Positions 1 through 59,835 of a stretch of DNA of 59,835 nt are shown here, piece after piece. The notes beneath the pieces were generated by a model. That model did no database searches, had not been told where the DNA came from, and was given only the letters and a program-made list of their open reading frames with translations. This stretch comes from Alphaproteobacteria bacterium. GTDB lineage: Bacteria > Pseudomonadota > Alphaproteobacteria > UBA7887. A program made the position numbers and the translations under genes. The DNA is taken from assembly GCA_028289725.1 (NCBI GenBank), contig JANQOH010000396.1, positions 1-59,835 of the forward strand. Reading direction: 5' to 3'. The first letter of the stretch is position 1. Each line of letters starts with the position of its first letter.

Positions 1-1011
1 GACTTGGATCAACTGCGTGCGCGCCGGGCCGATTTGCGGCTCCGTGCCGAGAGGCTGCGCGCCTTCGCGTCCGAACGCGCACCTGATTTCGAATCCGTGC
101 ACGACCCCTCGTTTGCCGGGTTGATCGACGACCAACGCGCGATCTATCGGGGTCAGATCGAAAGCCAAAAAGCGCAGCGCGCGGTCCTCGCGACGCAGAT
201 CGACCAGCGGAGCGCGGAACTGGCGGTTTTCGAAGAGCAGCAGAAGGCTGTGCAGGATCAGCTCGAAATCTTCGATGAGCAGATCGAAATCCGCGCGCGG
301 CTTGTCGAACAAGGCCTCGAGTCGCGCATGGCCTACTTGGAGACCCGGCGTCAACAGGCGCAGATGCTCGGTGAGCTGCAGCGGCTCATGGGCGAAATGG
401 TGGCGACCCAGAAGGCCCTTGCGGAAGCCGAAAGCCGCCTGTTGGATCTCGATGCAACCGCGCGTCACGATGCATTGGATCAATTGGGAACCATCGGGGC
501 CGAGCTTGCCCAGGTCGAAGAGGCCATCGTGAAGGCCGAGGATCAAGTACGCCGCTTGGACGTCCGCGCACCGATCCGGGGGCTCGTCCAAGACGTGCAA
601 TTTCAGACCATCGGTGCGGTGGTGCGGCCGGGCGGATTGTTGATGAGCATCGTTCCGGTTGACGATGTTCTGGAGGTTGAGGCTCGCGTTTCCACCAACG
701 ATGTCGGGCACATCAGCATCGGCCAACCGGTCGCTGTGAAGGTCGCGACTTACGATTTCGCGCGCTATGGCGCGATCGAGGGCGTTTTGCGCACCGTTTC
801 GCCTTCGACCTTCACAGATGATGCCGGAACGCCCTATTACAAAGCCTTGATTACACTCACCAAAAGCTATCTTGGCGAAGATCCGGCGCGGGACCAGGTG
901 CTGCCCGGTATGACCGTCCAAGCGGACGTGATTACCGGCGAGAAAACCATTCTCGAATATCTGCTCAAGCCCATCTATGTAGGGCTCGACCGCGCCCTGC
1001 GCGAACGCTAA
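1..1011 (+). CDS. HlyD-family type I secretion periplasmic adaptor (membrane fusion protein), C-terminal ~335 aa; 5' end lies outside the window
   Basis: The frame is open from the window edge. A long coiled-coil segment is followed by a beta-barrel part and the C-terminal tail LEYLLKPIYVGLDRALRER, as in HlyD/PrtE adaptors. A convergent RTX substrate gene lies next to it. Confidence 0.85.
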   Translation, partial: DLDQLRARRADLRLRAERLRAFASERAPDFESVHDPSFAGLIDDQRAIYRGQIESQKAQRAVLATQIDQRSAELAVFEEQQKAVQDQLEIFDEQIEIRARLVEQGLESRMAYLETRRQQAQMLGELQRLMGEMVATQKALAEAESRLLDLDATARHDALDQLGTIGAELAQVEEAIVKAEDQVRRLDVRAPIRGLVQDVQFQTIGAVVRPGGLLMSIVPVDDVLEVEARVSTNDVGHISIGQPVAVKVATYDFARYGAIEGVLRTVSPSTFTDDAGTPYYKALITLTKSYLGEDPARDQVLPGMTVQADVITGEKTILEYLLKPIYVGLDRALRER

Positions 1012-1044
1012 GACGCGCCCTCGCCTGTTTGGCGGGGCGCGTCT
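1011..1044. terminator. GC-rich hairpin between convergent HlyD and RTX genes (14 bp stem with one bulge, loop TGTTT), no clear U-tract
   Basis: agacgcgccc(t)cgcc-tgttt-ggcggggcgcgtct, paired by hand. It lies directly after the HlyD stop codon. Confidence 0.4.
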
Positions 1045-1101
1045 CGCGTCTTCGTGGGCGGCCGGGCGGATAAGCCTTCGGCCGCAGAATGATGCAGGCG
1101 C

Positions 1102-3993
1102 TTACCAGCTAATCTGTTCGGTGCTCGAGAACGTCAACTGGCTGCCATCGTCCAGCGTGATGGTGCCCGACGCGTCTTGGGCATCAAAGACGATGCTGTC
1201 GCCCGACTGCGTGTAGGACGCGTTCGTCGTGAGCGTCCAGCCGCTGCCGCTGTTGGGGCCGCCGGACACATCGCTCAATTCGACCGTGTCTGTCCAGCCG
1301 GAGCCGCCGCTGAAGCGGTCGCTGCCATCGCCGGCACCAAAGGTGAAGGTGTCGTCGCCGTCGCCGCCATAGCCACGATCGTTGCCGGCTCCGCCGTTGA
1401 TCGTATCGTTACCGGCATTGCCGTAGAGCCGATCATTGCCGCTGCCGCCGTTGATGACATCGCCTTCGGCGCTACCGTAGATGCGGTCGTTACCGCCACC
1501 GCCGTCGATGCTGCTGATGTTGTTCAGATCGGTGTTTGAGAAGTTGAGCGTGTTGTTGCCGCTCGTCCCGTGAATGGTCGTGCCGCCAGCCTGTCCGTTG
1601 ATGGTTTCGACGGTCGACGAGCCGCTGTAATAGCTCATGTTCAGATCGCTGGCGTTGGTGGCGTCAATGCTGTCATTGCCACCTTGACCATAGAACCGGT
1701 CCACGCCGTCACCCTGATTCACGACGAACGTATCGTCGCCGCCGCCGCCATAGAGACGGTCGTTGCCGGTGCCGCCGGTAATCGTGTCAGCTTCGGCGCT
1801 ACCGTAGATGCGGTCATTGCCGCCACCGCCATCGATATTGCTGATGTTGTTCAGGTCGGTGTTCGTGAAGTTGAGTGTGTTGTTGCCGCTGGTGCCGTTG
1901 ATTGTCGTGCCGCCGGCTTGACCGTCGATGGCCTCAACGGTCGAAGAGCCGTTGTAGTAGCTCATGTTCAGATCGCTGGCATTGGTGGCATCAATGCGGT
2001 CGTTGCCGCCCTGACCGTAGAAGCGGTCAACACCATCACCTTGATTCACGACGAAAGTGTCGTTGCCCGTGCCACCGTAGAGATAGTCGTTGCCGGTGCC
2101 GCCGGTGATGGTGTCGTTGCCCGATCCGCCGTAGAGGCGATCGTTACCGGCGCCGCCGGACAGATTGTCGTCGCCGGCATCGCCATAGACACGATCGTTA
2201 CCGGCATCACCGGACATCACATCATTGTCCGCGCCGCCATACATTCGGTCATTGCCGTCACCGCCGGACATGTTGTCGGCGCCTGCCTCACCATACATGC
2301 GGTCGCTGCCGGATCCGCCATCCATATTGTCGTCGCCGGCACGACCATAGAGACGGTCGTTGCCGCTGCCGCCGCTGATGGTGTCGGCGTCCGCGCTGCC
2401 ATAGATGCGGTCGTGACCGGCACCGCCATCGATGTTGCTGATGTTGTTCAGGTCGGTGTTGGAGAAGTTGAGCGTGTTGTTGCCGCTCGTCCCGTTGATG
2501 GTCGTGCCGCCGACCTGACCGTTGATGGTTTCGACAGTCGAGGAGCCATTGTAGTAGCTCATGTTCAGGTCATTGGCGTTGGTGGCGTCAATCGTGTCGT
2601 TGCCGCCCTGGCCATAGAACCGGTCAACGCCGTCACCCTGATTCACGACGAAGGTGTCGTTGCCGCTACCGCCGACGAAATAGTCGTTGCCGGTGCCGCC
2701 GGTGATGGTGTCGTTGCCCGATCCGCCGTAGAGGCGATCGTTACCGGCGCCGCCTGACAGGTCATCGTTGCCAGCATCGCCATAGACACGGTCGTTGCCG
2801 GACCCGCCATTCATGATGTCGTTGCCGTTGCCGCCATAGAGGCGGTCATTGCCGGCATCGCCATTCATCACATCATTGCCGTTCTGACCATACAGCCGGT
2901 CATTGCCGGTGCCGCCGGACATGGTGTCGTTACCATTGCCGCCGACCAAAATGTCATTGCCGGCATCACCGCTCATTTGGTCATTGCCGTCTTGACCATA
3001 GAGACGGTCATTGCCGCTGCCGCCGGACATATCGTCGTTGCCATCTTGGCCATAGAGCCGGTCGCGGCCGCTACCACCGGACATCGAGTCATCGCCGGTG
3101 CCGCCAGCAAGGTAGTCGTTGCCGCTGCCGCCGGACATGGTATCGGCGCCCGCCTCGCCATAGAGGCGGTCGCTGCCGCTGCCGCCGTCGATGGAATCAT
3201 CGCCGGCACGGCCATAGATGCGGTCGTTGCCGCCGCCACCATCAATGGCGTCGCCATCCCCGGTGCCGTACAAGCGATCGCCGCCACCGGTGCCGTTGAT
3301 CGCGTTCAACGCCGGCGCCACAGGGGCAGGAGGCACAGGCGCAGGCGCCACGGGCACAGGCCCAGCGACGGCCTCTGCCACCTCAGCATTCGGTTCGCCG
3401 CCGACAAAATCAGCTGGGGCGCTTGGCGCGCCGGTTACCGGCTGGGCCTCACCGGCCGGACTAGTGACGCTTTGAGCCGTGGAAGGCGCGTCCAGGTCAC
3501 CTTCGCGGCCGCCGGCCGCCGCACCGCTGGGCTCATTGGCTTGACCGCGTGCAGCAGCAGCGCTCGGTTCATCCGGCGACGGCGCACCCGGCCCGGAATC
3601 AGCCGCCTCGCGACCTTGCGCACTTAGGTCCGGAGGCGTGTCACCGACCGTGTCCGGGTCCGGCAAGACATTGACGCCATCACCGTCTTCGATCGGCGCA
3701 TCATAATCGTCCGTGTCATTCTCCGCGCCCGGGGCGCCCGTCTGAAACGCGTCGCCGCCGTCAGAGCGAACATCGCCTTGATGCACGGTGGTTAGGTTCG
3801 AGGCGACATTATCGTCTGAAGGGACGGCCTCAGCCTGGTTGAATTGAACCTCTGTCCGACGCGCCCCGGCCTCGCGCAGCGTCATCAGATCGTCCGTAAG
3901 AGCTTCATCAGGGATCGGTCGATTGCTGTCAGCCATGCTTCCTACTTTCGTCGCCATCGCTCGGTTTCCCGAGCTGATCCGCGATCCCGCCAT
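1102..3993 (-). CDS. RTX (repeats-in-toxin) calcium-binding protein, probable type I secretion substrate
   Basis: Dozens of GGxGxDxxx nonapeptides (GGSGNDRLYG, GDAGNDRVYG...). The N-terminal ~230 aa are acidic and Pro/Ala-rich, and the non-repeat C-terminal ~80 aa could carry the T1SS signal. The start is uncertain: ATG at 3993, 3957 (GGGAAA 7 nt upstream) or 3936. Confidence 0.9.
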   Translation of the reverse strand: MAGSRISSGNRAMATKVGSMADSNRPIPDEALTDDLMTLREAGARRTEVQFNQAEAVPSDDNVASNLTTVHQGDVRSDGGDAFQTGAPGAENDTDDYDAPIEDGDGVNVLPDPDTVGDTPPDLSAQGREAADSGPGAPSPDEPSAAAARGQANEPSGAAAGGREGDLDAPSTAQSVTSPAGEAQPVTGAPSAPADFVGGEPNAEVAEAVAGPVPVAPAPVPPAPVAPALNAINGTGGGDRLYGTGDGDAIDGGGGNDRIYGRAGDDSIDGGSGSDRLYGEAGADTMSGGSGNDYLAGGTGDDSMSGGSGRDRLYGQDGNDDMSGGSGNDRLYGQDGNDQMSGDAGNDILVGGNGNDTMSGGTGNDRLYGQNGNDVMNGDAGNDRLYGGNGNDIMNGGSGNDRVYGDAGNDDLSGGAGNDRLYGGSGNDTITGGTGNDYFVGGSGNDTFVVNQGDGVDRFYGQGGNDTIDATNANDLNMSYYNGSSTVETINGQVGGTTINGTSGNNTLNFSNTDLNNISNIDGGAGHDRIYGSADADTISGGSGNDRLYGRAGDDNMDGGSGSDRMYGEAGADNMSGGDGNDRMYGGADNDVMSGDAGNDRVYGDAGDDNLSGGAGNDRLYGGSGNDTITGGTGNDYLYGGTGNDTFVVNQGDGVDRFYGQGGNDRIDATNASDLNMSYYNGSSTVEAIDGQAGGTTINGTSGNNTLNFTNTDLNNISNIDGGGGNDRIYGSAEADTITGGTGNDRLYGGGGDDTFVVNQGDGVDRFYGQGGNDSIDATNASDLNMSYYSGSSTVETINGQAGGTTIHGTSGNNTLNFSNTDLNNISSIDGGGGNDRIYGSAEGDVINGGSGNDRLYGNAGNDTINGGAGNDRGYGGDGDDTFTFGAGDGSDRFSGGSGWTDTVELSDVSGGPNSGSGWTLTTNASYTQSGDSIVFDAQDASGTITLDDGSQLTFSSTEQISW
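1498..2655 (-). repeat. Three near-identical 234-bp (78-aa) non-nonapeptide modules inside the RTX gene (1498-1731, 1825-2058, 2422-2655), plus a ~450-bp segmental duplication with 597-bp period
   Basis: The protein module TFVVNQGDGVDRFYGQGGND.IDATNA.DLNMSYY.GSSTVE.I.GQ.GGTTI.GTSGNNTLNF.NTDLNNIS.IDGG occurs at residues 447-524, 646-723 and 755-832. The flanking stretch GDAGNDRVYGDAG.D.LSGGAGNDRLYGGSGNDTITGGTGNDY is also duplicated. Confidence 0.85.
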
Positions 3994-4101
3994 TCCCGGA
4001 TTGAAATGAAAACCCGGCGCTCAACTGAGGTGTCGGCGCACTACGTCGTAGGTTGCTATATGGACTGTAACGATTCGACGGTTCAGGGATTCTCCTAGGA
4101 T

Positions 4102-4117
4102 TGTGACGGGAATCACA
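4102..4117. promoter_or_regulatory. Perfect CRP/FNR-family-type palindrome TGTGA-CGGGAA-TCACA in the divergent RTX / dapA-like intergenic region
   Basis: Read directly: ttGTGAcgggaaTCACat. It lies 110-175 nt upstream of the candidate RTX start codons and 236 nt upstream of the ATG at 4346. Confidence 0.35.
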
Positions 4118-4345
4118 TTTGGGCCAAATTTGCGGCGCGACTCCATCGATTGTTGCACTGCACTACGGCATCCGATGCCCCTTCCGGTTGTGTTTTCCGA
4201 CGAAATTATTTCGCCGGTGCCTGTCGTTACGCCGCCGTCGTGATGCATATGGCTGAGGTGTCGCATGGCATGTAGCGACTATCGACACCGGGCATCCCGA
4301 GGTATGATGAGGGCCTCAAGCGCATGGATGTAGTGGAGCAAGGCG

Positions 4346-5311
4346 ATGAGGCGTTTTAACGACTTCGAGCCCAAGGGCGTGATTCCGGCGACGTTGCTCG
4401 CCGTCAACGAGGATTACAGCATCGATGAGGCCGCGACCCGCAAACATCTGCGCGACTGTGCATTGGTGCCTGGCGTCTCGGCGGCCACGGTCAACGGGCA
4501 TGCGTCCGAGGTTCACGCCTGCACGTTTGAGGAGCAGCGGCGGATTCTCGACGCCTCGCTTGACGAGGTTGGCGATGAGGTACCGCTGATCAACGGCGTC
4601 TATGCCGACGGTAGCCACGAAGCAGCCCGGATCGCGCGCATGGCGGATGACGCCGGGGCGTCCTGCTTATTGGTGTTTCCGCCTCAGAGCATGACCATGG
4701 GTGGTCAAATGCGGCCGGAAATGGCGCTGGCGCATTTCAAAACCATCGCCGATGCAACTGATTTGCCGATCATCGTGTTCGAGTATCCGATGACGTCGGG
4801 CCTCGGATATCCGTTTGATACGCTTCTGAAATTATTTGACGAAGTGCCGACCATCCGCGCCATCAAGGATTGGTGCGCGGACCCGATGTTGCACGAGAAA
4901 CATACGCGCACGTTCCAAGCCTTGCCGCGGCCGATCAACGTGCTGACCACCCATAGCGCTTGGCTTATGAGTTCTCTGGTCATGGGTGCCAACGGGCTGC
5001 TGTCGGGCGCGGGCAGCGTCATTTCCGACCTTCAGGTGGCCCTTTTCGAAGCGGTCCAGGCCAAGGATCTCGCCCGCGCGCAAGCGATCAACGATCGTAT
5101 CGTTCCGCTTACGCAAGCGTTCTACGCGCCGCCGTTCCTCGACATGCACAATCGCATGAAGGAATGCCTGGTGCTGCTTGGGCGTCTCGACAAGGCCGTG
5201 GTACGCCCGCCATTGATGAAGCTGCACGACGCTGAGATTCAAGGATTGGCGGCGGCCCTTGAGGCAGCTGGCATTGGACAAGAGGGTGCTCTGGCGCTTG
5301 CCGCTGAGTAA
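4346..5311 (+). CDS. Dihydrodipicolinate synthase/N-acetylneuraminate lyase family (DapA-like) class I aldolase
   Basis: 321 aa with a TIM-barrel aldolase layout. A Schiff-base lysine context (TIRAIKDW) is present, and the N-terminal region is collinear with the DHDPS family. GGAG lies 9 nt before the ATG. Confidence 0.8.
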   Translation: MRRFNDFEPKGVIPATLLAVNEDYSIDEAATRKHLRDCALVPGVSAATVNGHASEVHACTFEEQRRILDASLDEVGDEVPLINGVYADGSHEAARIARMADDAGASCLLVFPPQSMTMGGQMRPEMALAHFKTIADATDLPIIVFEYPMTSGLGYPFDTLLKLFDEVPTIRAIKDWCADPMLHEKHTRTFQALPRPINVLTTHSAWLMSSLVMGANGLLSGAGSVISDLQVALFEAVQAKDLARAQAINDRIVPLTQAFYAPPFLDMHNRMKECLVLLGRLDKAVVRPPLMKLHDAEIQGLAAALEAAGIGQEGALALAAE

Positions 5312-5357
5312 AGGTTAGCCCCTCTCAACCTGGCTGTTTCCGGCAGCGCTGCGGCTG

Positions 5358-7082
5358 ATGTCCGGTCTGTTCGCGCCTGGAATGATCGGCTCGGTGCGGA
5401 TCCCGAACCGCATCGTCATGCCGTCCATGACCACACGGTCCGCAGACGCGGATGGGTTCGTCACCGACGACACAATCGCCTACTTCGTGGCCCGCGCCCG
5501 CGGTGGCACCGGCCTGATCACGGTCGAAATGGCGTCACCCGAGAAAGCCGGCCGACACCGGCATCACGAACTCGGGATATACGACGACAAGTTCCTGCCT
5601 GGCTTGCGCCGGCTGGTCGACGCCATCCACGAAGCCGGGGCGCGGGCTGCGATACAGCTTGGCCATGGCGGCGGCCATACGCGGCGGGACATATGCGGCG
5701 AAACGCCCGTCGCTCCATCCGCGGTGCCTCACGGCGTATTTGAACGCACGTTCGAAACGATCGTGCCGCAAGCAATGAGCCGAGACCGGGTCGCAGAGGC
5801 CGTTCAAGCGTTTGTGGACGCCGCCAAGCGCGCCGCGCGCGCCGGCTTTGACATTGTCGAGATCCACGCCGCGCACGGCTATCTCATTTCACAGTTCCTA
5901 TGTCCGGCCGAGAACAAGCGGCAGGACGAATATGGCGGATCACTGGAAAACCGCGCTCGTTTCGGTCTCGACATCTTGCACGGCATAAAGACCGAAGTGC
6001 CCGACATCGCAGTGATCTTCAGACTCACGGTCGAGGACTACTTCGCCCAGGGCATGCCGTTGCGCGATGGCATCCAAGTGGCCGAATGGGCTGCGGCGAA
6101 TGGGGCCGATGCGGTCCATGTAACAGCCGGGCACTATCGCTCCGATTTCCCAGCGATGATGATCCCGCCGATGATCATTCCGGATGCGCCGTTTCTAGAT
6201 TTTGCGGCTCAGGTCAAAGCTAAGGTCAATGTCCCGGTCATCGCGGTCGGAAGACTGGGCGATCCGTCCGTTGCCGCGGCCGCGATCACCGACGGCAAAG
6301 CAGATTTCATCGCACTTGGCCGCAGCTTGCTTGCCGACGAAAACTGGCCAAACAAGGTACGCGACGGTGGGCCTGTTCGCCGCTGCTTGGCCTGCAATAG
6401 TTGCGTGGACGGCATGCGCGGCGGTGAGAAACTCGCCTGCATCATCAATGCGCGGGCGGTGCGCGAACGGGCGTTCGCCGGTTGTGAGCCGTCGCAAGGC
6501 GAGACGATCGCGGTGATCGGCGCGGGCCCCGCGGGTCTGACTTACGCGTCGCTCGTCGCACCGGGCAATGATGTGACAGTCTTCGAACGCCAGCCCGAAG
6601 TCGGCGGGGCGCTGCGCTTAGCGGCTAAAGCGCCATTGTTCCAGGATGTGGCAACAAAAGAGGAGAATTTCCTCATATATCTGGATTCTTTGGTTGAGAC
6701 CTGCCGTCGCGGCGGCGTCAAATTCCGAATGGGGACTGATGCGACACGCTTGGCAGGTGATCTGAAGCAATATGACCGTCTGGTCATCGCGACAGGCGCT
6801 TCCTACCGCTTTGGTATGGGTCCGCTCGTTGGTTGGATGCTTCGGAGCGGCATGGGACATTGGCCCATGTTCAAGAAAATTCTGAGCAATCCCAAACTAA
6901 GGAATTGGTTTTATTACAAGGCGCGTGGCGGCACTTCAGTGAATTTTGAGCAGTTGGCGCGTCCTGGACAGACCATCACGGTTCTCGGCGACGCGGCGAC
7001 GCCGGCGAAAACCAAAGACGCCGTGGCGAGTGCGTTCGAGGCCGCCCTGCAGGTCGAGGTCTCCGAACCCCACAACCGCTGA
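5358..7082 (+). CDS. Old-yellow-enzyme-type NADH:flavin oxidoreductase with Fe-S linker and FAD/NAD(P)-binding domain (2,4-dienoyl-CoA reductase-like)
   Basis: N-terminal OYE TIM barrel (IPNRIVMPSMTT..., HAAHGYLISQFL). Cys cluster RRCLACNSCVDG. Rossmann dinucleotide motif IAVIGAGPAGLTYA. Confidence 0.85.
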   Translation: MSGLFAPGMIGSVRIPNRIVMPSMTTRSADADGFVTDDTIAYFVARARGGTGLITVEMASPEKAGRHRHHELGIYDDKFLPGLRRLVDAIHEAGARAAIQLGHGGGHTRRDICGETPVAPSAVPHGVFERTFETIVPQAMSRDRVAEAVQAFVDAAKRAARAGFDIVEIHAAHGYLISQFLCPAENKRQDEYGGSLENRARFGLDILHGIKTEVPDIAVIFRLTVEDYFAQGMPLRDGIQVAEWAAANGADAVHVTAGHYRSDFPAMMIPPMIIPDAPFLDFAAQVKAKVNVPVIAVGRLGDPSVAAAAITDGKADFIALGRSLLADENWPNKVRDGGPVRRCLACNSCVDGMRGGEKLACIINARAVRERAFAGCEPSQGETIAVIGAGPAGLTYASLVAPGNDVTVFERQPEVGGALRLAAKAPLFQDVATKEENFLIYLDSLVETCRRGGVKFRMGTDATRLAGDLKQYDRLVIATGASYRFGMGPLVGWMLRSGMGHWPMFKKILSNPKLRNWFYYKARGGTSVNFEQLARPGQTITVLGDAATPAKTKDAVASAFEAALQVEVSEPHNR

Positions 7083-7210
7083 ACTCCCGCGATAACCCCG
7101 TTATCAGGACGGGTCCTCTCAGCTACAGTATGCATGAGAGTGAACGGTCGGTCTATTGCCGGCCGAACAAGGACAGCGGCCAGCGCTGCGATGGGGAGAG
7201 GATATCGGTT

Positions 7211-8350
7211 ATGTCAGATAAGGTGACGAAGCAGGGAAAACCGAGCAAAAGTGGCCGTGCCGCAAGCAGCCGGCGCGGCTTCCTTAAGGGCGCTGTCGCC
7301 GGCGCGGCGGCATCCACCGCGGTTGCGGCGCCGGCCATCGCGCAGGGCAAGGTGCGGTGGAAAATGGTCACCACCTGGCCAAAGAACTTCCCCGGCGTGG
7401 GCATCGCCGCGCAACGCATCGCGGATCGGATTACCGCCATGTCCGACGGTCAGCTGGAAATCAAGCTGTTCGCCGCCGGCGAACTCGTTCCGGCGTTCGA
7501 AATGTTTGATGCTGTTCGGGACGGCATCGCGCAATGCGGCCATGACGCTCCCTATTACTGGGTGGCAAAGCATAAATCGACACCGTTCTTCTGCACGGTT
7601 CCGGGCGGCCTGACGCCGGTGGAACAGATGGGCTGGATTCAGCACGGTGGCGGCCAGGAATTGTGGGATGAGCTCTATGGTCGTTTCGGATTGCGCGCCT
7701 GGATCGGCGGCAATGCCGGCATGCAGTTCATGGGTTGGTTCAAGAACGAGATTAATTCGCTAGCCGACCTCCAGGGCCTCAAGATCCGCATGGCTGGCCT
7801 CCATGCCGAAGTGTTTAACCGGATGGGCGCGACCGCGGTGAATCTTCCCGGCGGCGAAATTATGCCCGCGCTGCAGTCTGGCGTGATTGATGCGGCCGAA
7901 TGGGGCGGCCCGTGGATGGATGTCGCCTTCGGCTTCTACAAAGTTGTGACGCATTGCTATGGCCCGACGGCGCACGAGCCCGGCGCCATGAACTCCTTCA
8001 CGGTCAATCTCGAAGCCTATGAGGACCTTCCGAAGCATCTGCAAGAGGTGGTGCGTTACGGCGCCCTGGCTGAGGTGGCGAACTTGCTTGGCGAGTTCAA
8101 CGCGCTTAATGCCGTCTCGCTGGAGTCCATGAAAGAGAAATACAATGTGACGCCCGGCATCTTCCCGGACGATGTATTGAACGCCTGGTTCGAGAAGAGT
8201 GCTGAGGTGAATGCCGAGGCCGCGCAGGAGGATGACCTCGCGCAGCGCATCTATGACAGTTGGTCGGCGTATCGTGAACGTGCGATCGCGCTGGCACCTT
8301 ATGCGGACTACGGCTTCATGAAGGCTCGCGAACGCGCTGCTATCGGTTGA
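7211..8350 (+). CDS. TRAP transporter solute-binding protein (DctP family) with twin-arginine signal peptide
   Basis: SRRGFLKGAVAGAAASTAVAAPAIAQG is followed by a DctP-type fold. ATG 7211 is preferred over the ORF-track start at 7130 because it immediately precedes the signal peptide. It is a paralogue of 42842-43924. Confidence 0.85.
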   Translation: MSDKVTKQGKPSKSGRAASSRRGFLKGAVAGAAASTAVAAPAIAQGKVRWKMVTTWPKNFPGVGIAAQRIADRITAMSDGQLEIKLFAAGELVPAFEMFDAVRDGIAQCGHDAPYYWVAKHKSTPFFCTVPGGLTPVEQMGWIQHGGGQELWDELYGRFGLRAWIGGNAGMQFMGWFKNEINSLADLQGLKIRMAGLHAEVFNRMGATAVNLPGGEIMPALQSGVIDAAEWGGPWMDVAFGFYKVVTHCYGPTAHEPGAMNSFTVNLEAYEDLPKHLQEVVRYGALAEVANLLGEFNALNAVSLESMKEKYNVTPGIFPDDVLNAWFEKSAEVNAEAAQEDDLAQRIYDSWSAYRERAIALAPYADYGFMKARERAAIG

Positions 8351-8544
8351 TATTCAAGGACTTCCGGGCGGAACGTCCGAGCGACTGCCCGCTCGGCGGC
8401 TGCCGGCTTGGTTGTTGCGATCGCGAGAATGTCGGCAGAATCCCTACGGCGCGATACCCCGCTTGACGATTTGGGGGCTTGGCTGCGATTGTCGAACGGC
8501 GGCGGGGCCTAAAAAGCAGCGGTGCGATAGGCCGTTCTGAGACG

Positions 8545-9981
8545 ATGCTAATACGTCGTGACACACGTCCCGCCACGGGCAGGATATGGCGCTGTGCCGC
8601 CCTGATTGCGTTGGGTTTTTTGGCCGGTTGCGCGCCGCGGACCTATGAACCCGCGCCGCTGTCGACCGGCGAAATACTCGGTGGTCTCGAGAGCCGCAGC
8701 ATCACGGCGCCGAAGGTCCAGGAATTCCTTGCCGAATCCGGCGCGGACACCACTGACTGGCCGCCGTCCCGCTGGACGCTCGGCATGCTCGCCTTGGTCG
8801 CGGCTTATTACCATCCCGAACTGAAAGTCGCGCGGGCCGAGCAAGCCGTGTTTGAAGCCGCCGAAATCACCGCGCGGCGCCGTCTCAATCCGGGCATCGA
8901 GCCGGTGATCGAGCATCATTCGGAACCGGGTGCGCAATCAACACCTTGGAGTGTCGGTTTCGCGCTTCAGATCCCGATCGAAACCTCTGACAAACGAAGC
9001 GCCCGGATTGCCATCGCCGAAGCCAATACAGACGCGGCGCGTTTTCGGGTTGGCCAAACCGCGTGGCAGGTTCGGCGCACGATTCGGGAACGTTTCGTGG
9101 ACCTTTTTGCCGCTGAGGCTCGGGCGGTTCAGGTTGGCCGCGAGCTTGAGGTGCGTGGCCGCATGCTGGGCTTGCTCGAACGACGTCTCGCGCTTGGCGA
9201 AACCGATGCCGTAACAGTCGGCAGCGCGCGTTTGCTGCAGCAACAAGCGCAAACAGAATTGAACGCGACATCAAGGGACATCGCGGTTGCCCGCACCGCC
9301 TTGGCAACCGCTTTATCGCTCCCAGCTGAGGCCGTCGTTGAACTGACCATCGGAACGGATGCGTTGAGCCGATGGACCGCGCCCGCGTTCTCAGGCGACG
9401 CAATCCAGCGCAACGCGTTGCTCAATCGTTTGGACGTTCGGGAAGCGCTGGCGCGCTATGCGGCGGCGGAGGCGCGTCTGCGGCTGGAGGTTGCCCGCCA
9501 ATATCCGGATGTGACGCTTTCGCCAGGCTTCTTATGGGATCAGGGTGATTTGGTCTGGAGCGTCGGCGCCGCGATTCTCGCGCCCCTGCTCGACCTCAAC
9601 CAAGGACCTATTGCTGAGGCGGAAGCCGCGCGTCAGTTGGAAGCAGCGCGATTTATCGCACTGCAATCGCGTGTGCTCGGTGCCTTGGACATTGCGCAAG
9701 CGGCACATGTTGCCGCGGGCAACGCCCTGAACAATGCGCAATCGTTTTGGTTTGCCCAAGACACGCATCGCAACCGCATGAACCAGCAATTCGCGGCGGG
9801 CGAAGCCAGCCGATTGGGCGTGCTTGAAGCGGAATTGGCGCTTATCACGGCGGAGCGCGCCGTATTGGATGAACGTGTGAACGCGCTGCGGGCGTTCGGC
9901 TTGCTTGAGGATGCGGTGCAGCAGCCTCTGGACGAGGCGACGTTGTTTGGCGATCTCAGCGTCGCGGCGGAGCAAAACTAA
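8545..9981 (+). CDS. Outer-membrane efflux protein (TolC/CzcC family) lipoprotein
   Basis: Lipobox FLAGC follows a signal peptide. Two repeated OEP-type helical halves are present. It is the first gene of an OMF-MFP-RND operon, and its stop TAA overlaps the next ATG (TAATG). Confidence 0.85.
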   Translation: MLIRRDTRPATGRIWRCAALIALGFLAGCAPRTYEPAPLSTGEILGGLESRSITAPKVQEFLAESGADTTDWPPSRWTLGMLALVAAYYHPELKVARAEQAVFEAAEITARRRLNPGIEPVIEHHSEPGAQSTPWSVGFALQIPIETSDKRSARIAIAEANTDAARFRVGQTAWQVRRTIRERFVDLFAAEARAVQVGRELEVRGRMLGLLERRLALGETDAVTVGSARLLQQQAQTELNATSRDIAVARTALATALSLPAEAVVELTIGTDALSRWTAPAFSGDAIQRNALLNRLDVREALARYAAAEARLRLEVARQYPDVTLSPGFLWDQGDLVWSVGAAILAPLLDLNQGPIAEAEAARQLEAARFIALQSRVLGALDIAQAAHVAAGNALNNAQSFWFAQDTHRNRMNQQFAAGEASRLGVLEAELALITAERAVLDERVNALRAFGLLEDAVQQPLDEATLFGDLSVAAEQN

Positions 9982-11156
9982 TGTGGCGCCGGGCGATCTC
10001 CCTCCTCTGGCTGCTCGCCGCCGCGGTGGTCCTTTTCATTGGCTTTGCCTTGTTTGGCCGGCCGGACCAGGTGCACGAAAGTGTGGAACGCGCCGGCGAG
10101 CTGGCTTCGGCGGCGGGCGACCTCATTGCCGACCGTGACGCGGACGATGACGACGATGACGAAGGCGGAGCCAATCACGCCGCAATCGAAGACGACGATG
10201 ATGATGATAGGGACGACGATGACGAAGCCACGCGGGTGGTGGTCGTCGACGGTGTCCCCGTGGTTTTTCTTGACGACGAAGATAGACAACGCGTCGGCAT
10301 CGAGACGGCGATGCTCGCGCGCACAGAACATCGCGCGGAAATCGTCGCCATGGCTTCCGTGGTCGACATACAGCCGATGTTGGCGCATCGCGGACAGTGT
10401 TTGGGCGCGGTCTACGAGGTTGAACTGGCGCAAACACGATTGGCCGCGGCCGAGCGAGAGTACGAACGGTTGCGCAAGCTCAATCAAGACGACGGAAACG
10501 TTGCCGCGAAGCGCGTCCAAGAGGCCGAGGCGAAAGTTCAAATCGATCGTGTTTCCTTGAACCAATCCCAAGCTGCCTTGGACACGCTGGTCAACGAAGC
10601 GCGGCAAAGCTGGGGGCCCGTTCTCGCGGAGTGGCTGATTGGCGAACAAGTTCCGGCCCTCACCCGCCTGGTTGAGAATGAGGACGTCATGCTCTTGGTT
10701 GTCTTGCCGCGTGGCGAGTCCTTGCCCGCCGATGTGCCGCAAGCCTGGATCAGTAGCTTGCAAGACAATGGCGACCAACAGTTGGCGCACTTCCTATCGC
10801 GCGCACCCTACACGGATCGGTTGGCCCAGGGCGAAAGCTATTTCTATCGCACCGCCGCCGACGGCTTGCGCGCGGGCATGCGGGCCGAGGCGCGCATCGC
10901 GACCAATGCGGTTGCGGCCGACGGCGTGCTGATACCGGACAGTGCCGTGGTCTGGGCTCTGGGTCAGGCATGGGCCTACCTTGCGCTGGATGATGATCAT
11001 TTCGCGCGCATCCCCGTCGCGACGGATCGCGAACTTGCCGATGGCTGGTTCGTGACCGATGGCGTTGCGCCAGGAGAACGGATTGTCGTCACCGGCGCTC
11101 AGACGCTTTATGCGGAGGAGTTTCGCTGGCAGGTGTTTGAGGAAGACGATGATTGA
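9981..11156 (+). CDS. RND efflux periplasmic adaptor (membrane fusion protein) with N-terminal poly-Asp tract
   Basis: N-terminal TM anchor, alpha-hairpin segment (AQTRLAAAEREYERLRKL...AKRVQEAEAKVQIDRVSL) and C-terminal beta domains ending GAQTLYAEEFR. It lies between the OMF and RND genes. Confidence 0.75.
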   Translation: MWRRAISLLWLLAAAVVLFIGFALFGRPDQVHESVERAGELASAAGDLIADRDADDDDDDEGGANHAAIEDDDDDDRDDDDEATRVVVVDGVPVVFLDDEDRQRVGIETAMLARTEHRAEIVAMASVVDIQPMLAHRGQCLGAVYEVELAQTRLAAAEREYERLRKLNQDDGNVAAKRVQEAEAKVQIDRVSLNQSQAALDTLVNEARQSWGPVLAEWLIGEQVPALTRLVENEDVMLLVVLPRGESLPADVPQAWISSLQDNGDQQLAHFLSRAPYTDRLAQGESYFYRTAADGLRAGMRAEARIATNAVAADGVLIPDSAVVWALGQAWAYLALDDDHFARIPVATDRELADGWFVTDGVAPGERIVVTGAQTLYAEEFRWQVFEEDDD

Positions 11157-11201
11157 CCAACGGTCAATCGGCGTTACGGCGCGGCCCGGGAGCGATGCCT
11201 G

Positions 11202-14200
11202 ATGCTTGGCGCCATCGTTCGTTGGTCTATTCGGTTTCGCGGTCTGGTCGTCGCGCTCGCCTGCCTCATGCTGGCCTATGGCGGGTATCGTTTGGCCGGT
11301 GCCGGCCTCGATATTTTCCCTGAATTCTCGCCAAAGCTCGTCATCCTTCAGACCGAAGCGCACGGCCTTTCGGCGGAGGAAGTCGAGGTGCTGGTGACCC
11401 AGCCGATCGAAAGCGCACTCGGCGGTCTGGCGCGTCTCGAGTTTATGCGGTCGGAATCGATCCAAGGCCTTTCAGTCATCAATCTCATATTCGAAGAAGA
11501 CATGGATCTGCTCGAGGCCCGGCAATTGGTCTCGGAGCGCGTAGCGCGGGTCGGCGCTACATTGCCGGAGGGCTTGGGGCCGCCGGTGATGGTGCCCCTC
11601 ACCTCGTCCTCGGCAACCGTGAAAACCATCGGTTTTACCTCCGACACCATGTCGCTGATGGATCTGCGCACGATGGTCGAATGGAGCGTCGCGCCACGCT
11701 TGCTGCGTGTACTGGGCGTCGCGGATCTCAACATCTTTGGGGGTGACGAGCGCCAGCTCCAAGTCCGCGTGACGCCCGAAGCCTTGCGCCGGCACAATGT
11801 GAGCTTGTCGGCCTTGGCGGACGCGGCGGGCGCGGCAACCGGCGTGCGCGGTGCAGGCGTGATCCAAACCCCCAATCAGCAGATTGCATTGCGTACGGAT
11901 GGTTTGCCGCGCGACGCCGAAGATCTCGGACAAATCGTGGTCGCCGCCTCGGCCGCCGGGACCATCCGGATCGCCGACGTGGCGGAGGTCGCGTACGGGG
12001 CGGCGATACCGATCAGCAAAGCCCAGATTATGGGCCAGCCCGGCATTGTGGTGATGGTGATCGGGCAGCGCGGGGCGGACACTCTGGGCGTCAGCGATCA
12101 GCTCGAGGAGGCCCTCACGGAGTTCGACACCGTGTTACTCGATGCGGGCGTCACGCTTCACCCCAATTTGTTTCGGCCTGCCGACTACATTGAACGCTCG
12201 CTGGAGAACATCATTGGTCACCTGACAGTCGGCGGCCTGCTCGTGATCGGCGTGCTGCTCGTTTTCTTGTTCAACCTTCGCGCGGCGTTCATTTCCGCGA
12301 GCGCGATTCCGCTGTCCTTGATGGCGGCCGCGTTGGTGCTAATCGAAATGGGTGTGTCGCTGAACATCATGGTTCTCGGCGGGCTTGCGATCGCACTGGG
12401 TGAAGTGGTCGACGACGCCATTATCGACACAGAGAACATATTCCGCCGTTTGCGCGAGAACCGTTTGCGCGACGACCCCTTGCCGGACGATGAGGTCGTA
12501 TACCGCGCTTCGATGGAAGTGCGGAGTTCTGTCGTACACGCAACATTCATCGTAGCGCTGGTTTTCGTACCGCTCCTGACGTTGAGCGGCGTTGCGGGCC
12601 GCATGTTCGAGCCGCTGGGGATTGCTTATATCCTGGCAATCTTGGCATCGCTGCTGGTGGCGTTGACGGTCACACCGGCGCTCAGCGCGATGATGATTGT
12701 GGGACGGAATTTGAGCGCAATGGATCCGCCTGTCGTGCGCGCGATCAACCGCCCCTACGGCGGGATACTCAATGCAATCGGCCGGGTCCCGCGATTGACC
12801 AGCATCGCCATATTGGCCTTGTGCGGCTACGGCCTTGGATTGCTGCCCGGCCTTGGCGGCGAATTCCTGCCCGACCTGCGCGAGGGTCATTACATGATCC
12901 ACACGTCCGGTGTTCCCGGCACGTCGCTCGACGAGACCATTCGCACCGGCACGCAGATTACGCACGAAGTGCTTGAATTGCCCGGCGTGCGCTCCGTCTC
13001 GCAATGGGCCGGTCGCGCGGAGCGTGGCGCGGACACCTATGGCAGCCACTATTCGGAGTATGAGGTTGATCTGGAGCTGCTTTCGGGCCCCGAACAACAA
13101 GAAGTGCTTGAGGGTATCCGCGACATTTTGCGCGACTTTCCGGGCGTCTCTTTTGAAGCCAACACATTCCTGATCGAACGTGTCGACGAAACGATTTCCG
13201 GATACACCGCGCCGGTCGTGGTGAACATTTTCGGCAACGATCTCGACGAGCTCGATCGCAAGGCGCTTGAGATCGCACGGATCATGGAATCGATCCCCGG
13301 CGCGACCGACGTGCAGTTGCGCGCGCCGCCGGGGACGCCGGTGCTCGGCGTCCGATTGCAACCAGAGCGCTTGGCGCGCTGGGGTATCAAGCCGCTCACT
13401 GTGATGGAAGCTGTGCAGACCGCGTATGAAGGTCTTCAAGTCGGTGAGATTTACGAGGGCAACTGGGTGGTTCCCGTCGCCGTGGTGCTTGATCCCGTTG
13501 TGCGCAGCAAACCGACCTCGCTTGCGCGATTACCGATACCGGCAGCCGACGGCACGTTGGTCGCACTGGAAGAACTCGCCGACATTCAGCATCAATCCGG
13601 ACGCTATGCGATTTTGCGCTCCGGTGCGCAGCGCGTGCAGACCGTGACGGGCAACGTCTCGGGACGCGATTTGGCGTCGTATTTCAACGAGCTGAAATCG
13701 CGTGTCCGGGCCGAAGTGTCGCTCCCCGCGACCAGCTATTTGGAGTTCACCGGTTCCGCGGCGGCCCGCGCGGCATCTCAGGAAGAGCTCATCGTTCACT
13801 CGCTGCTCGCCGGCGTCGGCATCATGCTGATCCTTTTCGCGGCGCTCAAGAACGGCCGGAACACGCTGTTGGTCATGGTGAACTTGCCGTTCTCCTTGGT
13901 TGGGGGCGTGATCGCCGCGCTGGTAACCGGCGCCACGTTGTCGCTCGGATCGCTGATCGGTTTCGTGACTTTGTTTGGAATCACCTTGCGCAATTCGATC
14001 ATGCTGGTTTCGCACTACCAGCATTTGGTGGTCGACGAAGGTCGATCTTGGAATTTGAAGACCGCGATCGAAGGGGCGAAACATCGTCTGCCTTCGATCC
14101 TCATCACCGCGCTCGGCACGGCGCTTGCCATGCTGCCCATCGCCGTCGATAGCGACAATCCGGGCCGCGAGATCATGGGGCCCATGGCGGCGATCATTAT

Positions 14201-14357
14201 CGGCGGATTGGCCTCCTCGACCGCGCTCAATCTGCTCATCCTCCCCGCAATCATGCTCAGATTCGGCCGTTTCAAGCGTCGCGATGACGTCGCGGTCTCG
14301 ACGCACCGGAGCGAAGCCGGTATCACTGCCGCATCGCCGCTCACGCCCGGCGAATAG
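11202..14357 (+). CDS. RND efflux permease, CusA/CzcA-like (COG3696-type) inner-membrane transporter
   Basis: 1051 aa with 12-TM RND architecture. The N-terminus (DIFPEFSPKLVILQTEAHGLSAEEVEVLVTQPIE) resembles the CzcA/CusA family. The TM4 motif reads GEVVDDAIIDTEN. Confidence 0.9.
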   Translation: MLGAIVRWSIRFRGLVVALACLMLAYGGYRLAGAGLDIFPEFSPKLVILQTEAHGLSAEEVEVLVTQPIESALGGLARLEFMRSESIQGLSVINLIFEEDMDLLEARQLVSERVARVGATLPEGLGPPVMVPLTSSSATVKTIGFTSDTMSLMDLRTMVEWSVAPRLLRVLGVADLNIFGGDERQLQVRVTPEALRRHNVSLSALADAAGAATGVRGAGVIQTPNQQIALRTDGLPRDAEDLGQIVVAASAAGTIRIADVAEVAYGAAIPISKAQIMGQPGIVVMVIGQRGADTLGVSDQLEEALTEFDTVLLDAGVTLHPNLFRPADYIERSLENIIGHLTVGGLLVIGVLLVFLFNLRAAFISASAIPLSLMAAALVLIEMGVSLNIMVLGGLAIALGEVVDDAIIDTENIFRRLRENRLRDDPLPDDEVVYRASMEVRSSVVHATFIVALVFVPLLTLSGVAGRMFEPLGIAYILAILASLLVALTVTPALSAMMIVGRNLSAMDPPVVRAINRPYGGILNAIGRVPRLTSIAILALCGYGLGLLPGLGGEFLPDLREGHYMIHTSGVPGTSLDETIRTGTQITHEVLELPGVRSVSQWAGRAERGADTYGSHYSEYEVDLELLSGPEQQEVLEGIRDILRDFPGVSFEANTFLIERVDETISGYTAPVVVNIFGNDLDELDRKALEIARIMESIPGATDVQLRAPPGTPVLGVRLQPERLARWGIKPLTVMEAVQTAYEGLQVGEIYEGNWVVPVAVVLDPVVRSKPTSLARLPIPAADGTLVALEELADIQHQSGRYAILRSGAQRVQTVTGNVSGRDLASYFNELKSRVRAEVSLPATSYLEFTGSAAARAASQEELIVHSLLAGVGIMLILFAALKNGRNTLLVMVNLPFSLVGGVIAALVTGATLSLGSLIGFVTLFGITLRNSIMLVSHYQHLVVDEGRSWNLKTAIEGAKHRLPSILITALGTALAMLPIAVDSDNPGREIMGPMAAIIIGGLASSTALNLLILPAIMLRFGRFKRRDDVAVSTHRSEAGITAASPLTPGE

Positions 14358-14401
14358 GTCGTTACCTGGGCACTGTCCGCGGCCGAAGGGGAGGTTTCAT
14401 T

Positions 14402-15430
14402 ATGTCGAATGCCGTCAATCGGCGGGTCGTGCTTGCCGCGCGCCCGCAAGGCGAACCCAAGCCAAGTGATTTTCGCTTGGAAGATGCACCCGTGCCGGAT
14501 CCCGGCGCCGGCGAAATGCTCTGCCGGACCATTCATCTGTCGCTCGATCCTTACATGCGGGGCCGCATGAACGACGGCGCGAGCTACGCGGACCCGGTTC
14601 CGATCGATGGCGTGATGGAAGGCGGCACGGTGAGCCGGGTCGAAGCGTCGAACCTCGATGGCTATGCGGCTGGTGACATCGTCGTCGGGCGCGGCGGCTG
14701 GCAGAGCTTTCACATCTCCGATGGCGAGGGCATGCGGAAGGTGGATCCGTCCATCGCGCCGCTTTCTACCGCGCTTGGCGTGCTCGGCATGCCGGGCATG
14801 ACGGCCTACACCGGCCTACTGACCTTGGGCCAGCCGAAGGAAGGCGAGACCGTCGCGGTTGCCGCCGCTTCTGGTGCGGTCGGGAGTGTGGTCGGCCAAA
14901 TCGCCAAAATCAAAGGTTGTCGCGCGGTCGGCATAGCGGGCGGTCCCGAAAAATGCGCATTCGTGACGGACGAGCTCGGCTTTGATGCCTGCGTCGATCA
15001 TCGTGATCCGGATATGGCCGCCAAGCTAAAGGCGGCGTGCCCCGACGGTATCGATGTGTATTTCGAGAATGTCGGCGGGCCCGTATTGGAAGCGGTCATT
15101 CCGCTGATGAACATGTGGGGCCGCATCCCGGTCTGCGGCATGATCGCGCATTACAATGATCGTGGCCCCGGCCCCGGCCCGAACATGCTGCCGATGATGA
15201 TGATGCGCATTTTGGTGCAACGTTTGACCCTACGCGGCTTCATCGTGCGCGATTTCGCCGACCAAGCGGCCGACTTTTTGCGTGACGTGAGCGGCTGGAT
15301 ACGCGAAGGCAAAATCAAATATCGCGAAGACTTTATCGACGGGCTTGAGAACGCGCCGGAAGGCCTCATCGGCTTATTGAAAGGCAAGAACTTCGGCAAG
15401 CTCGTGGTTCGCGTCTCGGACGAAACCTGA
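14402..15430 (+). CDS. NADP-dependent oxidoreductase, medium-chain dehydrogenase/reductase (YncB/CurA, alkenal reductase-like)
   Basis: 342 aa. Nucleotide motif AAASGAVGSVVGQIAK. C-terminal KGKNFGKLVVRV is typical of this MDR subgroup. GGGGAGG SD lies before the ATG. Confidence 0.85.
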   Translation: MSNAVNRRVVLAARPQGEPKPSDFRLEDAPVPDPGAGEMLCRTIHLSLDPYMRGRMNDGASYADPVPIDGVMEGGTVSRVEASNLDGYAAGDIVVGRGGWQSFHISDGEGMRKVDPSIAPLSTALGVLGMPGMTAYTGLLTLGQPKEGETVAVAAASGAVGSVVGQIAKIKGCRAVGIAGGPEKCAFVTDELGFDACVDHRDPDMAAKLKAACPDGIDVYFENVGGPVLEAVIPLMNMWGRIPVCGMIAHYNDRGPGPGPNMLPMMMMRILVQRLTLRGFIVRDFADQAADFLRDVSGWIREGKIKYREDFIDGLENAPEGLIGLLKGKNFGKLVVRVSDET

Positions 15431-15455
15431 TTGCGGTAAGGAAGGCAGGGGCACC

Positions 15456-16298
15456 ATGGCTTACGACGAGATTCTCTATGATGTCAGCGACAAGGTCGCG
15501 ACCATCACGCTTAACCGGCCGGACCGTTTGAACGCTTGGACGTCCGTCATGGAGCGGGAGGTCCGCCACGCGATGGCTGAAGCGGCAGGCGACGCATCGG
15601 TCGGCGCCATCATTCTGACCGGCGCGGGCCGCGGCTTTTGCGCGGGCGCCGATATGAGCTTGCTTTCGAGCGTCGACAATCAATCGCCGGAAGAGCGCGC
15701 GGCGGCGGCCAAGAGAATGGCCGACGAAACGCCGATTCCGGGGCGCTTGAGCCTGTCCGATGATTTCTCGACGCGCTACACCTACTTCCCCTCGGTGCCC
15801 AAGCCGATCATTGCCGCGATTAACGGTCCAGCGGCCGGTCTTGGACTCATCATGTCGCTTTACGCCGACATGCGTTTCGCAGCTGAGGGCGCGGTCTTCA
15901 CCACAGCTTTTTCCCGGCGCGGCCTCATTGCTGAGCATGGCATCGATTGGATCTTGCCGCGCATCGTTGGCTTTCCGAACGCGCTCGACTTGCTTTTGTC
16001 GGCCCGCAAAATCGATAGCGACGCGGCGCTAAGCATGGGACTGGTGAATGACGTTTTCCCAGCCGACGCTTTCATGGGCGATGTCTTGAACTATGCCAAG
16101 GAACTCGCCAACAAAGTGTCGCCGCGGTCGATGCGGGTCATGAAGGAACAGCTTTACGGAACGCAGATGTCGCGTGATCTTGGCGCCGCGGTCACCAACG
16201 GCAATGCCGAGATGCTCGAGAGCTTCGCCAGCGAGGATTTCAAGGAAGGCGTCGCGCATTTCGTTGAGCAACGCGCGCCGGCTTTTACGGGCCGCTAA
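15456..16298 (+). CDS. Enoyl-CoA hydratase/isomerase (crotonase) family protein
   Basis: ITLNRPDRLNAW..., the oxyanion-hole segment GAGRGFCAGADM, and INGPAAGLG. Confidence 0.85.
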   Translation: MAYDEILYDVSDKVATITLNRPDRLNAWTSVMEREVRHAMAEAAGDASVGAIILTGAGRGFCAGADMSLLSSVDNQSPEERAAAAKRMADETPIPGRLSLSDDFSTRYTYFPSVPKPIIAAINGPAAGLGLIMSLYADMRFAAEGAVFTTAFSRRGLIAEHGIDWILPRIVGFPNALDLLLSARKIDSDAALSMGLVNDVFPADAFMGDVLNYAKELANKVSPRSMRVMKEQLYGTQMSRDLGAAVTNGNAEMLESFASEDFKEGVAHFVEQRAPAFTGR

Positions 16299-16299
16299 G

Positions 16300-17484
16300 T
16301 CAGAACGCGCGGACCGCGACTTCCGCGCCTTTCTGGTCGGCGGACACATAGGCGCTGTAGATCGTTGAGATGCAATCCGCGGCGAGCGCCGAGTCGCTTT
16401 CGACGTCCTCGCCATAGGCGACCGTGCGGTAAAACGCCTCGATCTCTTGCGGAAATCCGGTGAAGTGATCTTCATCGGGCGCGGTAAACGCCCAGCCCTG
16501 CTTTGTGCCGGTTTTTTCGACGACATAAATGTCTTTGAACTGCGCCTCAACCGGATTGTAGGTCTGCATCGCGGTGTTCGGGTTAATGTTGCAGATCGCC
16601 CGATGATTGTTGGCGCACACCTCCAGCCAATTGTGGATGCCGCCCATGACGATTTCGGACGCGAAAATGTCCGCGATCGTCCCGTCCTCGAACACCACAT
16701 GCATGACCGAGAAGTCTTCAATGTCGTGATAGTCGGCGCGCAGGTGGCCCTGATCGACAAAGCCATCCAGCTTGGTGAGAGCGTGCGTTCGCGCGCTCAC
16801 CGCCGCTGGCCGGATCGGTTGGCCGTTGCGGGCCCGACCCTCGACGCGTTTGAGGTACAACGCCGCGGTCAGAGGATGGCACCCCTTGCCGACCATGGAG
16901 CCGCCGCCCGCCAAGCGCCAAAAACCATAGGCGCGCGAATGCGACCCGGAATGCGCCTCTTCGCCGTGCTGCCAGAGAATTTGCGCACCGGTTTTTTCGA
17001 TGATTTCGCGTTCTTTTTGAATGGCCGGCGCATAGACCCAGTTCTCGGCGTAAAGGATGCGGCCTTTGCTCTTGCTTTCCGCCTCCAACATCCGGTCGAT
17101 GCTGGCGAGCGCTTCGTCGAGCATCGGTTGTTTCGGCGCGGTTTGGCCATCGAAACTTTCTGATCCGTCGCCGAACGAACCGGTCAACGGTTTTTCGACA
17201 ATGGCGAATTTGTCGCGGCTCAACGCCTGGATGGCGACGTCTTCGTGGATTGCCGGCGGCGCACAAACGTGAACGACGTCCGCCTTGTCGACCACTTCAT
17301 CCAGACTGGTTGCCACCGGGAGATCGTGCGCAGCGGCAAATTTCTGCGCGTTCGCTTGGGTCGCCGAGTAAACGCCGACCACGTCGACGTGGGTGCCAAA
17401 GACCCGCGCCATCGCCTCGATGTGAAGCGAAGCCGCGAAACCTGACCCGACAATGCCGGCGCGTACCGTTGCTTTTTTTTGCAA
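16300..17484 (-). CDS. Gfo/Idh/MocA family NAD(P)-dependent oxidoreductase
   Basis: Rossmann N-terminus VRAGIVGSGFAASLHIEA. I place the start at TTG 17482-17484, 6 nt after GGGAGGG on the minus strand. The ORF-track ATG at 17547 has no SD. Confidence 0.85.
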   Translation of the reverse strand: MQKKATVRAGIVGSGFAASLHIEAMARVFGTHVDVVGVYSATQANAQKFAAAHDLPVATSLDEVVDKADVVHVCAPPAIHEDVAIQALSRDKFAIVEKPLTGSFGDGSESFDGQTAPKQPMLDEALASIDRMLEAESKSKGRILYAENWVYAPAIQKEREIIEKTGAQILWQHGEEAHSGSHSRAYGFWRLAGGGSMVGKGCHPLTAALYLKRVEGRARNGQPIRPAAVSARTHALTKLDGFVDQGHLRADYHDIEDFSVMHVVFEDGTIADIFASEIVMGGIHNWLEVCANNHRAICNINPNTAMQTYNPVEAQFKDIYVVEKTGTKQGWAFTAPDEDHFTGFPQEIEAFYRTVAYGEDVESDSALAADCISTIYSAYVSADQKGAEVAVRAF

Positions 17485-17624
17485 GATTATCCCTCCCCGA
17501 TATTCGAATGCACCGTCATGCCGGTGTGGTGTGAAGAAAGCCCCCAATTTGGCTTAGAATGCTAACTTTCCGGTTGGCGCACGGTCAAACCGTCGTGTCG
17601 GACAGTCGATTGGGAGGGGAGCCT

Positions 17625-18470
17625 GTGGCAGGCGATCGTGGTGCGTTCGGCGTCAATACATACGGCTACATCTATTCGCATGAGGCAACGGCGTGCCTGT
17701 CGCATCTGGCCGACCTCGGTTATCGCGATATCGAACTGATGATGTATCCGGGGCATGTTTGGCCGGCCGACCTTTCGGCGTCGGATCGGCGCGCATTGTT
17801 GCGCGTGATTAATGATCGCGGGCTTCGCCTGCGCACATTGAATATGCCGAATCTCGACCTCAACATCGCCGCCGCAAACCCGGAAATGCGCGCGTTGAGT
17901 CTCAAAAACCTACTGGAAATAATTGAATTGGCGGGAGAATTAGGGTGCCCTGGGGTGGTGCTGGGTCCGGGTAAGCCAAACCCTCTATTCCCCAACCCAC
18001 CGGATCACCTCATGGGGTGGTTTCACGCGGGGCTCGACGCCTTGATACCGGCTGCCGCAAAGGCCGGGACACGATTGCTCGCGGAAAATATGCCGTTCGG
18101 ATTCCTGCCGCGCGCGGATCAGATGATGGAAGCACTCGCCGCGTATGGCGGCGATGAAGTCGGAATTGTTTACGATGTCGCAAATGCCGTGTTCGCACGG
18201 GAGGATCCTATTGCGGGTCTGAACCGCGTCAGAGACAAGCTTGAACTGGTCCACTTATCGGATACGGGTCTGGATGCGTATCGCCATGACCCGGTTGGTC
18301 GCGGCGTCGTGAATTTCGCCCAATTTGCGGACGGCCTGAACACGGTGGGTTATACCGGTGCCGCGATGCTTGAAATTATCGCCGAGCAACCGGACCGAGA
18401 AATCGCCGAAAGCGCGGATCAACTGCTCGAGATGGCGCCTTGGCAAACCTTCTTCACGCGGTCCGTCTAG
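17625..18470 (+). CDS. Sugar phosphate isomerase/epimerase (xylose isomerase-like TIM barrel) family protein
   Basis: AP-endonuclease-2/xylose-isomerase-like TIM pattern (GYRDIEL..., ENMPF, LVHLSD). The GTG at 17625 is preceded by GGGAGGGGAG. Confidence 0.8.
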   Translation: MAGDRGAFGVNTYGYIYSHEATACLSHLADLGYRDIELMMYPGHVWPADLSASDRRALLRVINDRGLRLRTLNMPNLDLNIAAANPEMRALSLKNLLEIIELAGELGCPGVVLGPGKPNPLFPNPPDHLMGWFHAGLDALIPAAAKAGTRLLAENMPFGFLPRADQMMEALAAYGGDEVGIVYDVANAVFAREDPIAGLNRVRDKLELVHLSDTGLDAYRHDPVGRGVVNFAQFADGLNTVGYTGAAMLEIIAEQPDREIAESADQLLEMAPWQTFFTRSV

Positions 18471-18514
18471 GACTGTGACTGCAAACACTGTCTCCAAAAA
18501 TGCGGGAGCCCAAA

Positions 18515-20050
18515 ATGGCGGACATGATCGAGTCCGATAGCGACAATAGTTTCGATGTCATCGTCGTCGGCGGCGGGGGCACGGGTCTCGCCGCGGCCAT
18601 AGAAGCCCGCCAGATCGGCCGAACCGTCGTTTTGCTTGAAAAGAATCCGACGCTCGGTGGAACCACGGGCCTGTCGGTTGGATCGATCACCGCGACCAAT
18701 ACACCGCAACAGCTGGCCGCCGGTATCTTTGATTCCCCGCGCGATCATTTCGATGACATGCCGGGTTTTGCGGGCGCGCTCGCATCGAGGGACAATGTCG
18801 AATTGCGCCGACTGCTGACGGACAATGTGCCCGAAACGTTTCGTTGGCTTCAGTCGCTCGGTCTCGTCTTCTACGGCCCCTCGCCCGAGCCACCGCACCG
18901 AAAACCGCGCATGCACACGGTGCTTCCCAATTCGCGCGCTTACATCCATGTCCTTGAAAAATATGCGAAAAAGCAAGGCGTGGTGATCCACGAGAGTGTG
19001 CGCGTGATGGAGTTGATCCGGGAAGACGGCCGCGTTGTCGGCGTCCGGACGGGGATCGGCGCGGCGCGCCGGGAGTTTCGGGCCCGTGGCGGCGTGGTGC
19101 TAGCGAGTGGCGACTTTAGCGCGAACGGTCAGCTCAAGACCCGGTTTATGGCGCCCGAGGTTGCCAAGGTCGATCCGATCAACCCGACGAGCGAAGGCGA
19201 TGGCCAAGCCATGGGTCTCGATGTTGGCGGCAAAGTCCTCAACGGCGACGTGTCGCTCGGCCCGGAAATCCGGTTTTTGCCGCCCACGAAAGAGACGTTC
19301 GTTCGCAAATTGCCGCCAAACCGTGGCTTGGCGCGCTTCATGGCCTGGTCCATGGACCACATGCCGGCCTGGCTGTTGCGCCCGTTTGTGATGAGCTTCG
19401 TCACGACGTGGCTGGCGCCGTCACTCCGATTGTTCGATGAGGGTGCGGTGCTGGTCAATATCAATGGACAGCATTTCGCGGATGAGGTTGATGCGCCAGC
19501 GCTCGCACTGCCCAATCAGCCGGAAAAGATCGGGTACATATTGCTCGACAAAACGATGGCGCAAAAATTCTCCAGTTGGCCGTACTTCATTTCGACGGCG
19601 CCGGGTATTGCCTATGCCTATTTGGCCGACTACCGGCGGAACCGAAAAGACGTCTATCACGCCGCGCGGTCGCTCAAGCGCCTTGCCCGCAAGCTCGATA
19701 TGGATCCGACCGTGTTGGAAGAATCGATTCAGAAGCACAATGGCGCGATCGACAATGGGGCGACAAAAGCTCGCCCGAAATTTGAGACACCCCCGTTCGT
19801 CGCGCTGGGTCCGGTTAAAAGCTCGATCATCATTGCCGATGGCGGGTTGGCGGTGAACCGGGACCTTCAAGTCCTGGGCGATAACGACCTGCCCGTCCCC
19901 GGACTCTACGCCGCCGGGTCGACCGGCCAAGGTGGCCTCCTGCTCGAGGGCCATGGCCATCATTTAGGATGGGCTTTCACATCGGGCCGGATCGCCGGGC
20001 GGCACGCGGCGTATGAGGCGACCAGCGCGGATTTACCAAAATCAGCCTGA
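18515..20050 (+). CDS. FAD-dependent oxidoreductase (fumarate reductase / 3-ketosteroid dehydrogenase-like flavoprotein)
   Basis: FDVIVVGGGGTGLAAAIEA dinucleotide fold. C-terminal GLYAAGSTGQGG FAD-binding motif. ATG 18515 has GGGAG 7 nt upstream. Confidence 0.85.
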   Translation: MADMIESDSDNSFDVIVVGGGGTGLAAAIEARQIGRTVVLLEKNPTLGGTTGLSVGSITATNTPQQLAAGIFDSPRDHFDDMPGFAGALASRDNVELRRLLTDNVPETFRWLQSLGLVFYGPSPEPPHRKPRMHTVLPNSRAYIHVLEKYAKKQGVVIHESVRVMELIREDGRVVGVRTGIGAARREFRARGGVVLASGDFSANGQLKTRFMAPEVAKVDPINPTSEGDGQAMGLDVGGKVLNGDVSLGPEIRFLPPTKETFVRKLPPNRGLARFMAWSMDHMPAWLLRPFVMSFVTTWLAPSLRLFDEGAVLVNINGQHFADEVDAPALALPNQPEKIGYILLDKTMAQKFSSWPYFISTAPGIAYAYLADYRRNRKDVYHAARSLKRLARKLDMDPTVLEESIQKHNGAIDNGATKARPKFETPPFVALGPVKSSIIIADGGLAVNRDLQVLGDNDLPVPGLYAAGSTGQGGLLLEGHGHHLGWAFTSGRIAGRHAAYEATSADLPKSA

Positions 20051-20172
20051 GTGCCCGCCCCACGAGCAAGAAACAGGCAAAACAATGACGTCTGTCATCG
20101 TGGTGACATTGGCCATCCGGTATTGTTCCCCGCACATAACGATGGCAAACGCAAAGATTGAGCTTCGGCAGT

Positions 20173-20385
20173 ATGATTAAATCATTTCAATCATTTACCG
20201 CGATTTTCTGCACAATTATTTTAAATTTGGGCGTATCGGCCTGCGGAACGCCGCCGTCCGGTGTGACAGAAAATCCCGAACCAGAAAAAGACGTGGTGAC
20301 TGCGGAAGGCGCTGCATCAGCGGCGCCCGGCTATCGGGTCAAGGGCGCGCATGGATTGCTCAATCTCGGAATAGACCTCTTCTGA
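20173..20385 (+). CDS. Small putative lipoprotein (70 aa), paralogue of 20542-20739
   Basis: Signal peptide ends in lipobox VSAC. C-terminus GAHGLLNLGIDLF matches GATSLLSIGIGIF of the neighbouring ORF. An alternative TTG start exists at 20158. Confidence 0.5.
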   Translation: MIKSFQSFTAIFCTIILNLGVSACGTPPSGVTENPEPEKDVVTAEGAASAAPGYRVKGAHGLLNLGIDLF

Positions 20386-20541
20386 AGGCCATTTCCCGAC
20401 AATTTCGCGCCTTGTTTGTGACCAAAGCATGACGTCAATGATCGGAATCATGACCGGTGTCACAGCAGATGGACGGTTCGATCCCTAATATTACTCACGG
20501 TGACAGGGGGATAAGGGGAGCGGGTCATCTATTTCGGGAGA

Positions 20542-20739
20542 ATGATGGTGCGAAACCTGACGATGATTGTCGTTGCGGCAGCCTTGCTTCCCAGTCTCGC
20601 GGCGTGTGGAACGCATTCCGGTGAACTGGCCGTGAGCGGAACACAGATGGCCGCCTATTCCGAGCCGTCGCGCTCGGTACCGGACTATAGCCCCCGGGGC
20701 GCGACCAGCCTGCTATCGATCGGGATCGGTATTTTTTGA
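20542..20739 (+). CDS. Small putative lipoprotein (65 aa), paralogue of 20173-20385
   Basis: MMVRNLTMIVVAAALLPSLAAC signal plus lipobox. GGGAG-type SD (ttcgggagaATG). Shares the C-terminal motif with the upstream ORF. Confidence 0.55.
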   Translation: MMVRNLTMIVVAAALLPSLAACGTHSGELAVSGTQMAAYSEPSRSVPDYSPRGATSLLSIGIGIF

Positions 20740-20785
20740 AAGCCTGACGTCACCTATTACGCCGCATCCCGTCGGGCCTAACGGC

Positions 20786-21166
20786 TCAGCCGTCTTTGGG
20801 CGGCACGGTAATGACCAGAAACACCAAGTCATCAAGACCGGTGTTCATGATCGAATGCTCGATGCCGGGCGGGATAAAGATCACGTCATGTCGACGCACG
20901 ACCTGACGATTTCCTGAAAGCTCCATAACGCCTTCCCCATCCAGGACGTGATAAATCTGTTCCTGGACCTTATGCGCGTGGCGCGCCACATAGCCCTTCG
21001 GCTGATAGCTCGAGATGCGGTAGTCGATAAGACTGCCGTGTTTGGTTTCCGGACCGAACAACAGCTTTGAATAGGCGCCATCGAAATGGTCCGGCATCAA
21101 TTGCCAGTCAACTTCGGCGATGTTCAGTATCTTCGCGTCGGCGCCGGATTTTGGTCTTTTGGCCAT
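20786..21166 (-). CDS. Cupin domain protein (126 aa)
   Basis: Cupin motif 1 (GYVARHAHKVQEQIYHVLDGEG) and motif 2 (PPGIEHSIMN). Only the C-terminal 126 codons of ORF 20786-22240 are credited, because the rest overlaps the TPP gene in another frame. Confidence 0.8.
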   Translation of the reverse strand: MAKRPKSGADAKILNIAEVDWQLMPDHFDGAYSKLLFGPETKHGSLIDYRISSYQPKGYVARHAHKVQEQIYHVLDGEGVMELSGNRQVVRRHDVIFIPPGIEHSIMNTGLDDLVFLVITVPPKDG

Positions 21167-21192
21167 TTTCACACCAATCCTTCGTGAACTAA

Positions 21193-22986
21193 TTATTCGA
21201 TCGCGCCGGACGGGACATAAGGCGCGCCATACACCGGTTCCTTGTGCGGGATCGGCGGCAAGGCCCATGTGCCGGTAGCAGGCGGGCGCACCTCGGCATC
21301 GACATGCACGTCGATCAAATAGGGTTTGCCGAGGCTGATCGCGTGTTCGAGTGCGCCCTCCAAGTCCGCTGTTTTCTTGACGGTCGTCGCGTCCACGCCG
21401 CAGGCTCGTGCCAAGGCCGCGAAATCCGGATTGTAGGGTTCGCGGTTGGCACCGGCATAGAACCCCGTGCCGATTTCGCGGCCATCGAACAAGCCGTACT
21501 GAATGTCGCGGATCGCAGCCCAGGCGAAATTGTTCCAGATCACCCAAATGGCTGGGATGTCGTATTCGACCGCCGTGCATAGGACATGCGGGGTCATGGT
21601 GAAGCCGCCGTCTCCGACCACGGACACGCAGGCGCGTTCCGGCGCCGCCAGTTTTGCGCCGAGGATGCCGCTTGGCCCAAAGCCCATGGACGAAAAGCCC
21701 CACGTGTTGAGCATGGTTTGCGGCTGCCGCGCCATCCAATATTGCATGAACCAATTGTGGTGAACGCCAGAGTCGAGCGACAGAATGCCGTCGTCCGGCA
21801 GGACGCGCCGAAGCGACGTCACAACCCGTTCCGGGCGCAGCGGTGACGTATCGATCTCGAAATTCGGGCGAACGAAATCGTTCCATTCCTTTTGCCACGA
21901 CTCGATCTGTTGCCACCACGAGGCCAGACGGTTTTTGTCCGGCGCACCGCGCGCGCCAACCTCCGCAAGCAACTGGCGGAGAACGGTGCGTGCATCCGCG
22001 ACCAATCCCAGCGTTGGCGGATAGTTGCGGCCGATTTCGGCGACGTCGACGTCGACTTGGATCAAATCGCACGCGGGAAAATTCCACGAATAGCCCGGAA
22101 GCCAAGACGAAGCAGACCGATCGTCGAACCGTGCGCCGATCGCCACGACCAAATCCGCGTACCGTCCGGCTTGATTGGCGGGGAAAACCCCGTTCCGTCC
22201 GATGAAGCCAAGCGACAGCGGGTCGGTCATGTCGAAGCAACCCATCCCGTTCGGTGAGCTGATGACCGGAATGCGCAGCGCATGCGCGAGTTCGGTGAGC
22301 TCTTCGGACGCTTCGGACAAAGTGACGCCGTGACCAATGAACAGGACCGGCTGTTGCGCGGCCAACAAGCGATCCGTCGCGTCTTTGATGTCTTCCGGTG
22401 ATGCGCCGCTTCGCTGGCTGATAGTGTGCCGCGCGGCACGTGGAACTTCGACCTCGGCCTCTTCCTGAAACAGGTTGAACGGCACGTCCACCTGGACCGG
22501 TCCGGGTCGGCCGGTCGTCATAGTTGTCATGGCGTGGTCGAGCGCGAGCGGCAGCATCTCGACGCGCGTTGGCTGAAAACTGCGTTTTACAACAGGCCGC
22601 ACCACCGACGGAAAATCGGCTTGATTGTGTCGATTGATTTCTTGGAATGGGCCACGGTCGAATTGCTGCGTCGGCACATTGGCGGTGATCGCCAGAAAGC
22701 TTGACGAATCCGTCAGTGCGCAGGCAAGCGACATGACGATATTCGAGGAGCCGGGCCCGCAGGAGGTCAGCGTCGCCACCGGTTCATGTTTGACCCGGAA
22801 ATAGGCGTCGGCCATGTGGCCGGCGGTTTGCTCGTGCCGGGGCGAAATGAGCGATATGTCGTCGCGCGCTTCGTAAAGCGCATCAAGGATTCCGACCGTT
22901 CCGTGGCCACAAATGCCGAACACATACGGCACTTTTTCTTTGACCAGAAACTCCGTGATCAGTTCCCCGCCCTTCATGCGTGGCAT
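21193..22986 (-). CDS. Thiamine-pyrophosphate-dependent enzyme (acetolactate synthase / glyoxylate carboligase-like)
   Basis: 597 aa with three-domain TPP layout. N-terminal Pyr domain with the catalytic-Glu context SPRHEQTAGHMADAY. C-terminal TPP-binding motif GDGGF...NN. Confidence 0.9.
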   Translation of the reverse strand: MPRMKGGELITEFLVKEKVPYVFGICGHGTVGILDALYEARDDISLISPRHEQTAGHMADAYFRVKHEPVATLTSCGPGSSNIVMSLACALTDSSSFLAITANVPTQQFDRGPFQEINRHNQADFPSVVRPVVKRSFQPTRVEMLPLALDHAMTTMTTGRPGPVQVDVPFNLFQEEAEVEVPRAARHTISQRSGASPEDIKDATDRLLAAQQPVLFIGHGVTLSEASEELTELAHALRIPVISSPNGMGCFDMTDPLSLGFIGRNGVFPANQAGRYADLVVAIGARFDDRSASSWLPGYSWNFPACDLIQVDVDVAEIGRNYPPTLGLVADARTVLRQLLAEVGARGAPDKNRLASWWQQIESWQKEWNDFVRPNFEIDTSPLRPERVVTSLRRVLPDDGILSLDSGVHHNWFMQYWMARQPQTMLNTWGFSSMGFGPSGILGAKLAAPERACVSVVGDGGFTMTPHVLCTAVEYDIPAIWVIWNNFAWAAIRDIQYGLFDGREIGTGFYAGANREPYNPDFAALARACGVDATTVKKTADLEGALEHAISLGKPYLIDVHVDAEVRPPATGTWALPPIPHKEPVYGAPYVPSGAIE

Positions 22987-23123
22987 CGGACCCTCCCCAT
23001 TTTTCTAGACCGGCGATGCTGGCCATTTTGCAAAGGCTCTACACCGTTTAGGGCCGTACTGCCAAGCCCGACCCGTAAACCACGCTGTTGACCGGTAAAG
23101 GCCGTATCTGAAACAAGACACCC

Positions 23124-24425
23124 ATGAAGTGCGGACGGTCAGCGAAACCGAGCCAGGGGGCCAGGTTCTCAGCGAACATCAGGATTTCGGTTGGCACGCT
23201 GCTCTTGGTCGCGAGTTTGGCACTTGTCGCAAATGAGCCATTCGCACAGAACTTGGGCGCCGATTGGCGCAGTCAATCAGACCTTCGCGCCGCGCTGTTC
23301 GACGGGCGTCCGTCGGCCAACTTGCGCTATCGCTATGAATTTGTTTCCGAGGACGGGCGTCCGCGCGACGCGCATGCCCATACCGTAAGGGCGCGTCTTG
23401 GGTACGAAACGGGACCGTTGTTCGGTTTTCGCGCCATGATCGAAGGCGAGGCCCTCACCCACATTGGGGCTCGCCGGTTTAACGACACCGTGGATCCGGA
23501 CACCCGATTTCCCATCGTCGCCGACCCGGACGACTTCGGCCTCAATCAATATTGGATCGCGAGCACTCATGTGCCCTCGACGGAGGTCAAACTCGGCCGC
23601 CAAAGAGTAACCTTCGACAATCATCGGTTCGTCGGCAATGTCGGGTTTCGCCAGAACGAGCAAACCTTCGATGCGCTGCGCGTATCGTCAGGTCCGCTCA
23701 GCGAGTTGTCTGTCGACTATGCGTATGTCTATCTCGTCGATCGGCTGTTCGGCGAGGATTCCCCCGTCGGGGATTTTGAGACGAACAGCCACCTCGTTCG
23801 TGCGGCCTATCGCGTTTCGCAAGTCGGGTTGCTGACCGGATATGCCTATCTCCTCGATTTTGACGAGGCGCCGGCCTTATCCAGCAGAACATTCGGTCTT
23901 CGGCTCAAAGGGCAAAGAGGATTGGATGAAAATTGGCGTGTGCTCTACGCGGGTGAGTTTGCCTGGCAGCAAGATCACGCCAACAATCCGAACCATGACG
24001 ACTTTGCCTATTACCTGGCGGAGGCCGGTCTTTCCTACAGCGTCTCATCATTCATGCTCGGATATGAGGTTTTGTCCGGCAATGACCGGCGGGCGTTCCA
24101 GGCGCCGCTCGGCACGCTCCATGCGTTCCAAGGAACGGCGGACTTATTCCTCACCACGCCACCCGGCGGCGTCCGAGATCTTTACATTCGTTTGCGTCAC
24201 GGTTTGAGCGGTCCGATGTGGCTAAAGGGCACTGGCTTGACCGCCACGCTCCATCGCTTTGCGGCCGAACAGGGTGGTCGGCACCTCGGTGACGAGGTCG
24301 ACTTGGCTTTGACCTACCCGGTCCATGAACGCGTTTCGCTCGGTGTCGAAGGCGCCTATTACGATGCGGCGCGTTTCGGTAGCGATACCACAAAGGTTTG
24401 GCTCAGCCTGACCGTCACTTATTGA
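23124..24425 (+). CDS. Outer-membrane beta-barrel, alginate-export (AlgE-like) family porin
   Basis: Signal peptide, an LRYRYEF motif early in the mature part, alternating amphipathic strands throughout, and the terminal strand WLSLTVTY. The family call is from memory of the family pattern. Confidence 0.6.
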   Translation: MKCGRSAKPSQGARFSANIRISVGTLLLVASLALVANEPFAQNLGADWRSQSDLRAALFDGRPSANLRYRYEFVSEDGRPRDAHAHTVRARLGYETGPLFGFRAMIEGEALTHIGARRFNDTVDPDTRFPIVADPDDFGLNQYWIASTHVPSTEVKLGRQRVTFDNHRFVGNVGFRQNEQTFDALRVSSGPLSELSVDYAYVYLVDRLFGEDSPVGDFETNSHLVRAAYRVSQVGLLTGYAYLLDFDEAPALSSRTFGLRLKGQRGLDENWRVLYAGEFAWQQDHANNPNHDDFAYYLAEAGLSYSVSSFMLGYEVLSGNDRRAFQAPLGTLHAFQGTADLFLTTPPGGVRDLYIRLRHGLSGPMWLKGTGLTATLHRFAAEQGGRHLGDEVDLALTYPVHERVSLGVEGAYYDAARFGSDTTKVWLSLTVTY

Positions 24426-24511
24426 GGAGGTGTCTTCTTCCTTGACCTGGACCGGCCACACGGCATGGTAACCGCAACTAGACAATCTACTCACGAATTG
24501 GAACACGGGCA

Positions 24512-24988
24512 ATGAAGTGTGTGGCGCAATTTGAGCCGGCCATCTGCGTCGCCGACCTTGATGGCATGAAAGACTTCTACTGCGGCAAGCTGGGCATGAC
24601 GGTCTTTAGCGAGATTGTCGTGCCGCCGGAGAAAAGCGCGCCGCCGGGCCTCGCGGCCAACGGCTACACGATTGTCCGATTGGAAACCAATGACGGGCAA
24701 CGGTTCAAACTTGTGCGCCCCAACGACGCACCGACGGGACGAGTCGATCGCGATTTCGTTCTCGATCACCAAGGCTTCGCGTTCGTGACGTTCCTGATCG
24801 ACGACCTGCCGGGCCTTATCGCGCAATTGCAGGCGTCTGGAATAGCGTTGATGGGCGACGACCAAAAATTCGAAGTGCGCGACGGCGTCGACATTGCATT
24901 CGTCAAGGATCCGGAAGGCAATTGCATTGAACTCGTCGAATATGCCGACATTACGACCTATCGTCCGGAACTCGCGGCGGCGGACTGA
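24512..24988 (+). CDS. VOC (glyoxalase/bleomycin-resistance/dioxygenase) family protein
   Basis: Paired beta-alpha-beta-beta-beta modules: [13 protein letters not shown]...LGM and [15 protein letters not shown]. Confidence 0.8.
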
Positions 24989-24993
24989 GGGCA

Positions 24994-26091
24994 ATGAATG
25001 TTGATGGCGTTCCCTACCGGACGATTTGGCTCGCGGATGATGGCGAGACGGTAGAGATCATCGACCAAACCAAGCTGCCGCATGCCTTCGACGTGGCACC
25101 CTTGCGGACCTTGGAGGACGCGGCTCAGGCGATCGCATCGATGCAAGTGCGCGGCGCGCCACTGATCGGTGGAACCGCCGCTTATGGCATGGCGCTCGCC
25201 ATGAAAACCAACCCGAGCGATGACGGGATTGATCACGCTTACGATACGCTCTACCGCACCCGGCCCACCGCTGTGAATTTGCGATGGGCGCTCGACGAGA
25301 TGCGCGCGGCCTTGCGCAACATCGCGCATGACGCGCGGCGCGGTGCGGCCTATCGAAAGGCCGCTGAGATTTGCGATGACGATGTCGAGATTTCACGGGG
25401 GATCGGCCGGCACGGTCTTGCGCTTATTCGGGAGATTCAAAAAAAAAGGTCGCCCGATGAGCCGGTAAATGTGTTGACCCACTGCAACGCCGGATGGCTC
25501 GCGACGATCGATTGGGGCACCGCCACCGCACCCATCTACATGGCGCACGATGACGGCCTTCCGGTCCATGTCTGGGTCGACGAAACCCGGCCGCGCAATC
25601 AAGGCGCGTCCCTGACCGCGTTCGAACTGGGACACCATGGCGTGCCGCATACGGTAATCGCGGACAATGTCGGCGGCCATCTGATGCAACATGGCATGGT
25701 CGATCTTTGCATCGTCGGGACCGATCGCACGACGGCGCACGGCGATGTCGCGAATAAGATCGGCACTTACCTGAAAGCGCTCGCGGCGCACGATAACCGA
25801 GTGCCCTTCTATGTCGCGCTGCCGTCCACCACGATCGATTGGACGATCGGTGACGGGGTCGCGGAAATCCCCATCGAGCAGCGCGCCGGCGACGAGGTGT
25901 CCGAAATCTATGGTCAGACCGCGGACGGACGGCTTGAAACCGTGCGAATCGTTCCCGAAGGCAGCCCCGTCGCGAACTATGCTTTTGACGTGACGCCAGC
26001 ACGCTTGGTTACCGGGCTGATCACCGAACGCGGCGTCTGCGCGGCCTCGCGCGAGGGCCTAGCGAGTCTATTCCCGGAGCACGCGGGATGA
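24994..26091 (+). CDS. mtnA: S-methyl-5-thioribose-1-phosphate isomerase
   Basis: [43 protein letters not shown], then CNAG and [17 protein letters not shown], which are typical MtnA/eIF-2B-related motifs. Confidence 0.9.
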
Positions 26092-26160
26092 ACGAAGACA
26101 CGCCTGATATGATAGGACGTATCGGATAACATAGAGACCGCGGTACGACGGGAGTGTGAG

Positions 26161-27366
26161 ATGACCGAAGCTTTCATTTGTGACAATGCGCGCACGCCGA
26201 TCGGGCGTTTTGGCGGGTCTTTGTCGAAAGTGCGGACGGACGATCTGGCGTCGGTCCCGATCAAGGCCTTGGTCGAGCGCAACCCAAGTGTCGATTGGGA
26301 GGCGGTGGAAGACGTGATCTATGGCGACGCCAATCAAGCGGGCGAGGACAACCGAAACGTCGCGCGTATGGCGACCTTGCTCGCGGGGTTGCCCGAAACC
26401 GTGGCGGGCCAGACGGTGAACCGCCTGTGCGGTTCGGGCATGCAGGCGACCGCGGCCGCGGCGCGCGCGATCAAATGCGGCGAGGCCGATTTCATGATCG
26501 CGGGCGGAGTCGAAAGCATGACGCGCGCGCCGTTCGTGATGGGCAAGAGCGATTCCGCCTTTTCCAGGCAAGCCGAGATTTTCGATACGACCATCGGCTG
26601 GCGTTTCGTCAATCCGAAAATGAAAGCCGAGCATGGTGTCGACTCCATGCCGGAAACCGCCGAGAACGTGGCCGAGGATTTCCAAATCTCGCGCGCTGAC
26701 CAAGATGGCTTTGCCGTGCGCTCGCAACAACGGGCCGGCGCCGCCATAGAGGCTGGCCGATTGGCGGAGGAAATCGTGCCCGTGACAATCCCGCAACGGC
26801 GGGGCGATCCCGTCGTGGTCGATCAGGACGAGCATCCACGTCCGGACACCACGGTCGAAAAGCTTGCCAAGCTACCGACGCCGTTCCGCGATGGCGGCAC
26901 GGTTACGGCTGGCAATGCATCCGGTGTCAATGATGGCGCGGCGGCAATCCTCGTGGCATCCGAAGCGGCAGCCAAAGCGCACGGCCTTACGCCCGTCGCG
27001 CGCGTCGTTGGCACGACGTCCGTCGGCGTGCCGCCGCGCATCATGGGCTTTGGTCCGGCGCCGGCCAGTCACAAATTGCTGGATCGCCTTGGGCTCAAAG
27101 TGAGCGACATGGACGTGATTGAACTCAATGAAGCATTCGCCGCGCAAGCGCTTGCGGTGACGCGGGATCTTGGCCTCCCGGATGATGCGGTACACGTCAA
27201 TCCGAATGGCGGCGCGATCGCGCTCGGCCATCCGCTTGGCATGAGCGGCGCGCGGTTGGTGCTCACTGCCGCCCGCGAGCTTGCTCGGCGCGATGGCCGA
27301 TATGCTCTGTGCACCATGTGCATCGGTGTCGGCCAAGGCATCGCGATGGTGATTGAGCGGGTATAG
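26161..27366 (+). CDS. Acetyl-CoA C-acyltransferase (3-oxoadipyl-CoA / beta-ketoadipyl-CoA thiolase-like)
   Basis: [17 protein letters not shown], active-site [11 protein letters not shown]-terminal [20 protein letters not shown] and CIGVGQGIA. Confidence 0.9.
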
Positions 27367-27509
27367 CGTTGGCGCGTTCGGGCGTCATGAGAGCTTCACA
27401 TAACTGTCAGCGGCTTGTCGTCCGACTGACCGTGTAGAGTCGCCGAATCTCACTAAATGGATGTTCGTTCAAGACGGTGAAGGCGCTGCCGTCCCTCAAG
27501 AAAACAAAG

Positions 27510-27637
27510 GTGGCGCCGTCCCCCTTTAACGCCGCGAATTGGGAGGGAATCCGCGTGTGGCCCCGTCCCCCCGCATCTTCGGGTCACACGCCGAGTTGGC
27601 GGCCGGGTCCCCGCATCGGCCGCCAACCACCCTTTTT
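27510..27637 (+). ncRNA. Candidate small RNA / structured element: three consecutive hairpins each exposing GUCCCC in the loop, the last followed by a U-run
   Basis: Hand-paired stems. H1: 27510-27515/27530-27535, loop ccgtccccctttaa. H2: 27553-27563/27581-27591 (11 bp), loop cgtccccccgcatcttc. H3: 27595-27605/27617-27627 (11 bp), loop ggtccccgcat, then cacccTTTTT. The strand is not certain, because the minus strand also ends in a U-rich run after H1. Confidence 0.3.
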
Positions 27638-27665
27638 CCGATGTCAGATTGTTGGTGGCCGGGAC

Positions 27666-28826
27666 TTACCGTAGGCCGAGTCCGCGCGCGATAATGCCGC
27701 GCAGGATTTCTCGCGTGCCGCCCTGGATCGTGAGTTTTGGCGCGATCATGGTGGCGTGGTCGATCACGTCCTGAAAATTGGGGCGATTGCTGGGTTCGAC
27801 ATCGGCGAATGCCGCGAGATCGCGGGCTTTGGCCGGCAAGGCCTGTTCCCAATTGGTGCCAAGGTCTTTGACGATCGAGGCTTCGAGCACCGGCTCCTTG
27901 CCTGCCGCCAGCATGCCGGCGACTGAAATCGACATGCGCCGCAGAGAGTTGAGCTGCGCGACCAGACGGCCGACGCCTTCCGCGCCACGGAGGTCGGGCT
28001 TATCACCCAGCGCGCCGATCAATTCGACGAGCACTTGATAGGTCTCCAAGAAGCGCTCCGGACCGCTGCGTTCATAGGCGAGCTCACTGGTCGCCTGTTT
28101 CCACGCCCCGTCGATCTCGCCGAGCACGCTGTTGTCCGGCAGCATGGCATCGTCAAACACAACCTCATTGAACTCGTGACCGCCGGTCATGAACGGGATG
28201 GGACTGACCGTGATGCCCGGCTTTTTCATATCGACCAAGAACTGGGTCAGGCCGTGACGGCGATTTTCCTTCGTCGGCGGCGCGGTGCGAAACAGCGCAA
28301 TCATGTAATCCGACTGGTGTGCGTAACTGGTCCAGACTTTGCGACCGTTAATGCGCCATCCCTGTTCGACCTTGTCCGCCTTGGTCTTGGCGGCGAATAG
28401 GTCCGAGCCCGAGTCCGGTTCGCTCATGCCAATGCAAAAAGTGCACTCGCCACGCGTAATGCGCGGCAATATGTCCGCTTTGATTTCCTCCGGCGCGTGC
28501 TGGAGCAGAATGGGCCCGCTTTGCCGATCCGCCACAAAATGCGCTTGTGTCGGCGCGCCGGCCGCCAGGAACTCTTCGTTCACGACATAGCGTTCGAGGT
28601 AACTTCGTTCATGCCCGCCATATTGTTTCGGCCAGGTCATGCCAATCCAGCCCTTGGCGCCGACCCTTTTGCTGAAGGCCCGATCGAAGCTGCCGCGACC
28701 GCCAGCATTGTTCGGATTGATATTGCCCGCGGCAATTTCAGCGTCGAGAAATTCCCGGACCTCGCCACGCAGCGACTCGGCCTCGGGTGGTAAACCCAGC
28801 GCATCAAACTCGATCGACTTCGCCAT
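27666..28826 (-). CDS. Acyl-CoA dehydrogenase
   Basis: 386 aa with three-domain ACAD layout. C-terminal LTIQGGTREILRGIIARGLGL. Confidence 0.9.
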   Translation of the reverse strand: MAKSIEFDALGLPPEAESLRGEVREFLDAEIAAGNINPNNAGGRGSFDRAFSKRVGAKGWIGMTWPKQYGGHERSYLERYVVNEEFLAAGAPTQAHFVADRQSGPILLQHAPEEIKADILPRITRGECTFCIGMSEPDSGSDLFAAKTKADKVEQGWRINGRKVWTSYAHQSDYMIALFRTAPPTKENRRHGLTQFLVDMKKPGITVSPIPFMTGGHEFNEVVFDDAMLPDNSVLGEIDGAWKQATSELAYERSGPERFLETYQVLVELIGALGDKPDLRGAEGVGRLVAQLNSLRRMSISVAGMLAAGKEPVLEASIVKDLGTNWEQALPAKARDLAAFADVEPSNRPNFQDVIDHATMIAPKLTIQGGTREILRGIIARGLGLR

Positions 28827-28899
28827 TGTCTTTCCTAGCGGGTTACGGCCACGTGATTGTGATCAATAGAAATGGCAGCACGTCCGACGCGTCCCTGTC

Positions 28900-29964
28900 C
28901 TAAGCCGCGGTGATCGTCGCCCATAATTGATCGGGCCCACCGGCGCAGATCATTTTGCCGATTTCGGCCGCCCAGACGCTTTCGCTGCCAAAATCGTCCT
29001 GCCACGACCACAGTCGCCGGGTAAATCGGTGCAGGACATATTCCTCCGTGAAGCCGATTGCGCCATGAACTTGATGCGCAATCGCTGCGCCTTCACGCGC
29101 GGCCTCGCCAACGCGCACTTTGGTCGATGCGACTTCCATGAACGTGCGATCGTCAAAGGCCTCTGCATCGCCGATTGCTTTTGCGGCCGAGCCAGACGCG
29201 GCCATCGCCGCTGCGGTCTCGCTGGCAAGTTTCGCCAATTCGTGCTGCACCGCCTGAAACTTGCTGATCTTTCGTTCGAAGGCGACGCGTTCCCCGGCAT
29301 AGTCGACCGAAAGATCTAAAATTGCTTCCAACGCGCTCGTCATCTGTAGGGACCGCGCTGCCGCGCCCATCAAACGCAAGCCACGCTCGCCGAGCCCTTC
29401 GGGTGCCGGTGCCGTCTTCAATGGCGTCACGCCGTCGAAGCGGACTTCGTCGCGCGGATCCGCTGCCAAATTGGTTCCGGCGATAACGGAGCAGGCGCCG
29501 GTTTCCACCAAGGCGACGACATTCTTGTCCGCTTGCGCCGCAATCAGCGCCATATGATCCGACGCGCTTGCCCAGGGAACTTGGTGCACGGACCCGACGA
29601 GACGGCCATCCGCATCCAGCACGATCCGATCCTTGGTGCGCGTCGGCGCGACGGTCATCCGGCCGGTTGGTGCCTCGATCCCGCCGCGGCCGAGCAGCCA
29701 GGCCGCGAGCAATGTCTCCGCGAGCGGCACCGGCGCCGCATAGGTGCCGGACACGCGGGCGATGGCAAATCCGTCGGCGATGGACGCACCGCCACCACCC
29801 AAGGCATCGTCCAACCATGCGACCGTCAAACCCGCTTCTTCGAGCGCAGTCCAAAGTGGTGCGCGCCAGGCGTCATCGTCGGCGCTGTTGATCGCCTGCG
29901 GATCGGCCAAATCGCGGAAAATCCGCTCGGTCGTCTCGACGATAATGGGATCCGCGCTGGTCAT
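28900..29964 (-). CDS. Acyl-CoA dehydrogenase family protein (shorter, possible non-catalytic partner subunit)
   Basis: 354 aa with the ACAD C-terminal helical domain (HQVHGAIGFTEEYVLHRFTRRLW). The usual EGT.EI segment is replaced by FGSESVWAAEIG. Confidence 0.8.
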   Translation of the reverse strand: MTSADPIIVETTERIFRDLADPQAINSADDDAWRAPLWTALEEAGLTVAWLDDALGGGGASIADGFAIARVSGTYAAPVPLAETLLAAWLLGRGGIEAPTGRMTVAPTRTKDRIVLDADGRLVGSVHQVPWASASDHMALIAAQADKNVVALVETGACSVIAGTNLAADPRDEVRFDGVTPLKTAPAPEGLGERGLRLMGAAARSLQMTSALEAILDLSVDYAGERVAFERKISKFQAVQHELAKLASETAAAMAASGSAAKAIGDAEAFDDRTFMEVASTKVRVGEAAREGAAIAHQVHGAIGFTEEYVLHRFTRRLWSWQDDFGSESVWAAEIGKMICAGGPDQLWATITAA

Positions 29965-30770
29965 CGGCCGACAAAGTTTGGAATGCGGCGTTCACCCATC
30001 GCTGTCACGCCTTCGGCAAAGTCCTCGGTTTGGCGAAGCCGGGTTTGTTCCGCGAGTTCGTGATCGGTCGCGGCGGCGACCCGATCCGCCAAACCTGCCC
30101 GCATGGTCGCGCGCGTTGACATGACACCGAGCGGCGCGCAAGTCGCGATTTCCGCCGCCAATTCCATGGCCGTTTGGCGGACCTGGTCTTGCGCGACGAG
30201 AACATCGGCGAGACCCATATCGACTGCTTCGTCGCCCTTGAAACGCCGGCTGGTATAGAACATTAGCGCGGCATTGCTCTTACCGATCAGCTCCGGCAGC
30301 GTCACGCTCAACCCGAAGCCGGGATGAAAGCCGAGCCGCGTGAAGTTCGCGCAAAACCGTGCCTCCGGGCACGTCACGCGGAGATCGGGAACCATGGCGA
30401 GGCCCAACCCGCCACCGACCGCCGCGCCGTGAATTGCGCCGACGATGGGCTTTTTCGTGCGCATCAGCCGCACGGCTTCCTGGTACAAATGTCCGGCGCT
30501 GAGGGGCCGGGTCTTGTTGGCCTCGTTCCCGTCGCCGTCGGAAAAATCTCCGCCCGCGCTGAAATCCGCCCCGGCGCAGAAGGCTTTGCCCTCCGCCGCC
30601 AAAACCAAGGCTCGGCATTCCGCTTCGTCGTCGAGCGTTTCAAAGGCATCCGCGATTTCGGCGATCAAATCATGATCGAAGAAATTGAAGGGCGGGCGCC
30701 TGATCTCGATGACCGCGACATGGTCCGAAAGATCGACGCCAATATCTTGATAACTCCCGAATGCGGCCAT
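29961..30770 (-). CDS. Enoyl-CoA hydratase/isomerase family protein
   Basis: EIRRPPFNFF..., GKAFCAGADF, IHGAAVGGGLGL. ATG 30770 is preceded by GGGGGAGA. The stop overlaps the start of the downstream ACAD gene. Confidence 0.85.
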   Translation of the reverse strand: MAAFGSYQDIGVDLSDHVAVIEIRRPPFNFFDHDLIAEIADAFETLDDEAECRALVLAAEGKAFCAGADFSAGGDFSDGDGNEANKTRPLSAGHLYQEAVRLMRTKKPIVGAIHGAAVGGGLGLAMVPDLRVTCPEARFCANFTRLGFHPGFGLSVTLPELIGKSNAALMFYTSRRFKGDEAVDMGLADVLVAQDQVRQTAMELAAEIATCAPLGVMSTRATMRAGLADRVAAATDHELAEQTRLRQTEDFAEGVTAMGERRIPNFVGR

Positions 30771-30861
30771 GGATCTCCCCCGGTATCCGCGGATAGTGAG
30801 TGCAGGCTTGCCGAGACCGGCGCGATGTATGAGCATGACCATTCACACATGGAGCCCGAAG

Positions 30862-31161
30862 ATGCAAGCCGACGAACGCGTGTCGCCTATGCCATTTCTG
30901 AGGAGCGCATCTGTAGCGTGGGTCTTGGCAATCTGCGCTGTTGGCGGCCCCGCCGCGGCGATGGAAGTGGACCATACCGATCGCATTGAAGAGGCGGCCG
31001 AACAAACAGGCTGCGTCATCGAGAAGATCGGTAAGGGCAAGAAGAAGTCGAGTGCGATGGTGTACCCGGTAACCTGCAACGCGGATGGCGAACCAGCCGT
31101 CCGCAAGGTCGCGTGCGCGCTCAATCAGTGCACGTTCGAGGATGACGCTGCAGCTCGATAA
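30862..31161 (+). CDS. Small secreted protein, 99 aa, four Cys (hypothetical)
   Basis: GGAG lies 7 nt before ATG 30862. Signal-peptide-like SASVAWVLAICAVGGPAAA. No family recognised. Confidence 0.45.
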   Translation: MQADERVSPMPFLRSASVAWVLAICAVGGPAAAMEVDHTDRIEEAAEQTGCVIEKIGKGKKKSSAMVYPVTCNADGEPAVRKVACALNQCTFEDDAAAR

Positions 31162-31187
31162 ATTGACGGGCCGATTCCGTCGGCGGA

Positions 31188-32237
31188 CTACTCTTTCTTT
31201 TCTTCTTCCACCACCACAGGCGCGGCTTCATCGGCCCCGGCGATCTCAAACCCGGGCTCAAAACCAAAACTCTTGGCAATACGATAAGAATGTTTGGCCC
31301 TGGTCTCGTATCGGATGACGCGCTGTTGATGCGCCGCGCGATCTGAGCGGCTTCTCGGCTTTAGCTTGCTCATGATCGTGTAGGTATCGCCCATTTCCTT
31401 ATGCGCGCCGGCATGGCGTCTTGGAAAGGCTTCCACGGTAAAAACTGCCAGGGCCTTTTCGTAGGTCTTGATCGCTTCCGTTAGCTGACGGTGACGATAG
31501 CCTTGCTCCGCTAGCAGAATGTATGCGCGGCTTACTTCCATCAGCGTTTCGCCGTGGGCGATCGGTTGCTCAAGTGGCTTCGCGATGCGCAGCGCCTCCT
31601 CATAGTGACGCATGGCGTTGTCCAGGGGATTTCGATCTGGGTCCAATTCGTGCAGACGTCGGTGCGCGTTGCCGACAAGGCGCAAGCCTGTCGCGTACAT
31701 GCCGGCATCTGCCTTGTCCGACAACACCGCAAGACCATCTTCGAACGCTGTGATGGCATTTGGAATTGGGGCAGCATCGCCAGTGCCTTGCGATAGGGTA
31801 AGGTACGCATCACCGATCCGATAAAGGATTTCACTATGAGTTCGGGGATCCGTCTCGGCCGGCCGCAAAGACAAGGCGTTACGATAGGATTCGATGCCTT
31901 TCTCGATGTCGCCTTTTTCGTTTCCAGACGCAGCGAGTCGAACAAGACTGGTACCAACACGGTCGCGAAGCTCGCTCTCGACCAACGGCGTGAGATCTTC
32001 GGGGAAGCCTGTCAGCACATAATCATATTCGCTCAGTGCCGTTTCGTACTTCCCGCGTAGGAAGAGTTTGTTCGCGCGATCAATCTCGTGCTGGATCATC
32101 GCCTCGCGTTCAGCCGCCTGCCGCGGCCGCACAACAGTTTCAACGTAGACAGTCGCTTGCCAGATCGACGCTGCGAGCAGGCCTAGAATGAGCGTGCTAA
32201 TGGTCTTTGGGAAACGACCGAGAAATCTTCCGATCAC
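31188..32237 (-). CDS. Membrane-anchored tetratricopeptide (TPR) repeat protein
   Basis: N-terminal TM (ISTLILGLLAASIW) followed by repeated A/Y/L-spaced 34-residue helical pairs. Last gene of the PQQ-dehydrogenase operon. Confidence 0.7.
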   Translation of the reverse strand: MIGRFLGRFPKTISTLILGLLAASIWQATVYVETVVRPRQAAEREAMIQHEIDRANKLFLRGKYETALSEYDYVLTGFPEDLTPLVESELRDRVGTSLVRLAASGNEKGDIEKGIESYRNALSLRPAETDPRTHSEILYRIGDAYLTLSQGTGDAAPIPNAITAFEDGLAVLSDKADAGMYATGLRLVGNAHRRLHELDPDRNPLDNAMRHYEEALRIAKPLEQPIAHGETLMEVSRAYILLAEQGYRHRQLTEAIKTYEKALAVFTVEAFPRRHAGAHKEMGDTYTIMSKLKPRSRSDRAAHQQRVIRYETRAKHSYRIAKSFGFEPGFEIAGADEAAPVVVEEEKKE

Positions 32238-32318
32238 GGATTACTCCTGGCTTAGCGAGCCGCTGTCCGAAGGGGCGCGTCCAGCTTTGTTTTTGGTGGT
32301 TGCGTGCTGGGAAACGTC

Positions 32319-32840
32319 CTAACTCGGTTTCGCGTTGGCCGGAGGTAGATCGATCGGAAACTCGACGGCCATAACCGAAGCCTGACCACCCATGCGCATC
32401 GAAATCCAATGGCTCGTAAATGTCACGGTCGATGCGCCTTCCGGATACACAAAGGTGAAGCTCGCGCTCTTGCTCTTCTTTCGATCGACGGCGGTCACCT
32501 CTTCGGAGATACCTTCGACATCAATCAGCTCGAACTCGGCCTGGGATTGATTGTCGGTCAAATAAATCGTCTGCAAATATTGATCTTCCAAGAAGATCGG
32601 TCGGCCGTTCGAGGCATTATTGCGAACACGAATGGAAATGCTCAGTTTGTCGCCAATACGTTCGACGCGTCGCAAGGTCCAGCGCCAATGATTCCGCTCG
32701 GAAACCTTTTGGTTTAGGTCGGCGCGCCAGTCCGCGCCCGCCAAGGCAGGCGCTTCGTCTTGCGCGACACTGAGTGGCATGGCCCCGAAACTTACGGCCG
32801 TTGCCAGAATGACTGAGAAGAAAAAGTGCTTAAACCGCAT
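32319..32840 (-). CDS. Periplasmic hypothetical protein (173 aa, beta-rich)
   Basis: Cleavable signal peptide MRFKHFFFSVILATAVSFGAMPLSVAQ. No recognised family. Same strand as the cytochrome c and PQQ-dehydrogenase genes, 105 nt downstream of the cytochrome c gene. Confidence 0.6.
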   Translation of the reverse strand: MRFKHFFFSVILATAVSFGAMPLSVAQDEAPALAGADWRADLNQKVSERNHWRWTLRRVERIGDKLSISIRVRNNASNGRPIFLEDQYLQTIYLTDNQSQAEFELIDVEGISEEVTAVDRKKSKSASFTFVYPEGASTVTFTSHWISMRMGGQASVMAVEFPIDLPPANAKPS

Positions 32841-32945
32841 GGCATGTCACCTGATTTTTGGGCTGGGGCTCATCTTGCCATGTCCTGCGCAAGTGGATCG
32901 AAATACCAACGCTCTGAACCACTGGGTCGGCCGGATCTGGCCTCG

Positions 32946-33986
32946 CTACTCGATATAGGACAGATGTGCGCGGACTTGGGCCAATCCGCCTTCGCCTTCT
33001 TCCCAAGAGACATTGCCATCACCGTTGGCGTCGACCCCATTGAGAATCCAGTCGATCCGCTCGACGATTTCCTCAGCATAGAATGCTGATGAAACCGGGG
33101 ATGCACCACCAATAATTTGACCCGCCTTATCGACGGTCTTGCCCGCCCAAAATTGAATATTTCTTGCCGATGCTAACACGTGCTCCGCATGGATCTTCGC
33201 GCTCTCGCTTGCGTCCCCGGCGTCCCGCGCGAACTCCATATGCTGAATAATGCCTGCCGCCGCCTTGACGATCCCGTATCCCATACCCGGTCCTTCACCC
33301 GACCGTTCCTTTGTCGGGTCGACCGCATGGCGCACGTGGCGGGTGTGGAGTTGGATGTTCGGCAGGTCTTCCAAGTCGGTGACCGCATAGCCCGCATGCT
33401 CTTTCGCGATCATGGCTTCTTGCTCGAGGATCGTCGCCAGTCCGACTTCACCCGGCGTGTCGGTCCAACTGGTCAAAATATGTCCAATGTGGATCTGGTA
33501 CTCTTTTGGTTCCGCCGGTTCGCTGGTGGTCGAAGAGGCAGGAATGACCTGCCCCTCCTCTTCAACTTCAGACGTCTCGTCGGGGTCCGCCCAATTGGCG
33601 TTCCGTTTGGCGAGCGTTTCGAGATAGGCGCCGATCTGGTTGATTTGCTCGTCGCTAATCTCGCCCATCCCGCCCCACTCCGGCATGGTCTTGTAACCTT
33701 CCTTTACGGTCTGAACGAACTTCGTGTAGCCGCGCTTAAACTTGCGCAGGTCGGCTGAGTTCGGGAGGCCCCGACCGCGGCCGTCGGCTCGCATGCCGTG
33801 GCAATAGGCGCAGTTCGCACGATAGATCGTTTGCCCCGCCGCTTCCGCTTCTTTGTCGCCGGAGAGCGGATTGGGCGATTTCTTACCTTCTTCGCCAACG
33901 GCTTCCGCAATATTGCCGCCGCCGGCCCAAACCATCGCCGCCACCATCGCGACGCACGCGGCCAGCGTCAGTCGCCTTAATGTCAT
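32946..33986 (-). CDS. Cytochrome c (mono-haem CAYCH) fused to a His-rich helical C-terminal domain ending in an EF-hand loop
   Basis: Signal peptide, haem motif CAYCHG with distal KTMPEW. C-terminal DANGDGNVSWEE (nt 32997-33032). ATG 33986 is preceded by GAGGA. Confidence 0.8.
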   Translation of the reverse strand: MTLRRLTLAACVAMVAAMVWAGGGNIAEAVGEEGKKSPNPLSGDKEAEAAGQTIYRANCAYCHGMRADGRGRGLPNSADLRKFKRGYTKFVQTVKEGYKTMPEWGGMGEISDEQINQIGAYLETLAKRNANWADPDETSEVEEEGQVIPASSTTSEPAEPKEYQIHIGHILTSWTDTPGEVGLATILEQEAMIAKEHAGYAVTDLEDLPNIQLHTRHVRHAVDPTKERSGEGPGMGYGIVKAAAGIIQHMEFARDAGDASESAKIHAEHVLASARNIQFWAGKTVDKAGQIIGGASPVSSAFYAEEIVERIDWILNGVDANGDGNVSWEEGEGGLAQVRAHLSYIE

Positions 33987-34013
33987 TCTTTTTATCCTCG
34001 CAGTTTTAGGAAA

Positions 34014-34043
34014 GGGATGGCGCGCCGCTAGGCACGCCATCCC
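34014..34043 (-). promoter_or_regulatory. Intercistronic stem-loop between PQQ dehydrogenase and cytochrome c genes (9-bp perfect stem, 12-nt loop)
   Basis: GGGATGGCG-cgccgctaggca-CGCCATCCC. On the minus strand it is followed only by TTTCC, so it is more likely a processing/stability or partial-termination element than a full terminator. Confidence 0.4.
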
Positions 34044-34079
34044 CCCTCAATGTCGTAACTCAAGACTGACGATCTACCC

Positions 34080-35774
34080 TTACAGGCCGAACGTCACCAT
34101 GATGCTCGAGTGATTGATCGGATTGTCATCCGGTGCCGAACCGAAGAGCGGCAAACCGCCGAGGGCAAACGTGATGTATTGTTGGCCGTCGACCAAATAG
34201 GTCGATGCCCCCGAATGCGACGTGGAGTTGGTGTTGAACGTGTACAACGTTTCACCCGTAGTCGCATTGGCCACCGTCACCAAGCCGCCTTGAGTCGCGA
34301 AAATGGTCAGGTTGCCTGCGGTGGTCAACATACCGCCGGCATCGCCATCACGCGATTCGCCGATCCGCCAAACTTCTGCCCCAGACTTGAGATCGTGCGC
34401 CGAGTTGACCTGTGAGCCACCGGCCATAATCTCGAATGTCGCGCCGAGATTTTGGACATTGCTGGTCACTTGGACTTTCTCGAGCACGTAGCTCATCCTG
34501 TTTTCACGACGCGGCAGATAGACCATCCCGGTGTCTGGGTTGAGTGCCGACGGAGACAGGTTCACCGAACCAAGAAGGCTCGGCCAGATCTCGACGGTCT
34601 CGCCCTCAGGTGGAATTGGCGTATCCCAGATCGGGTTGCCATCGGCGTCATAGCCCTTGGCCCAGTTGATCTTATCCGCGTGCTGCGGCGCTTGGAGAAA
34701 CTCGCCCGTGGCCGCATCGAGATAATGGGTGTAACCAGTCTTGTTTGGCTGAACGATCGTCCGCCGACCATCGATCGTGGCAAGCATCGGTGTTTGAGGC
34801 GTATCGTAATCCCACGGATCGCCCGGCACCGCCGTGTAGCGCCACTTCACTTCACCGGTCTCAATGTCCACGGCCGCGATCGCCGCCGCGCCTTCGTTGC
34901 GCATGCCGCCGGCACCGGCGCCGTCGCGTTCGGTGTACGGGTTCCATGGATACGCGTTTGCGGTCCCCGTGAAGTACAAATTGAGCTCAGGGTCGTACGA
35001 GCCGATGATCCAAGGGCCGGCACCGCCATATTCGCGGCTATCGCCCGGCCACGTATCGCCGCCTGGCTCATCCGGACCTGGGATCATGTTGGCGGCCCAA
35101 AGCTGTTCGCCGGTCTCAAGATCGTGACCATGGACGTAACCCTGGAGGCCGCCTGTATCGGTCGCGTTCATCGGAACGATCAGGGCACCCGGCACAACCA
35201 TTGGTCCTGAGGTGCAGAAATACCCGTTTGAATCGTCGGCTTGTTCGAAATCCTTCGGATACGGCCGATCGATTTTGTGAGTAAAGATCTCATCGCCGGA
35301 CTTGGCGTTGAGCGCGACGATCGTGCACTCATTGGTCACGAAGTAAACATTGTCGCCGCCGAGCGCGACGCCTTTGTGCTTACCGGTGAAGAAAGGCACA
35401 AACTGGCCGCCCCAGTCTTCCGGCAATTCCCACTCATACTTCCAAATGCGAGAGCCCGAACGGGCATCTACCGCGTGCACCATATTGTCCTGCGGCAAAT
35501 ACAAGATGCCGTCGGAATAAAGCGGTGTCGCTTGCGCGTCGGTCTCGCCGCCGATCGAATAGATCCATTTGACGTTCAAATCACCGGCATTGTTCGGGTT
35601 CAACTGCGTCAACGTGCTGTAACGCGTGCCGTCCCAATTGCCGTTGATATGAAGCCATTCGCCGCCCGCGGGCCGTGCCAGATCTTCATCCGACACAAAA
35701 GCCTGCGCCGCCGTCGACGCCAACACCAGCGCCGAGGCGGCCGCGAGCAATCCAGTGATTCTGGTAACGCTCAT
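34080..35774 (-). CDS. PQQ-dependent dehydrogenase, methanol/ethanol family (divergent)
   Basis: Signal peptide and an eight-bladed propeller pattern (GNWDGTRYSTLTQLNPNNAGDLNVKWIYS...). The catalytic region is PGDPWDYDTPQTPML. GGGAGGA SD lies 8 nt before ATG 35774. Confidence 0.9.
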   Translation of the reverse strand: MSVTRITGLLAAASALVLASTAAQAFVSDEDLARPAGGEWLHINGNWDGTRYSTLTQLNPNNAGDLNVKWIYSIGGETDAQATPLYSDGILYLPQDNMVHAVDARSGSRIWKYEWELPEDWGGQFVPFFTGKHKGVALGGDNVYFVTNECTIVALNAKSGDEIFTHKIDRPYPKDFEQADDSNGYFCTSGPMVVPGALIVPMNATDTGGLQGYVHGHDLETGEQLWAANMIPGPDEPGGDTWPGDSREYGGAGPWIIGSYDPELNLYFTGTANAYPWNPYTERDGAGAGGMRNEGAAAIAAVDIETGEVKWRYTAVPGDPWDYDTPQTPMLATIDGRRTIVQPNKTGYTHYLDAATGEFLQAPQHADKINWAKGYDADGNPIWDTPIPPEGETVEIWPSLLGSVNLSPSALNPDTGMVYLPRRENRMSYVLEKVQVTSNVQNLGATFEIMAGGSQVNSAHDLKSGAEVWRIGESRDGDAGGMLTTAGNLTIFATQGGLVTVANATTGETLYTFNTNSTSHSGASTYLVDGQQYITFALGGLPLFGSAPDDNPINHSSIMVTFGL

Positions 35775-36232
35775 CAACCCTTCCTCCCTTTATGAATTCT
35801 TATAACGCCCTGGACGTAGAAGGTTTTAAGTCCACGCGTTGTTCGAGCATCGCATCAAAACAGCCAAAAAGCAATCGACGGAGAATGGCGAAATTGCTGT
35901 GTTTTGAGCACATGCGGGCCGTCGGTCCGCATCAATACAACCGATAAACAACCACTAGAAAGTGCTTGGAATGGCTAACTTTTTGAAACGCCCTATCGGG
36001 CGAGCTCCAGCCGCGTTGTGACTAGGTTCGGTGAACCGACTTCGCGCCTGGATTGGGAGCCAGGTGCCCGAAGGAGCATCTTGTCTCACGCGGCCGAGCG
36101 CTGCGTCCGGTGTGGCACTTCGATTGACAAGGCTAGATATCGCTCTTAAGGTGCCGCGCCATAGACGATAGCATGCTATAAGTGTATGATTATTATATAG
36201 ATTTCAGAACAATGAAGGACTCGCCAAGTGCG

Positions 36233-36248
36233 CAGTGATATCTGTCAC
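36233..36248. promoter_or_regulatory. Near-consensus CRP-type palindrome AGTGA-TATCTG-TCACA ~90 nt upstream of the motA/exbB-like gene
   Basis: Read directly; 9 of 10 half-site positions match TGTGA-N6-TCACA. Located in an AT-rich spacer. Confidence 0.25.
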
Positions 36249-36329
36249 AGTAATGGGGGCTTTGATGTGAGTATTGGTGTCTATTTTATTGAGTAGGTAG
36301 CATTGGGCACGGGGAACGGGAAGCGCCAT

Positions 36330-37037
36330 ATGGGCGGACAGATGAACAATCCGAACGCGCTGCTGTACAAGTGGCTCGTGATCAATTCTTTCGCGGCCCT
36401 TCTGGTATACATCGCTTGGCTGCGCGATTGGATTAGCTTGGTCGTGGAAAGTGATGCAAGCTATCTGAGTATAGTAATAGGATTGGTTTTTCTCGTTTTC
36501 TGGCTGACGAGTTCTTTCCACATCTTTACCATTAACCGGGAAGTCGGCCTGTTTGCGAGTGGCGCGAAGTCGGGCGCGGCAGCGGATTATTTCGAGCGCC
36601 TGCGCCGCAAAGCCGCCAATCTGGCCGGCGCAAAACTTGATCAAGCCATGCTGGCCAGTGCGTTGCGCGCGCGCATGTTTATGCCGATACAAATTGTGGC
36701 CTATGTGGCCAATGTATTGATCCTGCTCGGATTGATTGGCACGGTCGTTGGCTTCGTGATCGCCGTGAATGGGCTTGGCGACAGTATCGCCGGCGGCACC
36801 AATATCGAGCGTGTTCAAGGTGTGCTCGGTCAGATTGTGAACGGCATGGGCGTCGCCCTGTTCACGACATTGGTGGGGGCGATCTTGGGCGGCCTTTGGC
36901 TCCAAATCCATTACCAAATGCTGATCCGCGCGGTCGGCGGCTTGGTGGTCGATATCGTTGAACGTGCCGACATTGACGTGATCCCTGAAATCTTGCGGTC
37001 CGCCGAGAATCCGGTGGCGCAGGCCGCGGCCGAATAG
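36330..37037 (+). CDS. MotA/TolQ/ExbB proton-channel family protein (4 predicted TM helices)
   Basis: Signature segments LILLGLIGTVVGFVIA and GMGVALFTTLVGAILGG with the conserved Thr residues. Alternative starts at TTG 36303 and ATG 36342. Confidence 0.8.
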   Translation: MGGQMNNPNALLYKWLVINSFAALLVYIAWLRDWISLVVESDASYLSIVIGLVFLVFWLTSSFHIFTINREVGLFASGAKSGAAADYFERLRRKAANLAGAKLDQAMLASALRARMFMPIQIVAYVANVLILLGLIGTVVGFVIAVNGLGDSIAGGTNIERVQGVLGQIVNGMGVALFTTLVGAILGGLWLQIHYQMLIRAVGGLVVDIVERADIDVIPEILRSAENPVAQAAAE

Positions 37038-37058
37038 GCTTGTATAGGGCGCGCGGCG

Positions 37059-37655
37059 GTGTCTGATTTCGACATTCTTGGCGGGCAGAACGAAGACCCT
37101 TCATCAATTGCGTTCCGCGATATCCTGTTTTTGATGGTGTTCAGCTTGGTGGTGGTGATCTTTCTCCTCACCTTCCTGATCAATCCCGTTCCGAAGCCCG
37201 ATGATGTGCCGCTCCGTACGCAGATTTTGATCGAGGCGACGTGGCCATCGGGCACAGCATATGACATCGACCTTTGGGGCATGGGGCCTGATGGTGTTCC
37301 TGTCGGCTGGGGCATCTACGAAGCGGGCCCAGCTCTAAACCTGGAGCGCGACGACCGGGGCAAAATCAACGACCTGTCCGAATTGAACTATGAGTGGATG
37401 TCGATCCGGACCCGTGATGCCGGCGAATACGTCATCAATATCCATCTGTACAATGAGTACAAGGAACCGCTGCCGGTTCCGGTTAAAGTCCGGGTGACCG
37501 GCAAGGGCGACATCGGCGAGATCTATGAAGCCGAGATCCTGATGGAACGCCGAAAGGAAGAGGTCACGGTGGTGCGCTTCCGCCTCGATGAAGATGGGAA
37601 GCTTGTCGATGACAGCATCCATAACTTGCACCGGTCCATCCTGACCGAGCGTTAG
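37059..37655 (+). CDS. ExbD/TolR/MotB-like single-TM protein (conserved TM-edge Asp) with unrecognised ~150-aa periplasmic beta-rich domain
   Basis: SIAFRDILFLMVFSLVVVIFLL compares with ExbD ...FIDVMLVLLIIF and MotB ...YADFMTAMMAFF. GTG start lies 21 nt after the upstream stop. No OmpA-like or TonB-like motif was seen. Confidence 0.55.
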   Translation: MSDFDILGGQNEDPSSIAFRDILFLMVFSLVVVIFLLTFLINPVPKPDDVPLRTQILIEATWPSGTAYDIDLWGMGPDGVPVGWGIYEAGPALNLERDDRGKINDLSELNYEWMSIRTRDAGEYVINIHLYNEYKEPLPVPVKVRVTGKGDIGEIYEAEILMERRKEEVTVVRFRLDEDGKLVDDSIHNLHRSILTER

Positions 37656-37663
37656 GCGGCGCG

Positions 37664-38119
37664 ATGTCGGAGCTGCTTGTCTTTATCATCGTCTACGCCC
37701 TGCACGCGGCGACCGTGTGCTTTTTGTTCGTGATGTTGTTCGTGCACGACGTCAGGCGCTGGTGGCTTAAAGCGGCCGCGCTGGCATTGGGACTCGGCGC
37801 GTTGATCTTGCCGCTGAACCTGGCGAATAAGACACTCGGATATCCCGACCCCTGGCCCTTGCCTGGCCGCTACGACGTTTTGGGTTGGGACGTTGATGAG
37901 TCGGGCGGCGCGCTGTTCTTGTTTGTCATGCGGCCCGACGGCTCGGAACCGTATCATTTGCGGGTGCCCTTCGAGCTTGGCATTGCGCTTAAACTCCAGG
38001 AAGTCGCGGAAGAGGTTAGTATCTACAAGCAAATCACCGTCGACATCTTTCCGGAGACGACAGAATACGGTCCGAAATATGCGTTCAACATTGAACGCGT
38101 CTTCAAGGACGATGAGTAG
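37664..38119 (+). CDS. 2-TM membrane protein with periplasm-facing C-terminal domain (hypothetical), paralogue of 38148-38633
   Basis: Two hydrophobic helices separated by the basic loop HDVRRWWLK, then LGYPDPWPLPGRYDVLG.... The start lies 8 nt after the upstream stop. Confidence 0.6.
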   Translation: MSELLVFIIVYALHAATVCFLFVMLFVHDVRRWWLKAAALALGLGALILPLNLANKTLGYPDPWPLPGRYDVLGWDVDESGGALFLFVMRPDGSEPYHLRVPFELGIALKLQEVAEEVSIYKQITVDIFPETTEYGPKYAFNIERVFKDDE

Positions 38120-38147
38120 GGCGCAATGCGGAAAGAGATAGGTCCAG

Positions 38148-38633
38148 ATGCCGTTTGATTTCGACACGCTGAATTGGGGAACGCTGCTGATCGCGCACGT
38201 CGTGTGCGTCGCTGTGGTTTTGGTCGCGATCTTCTATCGGCGGCGTTGGCTCAAACCGATTGCGGTTATCGCCGGTGCCGTCGCGCTGTGGCTGCCGCTT
38301 TTTGCGTTGCTCGACACACTGGGACTGCCGAACCCCTATCCACCGCACGGCGACTACCGCTTGATCTCTTCGAAGTACGATCAGGAGAGCGAAACCCTCT
38401 ACATGTTCGTCGACACCATGGGTCGCGATTTCACGCCGCGCGTATTCGGCATGTATTTCGATAAAAGCCGCTATGATCGATCGAACCAAAACGTCGATTA
38501 CAGCGCGGTCGTAATGCGGTTGGGCAACAATGCCGGTGGCGACTACGAAGTCGTTTATGTCGACTACGAACCGCCGGACCTTCTGAAAGACGGCATGATG
38601 CGGGGCTGGCAGGCGCCACGCGAGACGGACTAA
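38148..38633 (+). CDS. 2-TM membrane protein with periplasm-facing C-terminal domain (hypothetical), paralogue of 37664-38119
   Basis: Same layout with basic loop YRRRWLK, then LGLPNPYPPHGDYRLIS.... About 40% identity to the upstream ORF over a 58-residue block aligned by hand. Confidence 0.6.
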   Translation: MPFDFDTLNWGTLLIAHVVCVAVVLVAIFYRRRWLKPIAVIAGAVALWLPLFALLDTLGLPNPYPPHGDYRLISSKYDQESETLYMFVDTMGRDFTPRVFGMYFDKSRYDRSNQNVDYSAVVMRLGNNAGGDYEVVYVDYEPPDLLKDGMMRGWQAPRETD

Positions 38634-38639
38634 AAAGAC

Positions 38640-38660
38640 GGCCGGGAGAAGCTCCCGGCC
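38640..38660. terminator. Hairpin terminator between convergent genes (9-bp stem GGCCGGGAG/CTCCCGGCC, loop AAG); U-run on the minus strand
   Basis: On the minus strand the stem is followed by GTCTTTTTA, which fits a terminator for the amidohydrolase gene. On the plus strand it closes the four-gene operon 7 nt after the stop. Confidence 0.6.
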
Positions 38661-38684
38661 GCTCACGTTCAGACGTGTACGCCG

Positions 38685-40193
38685 CTAGACGGTGACACGC
38701 GGAATATAGCCATAGCTTGTATTGGTTCGCAGCGAGTCGAGTTCGCCGCGCGCCCGATACTCGTCTTTGATTTGTGCGAATTTGTCCTCGGTAAACCGGG
38801 GATAGTCCGCACGCAAATCGAGATTGTAGAGACGCGCCGAATTGAAGCCGAATATCTTGTTCTTCACCGCGCTGTTCGGTCCACCGAGCGCGGCGAAGCC
38901 ATATTTCTCCTGCATCTCTTCGGGGATCTCCAGACGACGCATGGCTTCGATCTGCCATTGCGGTGACCCGTGCAACACCGAGTCCGTGCCCCACACCACG
39001 TTGTCGGCGCTGAGGCCTTTGATCCACGTGCCCAACATGGCGGCCGCGAACCGTGGGTCTGCCACGCAGGTCGACGCAAAGCTCGTGCCCATCTCCGCGT
39101 AGACGTTGCTGACGCCAGCCTTCTCCGGCACCTCGGCAAGATCGCTCGCCCATTCGATGCGTCCGGTCTCGACGAACTCCTTATAGGGTTCGCCCGGCAC
39201 ATCCATCAAAGGCCGAAGGCAGCCGTGATAGATGACGAAGTTAATGTCGGGCCAGTCTTTCGCCGCTTTCAGCAAATCGCGCGGCGTTTGGTACTGCCAA
39301 ACATCCGGCCAGCTCGTCTCATAGTCCTTCGGCATCAAACCCTTGTGGATGCACATGGTGTTGATACCGGCCTTGAGCGCTTTTTCGTAGAACGGGTAAA
39401 TCAGCTCTTCGTCGTCGAGCCAGAACGGATATTTGGTCTCGGCGGTTAGCGGGTCGCCGATCGTGTACAGCTTCCAGCTCGCCGGCGGCCTTTCTTCGAG
39501 CGCCTTGTCGACTTCATCCATCCAACCCGGTTGACCTGGCCGCACGACGGCATGACCGAGCATGCGGGTCGATTCCGCGGTCGCGTTGACCATTTGTACC
39601 GCTTCCGCAATCGCTTCGTTGGTCAGGAACTCCCATGAGCTATCGTCAAACGGTGCGCCGGATAGCACCGAGACCGAGGTGTCGCTGTTGAGGTAGATCT
39701 CACGCACATAGTTTTCGAATTTGAGGTTGTACATCGTGACGGTTTCGGCATCGACGTCGCTACCCCAAATTTCAGATCCCGCCTTGATGAATCCCAAGAA
39801 ACCTTCTTGCGTATAGTTGTCGTGCACAAAATGAGTTTGCACATCGAATATGAACTGCCCCGCGGTTTTTGAGGCACGCTCGTCCGCGGCATCGTGGTTG
39901 GCGGCTTCGGCGACAGATACATCGAAGATGTCGCCATAGACTTCGTTCATAGCAAGAAATGCGGCCGCCATTCCTGAGCTCGTTTTCAGAAATGCGCGGC
40001 GATCCATGCCGCGTTTGCCGCCGTGCAGGTCCGCCAGCTCCTTAATGCGTTCCTCGACTTGCTTTTGCTGTCTTGACTGTGGCGGCGGATTGAACTCGCC
40101 GTTCGAGATCACTTGCGTTGGGATCGGTGAATGAAACGCGCTTTCGGCGGTTTCAACTTGTTGGAATTCTCGTTCGCTAAAAAAGGTCCCCAT
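38685..40193 (-). CDS. Amidohydrolase-family metal-dependent hydrolase with twin-arginine motif
   Basis: RRAFLKTSSGMAAAFLA, then FDVQTHFVH and downstream His/Asp motifs of the amidohydrolase-2 type TIM barrel. Strong SD GGGAGGTG before ATG 40193. Confidence 0.8.
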   Translation of the reverse strand: MGTFFSEREFQQVETAESAFHSPIPTQVISNGEFNPPPQSRQQKQVEERIKELADLHGGKRGMDRRAFLKTSSGMAAAFLAMNEVYGDIFDVSVAEAANHDAADERASKTAGQFIFDVQTHFVHDNYTQEGFLGFIKAGSEIWGSDVDAETVTMYNLKFENYVREIYLNSDTSVSVLSGAPFDDSSWEFLTNEAIAEAVQMVNATAESTRMLGHAVVRPGQPGWMDEVDKALEERPPASWKLYTIGDPLTAETKYPFWLDDEELIYPFYEKALKAGINTMCIHKGLMPKDYETSWPDVWQYQTPRDLLKAAKDWPDINFVIYHGCLRPLMDVPGEPYKEFVETGRIEWASDLAEVPEKAGVSNVYAEMGTSFASTCVADPRFAAAMLGTWIKGLSADNVVWGTDSVLHGSPQWQIEAMRRLEIPEEMQEKYGFAALGGPNSAVKNKIFGFNSARLYNLDLRADYPRFTEDKFAQIKDEYRARGELDSLRTNTSYGYIPRVTV

Positions 40194-40394
40194 AGAACAC
40201 CTCCCGATGTTTGAACCTCGCCAATTGCGAAACGTCCGCGAAGCGATCCATGCGGATCGCGTCGCCGGGTAGTCCGGATTGTCGTCGTTTCAGGTGCGGA
40301 GCGCCCTCTTCTTTCGCGCCGAGGCGTCTCCCGGTGAAAAAGTTTAGCGAGCAAAGTTGCGCAGATCAAACGCGCGACGACCGACTACCTACGA

Positions 40395-41546
40395 TTATGC
40401 GGACAAGGCTTGATCAAAATCAGCGATCAGTTCGTCGGCGTCCTCAAGCCCAATGGAGCATCGGATTAACCCGTCGGTTATGCCCAGAGCTTCTCGTTCC
40501 TCTGGCGCGAGACCGGCGTGCGAAGTGGTCGTCGGACGCGTCACGACAGTTTCGGGCCCGCCGAGACTAGGCGCAATGAGCGGAATCTTAAGGCGGGAAA
40601 AAAACTCTTCGGCCGCATCGGCGCCGCCGTCGATTTCGAAGGCGATCATGCCGCTCAAGCCATCGAGCAATTGCGTAGCGCGTGCATGGTCCGGATGGCT
40701 TTTCAGGCCCGGGTGGCTGACCCGCGCAATTTTTGGGTGGCCTTCCAGAAATTTGGCGACCTTCAAGGAGCTTTCATTGTGTTGCCGAACGCGCAAGGCA
40801 AGCGTGTTGACGCCACGGTTCACCAAAAATGCCGCGTGTGGGTCGAGCGCGCCGCCAAGACTCAACAAAGTACGGCGTATTTTCTCGACCGGCTCTGCCT
40901 GTCCGATCACCGCGCCCGCCACGACATCGGAGTGGCCGTTCAAATATTTGGTCATGCTGTGGAGCGAAAGGTCGTAGCCGAATTCAGGCGGCCGGAAATT
41001 GATCGGCGATGCAAAGGTATTGTCGATCACTGCGATGAGCCCGTGCTGCCGGCAAAACGCAATTACAGCTTCATGGTCGGGTACACGGAGCAAGGGGTTG
41101 GTGATGGTTTCGACGTACACCGCCTTGGTGTTGGGCCGCAGCAATTGGGGCCAAGTCTCGGGCTGATTGCCGTCAAACATGGTGTGGCTAATGTCCAATG
41201 ACGGCAGCAACCCAGTGATTAGCTCGTGCGACCCCCCATACAGGCTGTCGAGAGACAGCAAGTGATCGCCGGCGCGCAAAAGGGTCAGCAAGGTCGCGGA
41301 AATCGCCGCCATGCCGCTACCTGTGACGACCGCGGCTTCGCCACCTTCCAATGCGGCGAGCTTGTCGGCCAAAGCGACCTGGTTTGGCGTATTGAAATAT
41401 CGGATGTACCGACTGCCGCGCGCGTCATCGGGGTCGATTTCGTACATCGCAGATTGGAAAATCGGTAGGCGCACCGCGCCGTCGATCCGCGGCTCCCCCG
41501 CATGAACCAATTTGGTCTCTATTGCTTGGTATTTGTTGTCGGTCAT
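40395..41546 (-). CDS. Cys/Met-metabolism PLP-dependent enzyme (cystathionine gamma-synthase / gamma-lyase / methionine gamma-lyase family)
   Basis: TKLVHAGE..., PLP-lysine context SMTKYLNGHSDVVAGAV, C-terminal GLIRCSIGLEDADELIADF. Confidence 0.9.
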   Translation of the reverse strand: MTDNKYQAIETKLVHAGEPRIDGAVRLPIFQSAMYEIDPDDARGSRYIRYFNTPNQVALADKLAALEGGEAAVVTGSGMAAISATLLTLLRAGDHLLSLDSLYGGSHELITGLLPSLDISHTMFDGNQPETWPQLLRPNTKAVYVETITNPLLRVPDHEAVIAFCRQHGLIAVIDNTFASPINFRPPEFGYDLSLHSMTKYLNGHSDVVAGAVIGQAEPVEKIRRTLLSLGGALDPHAAFLVNRGVNTLALRVRQHNESSLKVAKFLEGHPKIARVSHPGLKSHPDHARATQLLDGLSGMIAFEIDGGADAAEEFFSRLKIPLIAPSLGGPETVVTRPTTTSHAGLAPEEREALGITDGLIRCSIGLEDADELIADFDQALSA

Positions 41547-41639
41547 TGCCGCACCGTCGTTCGATTTTGGCCCCGTTTGGTGCCCATTGTATCATCGGGC
41601 CGCGGCCGGAGCCGCGATTCTCGATGCCTGATCATCGGT

Positions 41640-42674
41640 TCATTCGATGGCGCGAAGCAGGTCCAAAGCTTGTTCCAGGAGTTCGATGCGCTGCACCTCG
41701 GTGTCGACGTCCATGCGAAGTGTCAGCCCGGTGATGCCAGCCTCCCGATATTTCCGGAAACGCGCCTGGACCATGTCCGGCGTGCCGATGGCGCCAAACA
41801 AAGTGACCATTTCGTCGGGCACGCGTTTTGCCGCCTCGTCGTGTTTTCGGTCGAGCCACAATCGTTGTATGGCCTTGGCATCATCCATGAAGCCGGCGCG
41901 TTGGAACGCATCGTTGTAGAAATTGGTTCTCGCCGATCCCATCGCGCCCATCTGAAACGCGACATTCGGTTTGCGTGCATCAATCAGTTCTTCAACATTT
42001 TCGCCGATCGCGATTGAACAGGCGACATTTAGCGCAATGTCCTCGAGATTGCGCCCCGCGGCTTCGGCACCTTTTCGAATGTGGTCAAGGTGGGCGTCCG
42101 GGAAATCGGGCGAAAAAGATGTGCCGAGCCATCCGTCGGCCGCCGCTCCCGTATATTCGAGGGATTTCGGCGCCAGCGTTGCCAAGTAGATTGGAATGTC
42201 GATCGGCCTGTGATCGAGCCGGATCGCCTTTCCCTCGCCACCCGGCCGCGGCAATACGTGATATTTGCCCTGATACGCGATTTTGTCGCCGCGAAATCCC
42301 ATGCGTACGATGTCGACGGTCTCGCGCATCCGCGTCAGAGGTCCCTGATACGCAACGCCGTGGAGGCCCTCGACAACCTGTGGTCCGCTGGCGCCTAGTC
42401 CGAGGATGAAGCGGCCGCTCGAAAGTTCATTCAATGACAAGGCGGTCATGGCGGTCATCGAAGGCGTGCGTGCGCTGATCTGCATGATGCCGGTTCCGAG
42501 CATGATCTGCTCGGTTTGTCCGGCGATATAGGCGAGCGACGTGACGGCGTCCTGGCCCCATGCCTCGGCCGACCATACGTGGTCGACACCAAGCCGCTCG
42601 GCCTGTCGGACAAATTCTACCGTGCCACGAATGTCCTTGTGGTCGTAGCCGCCAATCGCGATCGAAGTCTTCAT
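41640..42674 (-). CDS. LLM-class (luciferase-like) flavin/F420-dependent oxidoreductase
   Basis: GVDHVWSAEAWGQDAVTSLAYIAG..., SGRFILGLGASGPQVVEGLHG. ATG 42674 is preceded by AGGA. Confidence 0.85.
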   Translation of the reverse strand: MKTSIAIGGYDHKDIRGTVEFVRQAERLGVDHVWSAEAWGQDAVTSLAYIAGQTEQIMLGTGIMQISARTPSMTAMTALSLNELSSGRFILGLGASGPQVVEGLHGVAYQGPLTRMRETVDIVRMGFRGDKIAYQGKYHVLPRPGGEGKAIRLDHRPIDIPIYLATLAPKSLEYTGAAADGWLGTSFSPDFPDAHLDHIRKGAEAAGRNLEDIALNVACSIAIGENVEELIDARKPNVAFQMGAMGSARTNFYNDAFQRAGFMDDAKAIQRLWLDRKHDEAAKRVPDEMVTLFGAIGTPDMVQARFRKYREAGITGLTLRMDVDTEVQRIELLEQALDLLRAIE

Positions 42675-42841
42675 GGTCGTCCTGTATTTGGCGCGCGCCG
42701 AAAGCATCGCGGCCATGTCTTTGTGGCGTTGCGCTACCGTTTATCTTGGCTCAGCATTCTGAAAAAGCACCTGCCGTAATTATCGGGCCCGCAAGATTTA
42801 CCCGAGACGGCCAAGAATCAAGAACAACCGGAGGGAGAAAG

Positions 42842-43924
42842 ATGGCTCTTGATCGTCGGTCGATACTGAAGCGCGGTGCCGTAGGTGCCATAGCGGCGAC
42901 ATCCGCGTTCCCAAAACCTGCGCTTTCGCAAGGGCGACTGCGCTGGAAGATGGTGACGTGCTGGCCAAAGAACTTTCCTGGCCTCGGTATGACGGCCAAT
43001 CAAATTGGCGAGCAAATTACCAAAATGAGCGACGGCCGCTTAGAGGTGAAAGTCTATGGCGCCGGCGAAATCGTTCCTGCATTTGAAGTGTTCGATGCGG
43101 TTCGCGGCGGCATCGCTGAACTCGGTCATGGCTGGGACGGTTATTGGATTAACAAACATCCCGGTGCGCCGTTTTTCGGGGGCGTGCCCAACGGGCTCGG
43201 GCCGCATGAACAACATGCCTGGATACAGTATGGTGGTGGCCAACCCCTATGGGACGAAATGTATGCGGATGTCGGCATTCGTTCATTTGTCGCCGGGATC
43301 AATCCGCCATCCATGTTCGGTTGGTATGGCCGTGAAATCGGGTCTCTCGACGATCTCAAGGGCCTCAAGATTCGCATGGCGGGACTACCCGGCGAAGTAT
43401 TAAACCGTCTCGGCGCGACATCGGTAAACATGCCGGGCGGCGAGATTATGAGCGCCTTGCAGTCCGGCGTGGTCGATGCCGTCGAATGGGGCGGAGCTTG
43501 GTCCGACCTCGCGTTCGGATTCCAGAAAATTACCAAGATTTGCTACTACCCCGGCATTCATGAACCGGGCGCCTCAAACGCATTGATGGTCAATCGCGCC
43601 GCGTATGACGGCCTTAGCTCTGATCTTCAAGAGATAATCAAGGTCGCAGCCCACAATGGCGCCAATCGCCTGTATTCGGAGTCGACGCATCAAAACAGCG
43701 TCAGCTTCGAGGTCTTGCAAACGGAACACGGCGTCCAGTTCAAACGGTTGCCGGATGATGTGATCGCCGAATTTTTGCGTATCAGCCTAGAGGTTTTGCG
43801 TGAGACCGCCGAAAAGGATGCGCACGCGACAAAAATCCATGACAGTTACATGGAGTTTCGTCGGCGGGTCTCAAATATCGCCCCGACGGTCGAGTTGGGC
43901 TATCTCGGCGCGCGCTCCGCTTAG
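42842..43924 (+). CDS. TRAP transporter solute-binding protein (DctP family) with twin-arginine signal peptide
   Basis: GGAGGGAG SD, then MALDRRSILKRGAVGAIAATSAFPKPALSQG. About 60% identical to the 7211-8350 product over the first ~110 mature residues (hand alignment). The ORF-track start at 42560 overlaps the LLM gene and is rejected. Confidence 0.85.
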   Translation: MALDRRSILKRGAVGAIAATSAFPKPALSQGRLRWKMVTCWPKNFPGLGMTANQIGEQITKMSDGRLEVKVYGAGEIVPAFEVFDAVRGGIAELGHGWDGYWINKHPGAPFFGGVPNGLGPHEQHAWIQYGGGQPLWDEMYADVGIRSFVAGINPPSMFGWYGREIGSLDDLKGLKIRMAGLPGEVLNRLGATSVNMPGGEIMSALQSGVVDAVEWGGAWSDLAFGFQKITKICYYPGIHEPGASNALMVNRAAYDGLSSDLQEIIKVAAHNGANRLYSESTHQNSVSFEVLQTEHGVQFKRLPDDVIAEFLRISLEVLRETAEKDAHATKIHDSYMEFRRRVSNIAPTVELGYLGARSA

Positions 43925-43931
43925 GCGGCGG

Positions 43932-44405
43932 CTAACGCGCGACAGGCATCAGGTCATGGCGATGGGCCGCCTGGAAGATGATCGAGGTCTCGATCTTTGT
44001 GACGACAGGCCGGCTGGTGAACTCGTCGAGCGCCAGGTTCTTTAGATGCGTCATATCGCGCACCACGACATGCACCACCATGTCGTGACTGCCGGTGACC
44101 AGGAAGCCGGACCGCACCTCGGGGATGCTCAGGATTTCCGTCAAAAAATTGTCGACCACGTCGCGTGTGTGTTTGGCGAGTTCAATGAACAGGAGCGCCT
44201 CCAGTCCATACCCCAGCGCAGTAAAATCGATTTCGGCATGGGCGCCTTTGATGACGCCATCTGCTCGAAGCCGTTTGATCCGCTCGTGACAACTCGATGG
44301 CGCCAGCCCGACCGCCGCTGCGAGCTCTTTGTTGGACATCCGCGCATCGTTCTGCAAATGGCGCAAAAGTTCGATGTCGGTTCGGTCTAGACTCGCAGAA
44401 TCCAT
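43932..44405 (-). CDS. Lrp/AsnC family transcriptional regulator
   Basis: LDRTDIELLRHLQNDARMSNKELAAAVGLAPSSCHERIKRL HTH followed by a RAM/ACT-like C-terminal domain. Divergent from the PhyH gene. Confidence 0.9.
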   Translation of the reverse strand: MDSASLDRTDIELLRHLQNDARMSNKELAAAVGLAPSSCHERIKRLRADGVIKGAHAEIDFTALGYGLEALLFIELAKHTRDVVDNFLTEILSIPEVRSGFLVTGSHDMVVHVVVRDMTHLKNLALDEFTSRPVVTKIETSIIFQAAHRHDLMPVAR

Positions 44406-44492
44406 GGAATTAACGACATTTATTCGATTGAAACTACGAAATACCGTCGCTTATTCTGTCGACAGGGTCAATATTTGAATATTTGGAGCGAC

Positions 44493-45407
44493 ATGATTTG
44501 TCCAGAAGCGTTTGCGTTCAGCGATGATCAGCTCTCGAAGTTCGAGAGCGATGGGTTTGTGGTTCTGGAAAACGTGCTTGATGGCGAGAGCCTTGACGCG
44601 TTGCGCGCCACGTTTCCGCGTATTTTTGCGGGTGACTTCGACACCGGCGTCTATCCCGATGAGTGGCATTGGCGCGAAGGCATGAGCTTGCCCGACGCCA
44701 CGCGGCATATGGGCAATGCGTGGAAATCGGATTTGACCATCGCGAGCTTGGTGCTGTCAGCGGACGTTGCTGCTGCCGCCGCGCGCTTGATGAATTGGCG
44801 TGATATCCGGCTGGGCCAGGACACCATCTGGTGGAAGCCGCCGGCCGCCAAGCCCATCAAGCTCCACCAAGACACATCGTTTCTGGATTTCCTCGACCCG
44901 CCGAAGACCGTGACCTGCTGGGTTACTTTGGACGACACGAAACGCGATGCCGGCACCATCGAATACGTGCCGGGGTCGCATCATTGGCCGGTGGCGCCCC
45001 TGCCGCGCGATTTCCACATCGCCGAGGATTATCGCGCCGGCATGCGGCTTGCCGCCGAAGCCGCCGGCGTCGCAAGACCCGAAACCGTCAAGATCGAGGT
45101 GCCCGCCGGATCGGCTGTGTTCCATGCCGGCGAGATTTGGCACGGGTCCGGTGCGAACCACAGTGACGATCGCACGCGCCGGTCGATCGGCATCCATATG
45201 CTGCGTGGCGATGTGCGTTTCAGCGAAAGACCGGGCGGCTATATCTACCGCCGTTACCAAATTGCGGGCGACCCTGAACTCAAAGAGAGCTTCTTCCCGA
45301 TACTTTGGTCGGCGAACGGCTATCGGACTCCGTGGCTCGATGATTATTGCCGCGTCGGGTTCGCGGCGCGAAACGCCGACCCGTCTTCAGCCGGGCGCGC
45401 CGCGTAG
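44493..45407 (+). CDS. Phytanoyl-CoA dioxygenase (PhyH) family Fe(II)/2-oxoglutarate oxygenase
   Basis: FESDGFVVLENVL..., HQD facial-triad context (IKLHQDTSF), distal HGSGAN and R.S. ATG 44493 is preceded by GGAG. Confidence 0.85.
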   Translation: MICPEAFAFSDDQLSKFESDGFVVLENVLDGESLDALRATFPRIFAGDFDTGVYPDEWHWREGMSLPDATRHMGNAWKSDLTIASLVLSADVAAAAARLMNWRDIRLGQDTIWWKPPAAKPIKLHQDTSFLDFLDPPKTVTCWVTLDDTKRDAGTIEYVPGSHHWPVAPLPRDFHIAEDYRAGMRLAAEAAGVARPETVKIEVPAGSAVFHAGEIWHGSGANHSDDRTRRSIGIHMLRGDVRFSERPGGYIYRRYQIAGDPELKESFFPILWSANGYRTPWLDDYCRVGFAARNADPSSAGRAA

Positions 45408-46241
45408 GTGGTAGGTCGGCATCAGCTCGAAATAAGGCCGAATGACCGGCGAGTCGGAGGCGTGGAAATCGGCGAACGGCCCATCAAACAGAATATGACC
45501 TTCGTGCAACATGATCACGCGAGGCTCCAACCGGCTTAGCAAGTCCTTGTCGTGGGTCACGATCACGCTGGTGCGGGTCGGACGGCCGCGCCCGCGGTCG
45601 GAATGCGCAGTCTGGATCAAATCCTGAATATGCGCCGCGCTGATGGGGTCGAGGCCGCTCGTCGGCTCGTCGTAGAAAATCACGATCGGATCCATGGCGA
45701 GCGCGCGTGCGACGGCTAATCGTTTCGCCATTCCGCCAGACAGACTTCCAGTCGAAGTTTCGAGAAACGCGTCGTCGGACGGCAGATCCACGGCTTCGAG
45801 CACGGAGCGCGCCAGGGGCCGGATGTCTGCGTTTTGCAGATCTCGGACTTCGCGCAGCCAAAGCGCGATATTCTCAAACACGCTGCCGGAGAACAGCGCG
45901 TTGCGCTGAAAAACCACGCCCCAGTGGCTGTGTAAGTGATCTCGATCCTCTTCGCCCAATTTGTCGAGACTGACCAGTGCGCCGGCAGCGTTCGCATGAT
46001 CCGCGACCCAAACGCGTCCGCTATCCGGTGTCAGCAACCCAAGCATTGTATTGAGCAAAACCGTTTTGCCGCTGCCGGAACCGCCAACAATCGCGATTAC
46101 CTCACCACTTGCAATCTCTAGATCGATCCCGCGCAAGACCTTGTTGTCGCCAAATGCGACATGTACGCCTTCAATGCGGAACTCGAGGCTGTGGAGCGTA
46201 TCGATTGCATGTCCATTTCTTCCTTCGGCGGGCTCTGTCAT
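45387..46241 (-). CDS. ABC transporter ATP-binding protein (MlaF/Ttg2A-like), no cognate permease adjacent
   Basis: Walker A GGSGSGKT, signature LSGGMAKRLAVARAL, Walker B VIFYDEPTSGLD. Start placed at ATG 46241. The 3' end overlaps the convergent PhyH gene by 21 nt. Confidence 0.85.
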   Translation of the reverse strand: MTEPAEGRNGHAIDTLHSLEFRIEGVHVAFGDNKVLRGIDLEIASGEVIAIVGGSGSGKTVLLNTMLGLLTPDSGRVWVADHANAAGALVSLDKLGEEDRDHLHSHWGVVFQRNALFSGSVFENIALWLREVRDLQNADIRPLARSVLEAVDLPSDDAFLETSTGSLSGGMAKRLAVARALAMDPIVIFYDEPTSGLDPISAAHIQDLIQTAHSDRGRGRPTRTSVIVTHDKDLLSRLEPRVIMLHEGHILFDGPFADFHASDSPVIRPYFELMPTYHLRGAPG

Positions 46242-46805
46242 ATCAGCTTTCGAAATTGGATTGGACGTCGAGCGGTGATCCACGAAACACGAACCGCAGA
46301 TCGGGGGCAAAGAGTGACGTAGGCCGGTTCGACCCTCGGCCAACACCCGTGCGTAAAAAGGCGTCACGCCACCAATGTGGTGACGCGGTGGAATTTGCGT
46401 CTAGCGTTCGGGCAGGTTTGCGGATTTGGTGCAGCTTGATTCCCCTTTCACGGTACGGTCATTCCGCATGATTGGATCACTCTTAGCGAACCTGTCTTTG
46501 CCGATACATTCGAACACCAATGGCACCCCGATGCATTGATCCAAGTCGCGCATGGGTCGGCGGTCGGATCCGGTTGTTACAACTGGCGCGCGTGCATCAT
46601 GCAACTGCACATCTTGTGTAATAGCAATGGGGCTCGGCGGTTCTATATTTGAGTGGTGGCCACGGGAGGCTCGCTGCTGCCTTTGTGTTGACGGCCAAAA
46701 CGCCGATGCACGGCGATTGGTTCAATTCCGTGAAGGGGCTTTGCGCCGTCGGCCATCGAGCGATCTGCCGGCCCCATTTCCCCTTTTCTCACCGGACCAT
46801 GGGCG

Positions 46806-47276
46806 ATGAGCTGGAAGGAAACCGCCGTCATCGAAGTACCTTCGCCGAACGGCGGAGATGTTGCGCGGCTGGAGCCGGTCGACACGCTTACCTGGGGACC
46901 CATAAAGGCAGAGTGGAGCTTCACGGTCTACCGGCTCAAACTTGGTGAGAAGCGCATTGATGGACTGTACACCGGAGACGCAGTTTGGGACGCCGAGGGA
47001 CGGTATATCGCCGCGGTGCAATGCCGGAACTATGCGCCGGGTAGCAGTGATTGGAACTATGCGCCAGAGGATTGGCAGCCGGAACTGGCCCTAATGGTCA
47101 TCGATCCAGGACGATCGCAAATCGGTTTGGCTGCGCACGATCCCCAATTCGGTTACCAACCGCTGAAATTTGAAGGGACGGCTTTGGTTTACAACAAATC
47201 CAAGCACGGGCCGCTGTCGTCCGTTTTGGAAATGGAAATCGATACGCAGGCGATCAAAAGCTGGGATCCGATTTGA
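46806..47276 (+). CDS. Hypothetical protein (156 aa)
   Basis: Clean ORF whose stop overlaps the next start (TGATG). No family recognised. Confidence 0.5.
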   Translation: MSWKETAVIEVPSPNGGDVARLEPVDTLTWGPIKAEWSFTVYRLKLGEKRIDGLYTGDAVWDAEGRYIAAVQCRNYAPGSSDWNYAPEDWQPELALMVIDPGRSQIGLAAHDPQFGYQPLKFEGTALVYNKSKHGPLSSVLEMEIDTQAIKSWDPI

Positions 47277-47946
47277 TGCCTATTAGTACGGAAGTAATCG
47301 CCGGCGGCATTCGCTCTGAACTTTCGCCCACGCGCGCGATGAGGACTGGCCGGATGGCGGGTCTGCTGTGTCTTGCGATCGGTGTCGGCTGGTTGATCGC
47401 GACGGCCTTCTTGGTTCAGGAGCGGATCAATCGGGACCTTCTCACCATCGACGGCACCATTGCGTCGGTTGATACGGATCGCACGGTGCGTTCTGGTGGG
47501 CGTCCCCTCGTTGCATCGCCTTTCTTGTCCCTCAGCCTGGCCACGCCACGCCACGCTTGGTCGACGGAATGCTGCAACCCGCATTTCGCTTTGAGGTGCC
47601 GATTTGGTCAGGCGAGCTGGCGGAAGACATGGCAGCCAGGCTTTTGCCCGGCGAGCCCATCAGTCTCACGGTTTCCCGCAATCGCCTGGACAGCGCTGTG
47701 GCAAGCCTTCGGTCTCGTCTCGAACTCGAGCGCAGAGGTGGCGTTTACAATCCGGGGCCGTTCGCCAACACCGGTGTTGTCGATGTCGTTTCCATTCGGA
47801 GCGGTGACGGCACGGTCGAAGTAGAGGAAAGCGCACTCGGCGCTATCTCGGGACTGGTCTTGAGTCTTCTTGCAGCGACGCTGTTCAGCGTCGTAGGCGT
47901 GCGGATTCTGCGCCAGACATCCGCGGCGCGCGCCGAGGTGGCATAA
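47276..47946 (+). pseudogene. Membrane protein gene (N- and C-terminal TM helices flanking a soluble domain) interrupted by a frameshift at a (CCACG)3 repeat
   Basis: ORF 47273-47824 is credible only to about nt 47540, and ORF 47557-47946 in the +2 frame carries the rest. Removing one CCACG unit joins them as ...LSLATPRLVDGMLQPAFRFEV.... Confidence 0.5.
47541..47555 (+). repeat. Pentanucleotide tandem repeat (CCACG)x3 at the frameshift point
   Basis: Read directly: ctgg-ccacg-ccacg-ccacg-cttgg. Confidence 0.95.
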
Positions 47947-47954
47947 CAAAAGAA

Positions 47955-48158
47955 TTAGGTTTCGGGGCTATTCCCGTTTTCCAGCCAGGCGGACACAGTA
48001 AGGCGTGCGACATTGGTGGGAACTTCAGGGTGGTAATAAAGATAAACCCTGATGGAGGCTTCGAATGCGGATCTTTCCGGCACCGCGCATTGCCTAAGCT
48101 CACGGTAACTCCGTGACACCGCATCGCGGCACGCACATTCATCCTCCAAATTGCGCAT
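47955..48158 (-). CDS. Possible small protein (67 aa, three Cys), hypothetical
   Basis: ORF in an AT-richer stretch. GGAG lies 10 nt before the second ATG. Downstream of and co-oriented with the 48262-49224 gene. No family recognised. Confidence 0.3.
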   Translation of the reverse strand: MRNLEDECACRDAVSRSYRELRQCAVPERSAFEASIRVYLYYHPEVPTNVARLTVSAWLENGNSPET

Positions 48159-48261
48159 AATTCTCATTCTCCATAGTCAATTTGGGGATTTTTCTATGCT
48201 TCGCGCCAGAATGCAAGAGAGATCGTCTCGAATTCGGCTGGCCTCCCTGCTATGGGGCCTG

Positions 48262-49224
48262 TCATTCCACGACCGCCTCTCCGCCGATCCAAATGGCTTC
48301 CACGAATTCGAACATGGTCGAGCCCTTTTTCGTCACTCTCGGCACCATGTAATCCACGGCGGGGTCGAAGCCGAGTTGAGTTCTCGGAAGCGGCTGTATC
48401 GCCCCGTCCGCGACCGCAAACACAAACTTTCTGAGTTTGGCGCCGTCCGAAGCCCGTGCCACATCCAGCACGTAGGTCCCGTCGACCAGCATTTCGTTCA
48501 TGGTCAGGGGGATGGCATTGGCCGCCTGTTGCTCATCATGAGGCTGATACAAAGTCACCTCGCGGCGCTCAAAATGACCATTCGAGTAGAAGCTCGTTTG
48601 GTTTTTAGAATGGGCGACCAAGGCTCCGTCACGCAGTAAATTCGCGACGAAGTACTCCTGGAATGTGTCTGGTGCCGGCATATCCAATCCGCCCAACCAC
48701 ATCGAGAAAATCGGGATCGGTTCGTCTTTGAATGTGCTCATGGTGATGTGCGCCAATGTGCGCCAATACCCGTCGAACGCATAAGTCTTTTCGGGATCAA
48801 ACGGATCTTCGCCGTCGCCGGTTTGGCGCAGGAGGAAGGGAAACCGGCTTATGGGTTCGTTGTTGAAGACGAAGACCATGGTATAGGTTCCGGGCTCGGT
48901 CAGCTGAACGTCCGCTGGGCCCTGCACCATCATGCGGGCGAAGACGCCTTCGCGAACGCGGTAATCCGGAAAAATATCGTATTGCGCCAGCACATTATTG
49001 TTTGAATCGATCAAACCGACCATGGCGTTGGCCGGACCCTCGGGTGCAAAAGCGAGGTCGTAATTTCCGAAGACGACCAGCCCGTTCGTGTCACCGAAAA
49101 AGCTATCCATCATGGTTTCGAAAATGACCGCCGGCGGGTAATCCTGGGCGACGGCGACCCGTCCCAATGGGATGACGGCGAGCGCGAGCGCCAAGAGCGT
49201 CGCCAGGCGTGAAATCAATTTCAT
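48262..49224 (-). CDS. Secreted/periplasmic hypothetical protein (320 aa)
   Basis: Signal peptide MKLISRLATLLALALAVIPLGRVAVAQ. Composition is consistent with coding. No family recognised. Confidence 0.65.
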   Translation of the reverse strand: MKLISRLATLLALALAVIPLGRVAVAQDYPPAVIFETMMDSFFGDTNGLVVFGNYDLAFAPEGPANAMVGLIDSNNNVLAQYDIFPDYRVREGVFARMMVQGPADVQLTEPGTYTMVFVFNNEPISRFPFLLRQTGDGEDPFDPEKTYAFDGYWRTLAHITMSTFKDEPIPIFSMWLGGLDMPAPDTFQEYFVANLLRDGALVAHSKNQTSFYSNGHFERREVTLYQPHDEQQAANAIPLTMNEMLVDGTYVLDVARASDGAKLRKFVFAVADGAIQPLPRTQLGFDPAVDYMVPRVTKKGSTMFEFVEAIWIGGEAVVE

Positions 49225-49394
49225 GAATGCGTCCCCTGATTAAACCCGTCCAACGTGTGCGAATAATCCAACCGCGATTTCATACTTAGTGCGACGCGAT
49301 CAAACCTGATGAATATCAATGTGATCCATGCGCGGGTCGAGTATGGCATAGCGTCGAATGTTCGGAAACGGCGCCCCGAACACGTCCGAGACCC

Positions 49395-49889
49395 TCAAAG
49401 TGCCCGGTACAAATAAACGCTCGGGACGCCGACGGTGAAACCGACATTCGCGTAGGCACGTCGAGCCGGTGCGTGGCTTGAGTCACCGCCCGTCCCGACT
49501 GTGGCAATCTTCATACCGACATCGCGCATTCGAGACAGCGCGCATTCATACATCCAGCTGCCGATGCCCCGTCCCTGAATTTCTGGATCGACAGCGTTCA
49601 AGTCGATTTCACCGACCTTGGCGTCGCGATCAAACGAGACCGCGCAGAAAGCCACAATCTTCTGGTCCTGTTCGACAACAAGGACGGTGTGGTCCGAGTC
49701 AGCCGAGCAAACGCGGTCAAGGAGTTCCGCCTGCTCCTGTTCCAGCCGGCTGAAAGCATAAGACGCGATGGTCTTGCCGACAATCTGGCGGAATGAGTGG
49801 AACACCGGTTTGAAGGCGGCATGGCGAATCTCTTGCAGACGGGGAAGGTCGGCCGGCGCGAAATCTCGGATTGTCTCGGATCTTTTCAT
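49395..49889 (-). CDS. GNAT family N-acetyltransferase
   Basis: Acetyl-CoA binding motif VDPEIQGRGIGSWMYE and the surrounding GNAT fold pattern. Confidence 0.85.
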   Translation of the reverse strand: MKRSETIRDFAPADLPRLQEIRHAAFKPVFHSFRQIVGKTIASYAFSRLEQEQAELLDRVCSADSDHTVLVVEQDQKIVAFCAVSFDRDAKVGEIDLNAVDPEIQGRGIGSWMYECALSRMRDVGMKIATVGTGGDSSHAPARRAYANVGFTVGVPSVYLYRAL

Positions 49890-50229
49890 AGTTTGGTCCT
49901 CAAAACCCGCCGGAATAGGGAAATTTCTACCCGATCCAAGGCCCGGTTGACGCCCGTGATCTCAGTAGCGTTTATCTGTGAAATGGCGGTGATAACCTAC
50001 AAGGATACACTGGACGGGCTCGCGCACCGTCTCGATGCCGCTTGGGGACCGATTTGATCGTGCCAGCATGTCGTGCTTCGCTGCGAAACGTCAGGGCATA
50101 TGACGGACCAGGTTATAAGGCGAATACAATTGGGTTGGACGTGATCACATTGGACCTCTCCAAATACCAAACGCGGCTGGCATGGAAATTGGCCCCGGTT
50201 TCCTACTTCGAAATCGTCGGGACCGCGCC

Positions 50230-50601
50230 ATGACCCGCGAGGAAATCCTCGCGCAATTGCGTGGCGTCCATTTACCGCCGTCGGCTGTGGATTCCGGCGA
50301 AGTCGTAATCGCCCTGTGGCCGCTTTGGACATTTCTTGCAATCGTTCTTTTGCTCGCCGCCGTCCGCTGGTGGCGCCAGAACACCTGGCGGCGCGAGGCG
50401 CGGGCCGCACTCGGCCAGATCGAGGCGTTGGCGGACCCGATCGCGCGCTGGGACGCGTTGCTCGATTTGTCGATCCGTATTGCGCACGTCCGCGATCGAG
50501 TTGAGCCGCTTCCGGCGCTTGCCTATCGGGCGCCGGAAACCATTGCGGACGATGACACGCGGGCTCTCGCCAAACACATTCGCGATCGGCTCAATAGATG
50601 A
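50230..50601 (+). CDS. DUF4381-like small membrane protein of Bat/MoxR-type operons
   Basis: LRGVHLPP...ALWPLWTFLAIVLLLAAVRWWRQNTWRREA pattern. The stop overlaps the downstream VWA gene. Confidence 0.55.
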   Translation: MTREEILAQLRGVHLPPSAVDSGEVVIALWPLWTFLAIVLLLAAVRWWRQNTWRREARAALGQIEALADPIARWDALLDLSIRIAHVRDRVEPLPALAYRAPETIADDDTRALAKHIRDRLNR

Positions 50602-51533
50602 TTGAGCTTGTCCGACCGTGGGCCTTCCTGCTGCTTCCGCTGCCGTTGCTCGCGTGGTATTTGCTCCGCCCCTTGCCTGCGCGCGCCGCTGTGCGCGTTC
50701 CTGGCGGAATTCGAGACCTGCTATTTGGCATGACCGTGCAGCGGCGGCATGAGGCGCATCATTCGCGGGTCGCGCTCCTGCTTCGCGGTTTGGGATGGTT
50801 CGCGCTGATTGTTGCTTTGGCGGGGCCATACACGCGGGGGCCCGAACTTTCCAAGCCATCCGGGCGCGATTTGATCGTCGCGCTGGATCTGTCATCGAGT
50901 ATGGACGAGAGCGACATGACGCTCGATGGCCAAGAAGTGGCGCGCTATCAAGTCGTGCGCCGCTTTATCGGTGACTTCCTGGCGGCGCGCCGCGGCGATC
51001 GCGCGGCCTTGATCGCTTTTGGACACGAGGCCTATCTCATCGCGCCGCTGACATTCGACACGCGGGCGGTTGCGCGAACGCTCGATGAATTGGTGATTGG
51101 CCTGTCCGGTCATCGCACCGATCTCGGACGCGCCGTGGGCTTGGCGGTGCGGTCGCTTCGCGATGAGCCGAGCGGGTCTCGGGTCTTGGTCATCCTTTCG
51201 GATGGCGAAGACAATACCGGTGAGCTCACCGGTCTCGATGCGGCGCGCATGGCCGCGATGAATGATCTCAAGATTTACACGATCGGGTTCTCGGCCGAAC
51301 TCAATAGCGACGGTGAGAGCATTCTGAGCCAGATTGCCGAGACGACGGGCGGCGCGTTTTATCACGCGGCAAGTGCCGAAGAACTGGTGCGGATTGCGCA
51401 AATGATTTCCGGGTCCGAGCAAATCACTGCTGATGCGGAGGCGGCATTTGTCGTTGAGGACTGGACGCCTGTGCCACTCATTCTGGCGGTGCTGCTGCTT
51501 GCGGGTATCGCAGTGCACAATTCGAGGGAATGA
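50598..51533 (+). CDS. VWA domain protein (BatA-like), membrane anchored
   Basis: Two N-terminal TMs, intact MIDAS motif DLSSSMDESD, VLVILSDGEDNTG, C-terminal TM. Confidence 0.85.
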   Translation: MIELVRPWAFLLLPLPLLAWYLLRPLPARAAVRVPGGIRDLLFGMTVQRRHEAHHSRVALLLRGLGWFALIVALAGPYTRGPELSKPSGRDLIVALDLSSSMDESDMTLDGQEVARYQVVRRFIGDFLAARRGDRAALIAFGHEAYLIAPLTFDTRAVARTLDELVIGLSGHRTDLGRAVGLAVRSLRDEPSGSRVLVILSDGEDNTGELTGLDAARMAAMNDLKIYTIGFSAELNSDGESILSQIAETTGGAFYHAASAEELVRIAQMISGSEQITADAEAAFVVEDWTPVPLILAVLLLAGIAVHNSRE

Positions 51534-52390
51534 TGACGCTCATTTACCCGATGGCCCTTATCGCGCTGATCCCAATGCTGGCCGTGTCGTTCTGGCTGGG
51601 TCGGCGCGTGGCCAGCACAGGCCTGGCTCTGCCTGGTGATTGGCCGAAAGCGATCGCGGTTCCGCTGCGTGCGTTAATGACCCGCGCCGCGATTCGGAGC
51701 ACGACGCCGGATACCTGGCTCGTCACAGCTCTTGCCGTCGTGATCGTTGTCGCGATCGCGCGGCCGACCATTCCTCTCGATCAGAATCAATCCTTCACCA
51801 ACATCGCCGGGCGTGTAATTGCGCTCGATTTGGGGAGCGGCGCCGACATTCACAGCCAGCGCCACGCGGTGCGCACCCTCGTCGCCGACGCGCCGGGTGT
51901 GCCGACGGCCCTCGTCGTGGCGACCGCGGACGCTTACGACGTTGTGCCGCTTACCACCGATGCGGCGTTTATCGAACGGTACCTTAACGTCGTCGCGCCC
52001 GATGTCATGCCGCTCGAGGGTCGCTCCATGGCGGTTGCCCTGACCCACAGCGAAGATGTCTTGGCGCGGGCAAATATTGTGGTGGGGCAGATCATTTTGG
52101 TCAGCGGCGGTGCGGCGCCGGATCCGCACATCCGGCCGGCAACGCAATGGCAAAGAGCGGTGGTCGTGCCGGACCGTGCCGATGGCGATTGGCCCGGCTA
52201 CGCCGACGATATCGATGCGCGCCTCCGCTCCTATGACGACCTTGCCGACATTTCGCGCGAGTTCTTGCGCGCCGTTGAAAAGGTTCGTCTGCATAGCGAC
52301 CCGGAATCTCATATTGAGATGACGCCCTATCTGATCGGCTTGGCCTTGCTGCTATGGGCGGGACTTTTCCGCCGTCGGAGAGCCGTATGA
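51530..52390 (+). CDS. BatB-like membrane protein with degenerate VWA/MIDAS
   Basis: Same TM-VWA-TM layout, but the MIDAS position reads ALDLGSGAD instead of DxSxS. Start and stop overlap the neighbouring genes. Confidence 0.55.
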   Translation: MMTLIYPMALIALIPMLAVSFWLGRRVASTGLALPGDWPKAIAVPLRALMTRAAIRSTTPDTWLVTALAVVIVVAIARPTIPLDQNQSFTNIAGRVIALDLGSGADIHSQRHAVRTLVADAPGVPTALVVATADAYDVVPLTTDAAFIERYLNVVAPDVMPLEGRSMAVALTHSEDVLARANIVVGQIILVSGGAAPDPHIRPATQWQRAVVVPDRADGDWPGYADDIDARLRSYDDLADISREFLRAVEKVRLHSDPESHIEMTPYLIGLALLLWAGLFRRRRAV

Positions 52391-53193
52391 GAGGGCGCCT
52401 AATCGCGCTGGGTGTTGGTCTGCTGATCAGCATCGCGCTGGCTTGGCTGTGGCCGCGCGTGATTGAGCCCCCAACCCGTCATTTCGTCGCCAAATCACTG
52501 CTCGAGGACGGGCGGCCGCAAGATGCGGTTTTATTGTTTGAGGATCGGTTGTGGCGCGGCGTCGCGGAATATGAGTCGGGCCGGTATGCGCGCGCCGCCG
52601 ACGCCTTCTCGCCGGCCGAAACTGTATTGGAGAACTACAATCTAGGCACAGCCTATGCCCAGCTAGGGCAATTGGGCGACGCGATCACGGCCTACCAGCG
52701 TGTTTTGCGGCTGGACCCCAACCATCATGACGCGCGCCACAATCTCGAATTGGTTCTTTTGGCCGCCAACATGGGTGCGCGCGAAGTTTCACCGCCTCAG
52801 ATCGAATTCACGCCGCGCGATGGCGGCGGCGCCGATGGTGGCGACGAAACCGAAAATGAAGGCAAACCGAACCAGCAACCACCCAGTCAATCCGAAACAA
52901 CCAACAACGAGAGCGAAGACGCCACCGATCAGGGTTCCGGGACAGGAAATCTGCCTGGCGACGTGGGCGATGGCGAGGCGCCGGACTCGTCGGAAACGGC
53001 AAAAATCGCCAGCAAACCGCCGGACGCAACCGGCCACGAAACGCCGGAGGGCCGCGGGTCGGTGGATTTGCTGGCACGGGAGAGCACGCAGGCAGCGGAG
53101 ATCCTGCTTCGCTTGATTACCGACGACCCCCACAAAGTCTTGCGCGTTCGACTGCACACCGCCCATCAGAACCGCGGGACACAAGTGCCGTGA
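52387..53193 (+). CDS. TPR-repeat protein (BatC-like) with acidic low-complexity C-terminal half
   Basis: N-terminal TM, TPR units (NLGTAYAQLGQLGDAITAYQRVLRLDPNHHDARHNLE). ATG 52387 overlaps the upstream stop (ATGA). Confidence 0.7.
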   Translation: MRGRLIALGVGLLISIALAWLWPRVIEPPTRHFVAKSLLEDGRPQDAVLLFEDRLWRGVAEYESGRYARAADAFSPAETVLENYNLGTAYAQLGQLGDAITAYQRVLRLDPNHHDARHNLELVLLAANMGAREVSPPQIEFTPRDGGGADGGDETENEGKPNQQPPSQSETTNNESEDATDQGSGTGNLPGDVGDGEAPDSSETAKIASKPPDATGHETPEGRGSVDLLARESTQAAEILLRLITDDPHKVLRVRLHTAHQNRGTQVP

Positions 53194-54521
53194 TGCGCGT
53201 TCTCGGTGTGTTTTGCATTTTGTTGGCGCATATTGCGACGGCTCGTGCGCAGGAGGACGTCATTCCGCTCGACCCCGAACTGCGCGTGATCGTCGAACCA
53301 TTCCACGTCCTTAGGAACGGTGCCTACGTCCAAGGCCAGATCCGATTGCGGATCTTGCTGCTGTCGCCACATCCGTTTGAAACGCTCCATTTCCAACAGC
53401 CTATGTTGGACGGCGCGACAGTCGTGACATTGTCGCCGCCGCGTACACGGGCCATTACCCACTACAGCAAACCCGGCTTCGGCTACGAGACCACCTTGGC
53501 CGTGTTTCCGGAACGCAGCGGCACGCTGACGATCCCGGACATCACAATTACGGGGGAAACGGTGTCGGCCGAAGGCGGCTCCGAGTCTTTCTCGACGCAC
53601 GGCGATGCAACCGAAATCCCCGTTCACCCGATTGATCCGTCATTTGCAGACAAATGGTGGTTGGTCGCCAATGAAATCCAGATCGAGGAGCAGTGGACGC
53701 CGGCTCCGGACACGGTGGTGGCGGGCGGCGTGGTCGAGCGACGTGTGGTGATGACGGTCGACGGCGCGCGCCTAGCCCAATTGCCGCCGCTGACACAGTC
53801 CGAAGGTGACGGTTATGCGGTGGTGGGCGAGACCGGTCAGCAAAGCATGGAACTGACCAAACTCGGCGTTGTCTCGCGGGTCGAGCGCGCTTGGCAGTTG
53901 CGGATGCTGAGCGACAATGTCGTCAAGGTCAGCCCGATCCTTGTCGATTATTGGGATCCGGGAGCAAATCAAGCTGCGGTGGCGACGCTTCCAGGAAAAC
54001 GCATTGAACCATTGGCCCGCGATGTTGCGGCGGCGGCCGAGGGCTTGATCGAAGAAGCGGCGAGCACGCACCGCGGTCGTCAACTCGGTGCGCTGCTTCT
54101 GATGGCAATACCAGTCCTGGTCCTGGTCGGTCTGTTGTTGAGCCTCGTGTTTTGCATGTGGCCAACCCGTGCGGATCGAACCTTGGTCCGGGCGTGTCGA
54201 AGTGCCGACAGTCCATCCGATGGGTTTGCGGCGGCGTTGGATTGGGCAAGGGCAACCTATCCGAAATCGGGCGGCGTACCGCTGGCCACCGCTAGAGCCA
54301 ATCTCGGCGCGCGCGGCGCCGCGGCCCTCACACGCATGCAGTCAGCTTTGTTTTCGCGCACGGCGCCGACGGCTGACATGGATCTCGACGCGCGGGAAAT
54401 TGTGCGGGCGGCGCGTCGCGCACGGCTTCGGTCATTTGTTCGGCGTATCGCGGCTTGGCTCTCCGGCGCTGTCCAAGCGCGCCCGCTCGAACCGAGGGCT
54501 CGCAGCGCGCGCCGGGCGTGA
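53190..54521 (+). CDS. BatD-like (oxygen-tolerance family) exported protein with C-terminal TM
   Basis: Signal peptide, repeated beta-rich domains, a late TM (LGALLLMAIPVLVLVGLLLSLVF) and operon position after a TPR gene. Confidence 0.65.
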   Translation: MMRVLGVFCILLAHIATARAQEDVIPLDPELRVIVEPFHVLRNGAYVQGQIRLRILLLSPHPFETLHFQQPMLDGATVVTLSPPRTRAITHYSKPGFGYETTLAVFPERSGTLTIPDITITGETVSAEGGSESFSTHGDATEIPVHPIDPSFADKWWLVANEIQIEEQWTPAPDTVVAGGVVERRVVMTVDGARLAQLPPLTQSEGDGYAVVGETGQQSMELTKLGVVSRVERAWQLRMLSDNVVKVSPILVDYWDPGANQAAVATLPGKRIEPLARDVAAAAEGLIEEAASTHRGRQLGALLLMAIPVLVLVGLLLSLVFCMWPTRADRTLVRACRSADSPSDGFAAALDWARATYPKSGGVPLATARANLGARGAAALTRMQSALFSRTAPTADMDLDAREIVRAARRARLRSFVRRIAAWLSGAVQARPLEPRARSARRA

Positions 54522-54565
54522 TCGGTTGCGACGATCTGCCAATTCGGATTCGGACCATGTAAGAC

Positions 54566-55564
54566 ATGGATGATAAGATCTATCCAACCTACAAAGCGGC
54601 CAAACTGGAGGCGATCCTCCACGAGCAGGGTATATCGGCCGAAGAGTTGCTTGAGGCGACCGGCATTTCGCCGCCCGAATTGACCTCGAACACTGCGCGC
54701 ATATCGCGCCGACAACTAGCCCAAATTTACCGGAACGCTATTCGCGTCTCGAAAGACCCGACGATCGGATTGATTGCCGGGCACAGATTGTGCCTGACGG
54801 ACTACGGCATATACGGCTACGCGCTTATTTCGAGCGCGACGCTCCGTAAGGCCTTAGAGTTCTCGATCAAATATCACCAAATGGCGACGCCCACGGTTCG
54901 CATGTCGCTCCTGGTGGACGAAGACGACGGCACCGCCATCTTTCGCATGGAAGATAAGCTCGGCATTCGTGAGCTGTATCAGTTCAATTTGGAGATGCAG
55001 TTCAGTTTGGTCTTCTCGCTTTTCAAGGATATGGCCGGGCGCGATTTCCGGTTCAGTGAAATTTGGGCGAGCTACTCCCGCCCACCCTACGCCGACGCGT
55101 ATGAGGCGCTTTTTGAGTGCCCGGTCCGTTTCGAGATGCCGCACAATGACCTGATATTTGACACGGCTTGGCTGGATGGGCCCTTGGAACGGGCGAATCC
55201 AATCACGGAGGCGACAACGCGCGAACTGTGCGACCAGGTCCTGCTTGAAATGGAAACGCGCGAAGGGATCGCGCATCGGGTCTACGAAATCATTACCAAG
55301 GATCTGCGTCAGCACAGCAGTCTGGAATCGGTCGCGCGAGCGCTCAACATGTCATCGCGCACCTTACGTCGCAAACTTGCGGCCCAAGGCCCGACATTTC
55401 AAAAAATTCTCAACGAAGTGCGTCAGCAGCTTGCGATCGAGTTTCTCCGAAACACGGATATGAGCTCCGAAGAAATTGCCGACCGGCTCGGCTTCTCGGA
55501 TGCCGCCAACTTCCGCCATGCATTTAAGAAGTGGACCGACAAAACGCCGAGCGCATTTCGTTAG
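54566..55564 (+). CDS. AraC family transcriptional regulator
   Basis: C-terminal double HTH (SLESVARALNMSSRTLRRKL..., EIADRLGFSDAANFRHAFKKWT) with an N-terminal ligand-binding-type domain. Confidence 0.9.
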   Translation: MDDKIYPTYKAAKLEAILHEQGISAEELLEATGISPPELTSNTARISRRQLAQIYRNAIRVSKDPTIGLIAGHRLCLTDYGIYGYALISSATLRKALEFSIKYHQMATPTVRMSLLVDEDDGTAIFRMEDKLGIRELYQFNLEMQFSLVFSLFKDMAGRDFRFSEIWASYSRPPYADAYEALFECPVRFEMPHNDLIFDTAWLDGPLERANPITEATTRELCDQVLLEMETREGIAHRVYEIITKDLRQHSSLESVARALNMSSRTLRRKLAAQGPTFQKILNEVRQQLAIEFLRNTDMSSEEIADRLGFSDAANFRHAFKKWTDKTPSAFR

Positions 55565-55598
55565 CCGGCTTCCGATCCTTGGGCTGACCCAAGCTTCC

Positions 55599-57464
55599 TC
55601 ACACATCGAGTACGAGTCGATCACCCCTCGCCCGCCCGACGCAAACACACATCTTGTCGTTCCTTGAACGCTCTTCATCGGTCATGATCGCGTCGCGATG
55701 GTCGGGCTCGCCCTCCAAGACGGGTGTGATGCAAGAGCCGCAAATACCCTGCGTGCACGAACAGGGAATTCCACATTTGTGACGGTTCAGGACATCGATC
55801 AGGAATTCGTCTGCCTTGACCTTCAGAACCTTGCCCGACCGGCCGAGGACAACCTCAAACGGCTTGTTTTCGCGGGTCTCGATGACACGCGGTACAAAGG
55901 TCTCGGAGTAGATGGCGTCATCGGCCCACCCTTGGTCTTTGGCAGCGCCAATCACCCAAGCCATGAACGCCGAGGGACCACAGATGTAGAGGTGCTTGGA
56001 TGGAGCGCCGGACCCGAGATGCGTGGCTGGATCGAATTTTTGCGCTGCCTCGCCATCATCTGTGTGAATGATCAGACGGTCCGCGAACGGAAGCTCACGC
56101 AAGCTCGATCCGAATGGCAGCATGGCGTTGTTGCGAACGCAGATGTGCATCTCAAAGTCATCGCCGCGCTCATGCAGTTTGTGGGCCATCGACAGTATCG
56201 GTGTGATACCGATACCGCCGGCAATGAGAATGGTGCGATCAATCTGGGCTCGAAGCGGAAAATTGTTGCGTGGCGCGCTGATCTGAAGCGTGTCGCCGAC
56301 CGCGGTTTCATCTTGTAGCTGACGCGATCCGCCGCGCCCTGGGTCCTCGCGTTTCACCGCAATGAGATAGCGATCTTGTTCGCTCGGCGAATTATACATG
56401 GAGTATTGTCGGACGACGCCGTCGGCAATCCTGACGTCTATGTGGGCACCCGCATCGAAAGCGGGAAATACGGACCCGTCGATAGGCCGAAGTTCGTACG
56501 ATTGAATTCCATCGGCGACCTTTTCCACCGCTGTGACTCGCGCCGTGATCCAGTTGGCGGCGCGGTCTTGTGGCAAGACCGGCTGTTCTGGACCAGAGAA
56601 GAAATTTCGGACTGGGACGTTTTGGGATTCAAACAGGGCCTTCCCGGATTCCCATGCCCGGTGGTAGCGATAAAACGGCACGCTTGGCAACAAATGGTGC
56701 AAGCAGTGCTCGGTCTGGCCCAACATGATCCAGCGCTGAAACCAATTGGCGCGGACATAAACGGTCGCTTGAAACGGCGCTTCTTCCCAGAGAACGTCTT
56801 CCGGGTGCTGAATATGGGCGAAGAAATACGTGACGATCGTGACGCCGATACGCTGCGGGATCATCCAGAGGAGGAAGAACGCGAGTGCGTAGGGCGACAA
56901 TAACCACACGACGTGCCACCCGACATAAAAAGCGATACCGGCGGCGAATTCGAGCCGTTCGGACCATGGCCGCTCCGACCAGTGCCGCAGATACCAGATC
57001 GTCCAAAGCACATCCGGTGCCGCGAGGACGAACGGTAGCAGCCAAGGCGGCGCGGACACGAAAGGTTCGTCGGGATCCTTATGTTTGTCACCGGAGAAAC
57101 GGTGATGTTCGAGATGAAGGTATCGGTAAATCCGCGTCGTTATGCCTGGCAACAACGCGAAACACGCGATGGTGCCAAATAGGTCATTGATGAAGCGGTT
57201 GCCCGATAATGTTCGATGGGTCGCGTCATGCAGCGGGGTAAACGCGCCGTAGATGGCGATGCCGTTCAAGAGCATCATGACGGACCAGTGCAGGCTGCCC
57301 TCGAGATAGAAATAGGAGCTCACGGCAAACAACAGATAAGCCAAGACGATGAGACCCACCGAGACGGGTGCGAACACGGGGATGGTCGTCAGCGCCCGAA
57401 AACGCGGCTCCCGAATGACTTGTTCCAACACCTCCTTCGTCGACGTCGAAAAAGCGAATGCCAT
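55599..57464 (-). CDS. Fusion protein: membrane fatty-acid-desaturase-type di-iron domain + FNR/PDR-type flavin reductase + plant-type 2Fe-2S ferredoxin
   Basis: His boxes HDATH, HLEHH and HCLHH. Flavin motif RQYSMYN. NAD motif IAGGIGITP. C-x4-C-x2-C...C (CTQGICGSC...C) at the C-terminus. Confidence 0.85.
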   Translation of the reverse strand: MAFAFSTSTKEVLEQVIREPRFRALTTIPVFAPVSVGLIVLAYLLFAVSSYFYLEGSLHWSVMMLLNGIAIYGAFTPLHDATHRTLSGNRFINDLFGTIACFALLPGITTRIYRYLHLEHHRFSGDKHKDPDEPFVSAPPWLLPFVLAAPDVLWTIWYLRHWSERPWSERLEFAAGIAFYVGWHVVWLLSPYALAFFLLWMIPQRIGVTIVTYFFAHIQHPEDVLWEEAPFQATVYVRANWFQRWIMLGQTEHCLHHLLPSVPFYRYHRAWESGKALFESQNVPVRNFFSGPEQPVLPQDRAANWITARVTAVEKVADGIQSYELRPIDGSVFPAFDAGAHIDVRIADGVVRQYSMYNSPSEQDRYLIAVKREDPGRGGSRQLQDETAVGDTLQISAPRNNFPLRAQIDRTILIAGGIGITPILSMAHKLHERGDDFEMHICVRNNAMLPFGSSLRELPFADRLIIHTDDGEAAQKFDPATHLGSGAPSKHLYICGPSAFMAWVIGAAKDQGWADDAIYSETFVPRVIETRENKPFEVVLGRSGKVLKVKADEFLIDVLNRHKCGIPCSCTQGICGSCITPVLEGEPDHRDAIMTDEERSRNDKMCVCVGRARGDRLVLDV

Positions 57465-57710
57465 GGAAGCCCTCTCCCGTTTCGAGTCCCTGTCGCCATT
57501 TTTCAGTGCAGCCTTGTTCGGGCTGCAAGGGAGCGCGGATGGTGCGCTCGGTTAGCGTATTCTGGCGAAACAGATGACCACGAACAGGTTTGTTTCGGAC
57601 AACACCATGTTAATTTCGGCCAAGCTGCGAGCGTAGCGTTTCGGCCGGTTGTAACGAATTCCTAGATTGAATTCGGGGCGATTGGTCGGCGGAACAAGAC
57701 CGACGGCGGA

Positions 57711-58622
57711 TCACCACGCTTTTACGACAAGAACATCGCACGGCGGATTGTTGAGGAAATCCTCGGCGACACTGCCAAGCAAGGCGTGGGAAAGACCCAC
57801 GCGGCCGTGTGTGCCCAGCGCCAACAGATCGGGCTTCACGCGCTCGACTTCCGCGCGGAGGACCGCGCCCGCATCGCCGTGCCGCACCAGCTTGTGCGGC
57901 GGCCTCTCGGCCGACAGGTTTTGGCCGGAAACATCGATCAGCGACGCCATCTCATCTTCGATCATGCGCGTCAGTTCCTGATCATGTTCTTGCTGGACGG
58001 CGCGTCGCGCTTCCCGACCCGGCTGAAAGCCTTCAAATGGCACCTGAAAGGCGTGCACGATATGGAATTCCGCACCGGGCGCGGTGGCCGATGCGCTTCG
58101 GATCGCAAGCCGTGAGAAGACCGAGAAATCGACGCCGACTAAGACGCGTTCGTACGGGCCCTTCACCCGAGCCGGTACGACCAGAACCGGGTGCTTTCCC
58201 TTTCGGATCACCCGCTCCAATGTGGTACCCGCCAAGGGTTTGCTCCCGGACTCATTGCGATGAATTCCCATGACGATGAGGTCGGCGGACACGGCGTCGG
58301 CCTTATCGATGATGTCTCGATAGTCCTTCCCCGCAGCGACGTCGATGGTCACGTCGACGCCTTCCGCTCCCTGAATCTTCGACACGCAGTCTTCGATCTC
58401 GTCCGTGGCGGCGGATGCGACGCGGTCCTGTACCGAGGCCGGGAGATCTTCATCCAGGACATGAAAGACCACGAGTTGCGCCCCATGGCTCTTAGCCAAC
58501 GTAACGCTCCGTTCCAAGGCCCGGTCGGACCGTGCCGACAAATCGGTGGCCATGAGAATGGTTTGTGGCGCCGCCGTCGTTGCCGCGGACTGTGTGTCTT
58601 GGAGTGGCCGCTGCTTGCTCAT
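57711..58622 (-). CDS. Universal stress protein, tandem UspA domains
   Basis: Two Usp modules, each ending in G.HGR/G...G-type ATP-binding motifs (LIVMGIHRNESGSK...; LALGTHGRVGLSHALLGSVAEDF). Confidence 0.85.
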   Translation of the reverse strand: MSKQRPLQDTQSAATTAAPQTILMATDLSARSDRALERSVTLAKSHGAQLVVFHVLDEDLPASVQDRVASAATDEIEDCVSKIQGAEGVDVTIDVAAGKDYRDIIDKADAVSADLIVMGIHRNESGSKPLAGTTLERVIRKGKHPVLVVPARVKGPYERVLVGVDFSVFSRLAIRSASATAPGAEFHIVHAFQVPFEGFQPGREARRAVQQEHDQELTRMIEDEMASLIDVSGQNLSAERPPHKLVRHGDAGAVLRAEVERVKPDLLALGTHGRVGLSHALLGSVAEDFLNNPPCDVLVVKAW

Positions 58623-58784
58623 GCTGAACCTTGCCCGTTAGTGAGAACTTTGGCCCGGGAGCAATCCATGAGCCACGCACCCGGCACGTAATCACCATTG
58701 AACAATTTTCAAGAACGCTAAAATGGTGTCAGAGTTCTTTATCAGGGTTGAATGGCTATAAGACGCCGAAAAAGGAGTTCATTG

Positions 58785-58994
58785 ATGCTCAGCAAACCGT
58801 TTATGACCACTCATGAAATTGCCGAGCTTCTGAAAGTGCGTGAGCCCACCGTACGGTCTTGGATCCATGGTGGGGCATTGCGTGCGGTCAAGCTCGGTCG
58901 AGAGTTTCGCGTGGCCGTCAAAGACCTCGAAGCTTTCGTTAACGAGAATGCGACGCGCGAGCCGAGCTGGACGACGGAGACGTCACCAGGCTGA
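58785..58994 (+). CDS. Small helix-turn-helix DNA-binding protein (excisionase/MerR-like HTH_17 type)
   Basis: MTTHEIAELLKVREPTVRSWIHGGALRAVKLGREFRV. AAGGAG SD lies before ATG 58785. Confidence 0.7.
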   Translation: MLSKPFMTTHEIAELLKVREPTVRSWIHGGALRAVKLGREFRVAVKDLEAFVNENATREPSWTTETSPG

Positions 58995-59028
58995 TGGTGG
59001 CTCGGCCGACTTTGAGACCTTAGCGATC

Positions 59029-59061
59029 GGGCGGTGCCCCCGTTATCGGGAAGCACCGCCC
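59029..59061. terminator. Hairpin between convergent HTH gene and katG (9-bp stem GGGCGGTGC/GCACCGCCC with an inner CCCG/CGGG extension)
   Basis: Paired by hand; no strong U-tract on either strand. Confidence 0.35.
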
Positions 59062-59092
59062 TGGACATGCTTTCGTAGACCCGCGTTTGACC

Positions 59093-59835
59093 TCAGGCGA
59101 TGTCGAAGCGATCGAGCGTCATGACCTTGTTCCAGGCGGCGACGAATTCCTCGACGAAGGCCGATTTGGCATCGTCGCTCGCATAGACTTCTGCGATGGC
59201 TCTCAATTGCGAATTCGAACCAAACAGGAGATCGACCGCCGTCGCCGTGTATTTGACCGCACCGGTCGCATCGTCGCGGCCTTCGTAAACCGTCTCATCG
59301 TCAGACGATTTTCGCCAGCTGGTCCCCATTTCAAGGAGATTGACGAAGAAGTCATTGGTTAGCGTGCCAGGCTTATCGGTGAATACACCGTGCCGCGTTC
59401 CGCCGTGGTTGGCGTCCAGAGCACGCATGCCGCCAATAAGCACCGTCATCTCGGGCGCTGTTAAGGTCAGCAGTTGCGCGCGTTCAACCAACAGCTCCTC
59501 GGCCGGACGCTTGTGGCGCCGATCGATGTAGTTGCGAAAACCGTCGGCCGTTGGCTCAAGATGCGCCACCGACGCGGCTTCGGTTTGCGCCGCCGATGCA
59601 TCCGTCCGACCCGGTGCAAATGGTACCGTCACGTCGTGGCCCGCTTGCTTCGCGGCTTCCTCGACGGCTGCGTTTCCGCCCAAAACGATCAGATCGGCGA
59701 GCGAGACTTTTTTGCCGTCCGGTTCCGCATCATTGAACGCCGATTGGATGTCTTCCAGAACCGGCAGCACTTTCGCCAGTTCGGCCGGCTGATTGACCGC
59801 CCAATCGTTCATGGGCGCCAGGCGAATGCGCGGGC
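59093..59835 (-). CDS. katG: Catalase-peroxidase, C-terminal part; 5' end lies outside the window
   Basis: [35 protein letters not shown]..., [13 protein letters not shown]..., and the C-terminal [17 protein letters not shown] typical of KatG. The frame stays open to the window edge. Confidence 0.9.

Follow-up and report, generated by a model that had tools for sequence, protein, structure and literature searches.

A gene module encoding a putative MotA-type membrane motor, found in bacteria and phages

Gene content and conservation of the locus

The region analysed (hereafter the window) is a stretch of 59,835 nucleotides, in which four co-directional ORFs are separated by 21, 8 and 28 nt. 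These ORFs and their surroundings are organised as follows:

31188-32840 (-): two linked genes, encoding a TPR protein (31188-32237) and a 173-aa secreted protein of unknown family (32319-32840)
32946-34040 (-): linked gene, cytochrome c fused to a His-rich helical domain with an EF-hand-like loop (DANGDGNVSWEE)
34080-35777 (-): linked gene, periplasmic PQQ-dependent alcohol-dehydrogenase-family enzyme
35778-36329: divergent intergenic spacer between the PQQ-dehydrogenase gene and ORF1, with one sigma-70-like match at 36162-36190
36330-37037 (+): ORF1 (A subunit), divergent MotA/TolQ/ExbB-family channel with four predicted TM helices and a short (~50 aa) cytoplasmic loop
37059-37655 (+): ORF2 (B subunit), one TM helix carrying Asp21, a linker of about 14 aa and a predicted 8-strand periplasmic beta-sandwich
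37664-38119 (+): ORF3 (C subunit, paralog 1), two-TM hairpin with a basic cytoplasmic loop, followed by a predicted small periplasmic beta-barrel with one helix
38148-38633 (+): ORF4 (C subunit, paralog 2), same architecture plus a conserved C-terminal tail (PPDLLKDGMMRGWQAP)
38638-38662: G+C-rich hairpin between the convergent ORF4 and amidohydrolase genes
38685-40193 (-): possibly linked gene, Amidohydro_2-family hydrolase with an RRAFLK motif near its N-terminus that we read as a Tat signal

The longest version of ORF1 (36303-37037) starts at TTG 36303. However, its start is probably ATG 36330 (235 aa), as this start is used in a public gene call and as the ribosome-binding region and 'ATGGGCGGA' are conserved in relatives. 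The rest of the spacer is not conserved among relatives. The hairpin, which the first-pass annotation took to close the operon, is real (11 pairs, of which 9 are G-C). Nevertheless, its T-tract is on the minus strand, an A-tract preceding the stem on the plus strand, and it reads best as the terminator of the convergent amidohydrolase gene, possibly bidirectional. An Rfam search of the locus and spacer only returned a sub-threshold sRNA match on this hairpin.

We then investigated whether base composition supports a recent horizontal acquisition, the first-pass annotation having noted AT-rich stretches compatible with horizontal acquisition. The counts of 26/60 G+C at 36421-36480 and at 36481-36540 are exact and fall in the lowest 1.3% of 60-nt bins. 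However, these lines are TM-helix coding sequence and the GC3 of ORF1-4 (0.69-0.75) equals that of the neighbouring genes. Base composition therefore gives no sign of recent transfer.

The quartet, or its three-gene core, is conserved in order in dozens of genomes and across phyla. The conserved unit is an A-B-C triad, ORF3 and ORF4 being a lineage-specific duplication of the third gene in this marine clade (BLASTP E 3e-10, 41% identity over 58 aa). ORF3 is homologous to the single third gene of other clades. A and B are adjacent in 44 of the 56 genome loci, and in every marine-clade and Thiotrichaceae locus with enough upstream flank. Moreover, start and stop codons overlap in Thiotrichaceae, Alphaproteobacteria and phage copies, which suggests co-translation of a complex. 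The B family exceeds 5,000 clusters at 90% identity, with about 1,460 representatives at 50% identity with E of 1e-10 or better. Tractable carriers include Azospirillum brasilense (two matching places per chromid), Cocleimonas flava DSM 24830, and phage 16-3 with Sinorhizobium meliloti.

Contrary to the first-pass annotation, the locus is not orphan. In Alphaproteobacteria, SAR324, Pelagibacterales and Tectimicrobiota, it is linked to the PQQ-dehydrogenase/cytochrome c/TPR cluster, which in the window lies directly upstream and is divergently transcribed. This cluster is linked in 15 of the 21 marine-clade loci (13 distinct places, since three of these loci are one SAR324 locus), spanning four lineages and at least three gene arrangements. 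Other genomes encode the cytochrome c and the His-rich domain as two separate proteins, and the amidohydrolase gene is also found next to the module in two related loci. As the PQQ-dehydrogenase link is absent in four close genomes and in all distant clades, it cannot define the general function of the module. Exact look-ups of two other window proteins for wider gene calls returned no record.

Sequence and predicted structure of the subunits

ORF1 matches the Pfam family PF01618 above the gathering score (31.4 bits against a cut-off of 22.9, E 1.8e-7, residues 119-214), while its relatives score 34-36 bits. Both channel motifs (LILLGLIGTVVGFVIA; GMGVALFTTLVGAILGG) are present, and their cores, 'LGLxGTxxGF' and 'GMxVAxxTTLxG', are invariant across 23 diverse family members (L133 G134 L135 G137 T138 G141 F142, and G172 M173 A176 T179 T180 L181 G183). 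These residues align to the corresponding ExbB segment, hhalign to E. coli ExbB giving E 4e-4 over TM2-TM3. Sequence searches against the PDB gave only marginal hits for ORF1; the best PDB relatives of the A profile are MotA 8gqy (E 1e-4) and ZorA 8vvn.

ORF2 was modelled by AlphaFold2 (mean pLDDT 82) as one TM helix (14-41) and a beta-sandwich with an invariant acidic/polar cluster (W62 D69 D71 R97 D98 D99 G101 D105 N110 E112 G122 Y124 N127 H129 E168 T170). Asp21 is invariant in the close clade, and is found in 135/146 representatives at 50% identity or less and in 73/74 viral homologs. In a soil Hyphomicrobiales subclade, this column is Val, with an Asp four residues upstream, and ten such loci have B without an adjacent A. 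The periplasmic domain can therefore evidently act without this channel arrangement. The best Foldseek hits of ORF2 are 2qng (unknown function, E 5e-5) and the Ca-bound protein 2lge, DUF4425 proteins being also among the hits, while a profile search against the PDB gave only noise (Internalin K and filamin Ig-like repeats). Foldseek against viral models returned only unnamed or uncharacterised phage proteins.

ORF3 was modelled with a mean pLDDT of 77, and its beta-barrel starts about 10 residues after TM2. Position 14, in mid-TM1 (His in ORF3), is His or Tyr in 42/43 sequences, and P50 and G59 are invariant. No significant PDB fold match was found, the weak hits being OB-like or SilF-like (SilF: probability 0.97, TM-score 0.60 normalised to SilF, E 0.15). 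Neither a CcmE-like fold for ORF3 nor a C2-domain-like fold for ORF2 was convincingly recovered by fold search.

ORF2-4 match no Pfam, NCBIfam, PADLOC or PHROGs model. In particular, no ExbD, TonB or TolA model matches in Pfam or NCBIfam, even at E of 1 or below, and hhalign of the ORF2 family to E. coli ExbD and TolR gives a probability below 1%. The alignment to MotB covers only the TM segment (probability 0.3%). Although the best local alignments place Asp21 on ExbD Asp25 and MotB Asp32, they are not statistically significant. The order of a channel gene followed by a gene for a single-pass Asp protein resembles exbBD and tolQR, and an ordinary ExbB-ExbD-TonB or TolQRA set too diverged to be recognised could be invoked. 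This explanation is already contradicted by the predicted fold of ORF2, by these searches, and by the size of a family internally well conserved with its own invariant residues; we regard it as very improbable.

The invariant Asp/Asn/Glu cluster of B, the match to 2lge and the resemblance of C to SilF would also be compatible with a cation-handling (Ca2+ or another metal) channel or chaperone complex that is not a motor, in which the C beta-barrel would act like a CusF/SilF-type periplasmic metallochaperone. In addition, metal-related neighbours occur in other clades: a PCuAC-family gene directly downstream in one locus, and a cation-diffusion facilitator nearby in Thiotrichaceae. However, these neighbours are not consistent between clades and the structural matches of C are not significant. 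Moreover, the conserved TM Asp and the Thr-containing MotA/ExbB motifs are the proton path of the 5:2 motors. This alternative is thus unlikely.

Occurrence in phages and possible functions

To look for the module in viruses, we first scanned IMG/VR with patterns taken from the marine clade alone, which found nothing. With a broader alignment, the B family was found in 227 IMG/VR viral contigs. It also occurs in 29 isolated Rhizobium/Sinorhizobium phages, including the classical rhizobiophage 16-3 (p038/p040/p042, p042 being homologous to ORF3). A-B adjacency holds in 66/80 viral loci, a C homolog lies within about 2 kb downstream in 61/80, and 50/80 have all three. Interestingly, viral A subunits have a median length of 164 aa and no cytoplasmic loop, yet still reach the Pfam cut-off (26.8-31.1 bits). 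PHROGs gave no hit for any window or phage 16-3 protein.

This distribution raises the possibility of a phage-conflict module, i.e. a Zorya-like defence or superinfection-exclusion device sensing envelope perturbation and dissipating the membrane potential. The only PADLOC hits are weak ZorA matches over about 60 residues of the channel core, and NCBIfam also lists ZorA first. Furthermore, in the two temperate rhizobiophages examined, the module lies near immunity or attachment-site regions (immX in 16-3 and attL in RHph_TM3_3_14B), and chromosomal contexts outside the marine clade are variable. However, no effector or cytoplasmic signalling part was found, B and C have no PADLOC hit, and the module also occurs in 150-170 kb phages with tRNA arrays. 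Among ORFs of 230 aa or more, the window holds metabolic genes and not defence genes, and defence islands do not keep cross-phylum linkage to a metabolic gene cluster as seen here. We therefore consider this hypothesis doubtful.

As the first-pass annotation had noted, no TonB, Tol, Pal, flagellar, gliding or Zor gene was found in the window, at least among ORFs of 230 aa or more. A Ton/Tol-like energiser for outer-membrane uptake, importing the lanthanide, Ca2+ or PQQ needed by the neighbouring enzyme, with ORF3/ORF4 playing the TonB/TolA role, could nevertheless be envisaged. Indeed, the linked PQQ-dehydrogenase has a 'DYD' motif aligned to 'DFD' of the lanthanide enzyme PedH (it lacks the vicinal Cys-Cys pair), B carries an acidic cluster, the cytochrome c fusion has an EF-hand-like loop, and the C subunits have a conserved mid-TM His, as TonB and TolA do (PMC12204202). 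However, this His lacks the Ser found four residues before it in the SHLS motif and is in the opposite helix orientation. ORF3/ORF4 have no periplasm-spanning linker and no TonB or TolA C-terminal domain. No TonB-dependent receptor was found among the window ORFs of 230 aa or more, nor among the Pfam-annotated genes of the related loci looked up. This hypothesis, which does not explain the phage-borne copies, also seems unlikely.

The core of the first-pass interpretation, a MotA/ExbB-type stator-like operon with uncharacterised periplasmic partners, is supported. With moderate confidence, we propose that ORF1-ORF4 encode one inner-membrane complex of a large, undescribed three-component family. 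By analogy with the solved 5:2 motors only, protons would most likely flow through an A5B2 assembly via B-Asp21 and the A-subunit Thr residues, and A would turn around B. B would be held by its sandwich domain, whose acidic/polar cluster is inferred from simple up-down strand topology to be at the membrane-distal tip. This domain would bind a periplasmic ligand, peptidoglycan or a Ca2+-dependent partner being the leading candidates, although with a linker of about 14 residues its reach to peptidoglycan is uncertain. The C subunits would dock on the A ring through their TM hairpins and be the driven or regulatory element. As the cytoplasmic part of A is small here and absent in the phage versions, all output must be in the membrane or the periplasm in this model. 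In the marine clade, the module would be tied to the PQQ-dehydrogenase gene set; the physiological task is not known, and maturation, cofactor or metal supply, or positioning of this enzyme system are all possible.

More tentatively, the triad might be a distinct functional class of ion-driven 5:2 motor, i.e. a minimal and essentially cytoplasm-less machine doing mechanical work only in the periplasm or membrane. Bacteria and many phages would share this machine, which in some marine lineages would have been recruited to serve a periplasmic lanthanide-type PQQ-dehydrogenase respiratory module. Its B and C subunits would then found two new protein families. Viruses may find it useful to bring their own proton-driven periplasmic machine, which would bear on phage entry, exclusion or lysis. 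The linkage observed in abundant marine groups (SAR324, Pelagibacterales, uncultured Alphaproteobacteria) points to an unknown accessory step in periplasmic alcohol oxidation in the ocean. Full-text literature searches found no paper on this triad, on p038/p040/p042 of phage 16-3 or on a MotA-type gene beside PQQ-dehydrogenases. Every functionally characterised 5:2 motor (MotAB, ExbBD, TolQR, GldLM, AglRQS, SiiAB and ZorAB) has opened a field.

Comparison with known 5:2 motors

Finally, we compared the module with known systems. As in ExbB-ExbD-TonB and TolQ-TolR-TolA, the A subunit belongs to PF01618 with the TM Thr motifs, has a compact cytoplasmic domain, and is followed by a single-pass protein with an Asp near the cytoplasmic end of its TM, a third membrane-anchored periplasmic component being encoded alongside. 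However, ORF1 has four predicted TM helices rather than three, the predicted beta-sandwich of B is not the ExbD/TolR fold, and C has a two-TM hairpin and a membrane-proximal beta-barrel. No outer-membrane partner is known, and phage-encoded versions exist.

With the MotA-MotB/PomA-PomB flagellar stator, the module shares a four-TM A subunit and a B subunit with a TM Asp, but there is no large cytoplasmic torque-generating domain and no MotB plug or OmpA-like peptidoglycan-binding domain. For the GldLM/PorLM gliding and type 9 secretion motor, in which GldL has 2 TM and a conserved Glu and GldM has 1 TM and a long four-domain periplasmic arm, no GldL, GldM, PorL or PorM model was hit at E of 1 or below, and the sizes and architecture differ.

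Zorya ZorA-ZorB is also a non-flagellar MotAB-type pair found on mobile elements. Nevertheless, ORF1 has 235 aa against roughly 700 aa for ZorA and lacks the long cytoplasmic tail, its score is far below the family cut-off (NCBIfam ZorA_2, 19.3 against 100 bits), there is no ZorB peptidoglycan-binding domain, and no ZorC/ZorD was found among the window ORFs of 230 aa or more. Lastly, the recently proposed motor-associated vWA 'force transducers' (PMC12204202, Mol Biol Evol 2025) are non-TonB partners of TolQ-like motors whose TM helix carries a conserved His, which shows that such modules are still being discovered. Those partners are vWA-domain proteins with a TonB-like single TM, while the B and C proteins described here have no vWA domain and a different topology.

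The four-gene locus and its base composition

The four open reading frames of the quartet are all encoded on the plus strand and are separated by gaps of only 21, 8 and 28 nt, as follows:

36303-37037 (+), ORF1, the A subunit
37059-37655 (+), ORF2, the B subunit
37664-38119 (+), ORF3, a C subunit
38148-38633 (+), ORF4, a C subunit paralogous to ORF3

A public gene call on an identical contig starts ORF1 at ATG 36330, giving a protein of 235 aa. Interestingly, this start and its ribosome-binding region are the only part of the upstream spacer that is conserved in close relatives. The two signature segments of the MotA/TolQ/ExbB family noted in ORF1 by the first-pass annotation are indeed present. 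A hairpin of 11 pairs, 9 of them G-C, was found at 38638-38662. As its T-tract is on the minus strand, this hairpin reads best as the terminator of the convergent amidohydrolase gene, and it may work in both directions. In an Rfam search, the region 38629-38683 (-) gave only a sub-threshold match to the Salmonella sRNA STnc390 (23.7 bits against a gathering score of 50, E 0.05), which is almost certainly a chance similarity between terminator stem-loops.

We then investigated whether base composition indicates a horizontal acquisition, a possibility that the first-pass annotation had raised from two AT-rich stretches. Its counts of 26/60 G+C are exact and lie in the lowest 1.3% of 60-nt bins. 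However, the GC3 of ORF1-4 is 0.69-0.75, like that of every neighbouring gene, and the stretch encodes TM helices. Composition therefore gives no evidence of recent acquisition.

The encoded proteins and their predicted structures

ORF1 passes the Pfam gathering score for MotA_ExbB (31.4 bits against 22.9), while its matches to ZorA models cover only the channel core and are far below their cut-offs. In an alignment of 23 diverse relatives, the motifs 'LGLxGTxxGF' and 'GMxVAxxTTLxG' are invariant, as is an Asp at the periplasmic start of TM2. The family profile finds MotA (8gqy, E 1e-4), ZorA and TolQ only weakly in the PDB, and it aligns to E. coli ExbB over the last two helices at E 4e-4. 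ORF1 is thus a deep-branching member of the superfamily, with a short cytoplasmic loop of about 50 aa.

In contrast, no hit was obtained for ORF2 in Pfam, NCBIfam, PADLOC or PHROGs. The AlphaFold2 model (mean pLDDT 82) presents a TM helix at residues 14-41, a short disordered linker and an eight-strand beta-sandwich. The best PDB fold matches of this model are 2qng, a protein of unknown function (E 5e-5), and the calcium-bound protein 2lge, and no ExbD, TolR or OmpA-like fold appears among them. Asp21, located in the TM helix, is invariant in the close clade, and it is present in 135/146 representatives at 50% identity or less and in 73/74 viral homologs. Moreover, the sandwich carries an unusually dense set of invariant polar residues (W62 D69 D71 D98 D99 G101 E112 G122, plus R97 D105 N110 R117 Y124 N127 H129 E168 T170). 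From the strand order alone, we infer that D69/D71, R97-D105 and N110/E112 should lie at the same, membrane-distal tip. Comparisons by hhalign with E. coli ExbD, TolR and MotB are not significant, although the best local alignments do put Asp21 on ExbD Asp25 and MotB Asp32.

ORF3 and ORF4 are paralogs (E 3e-10). The ORF3 model (mean pLDDT 77) is a two-helix TM hairpin with a basic connecting loop, followed by a small beta-barrel with one helix. This barrel has no significant PDB match, the weak hits being OB-like or SilF-like. Position 14 in TM1 is His in nearly all marine-clade sequences of both paralog types (25 of 27, the other two having Phe or Tyr) and Tyr in Thiotrichaceae, while P50 and G59 are invariant.

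Distribution and genomic context in bacteria and phages

Close homologs of ORF2 number 88 clusters, all unnamed and from marine Alphaproteobacteria, Kiloniellales and SAR324. From 1.84 billion representatives, a profile search identified 1,964 sequences at E of 1e-3 or better and 1,462 at 1e-10 or better, and a broader profile found at least 5,259 clusters at 90% identity. None carries a Pfam domain, and every source name is 'hypothetical protein'.

We then scanned one genome per species, which returned 56 loci. An A gene sits directly upstream of B in 44 of them, including every marine-clade and Thiotrichaceae locus with enough upstream flank. Outside the marine clade, a single gene of about 165-220 aa follows B, and profile alignment shows that it belongs to the ORF3/ORF4 family. 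The conserved unit is therefore a triad A-B-C, of which the clade of the window has duplicated C. Start and stop codons often overlap. The triad occurs in the cultured Cocleimonas flava DSM 24830 and on Azospirillum chromids, with two matching places per record. A five-gene variant (L004, 8001-11115, the second locus of a SAR324 MAG) has two B-type genes flanking A, in the order B'-A-B-C-C', followed by an Amidohydro_2 gene. The same genome also carries the standard quartet next to a PQQ-dehydrogenase (locus L002).

Interestingly, tblastn also found the B domain in 29 isolated Rhizobium/Sinorhizobium phage genomes. In the temperate phage 16-3, the genes p038, p040 and p042 are A, B and C, with hhalign probabilities of 87.5% (E 3.6e-6), 99.7% (E 2.6e-26) and 96.9% (E 1.8e-10), respectively. 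Nothing in the paper on a close relative of this phage mentions these genes. In Rhizobium phage RHph_TM3_3_14B (locus L154, 4159-4917), a Seg-like homing endonuclease gene is inserted between the A and B genes of the triad, and a trypsin-like peptidase gene lies just upstream, as it does in phage 16-3. We also scanned IMG/VR and identified 227 viral contigs with a B relative. Among the best 80, 66 have A directly upstream, 61 have a C homolog within about 2 kb downstream and 50 have all three. Viral A proteins have a median length of 164 aa and lack the TM2-TM3 cytoplasmic loop, yet they still reach the Pfam cut-off. The most frequent viral neighbours are a secreted trypsin-like protease and a lysozyme.

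Although the first-pass annotation described the locus as an orphan, the quartet is not isolated in the window. Divergently upstream lie:

34080-35777 (-), a PQQ-dehydrogenase
32946-34040 (-), a cytochrome c fused to a His-rich domain
a 173-aa secreted protein
a TPR protein

The same set accompanies the quartet in 15 of the 21 marine-clade loci, which make 13 distinct places because L002, L003 and L016 are one SAR324 locus. These come from uncultured Alphaproteobacteria, Rhodospirillaceae, SAR324, Pelagibacterales and Tectimicrobiota/Entotheonella, and the set is found divergent from the quartet, co-directional downstream of it or co-directional upstream of it. Linkage kept through rearrangement argues for a functional tie. 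NosR-like membrane iron-sulfur/FMN protein genes also recur next to the quartet in some marine genomes (loci L001, 43-7115, with two copies, and L012, 11738-13946).

The dehydrogenase is closest to the lanthanide enzyme PedH, with 'DYD' aligned to 'DFD' of PedH, but it lacks the vicinal Cys-Cys pair ('VPFFTGKHKG' aligns to PedH 'RPCCDVINRG'). It also scores below the NCBIfam cut-off for the methanol/ethanol family (350 against 480 bits), and it looks like an atypical clade of quinoproteins. The His-rich C-terminal domain of the cytochrome c protein, of about 200 aa, contains an EF-hand-like loop, DANGDGNVSWEE, and may be a metal-binding partner of the dehydrogenase. In other genomes, the two parts are separate genes.

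The tie with the dehydrogenase is nevertheless clade-specific. Four close genomes (loci L007-L010) lack it, and in the one examined with gene calls (L062, the same locus as L008), a PCuAC-family (PF04314) gene at 11643-12098 follows the quartet on the same strand instead. Distant clades have unrelated neighbours. Elsewhere in the window are the following genes, of which the second group is unrelated to the quartet:

50598-54521 (+), a run of a VWA gene, a 286-aa gene, a TPR gene and a 443-aa gene
4-14357, secretion and efflux genes, namely a HlyD-like protein, a 963-aa RTX-repeat protein (16 repeat stretches) and an outer-membrane-factor/RND efflux set

Among the window ORFs of 230 aa or more, no TonB, Tol, Pal, flagellar, gliding or Zor gene was found.

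Inferred mechanism and comparison with known motors

The family membership of A, the conserved Asp of B, the conserved gene order with frequent gene overlap, and the predicted topologies and folds allow a mechanism to be inferred by analogy with the solved 5:2 motors. An A pentamer would conduct protons past the Asp of a B dimer and turn around it. B would be immobilised by its sandwich domain, which would bind a periplasmic ligand, and C would ride on, or regulate, the A ring through its TM hairpin. In a soil Hyphomicrobiales subclade (loci L038-L047, from Xanthobacteraceae/Hyphomicrobiales MAGs; e.g. L044, 9953-10594), however, B proteins have Val at the Asp21 column and an Asp four residues upstream, one helical turn earlier ('FDPFxVxLFKALQ'). 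Ten of these loci have B without an adjacent A gene, and at least L043 and L044 sit next to genes that resemble, as judged by eye, the DUF1800/DUF1501 pair. The phage versions have no cytoplasmic domain, so the output must be periplasmic or within the membrane. Candidate physiological roles are support of the periplasmic PQQ-dehydrogenase system in this clade and an envelope-directed function useful to phages.

Neither a 2025 survey that reported other new motor-linked transducers nor a 2025 phylogeny of MotAB relatives describes this triad. By this inferred mechanism, the module would work most like the Ton/Tol motors, with a compact A, an Asp-bearing single-pass B and a third membrane-anchored periplasmic protein. 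However, only A is a member of a known family. B does not match ExbD/TolR or MotB, either by profile or by predicted fold, and C does not match TonB/TolA, while Zorya and GldLM are excluded by architecture and by scores.
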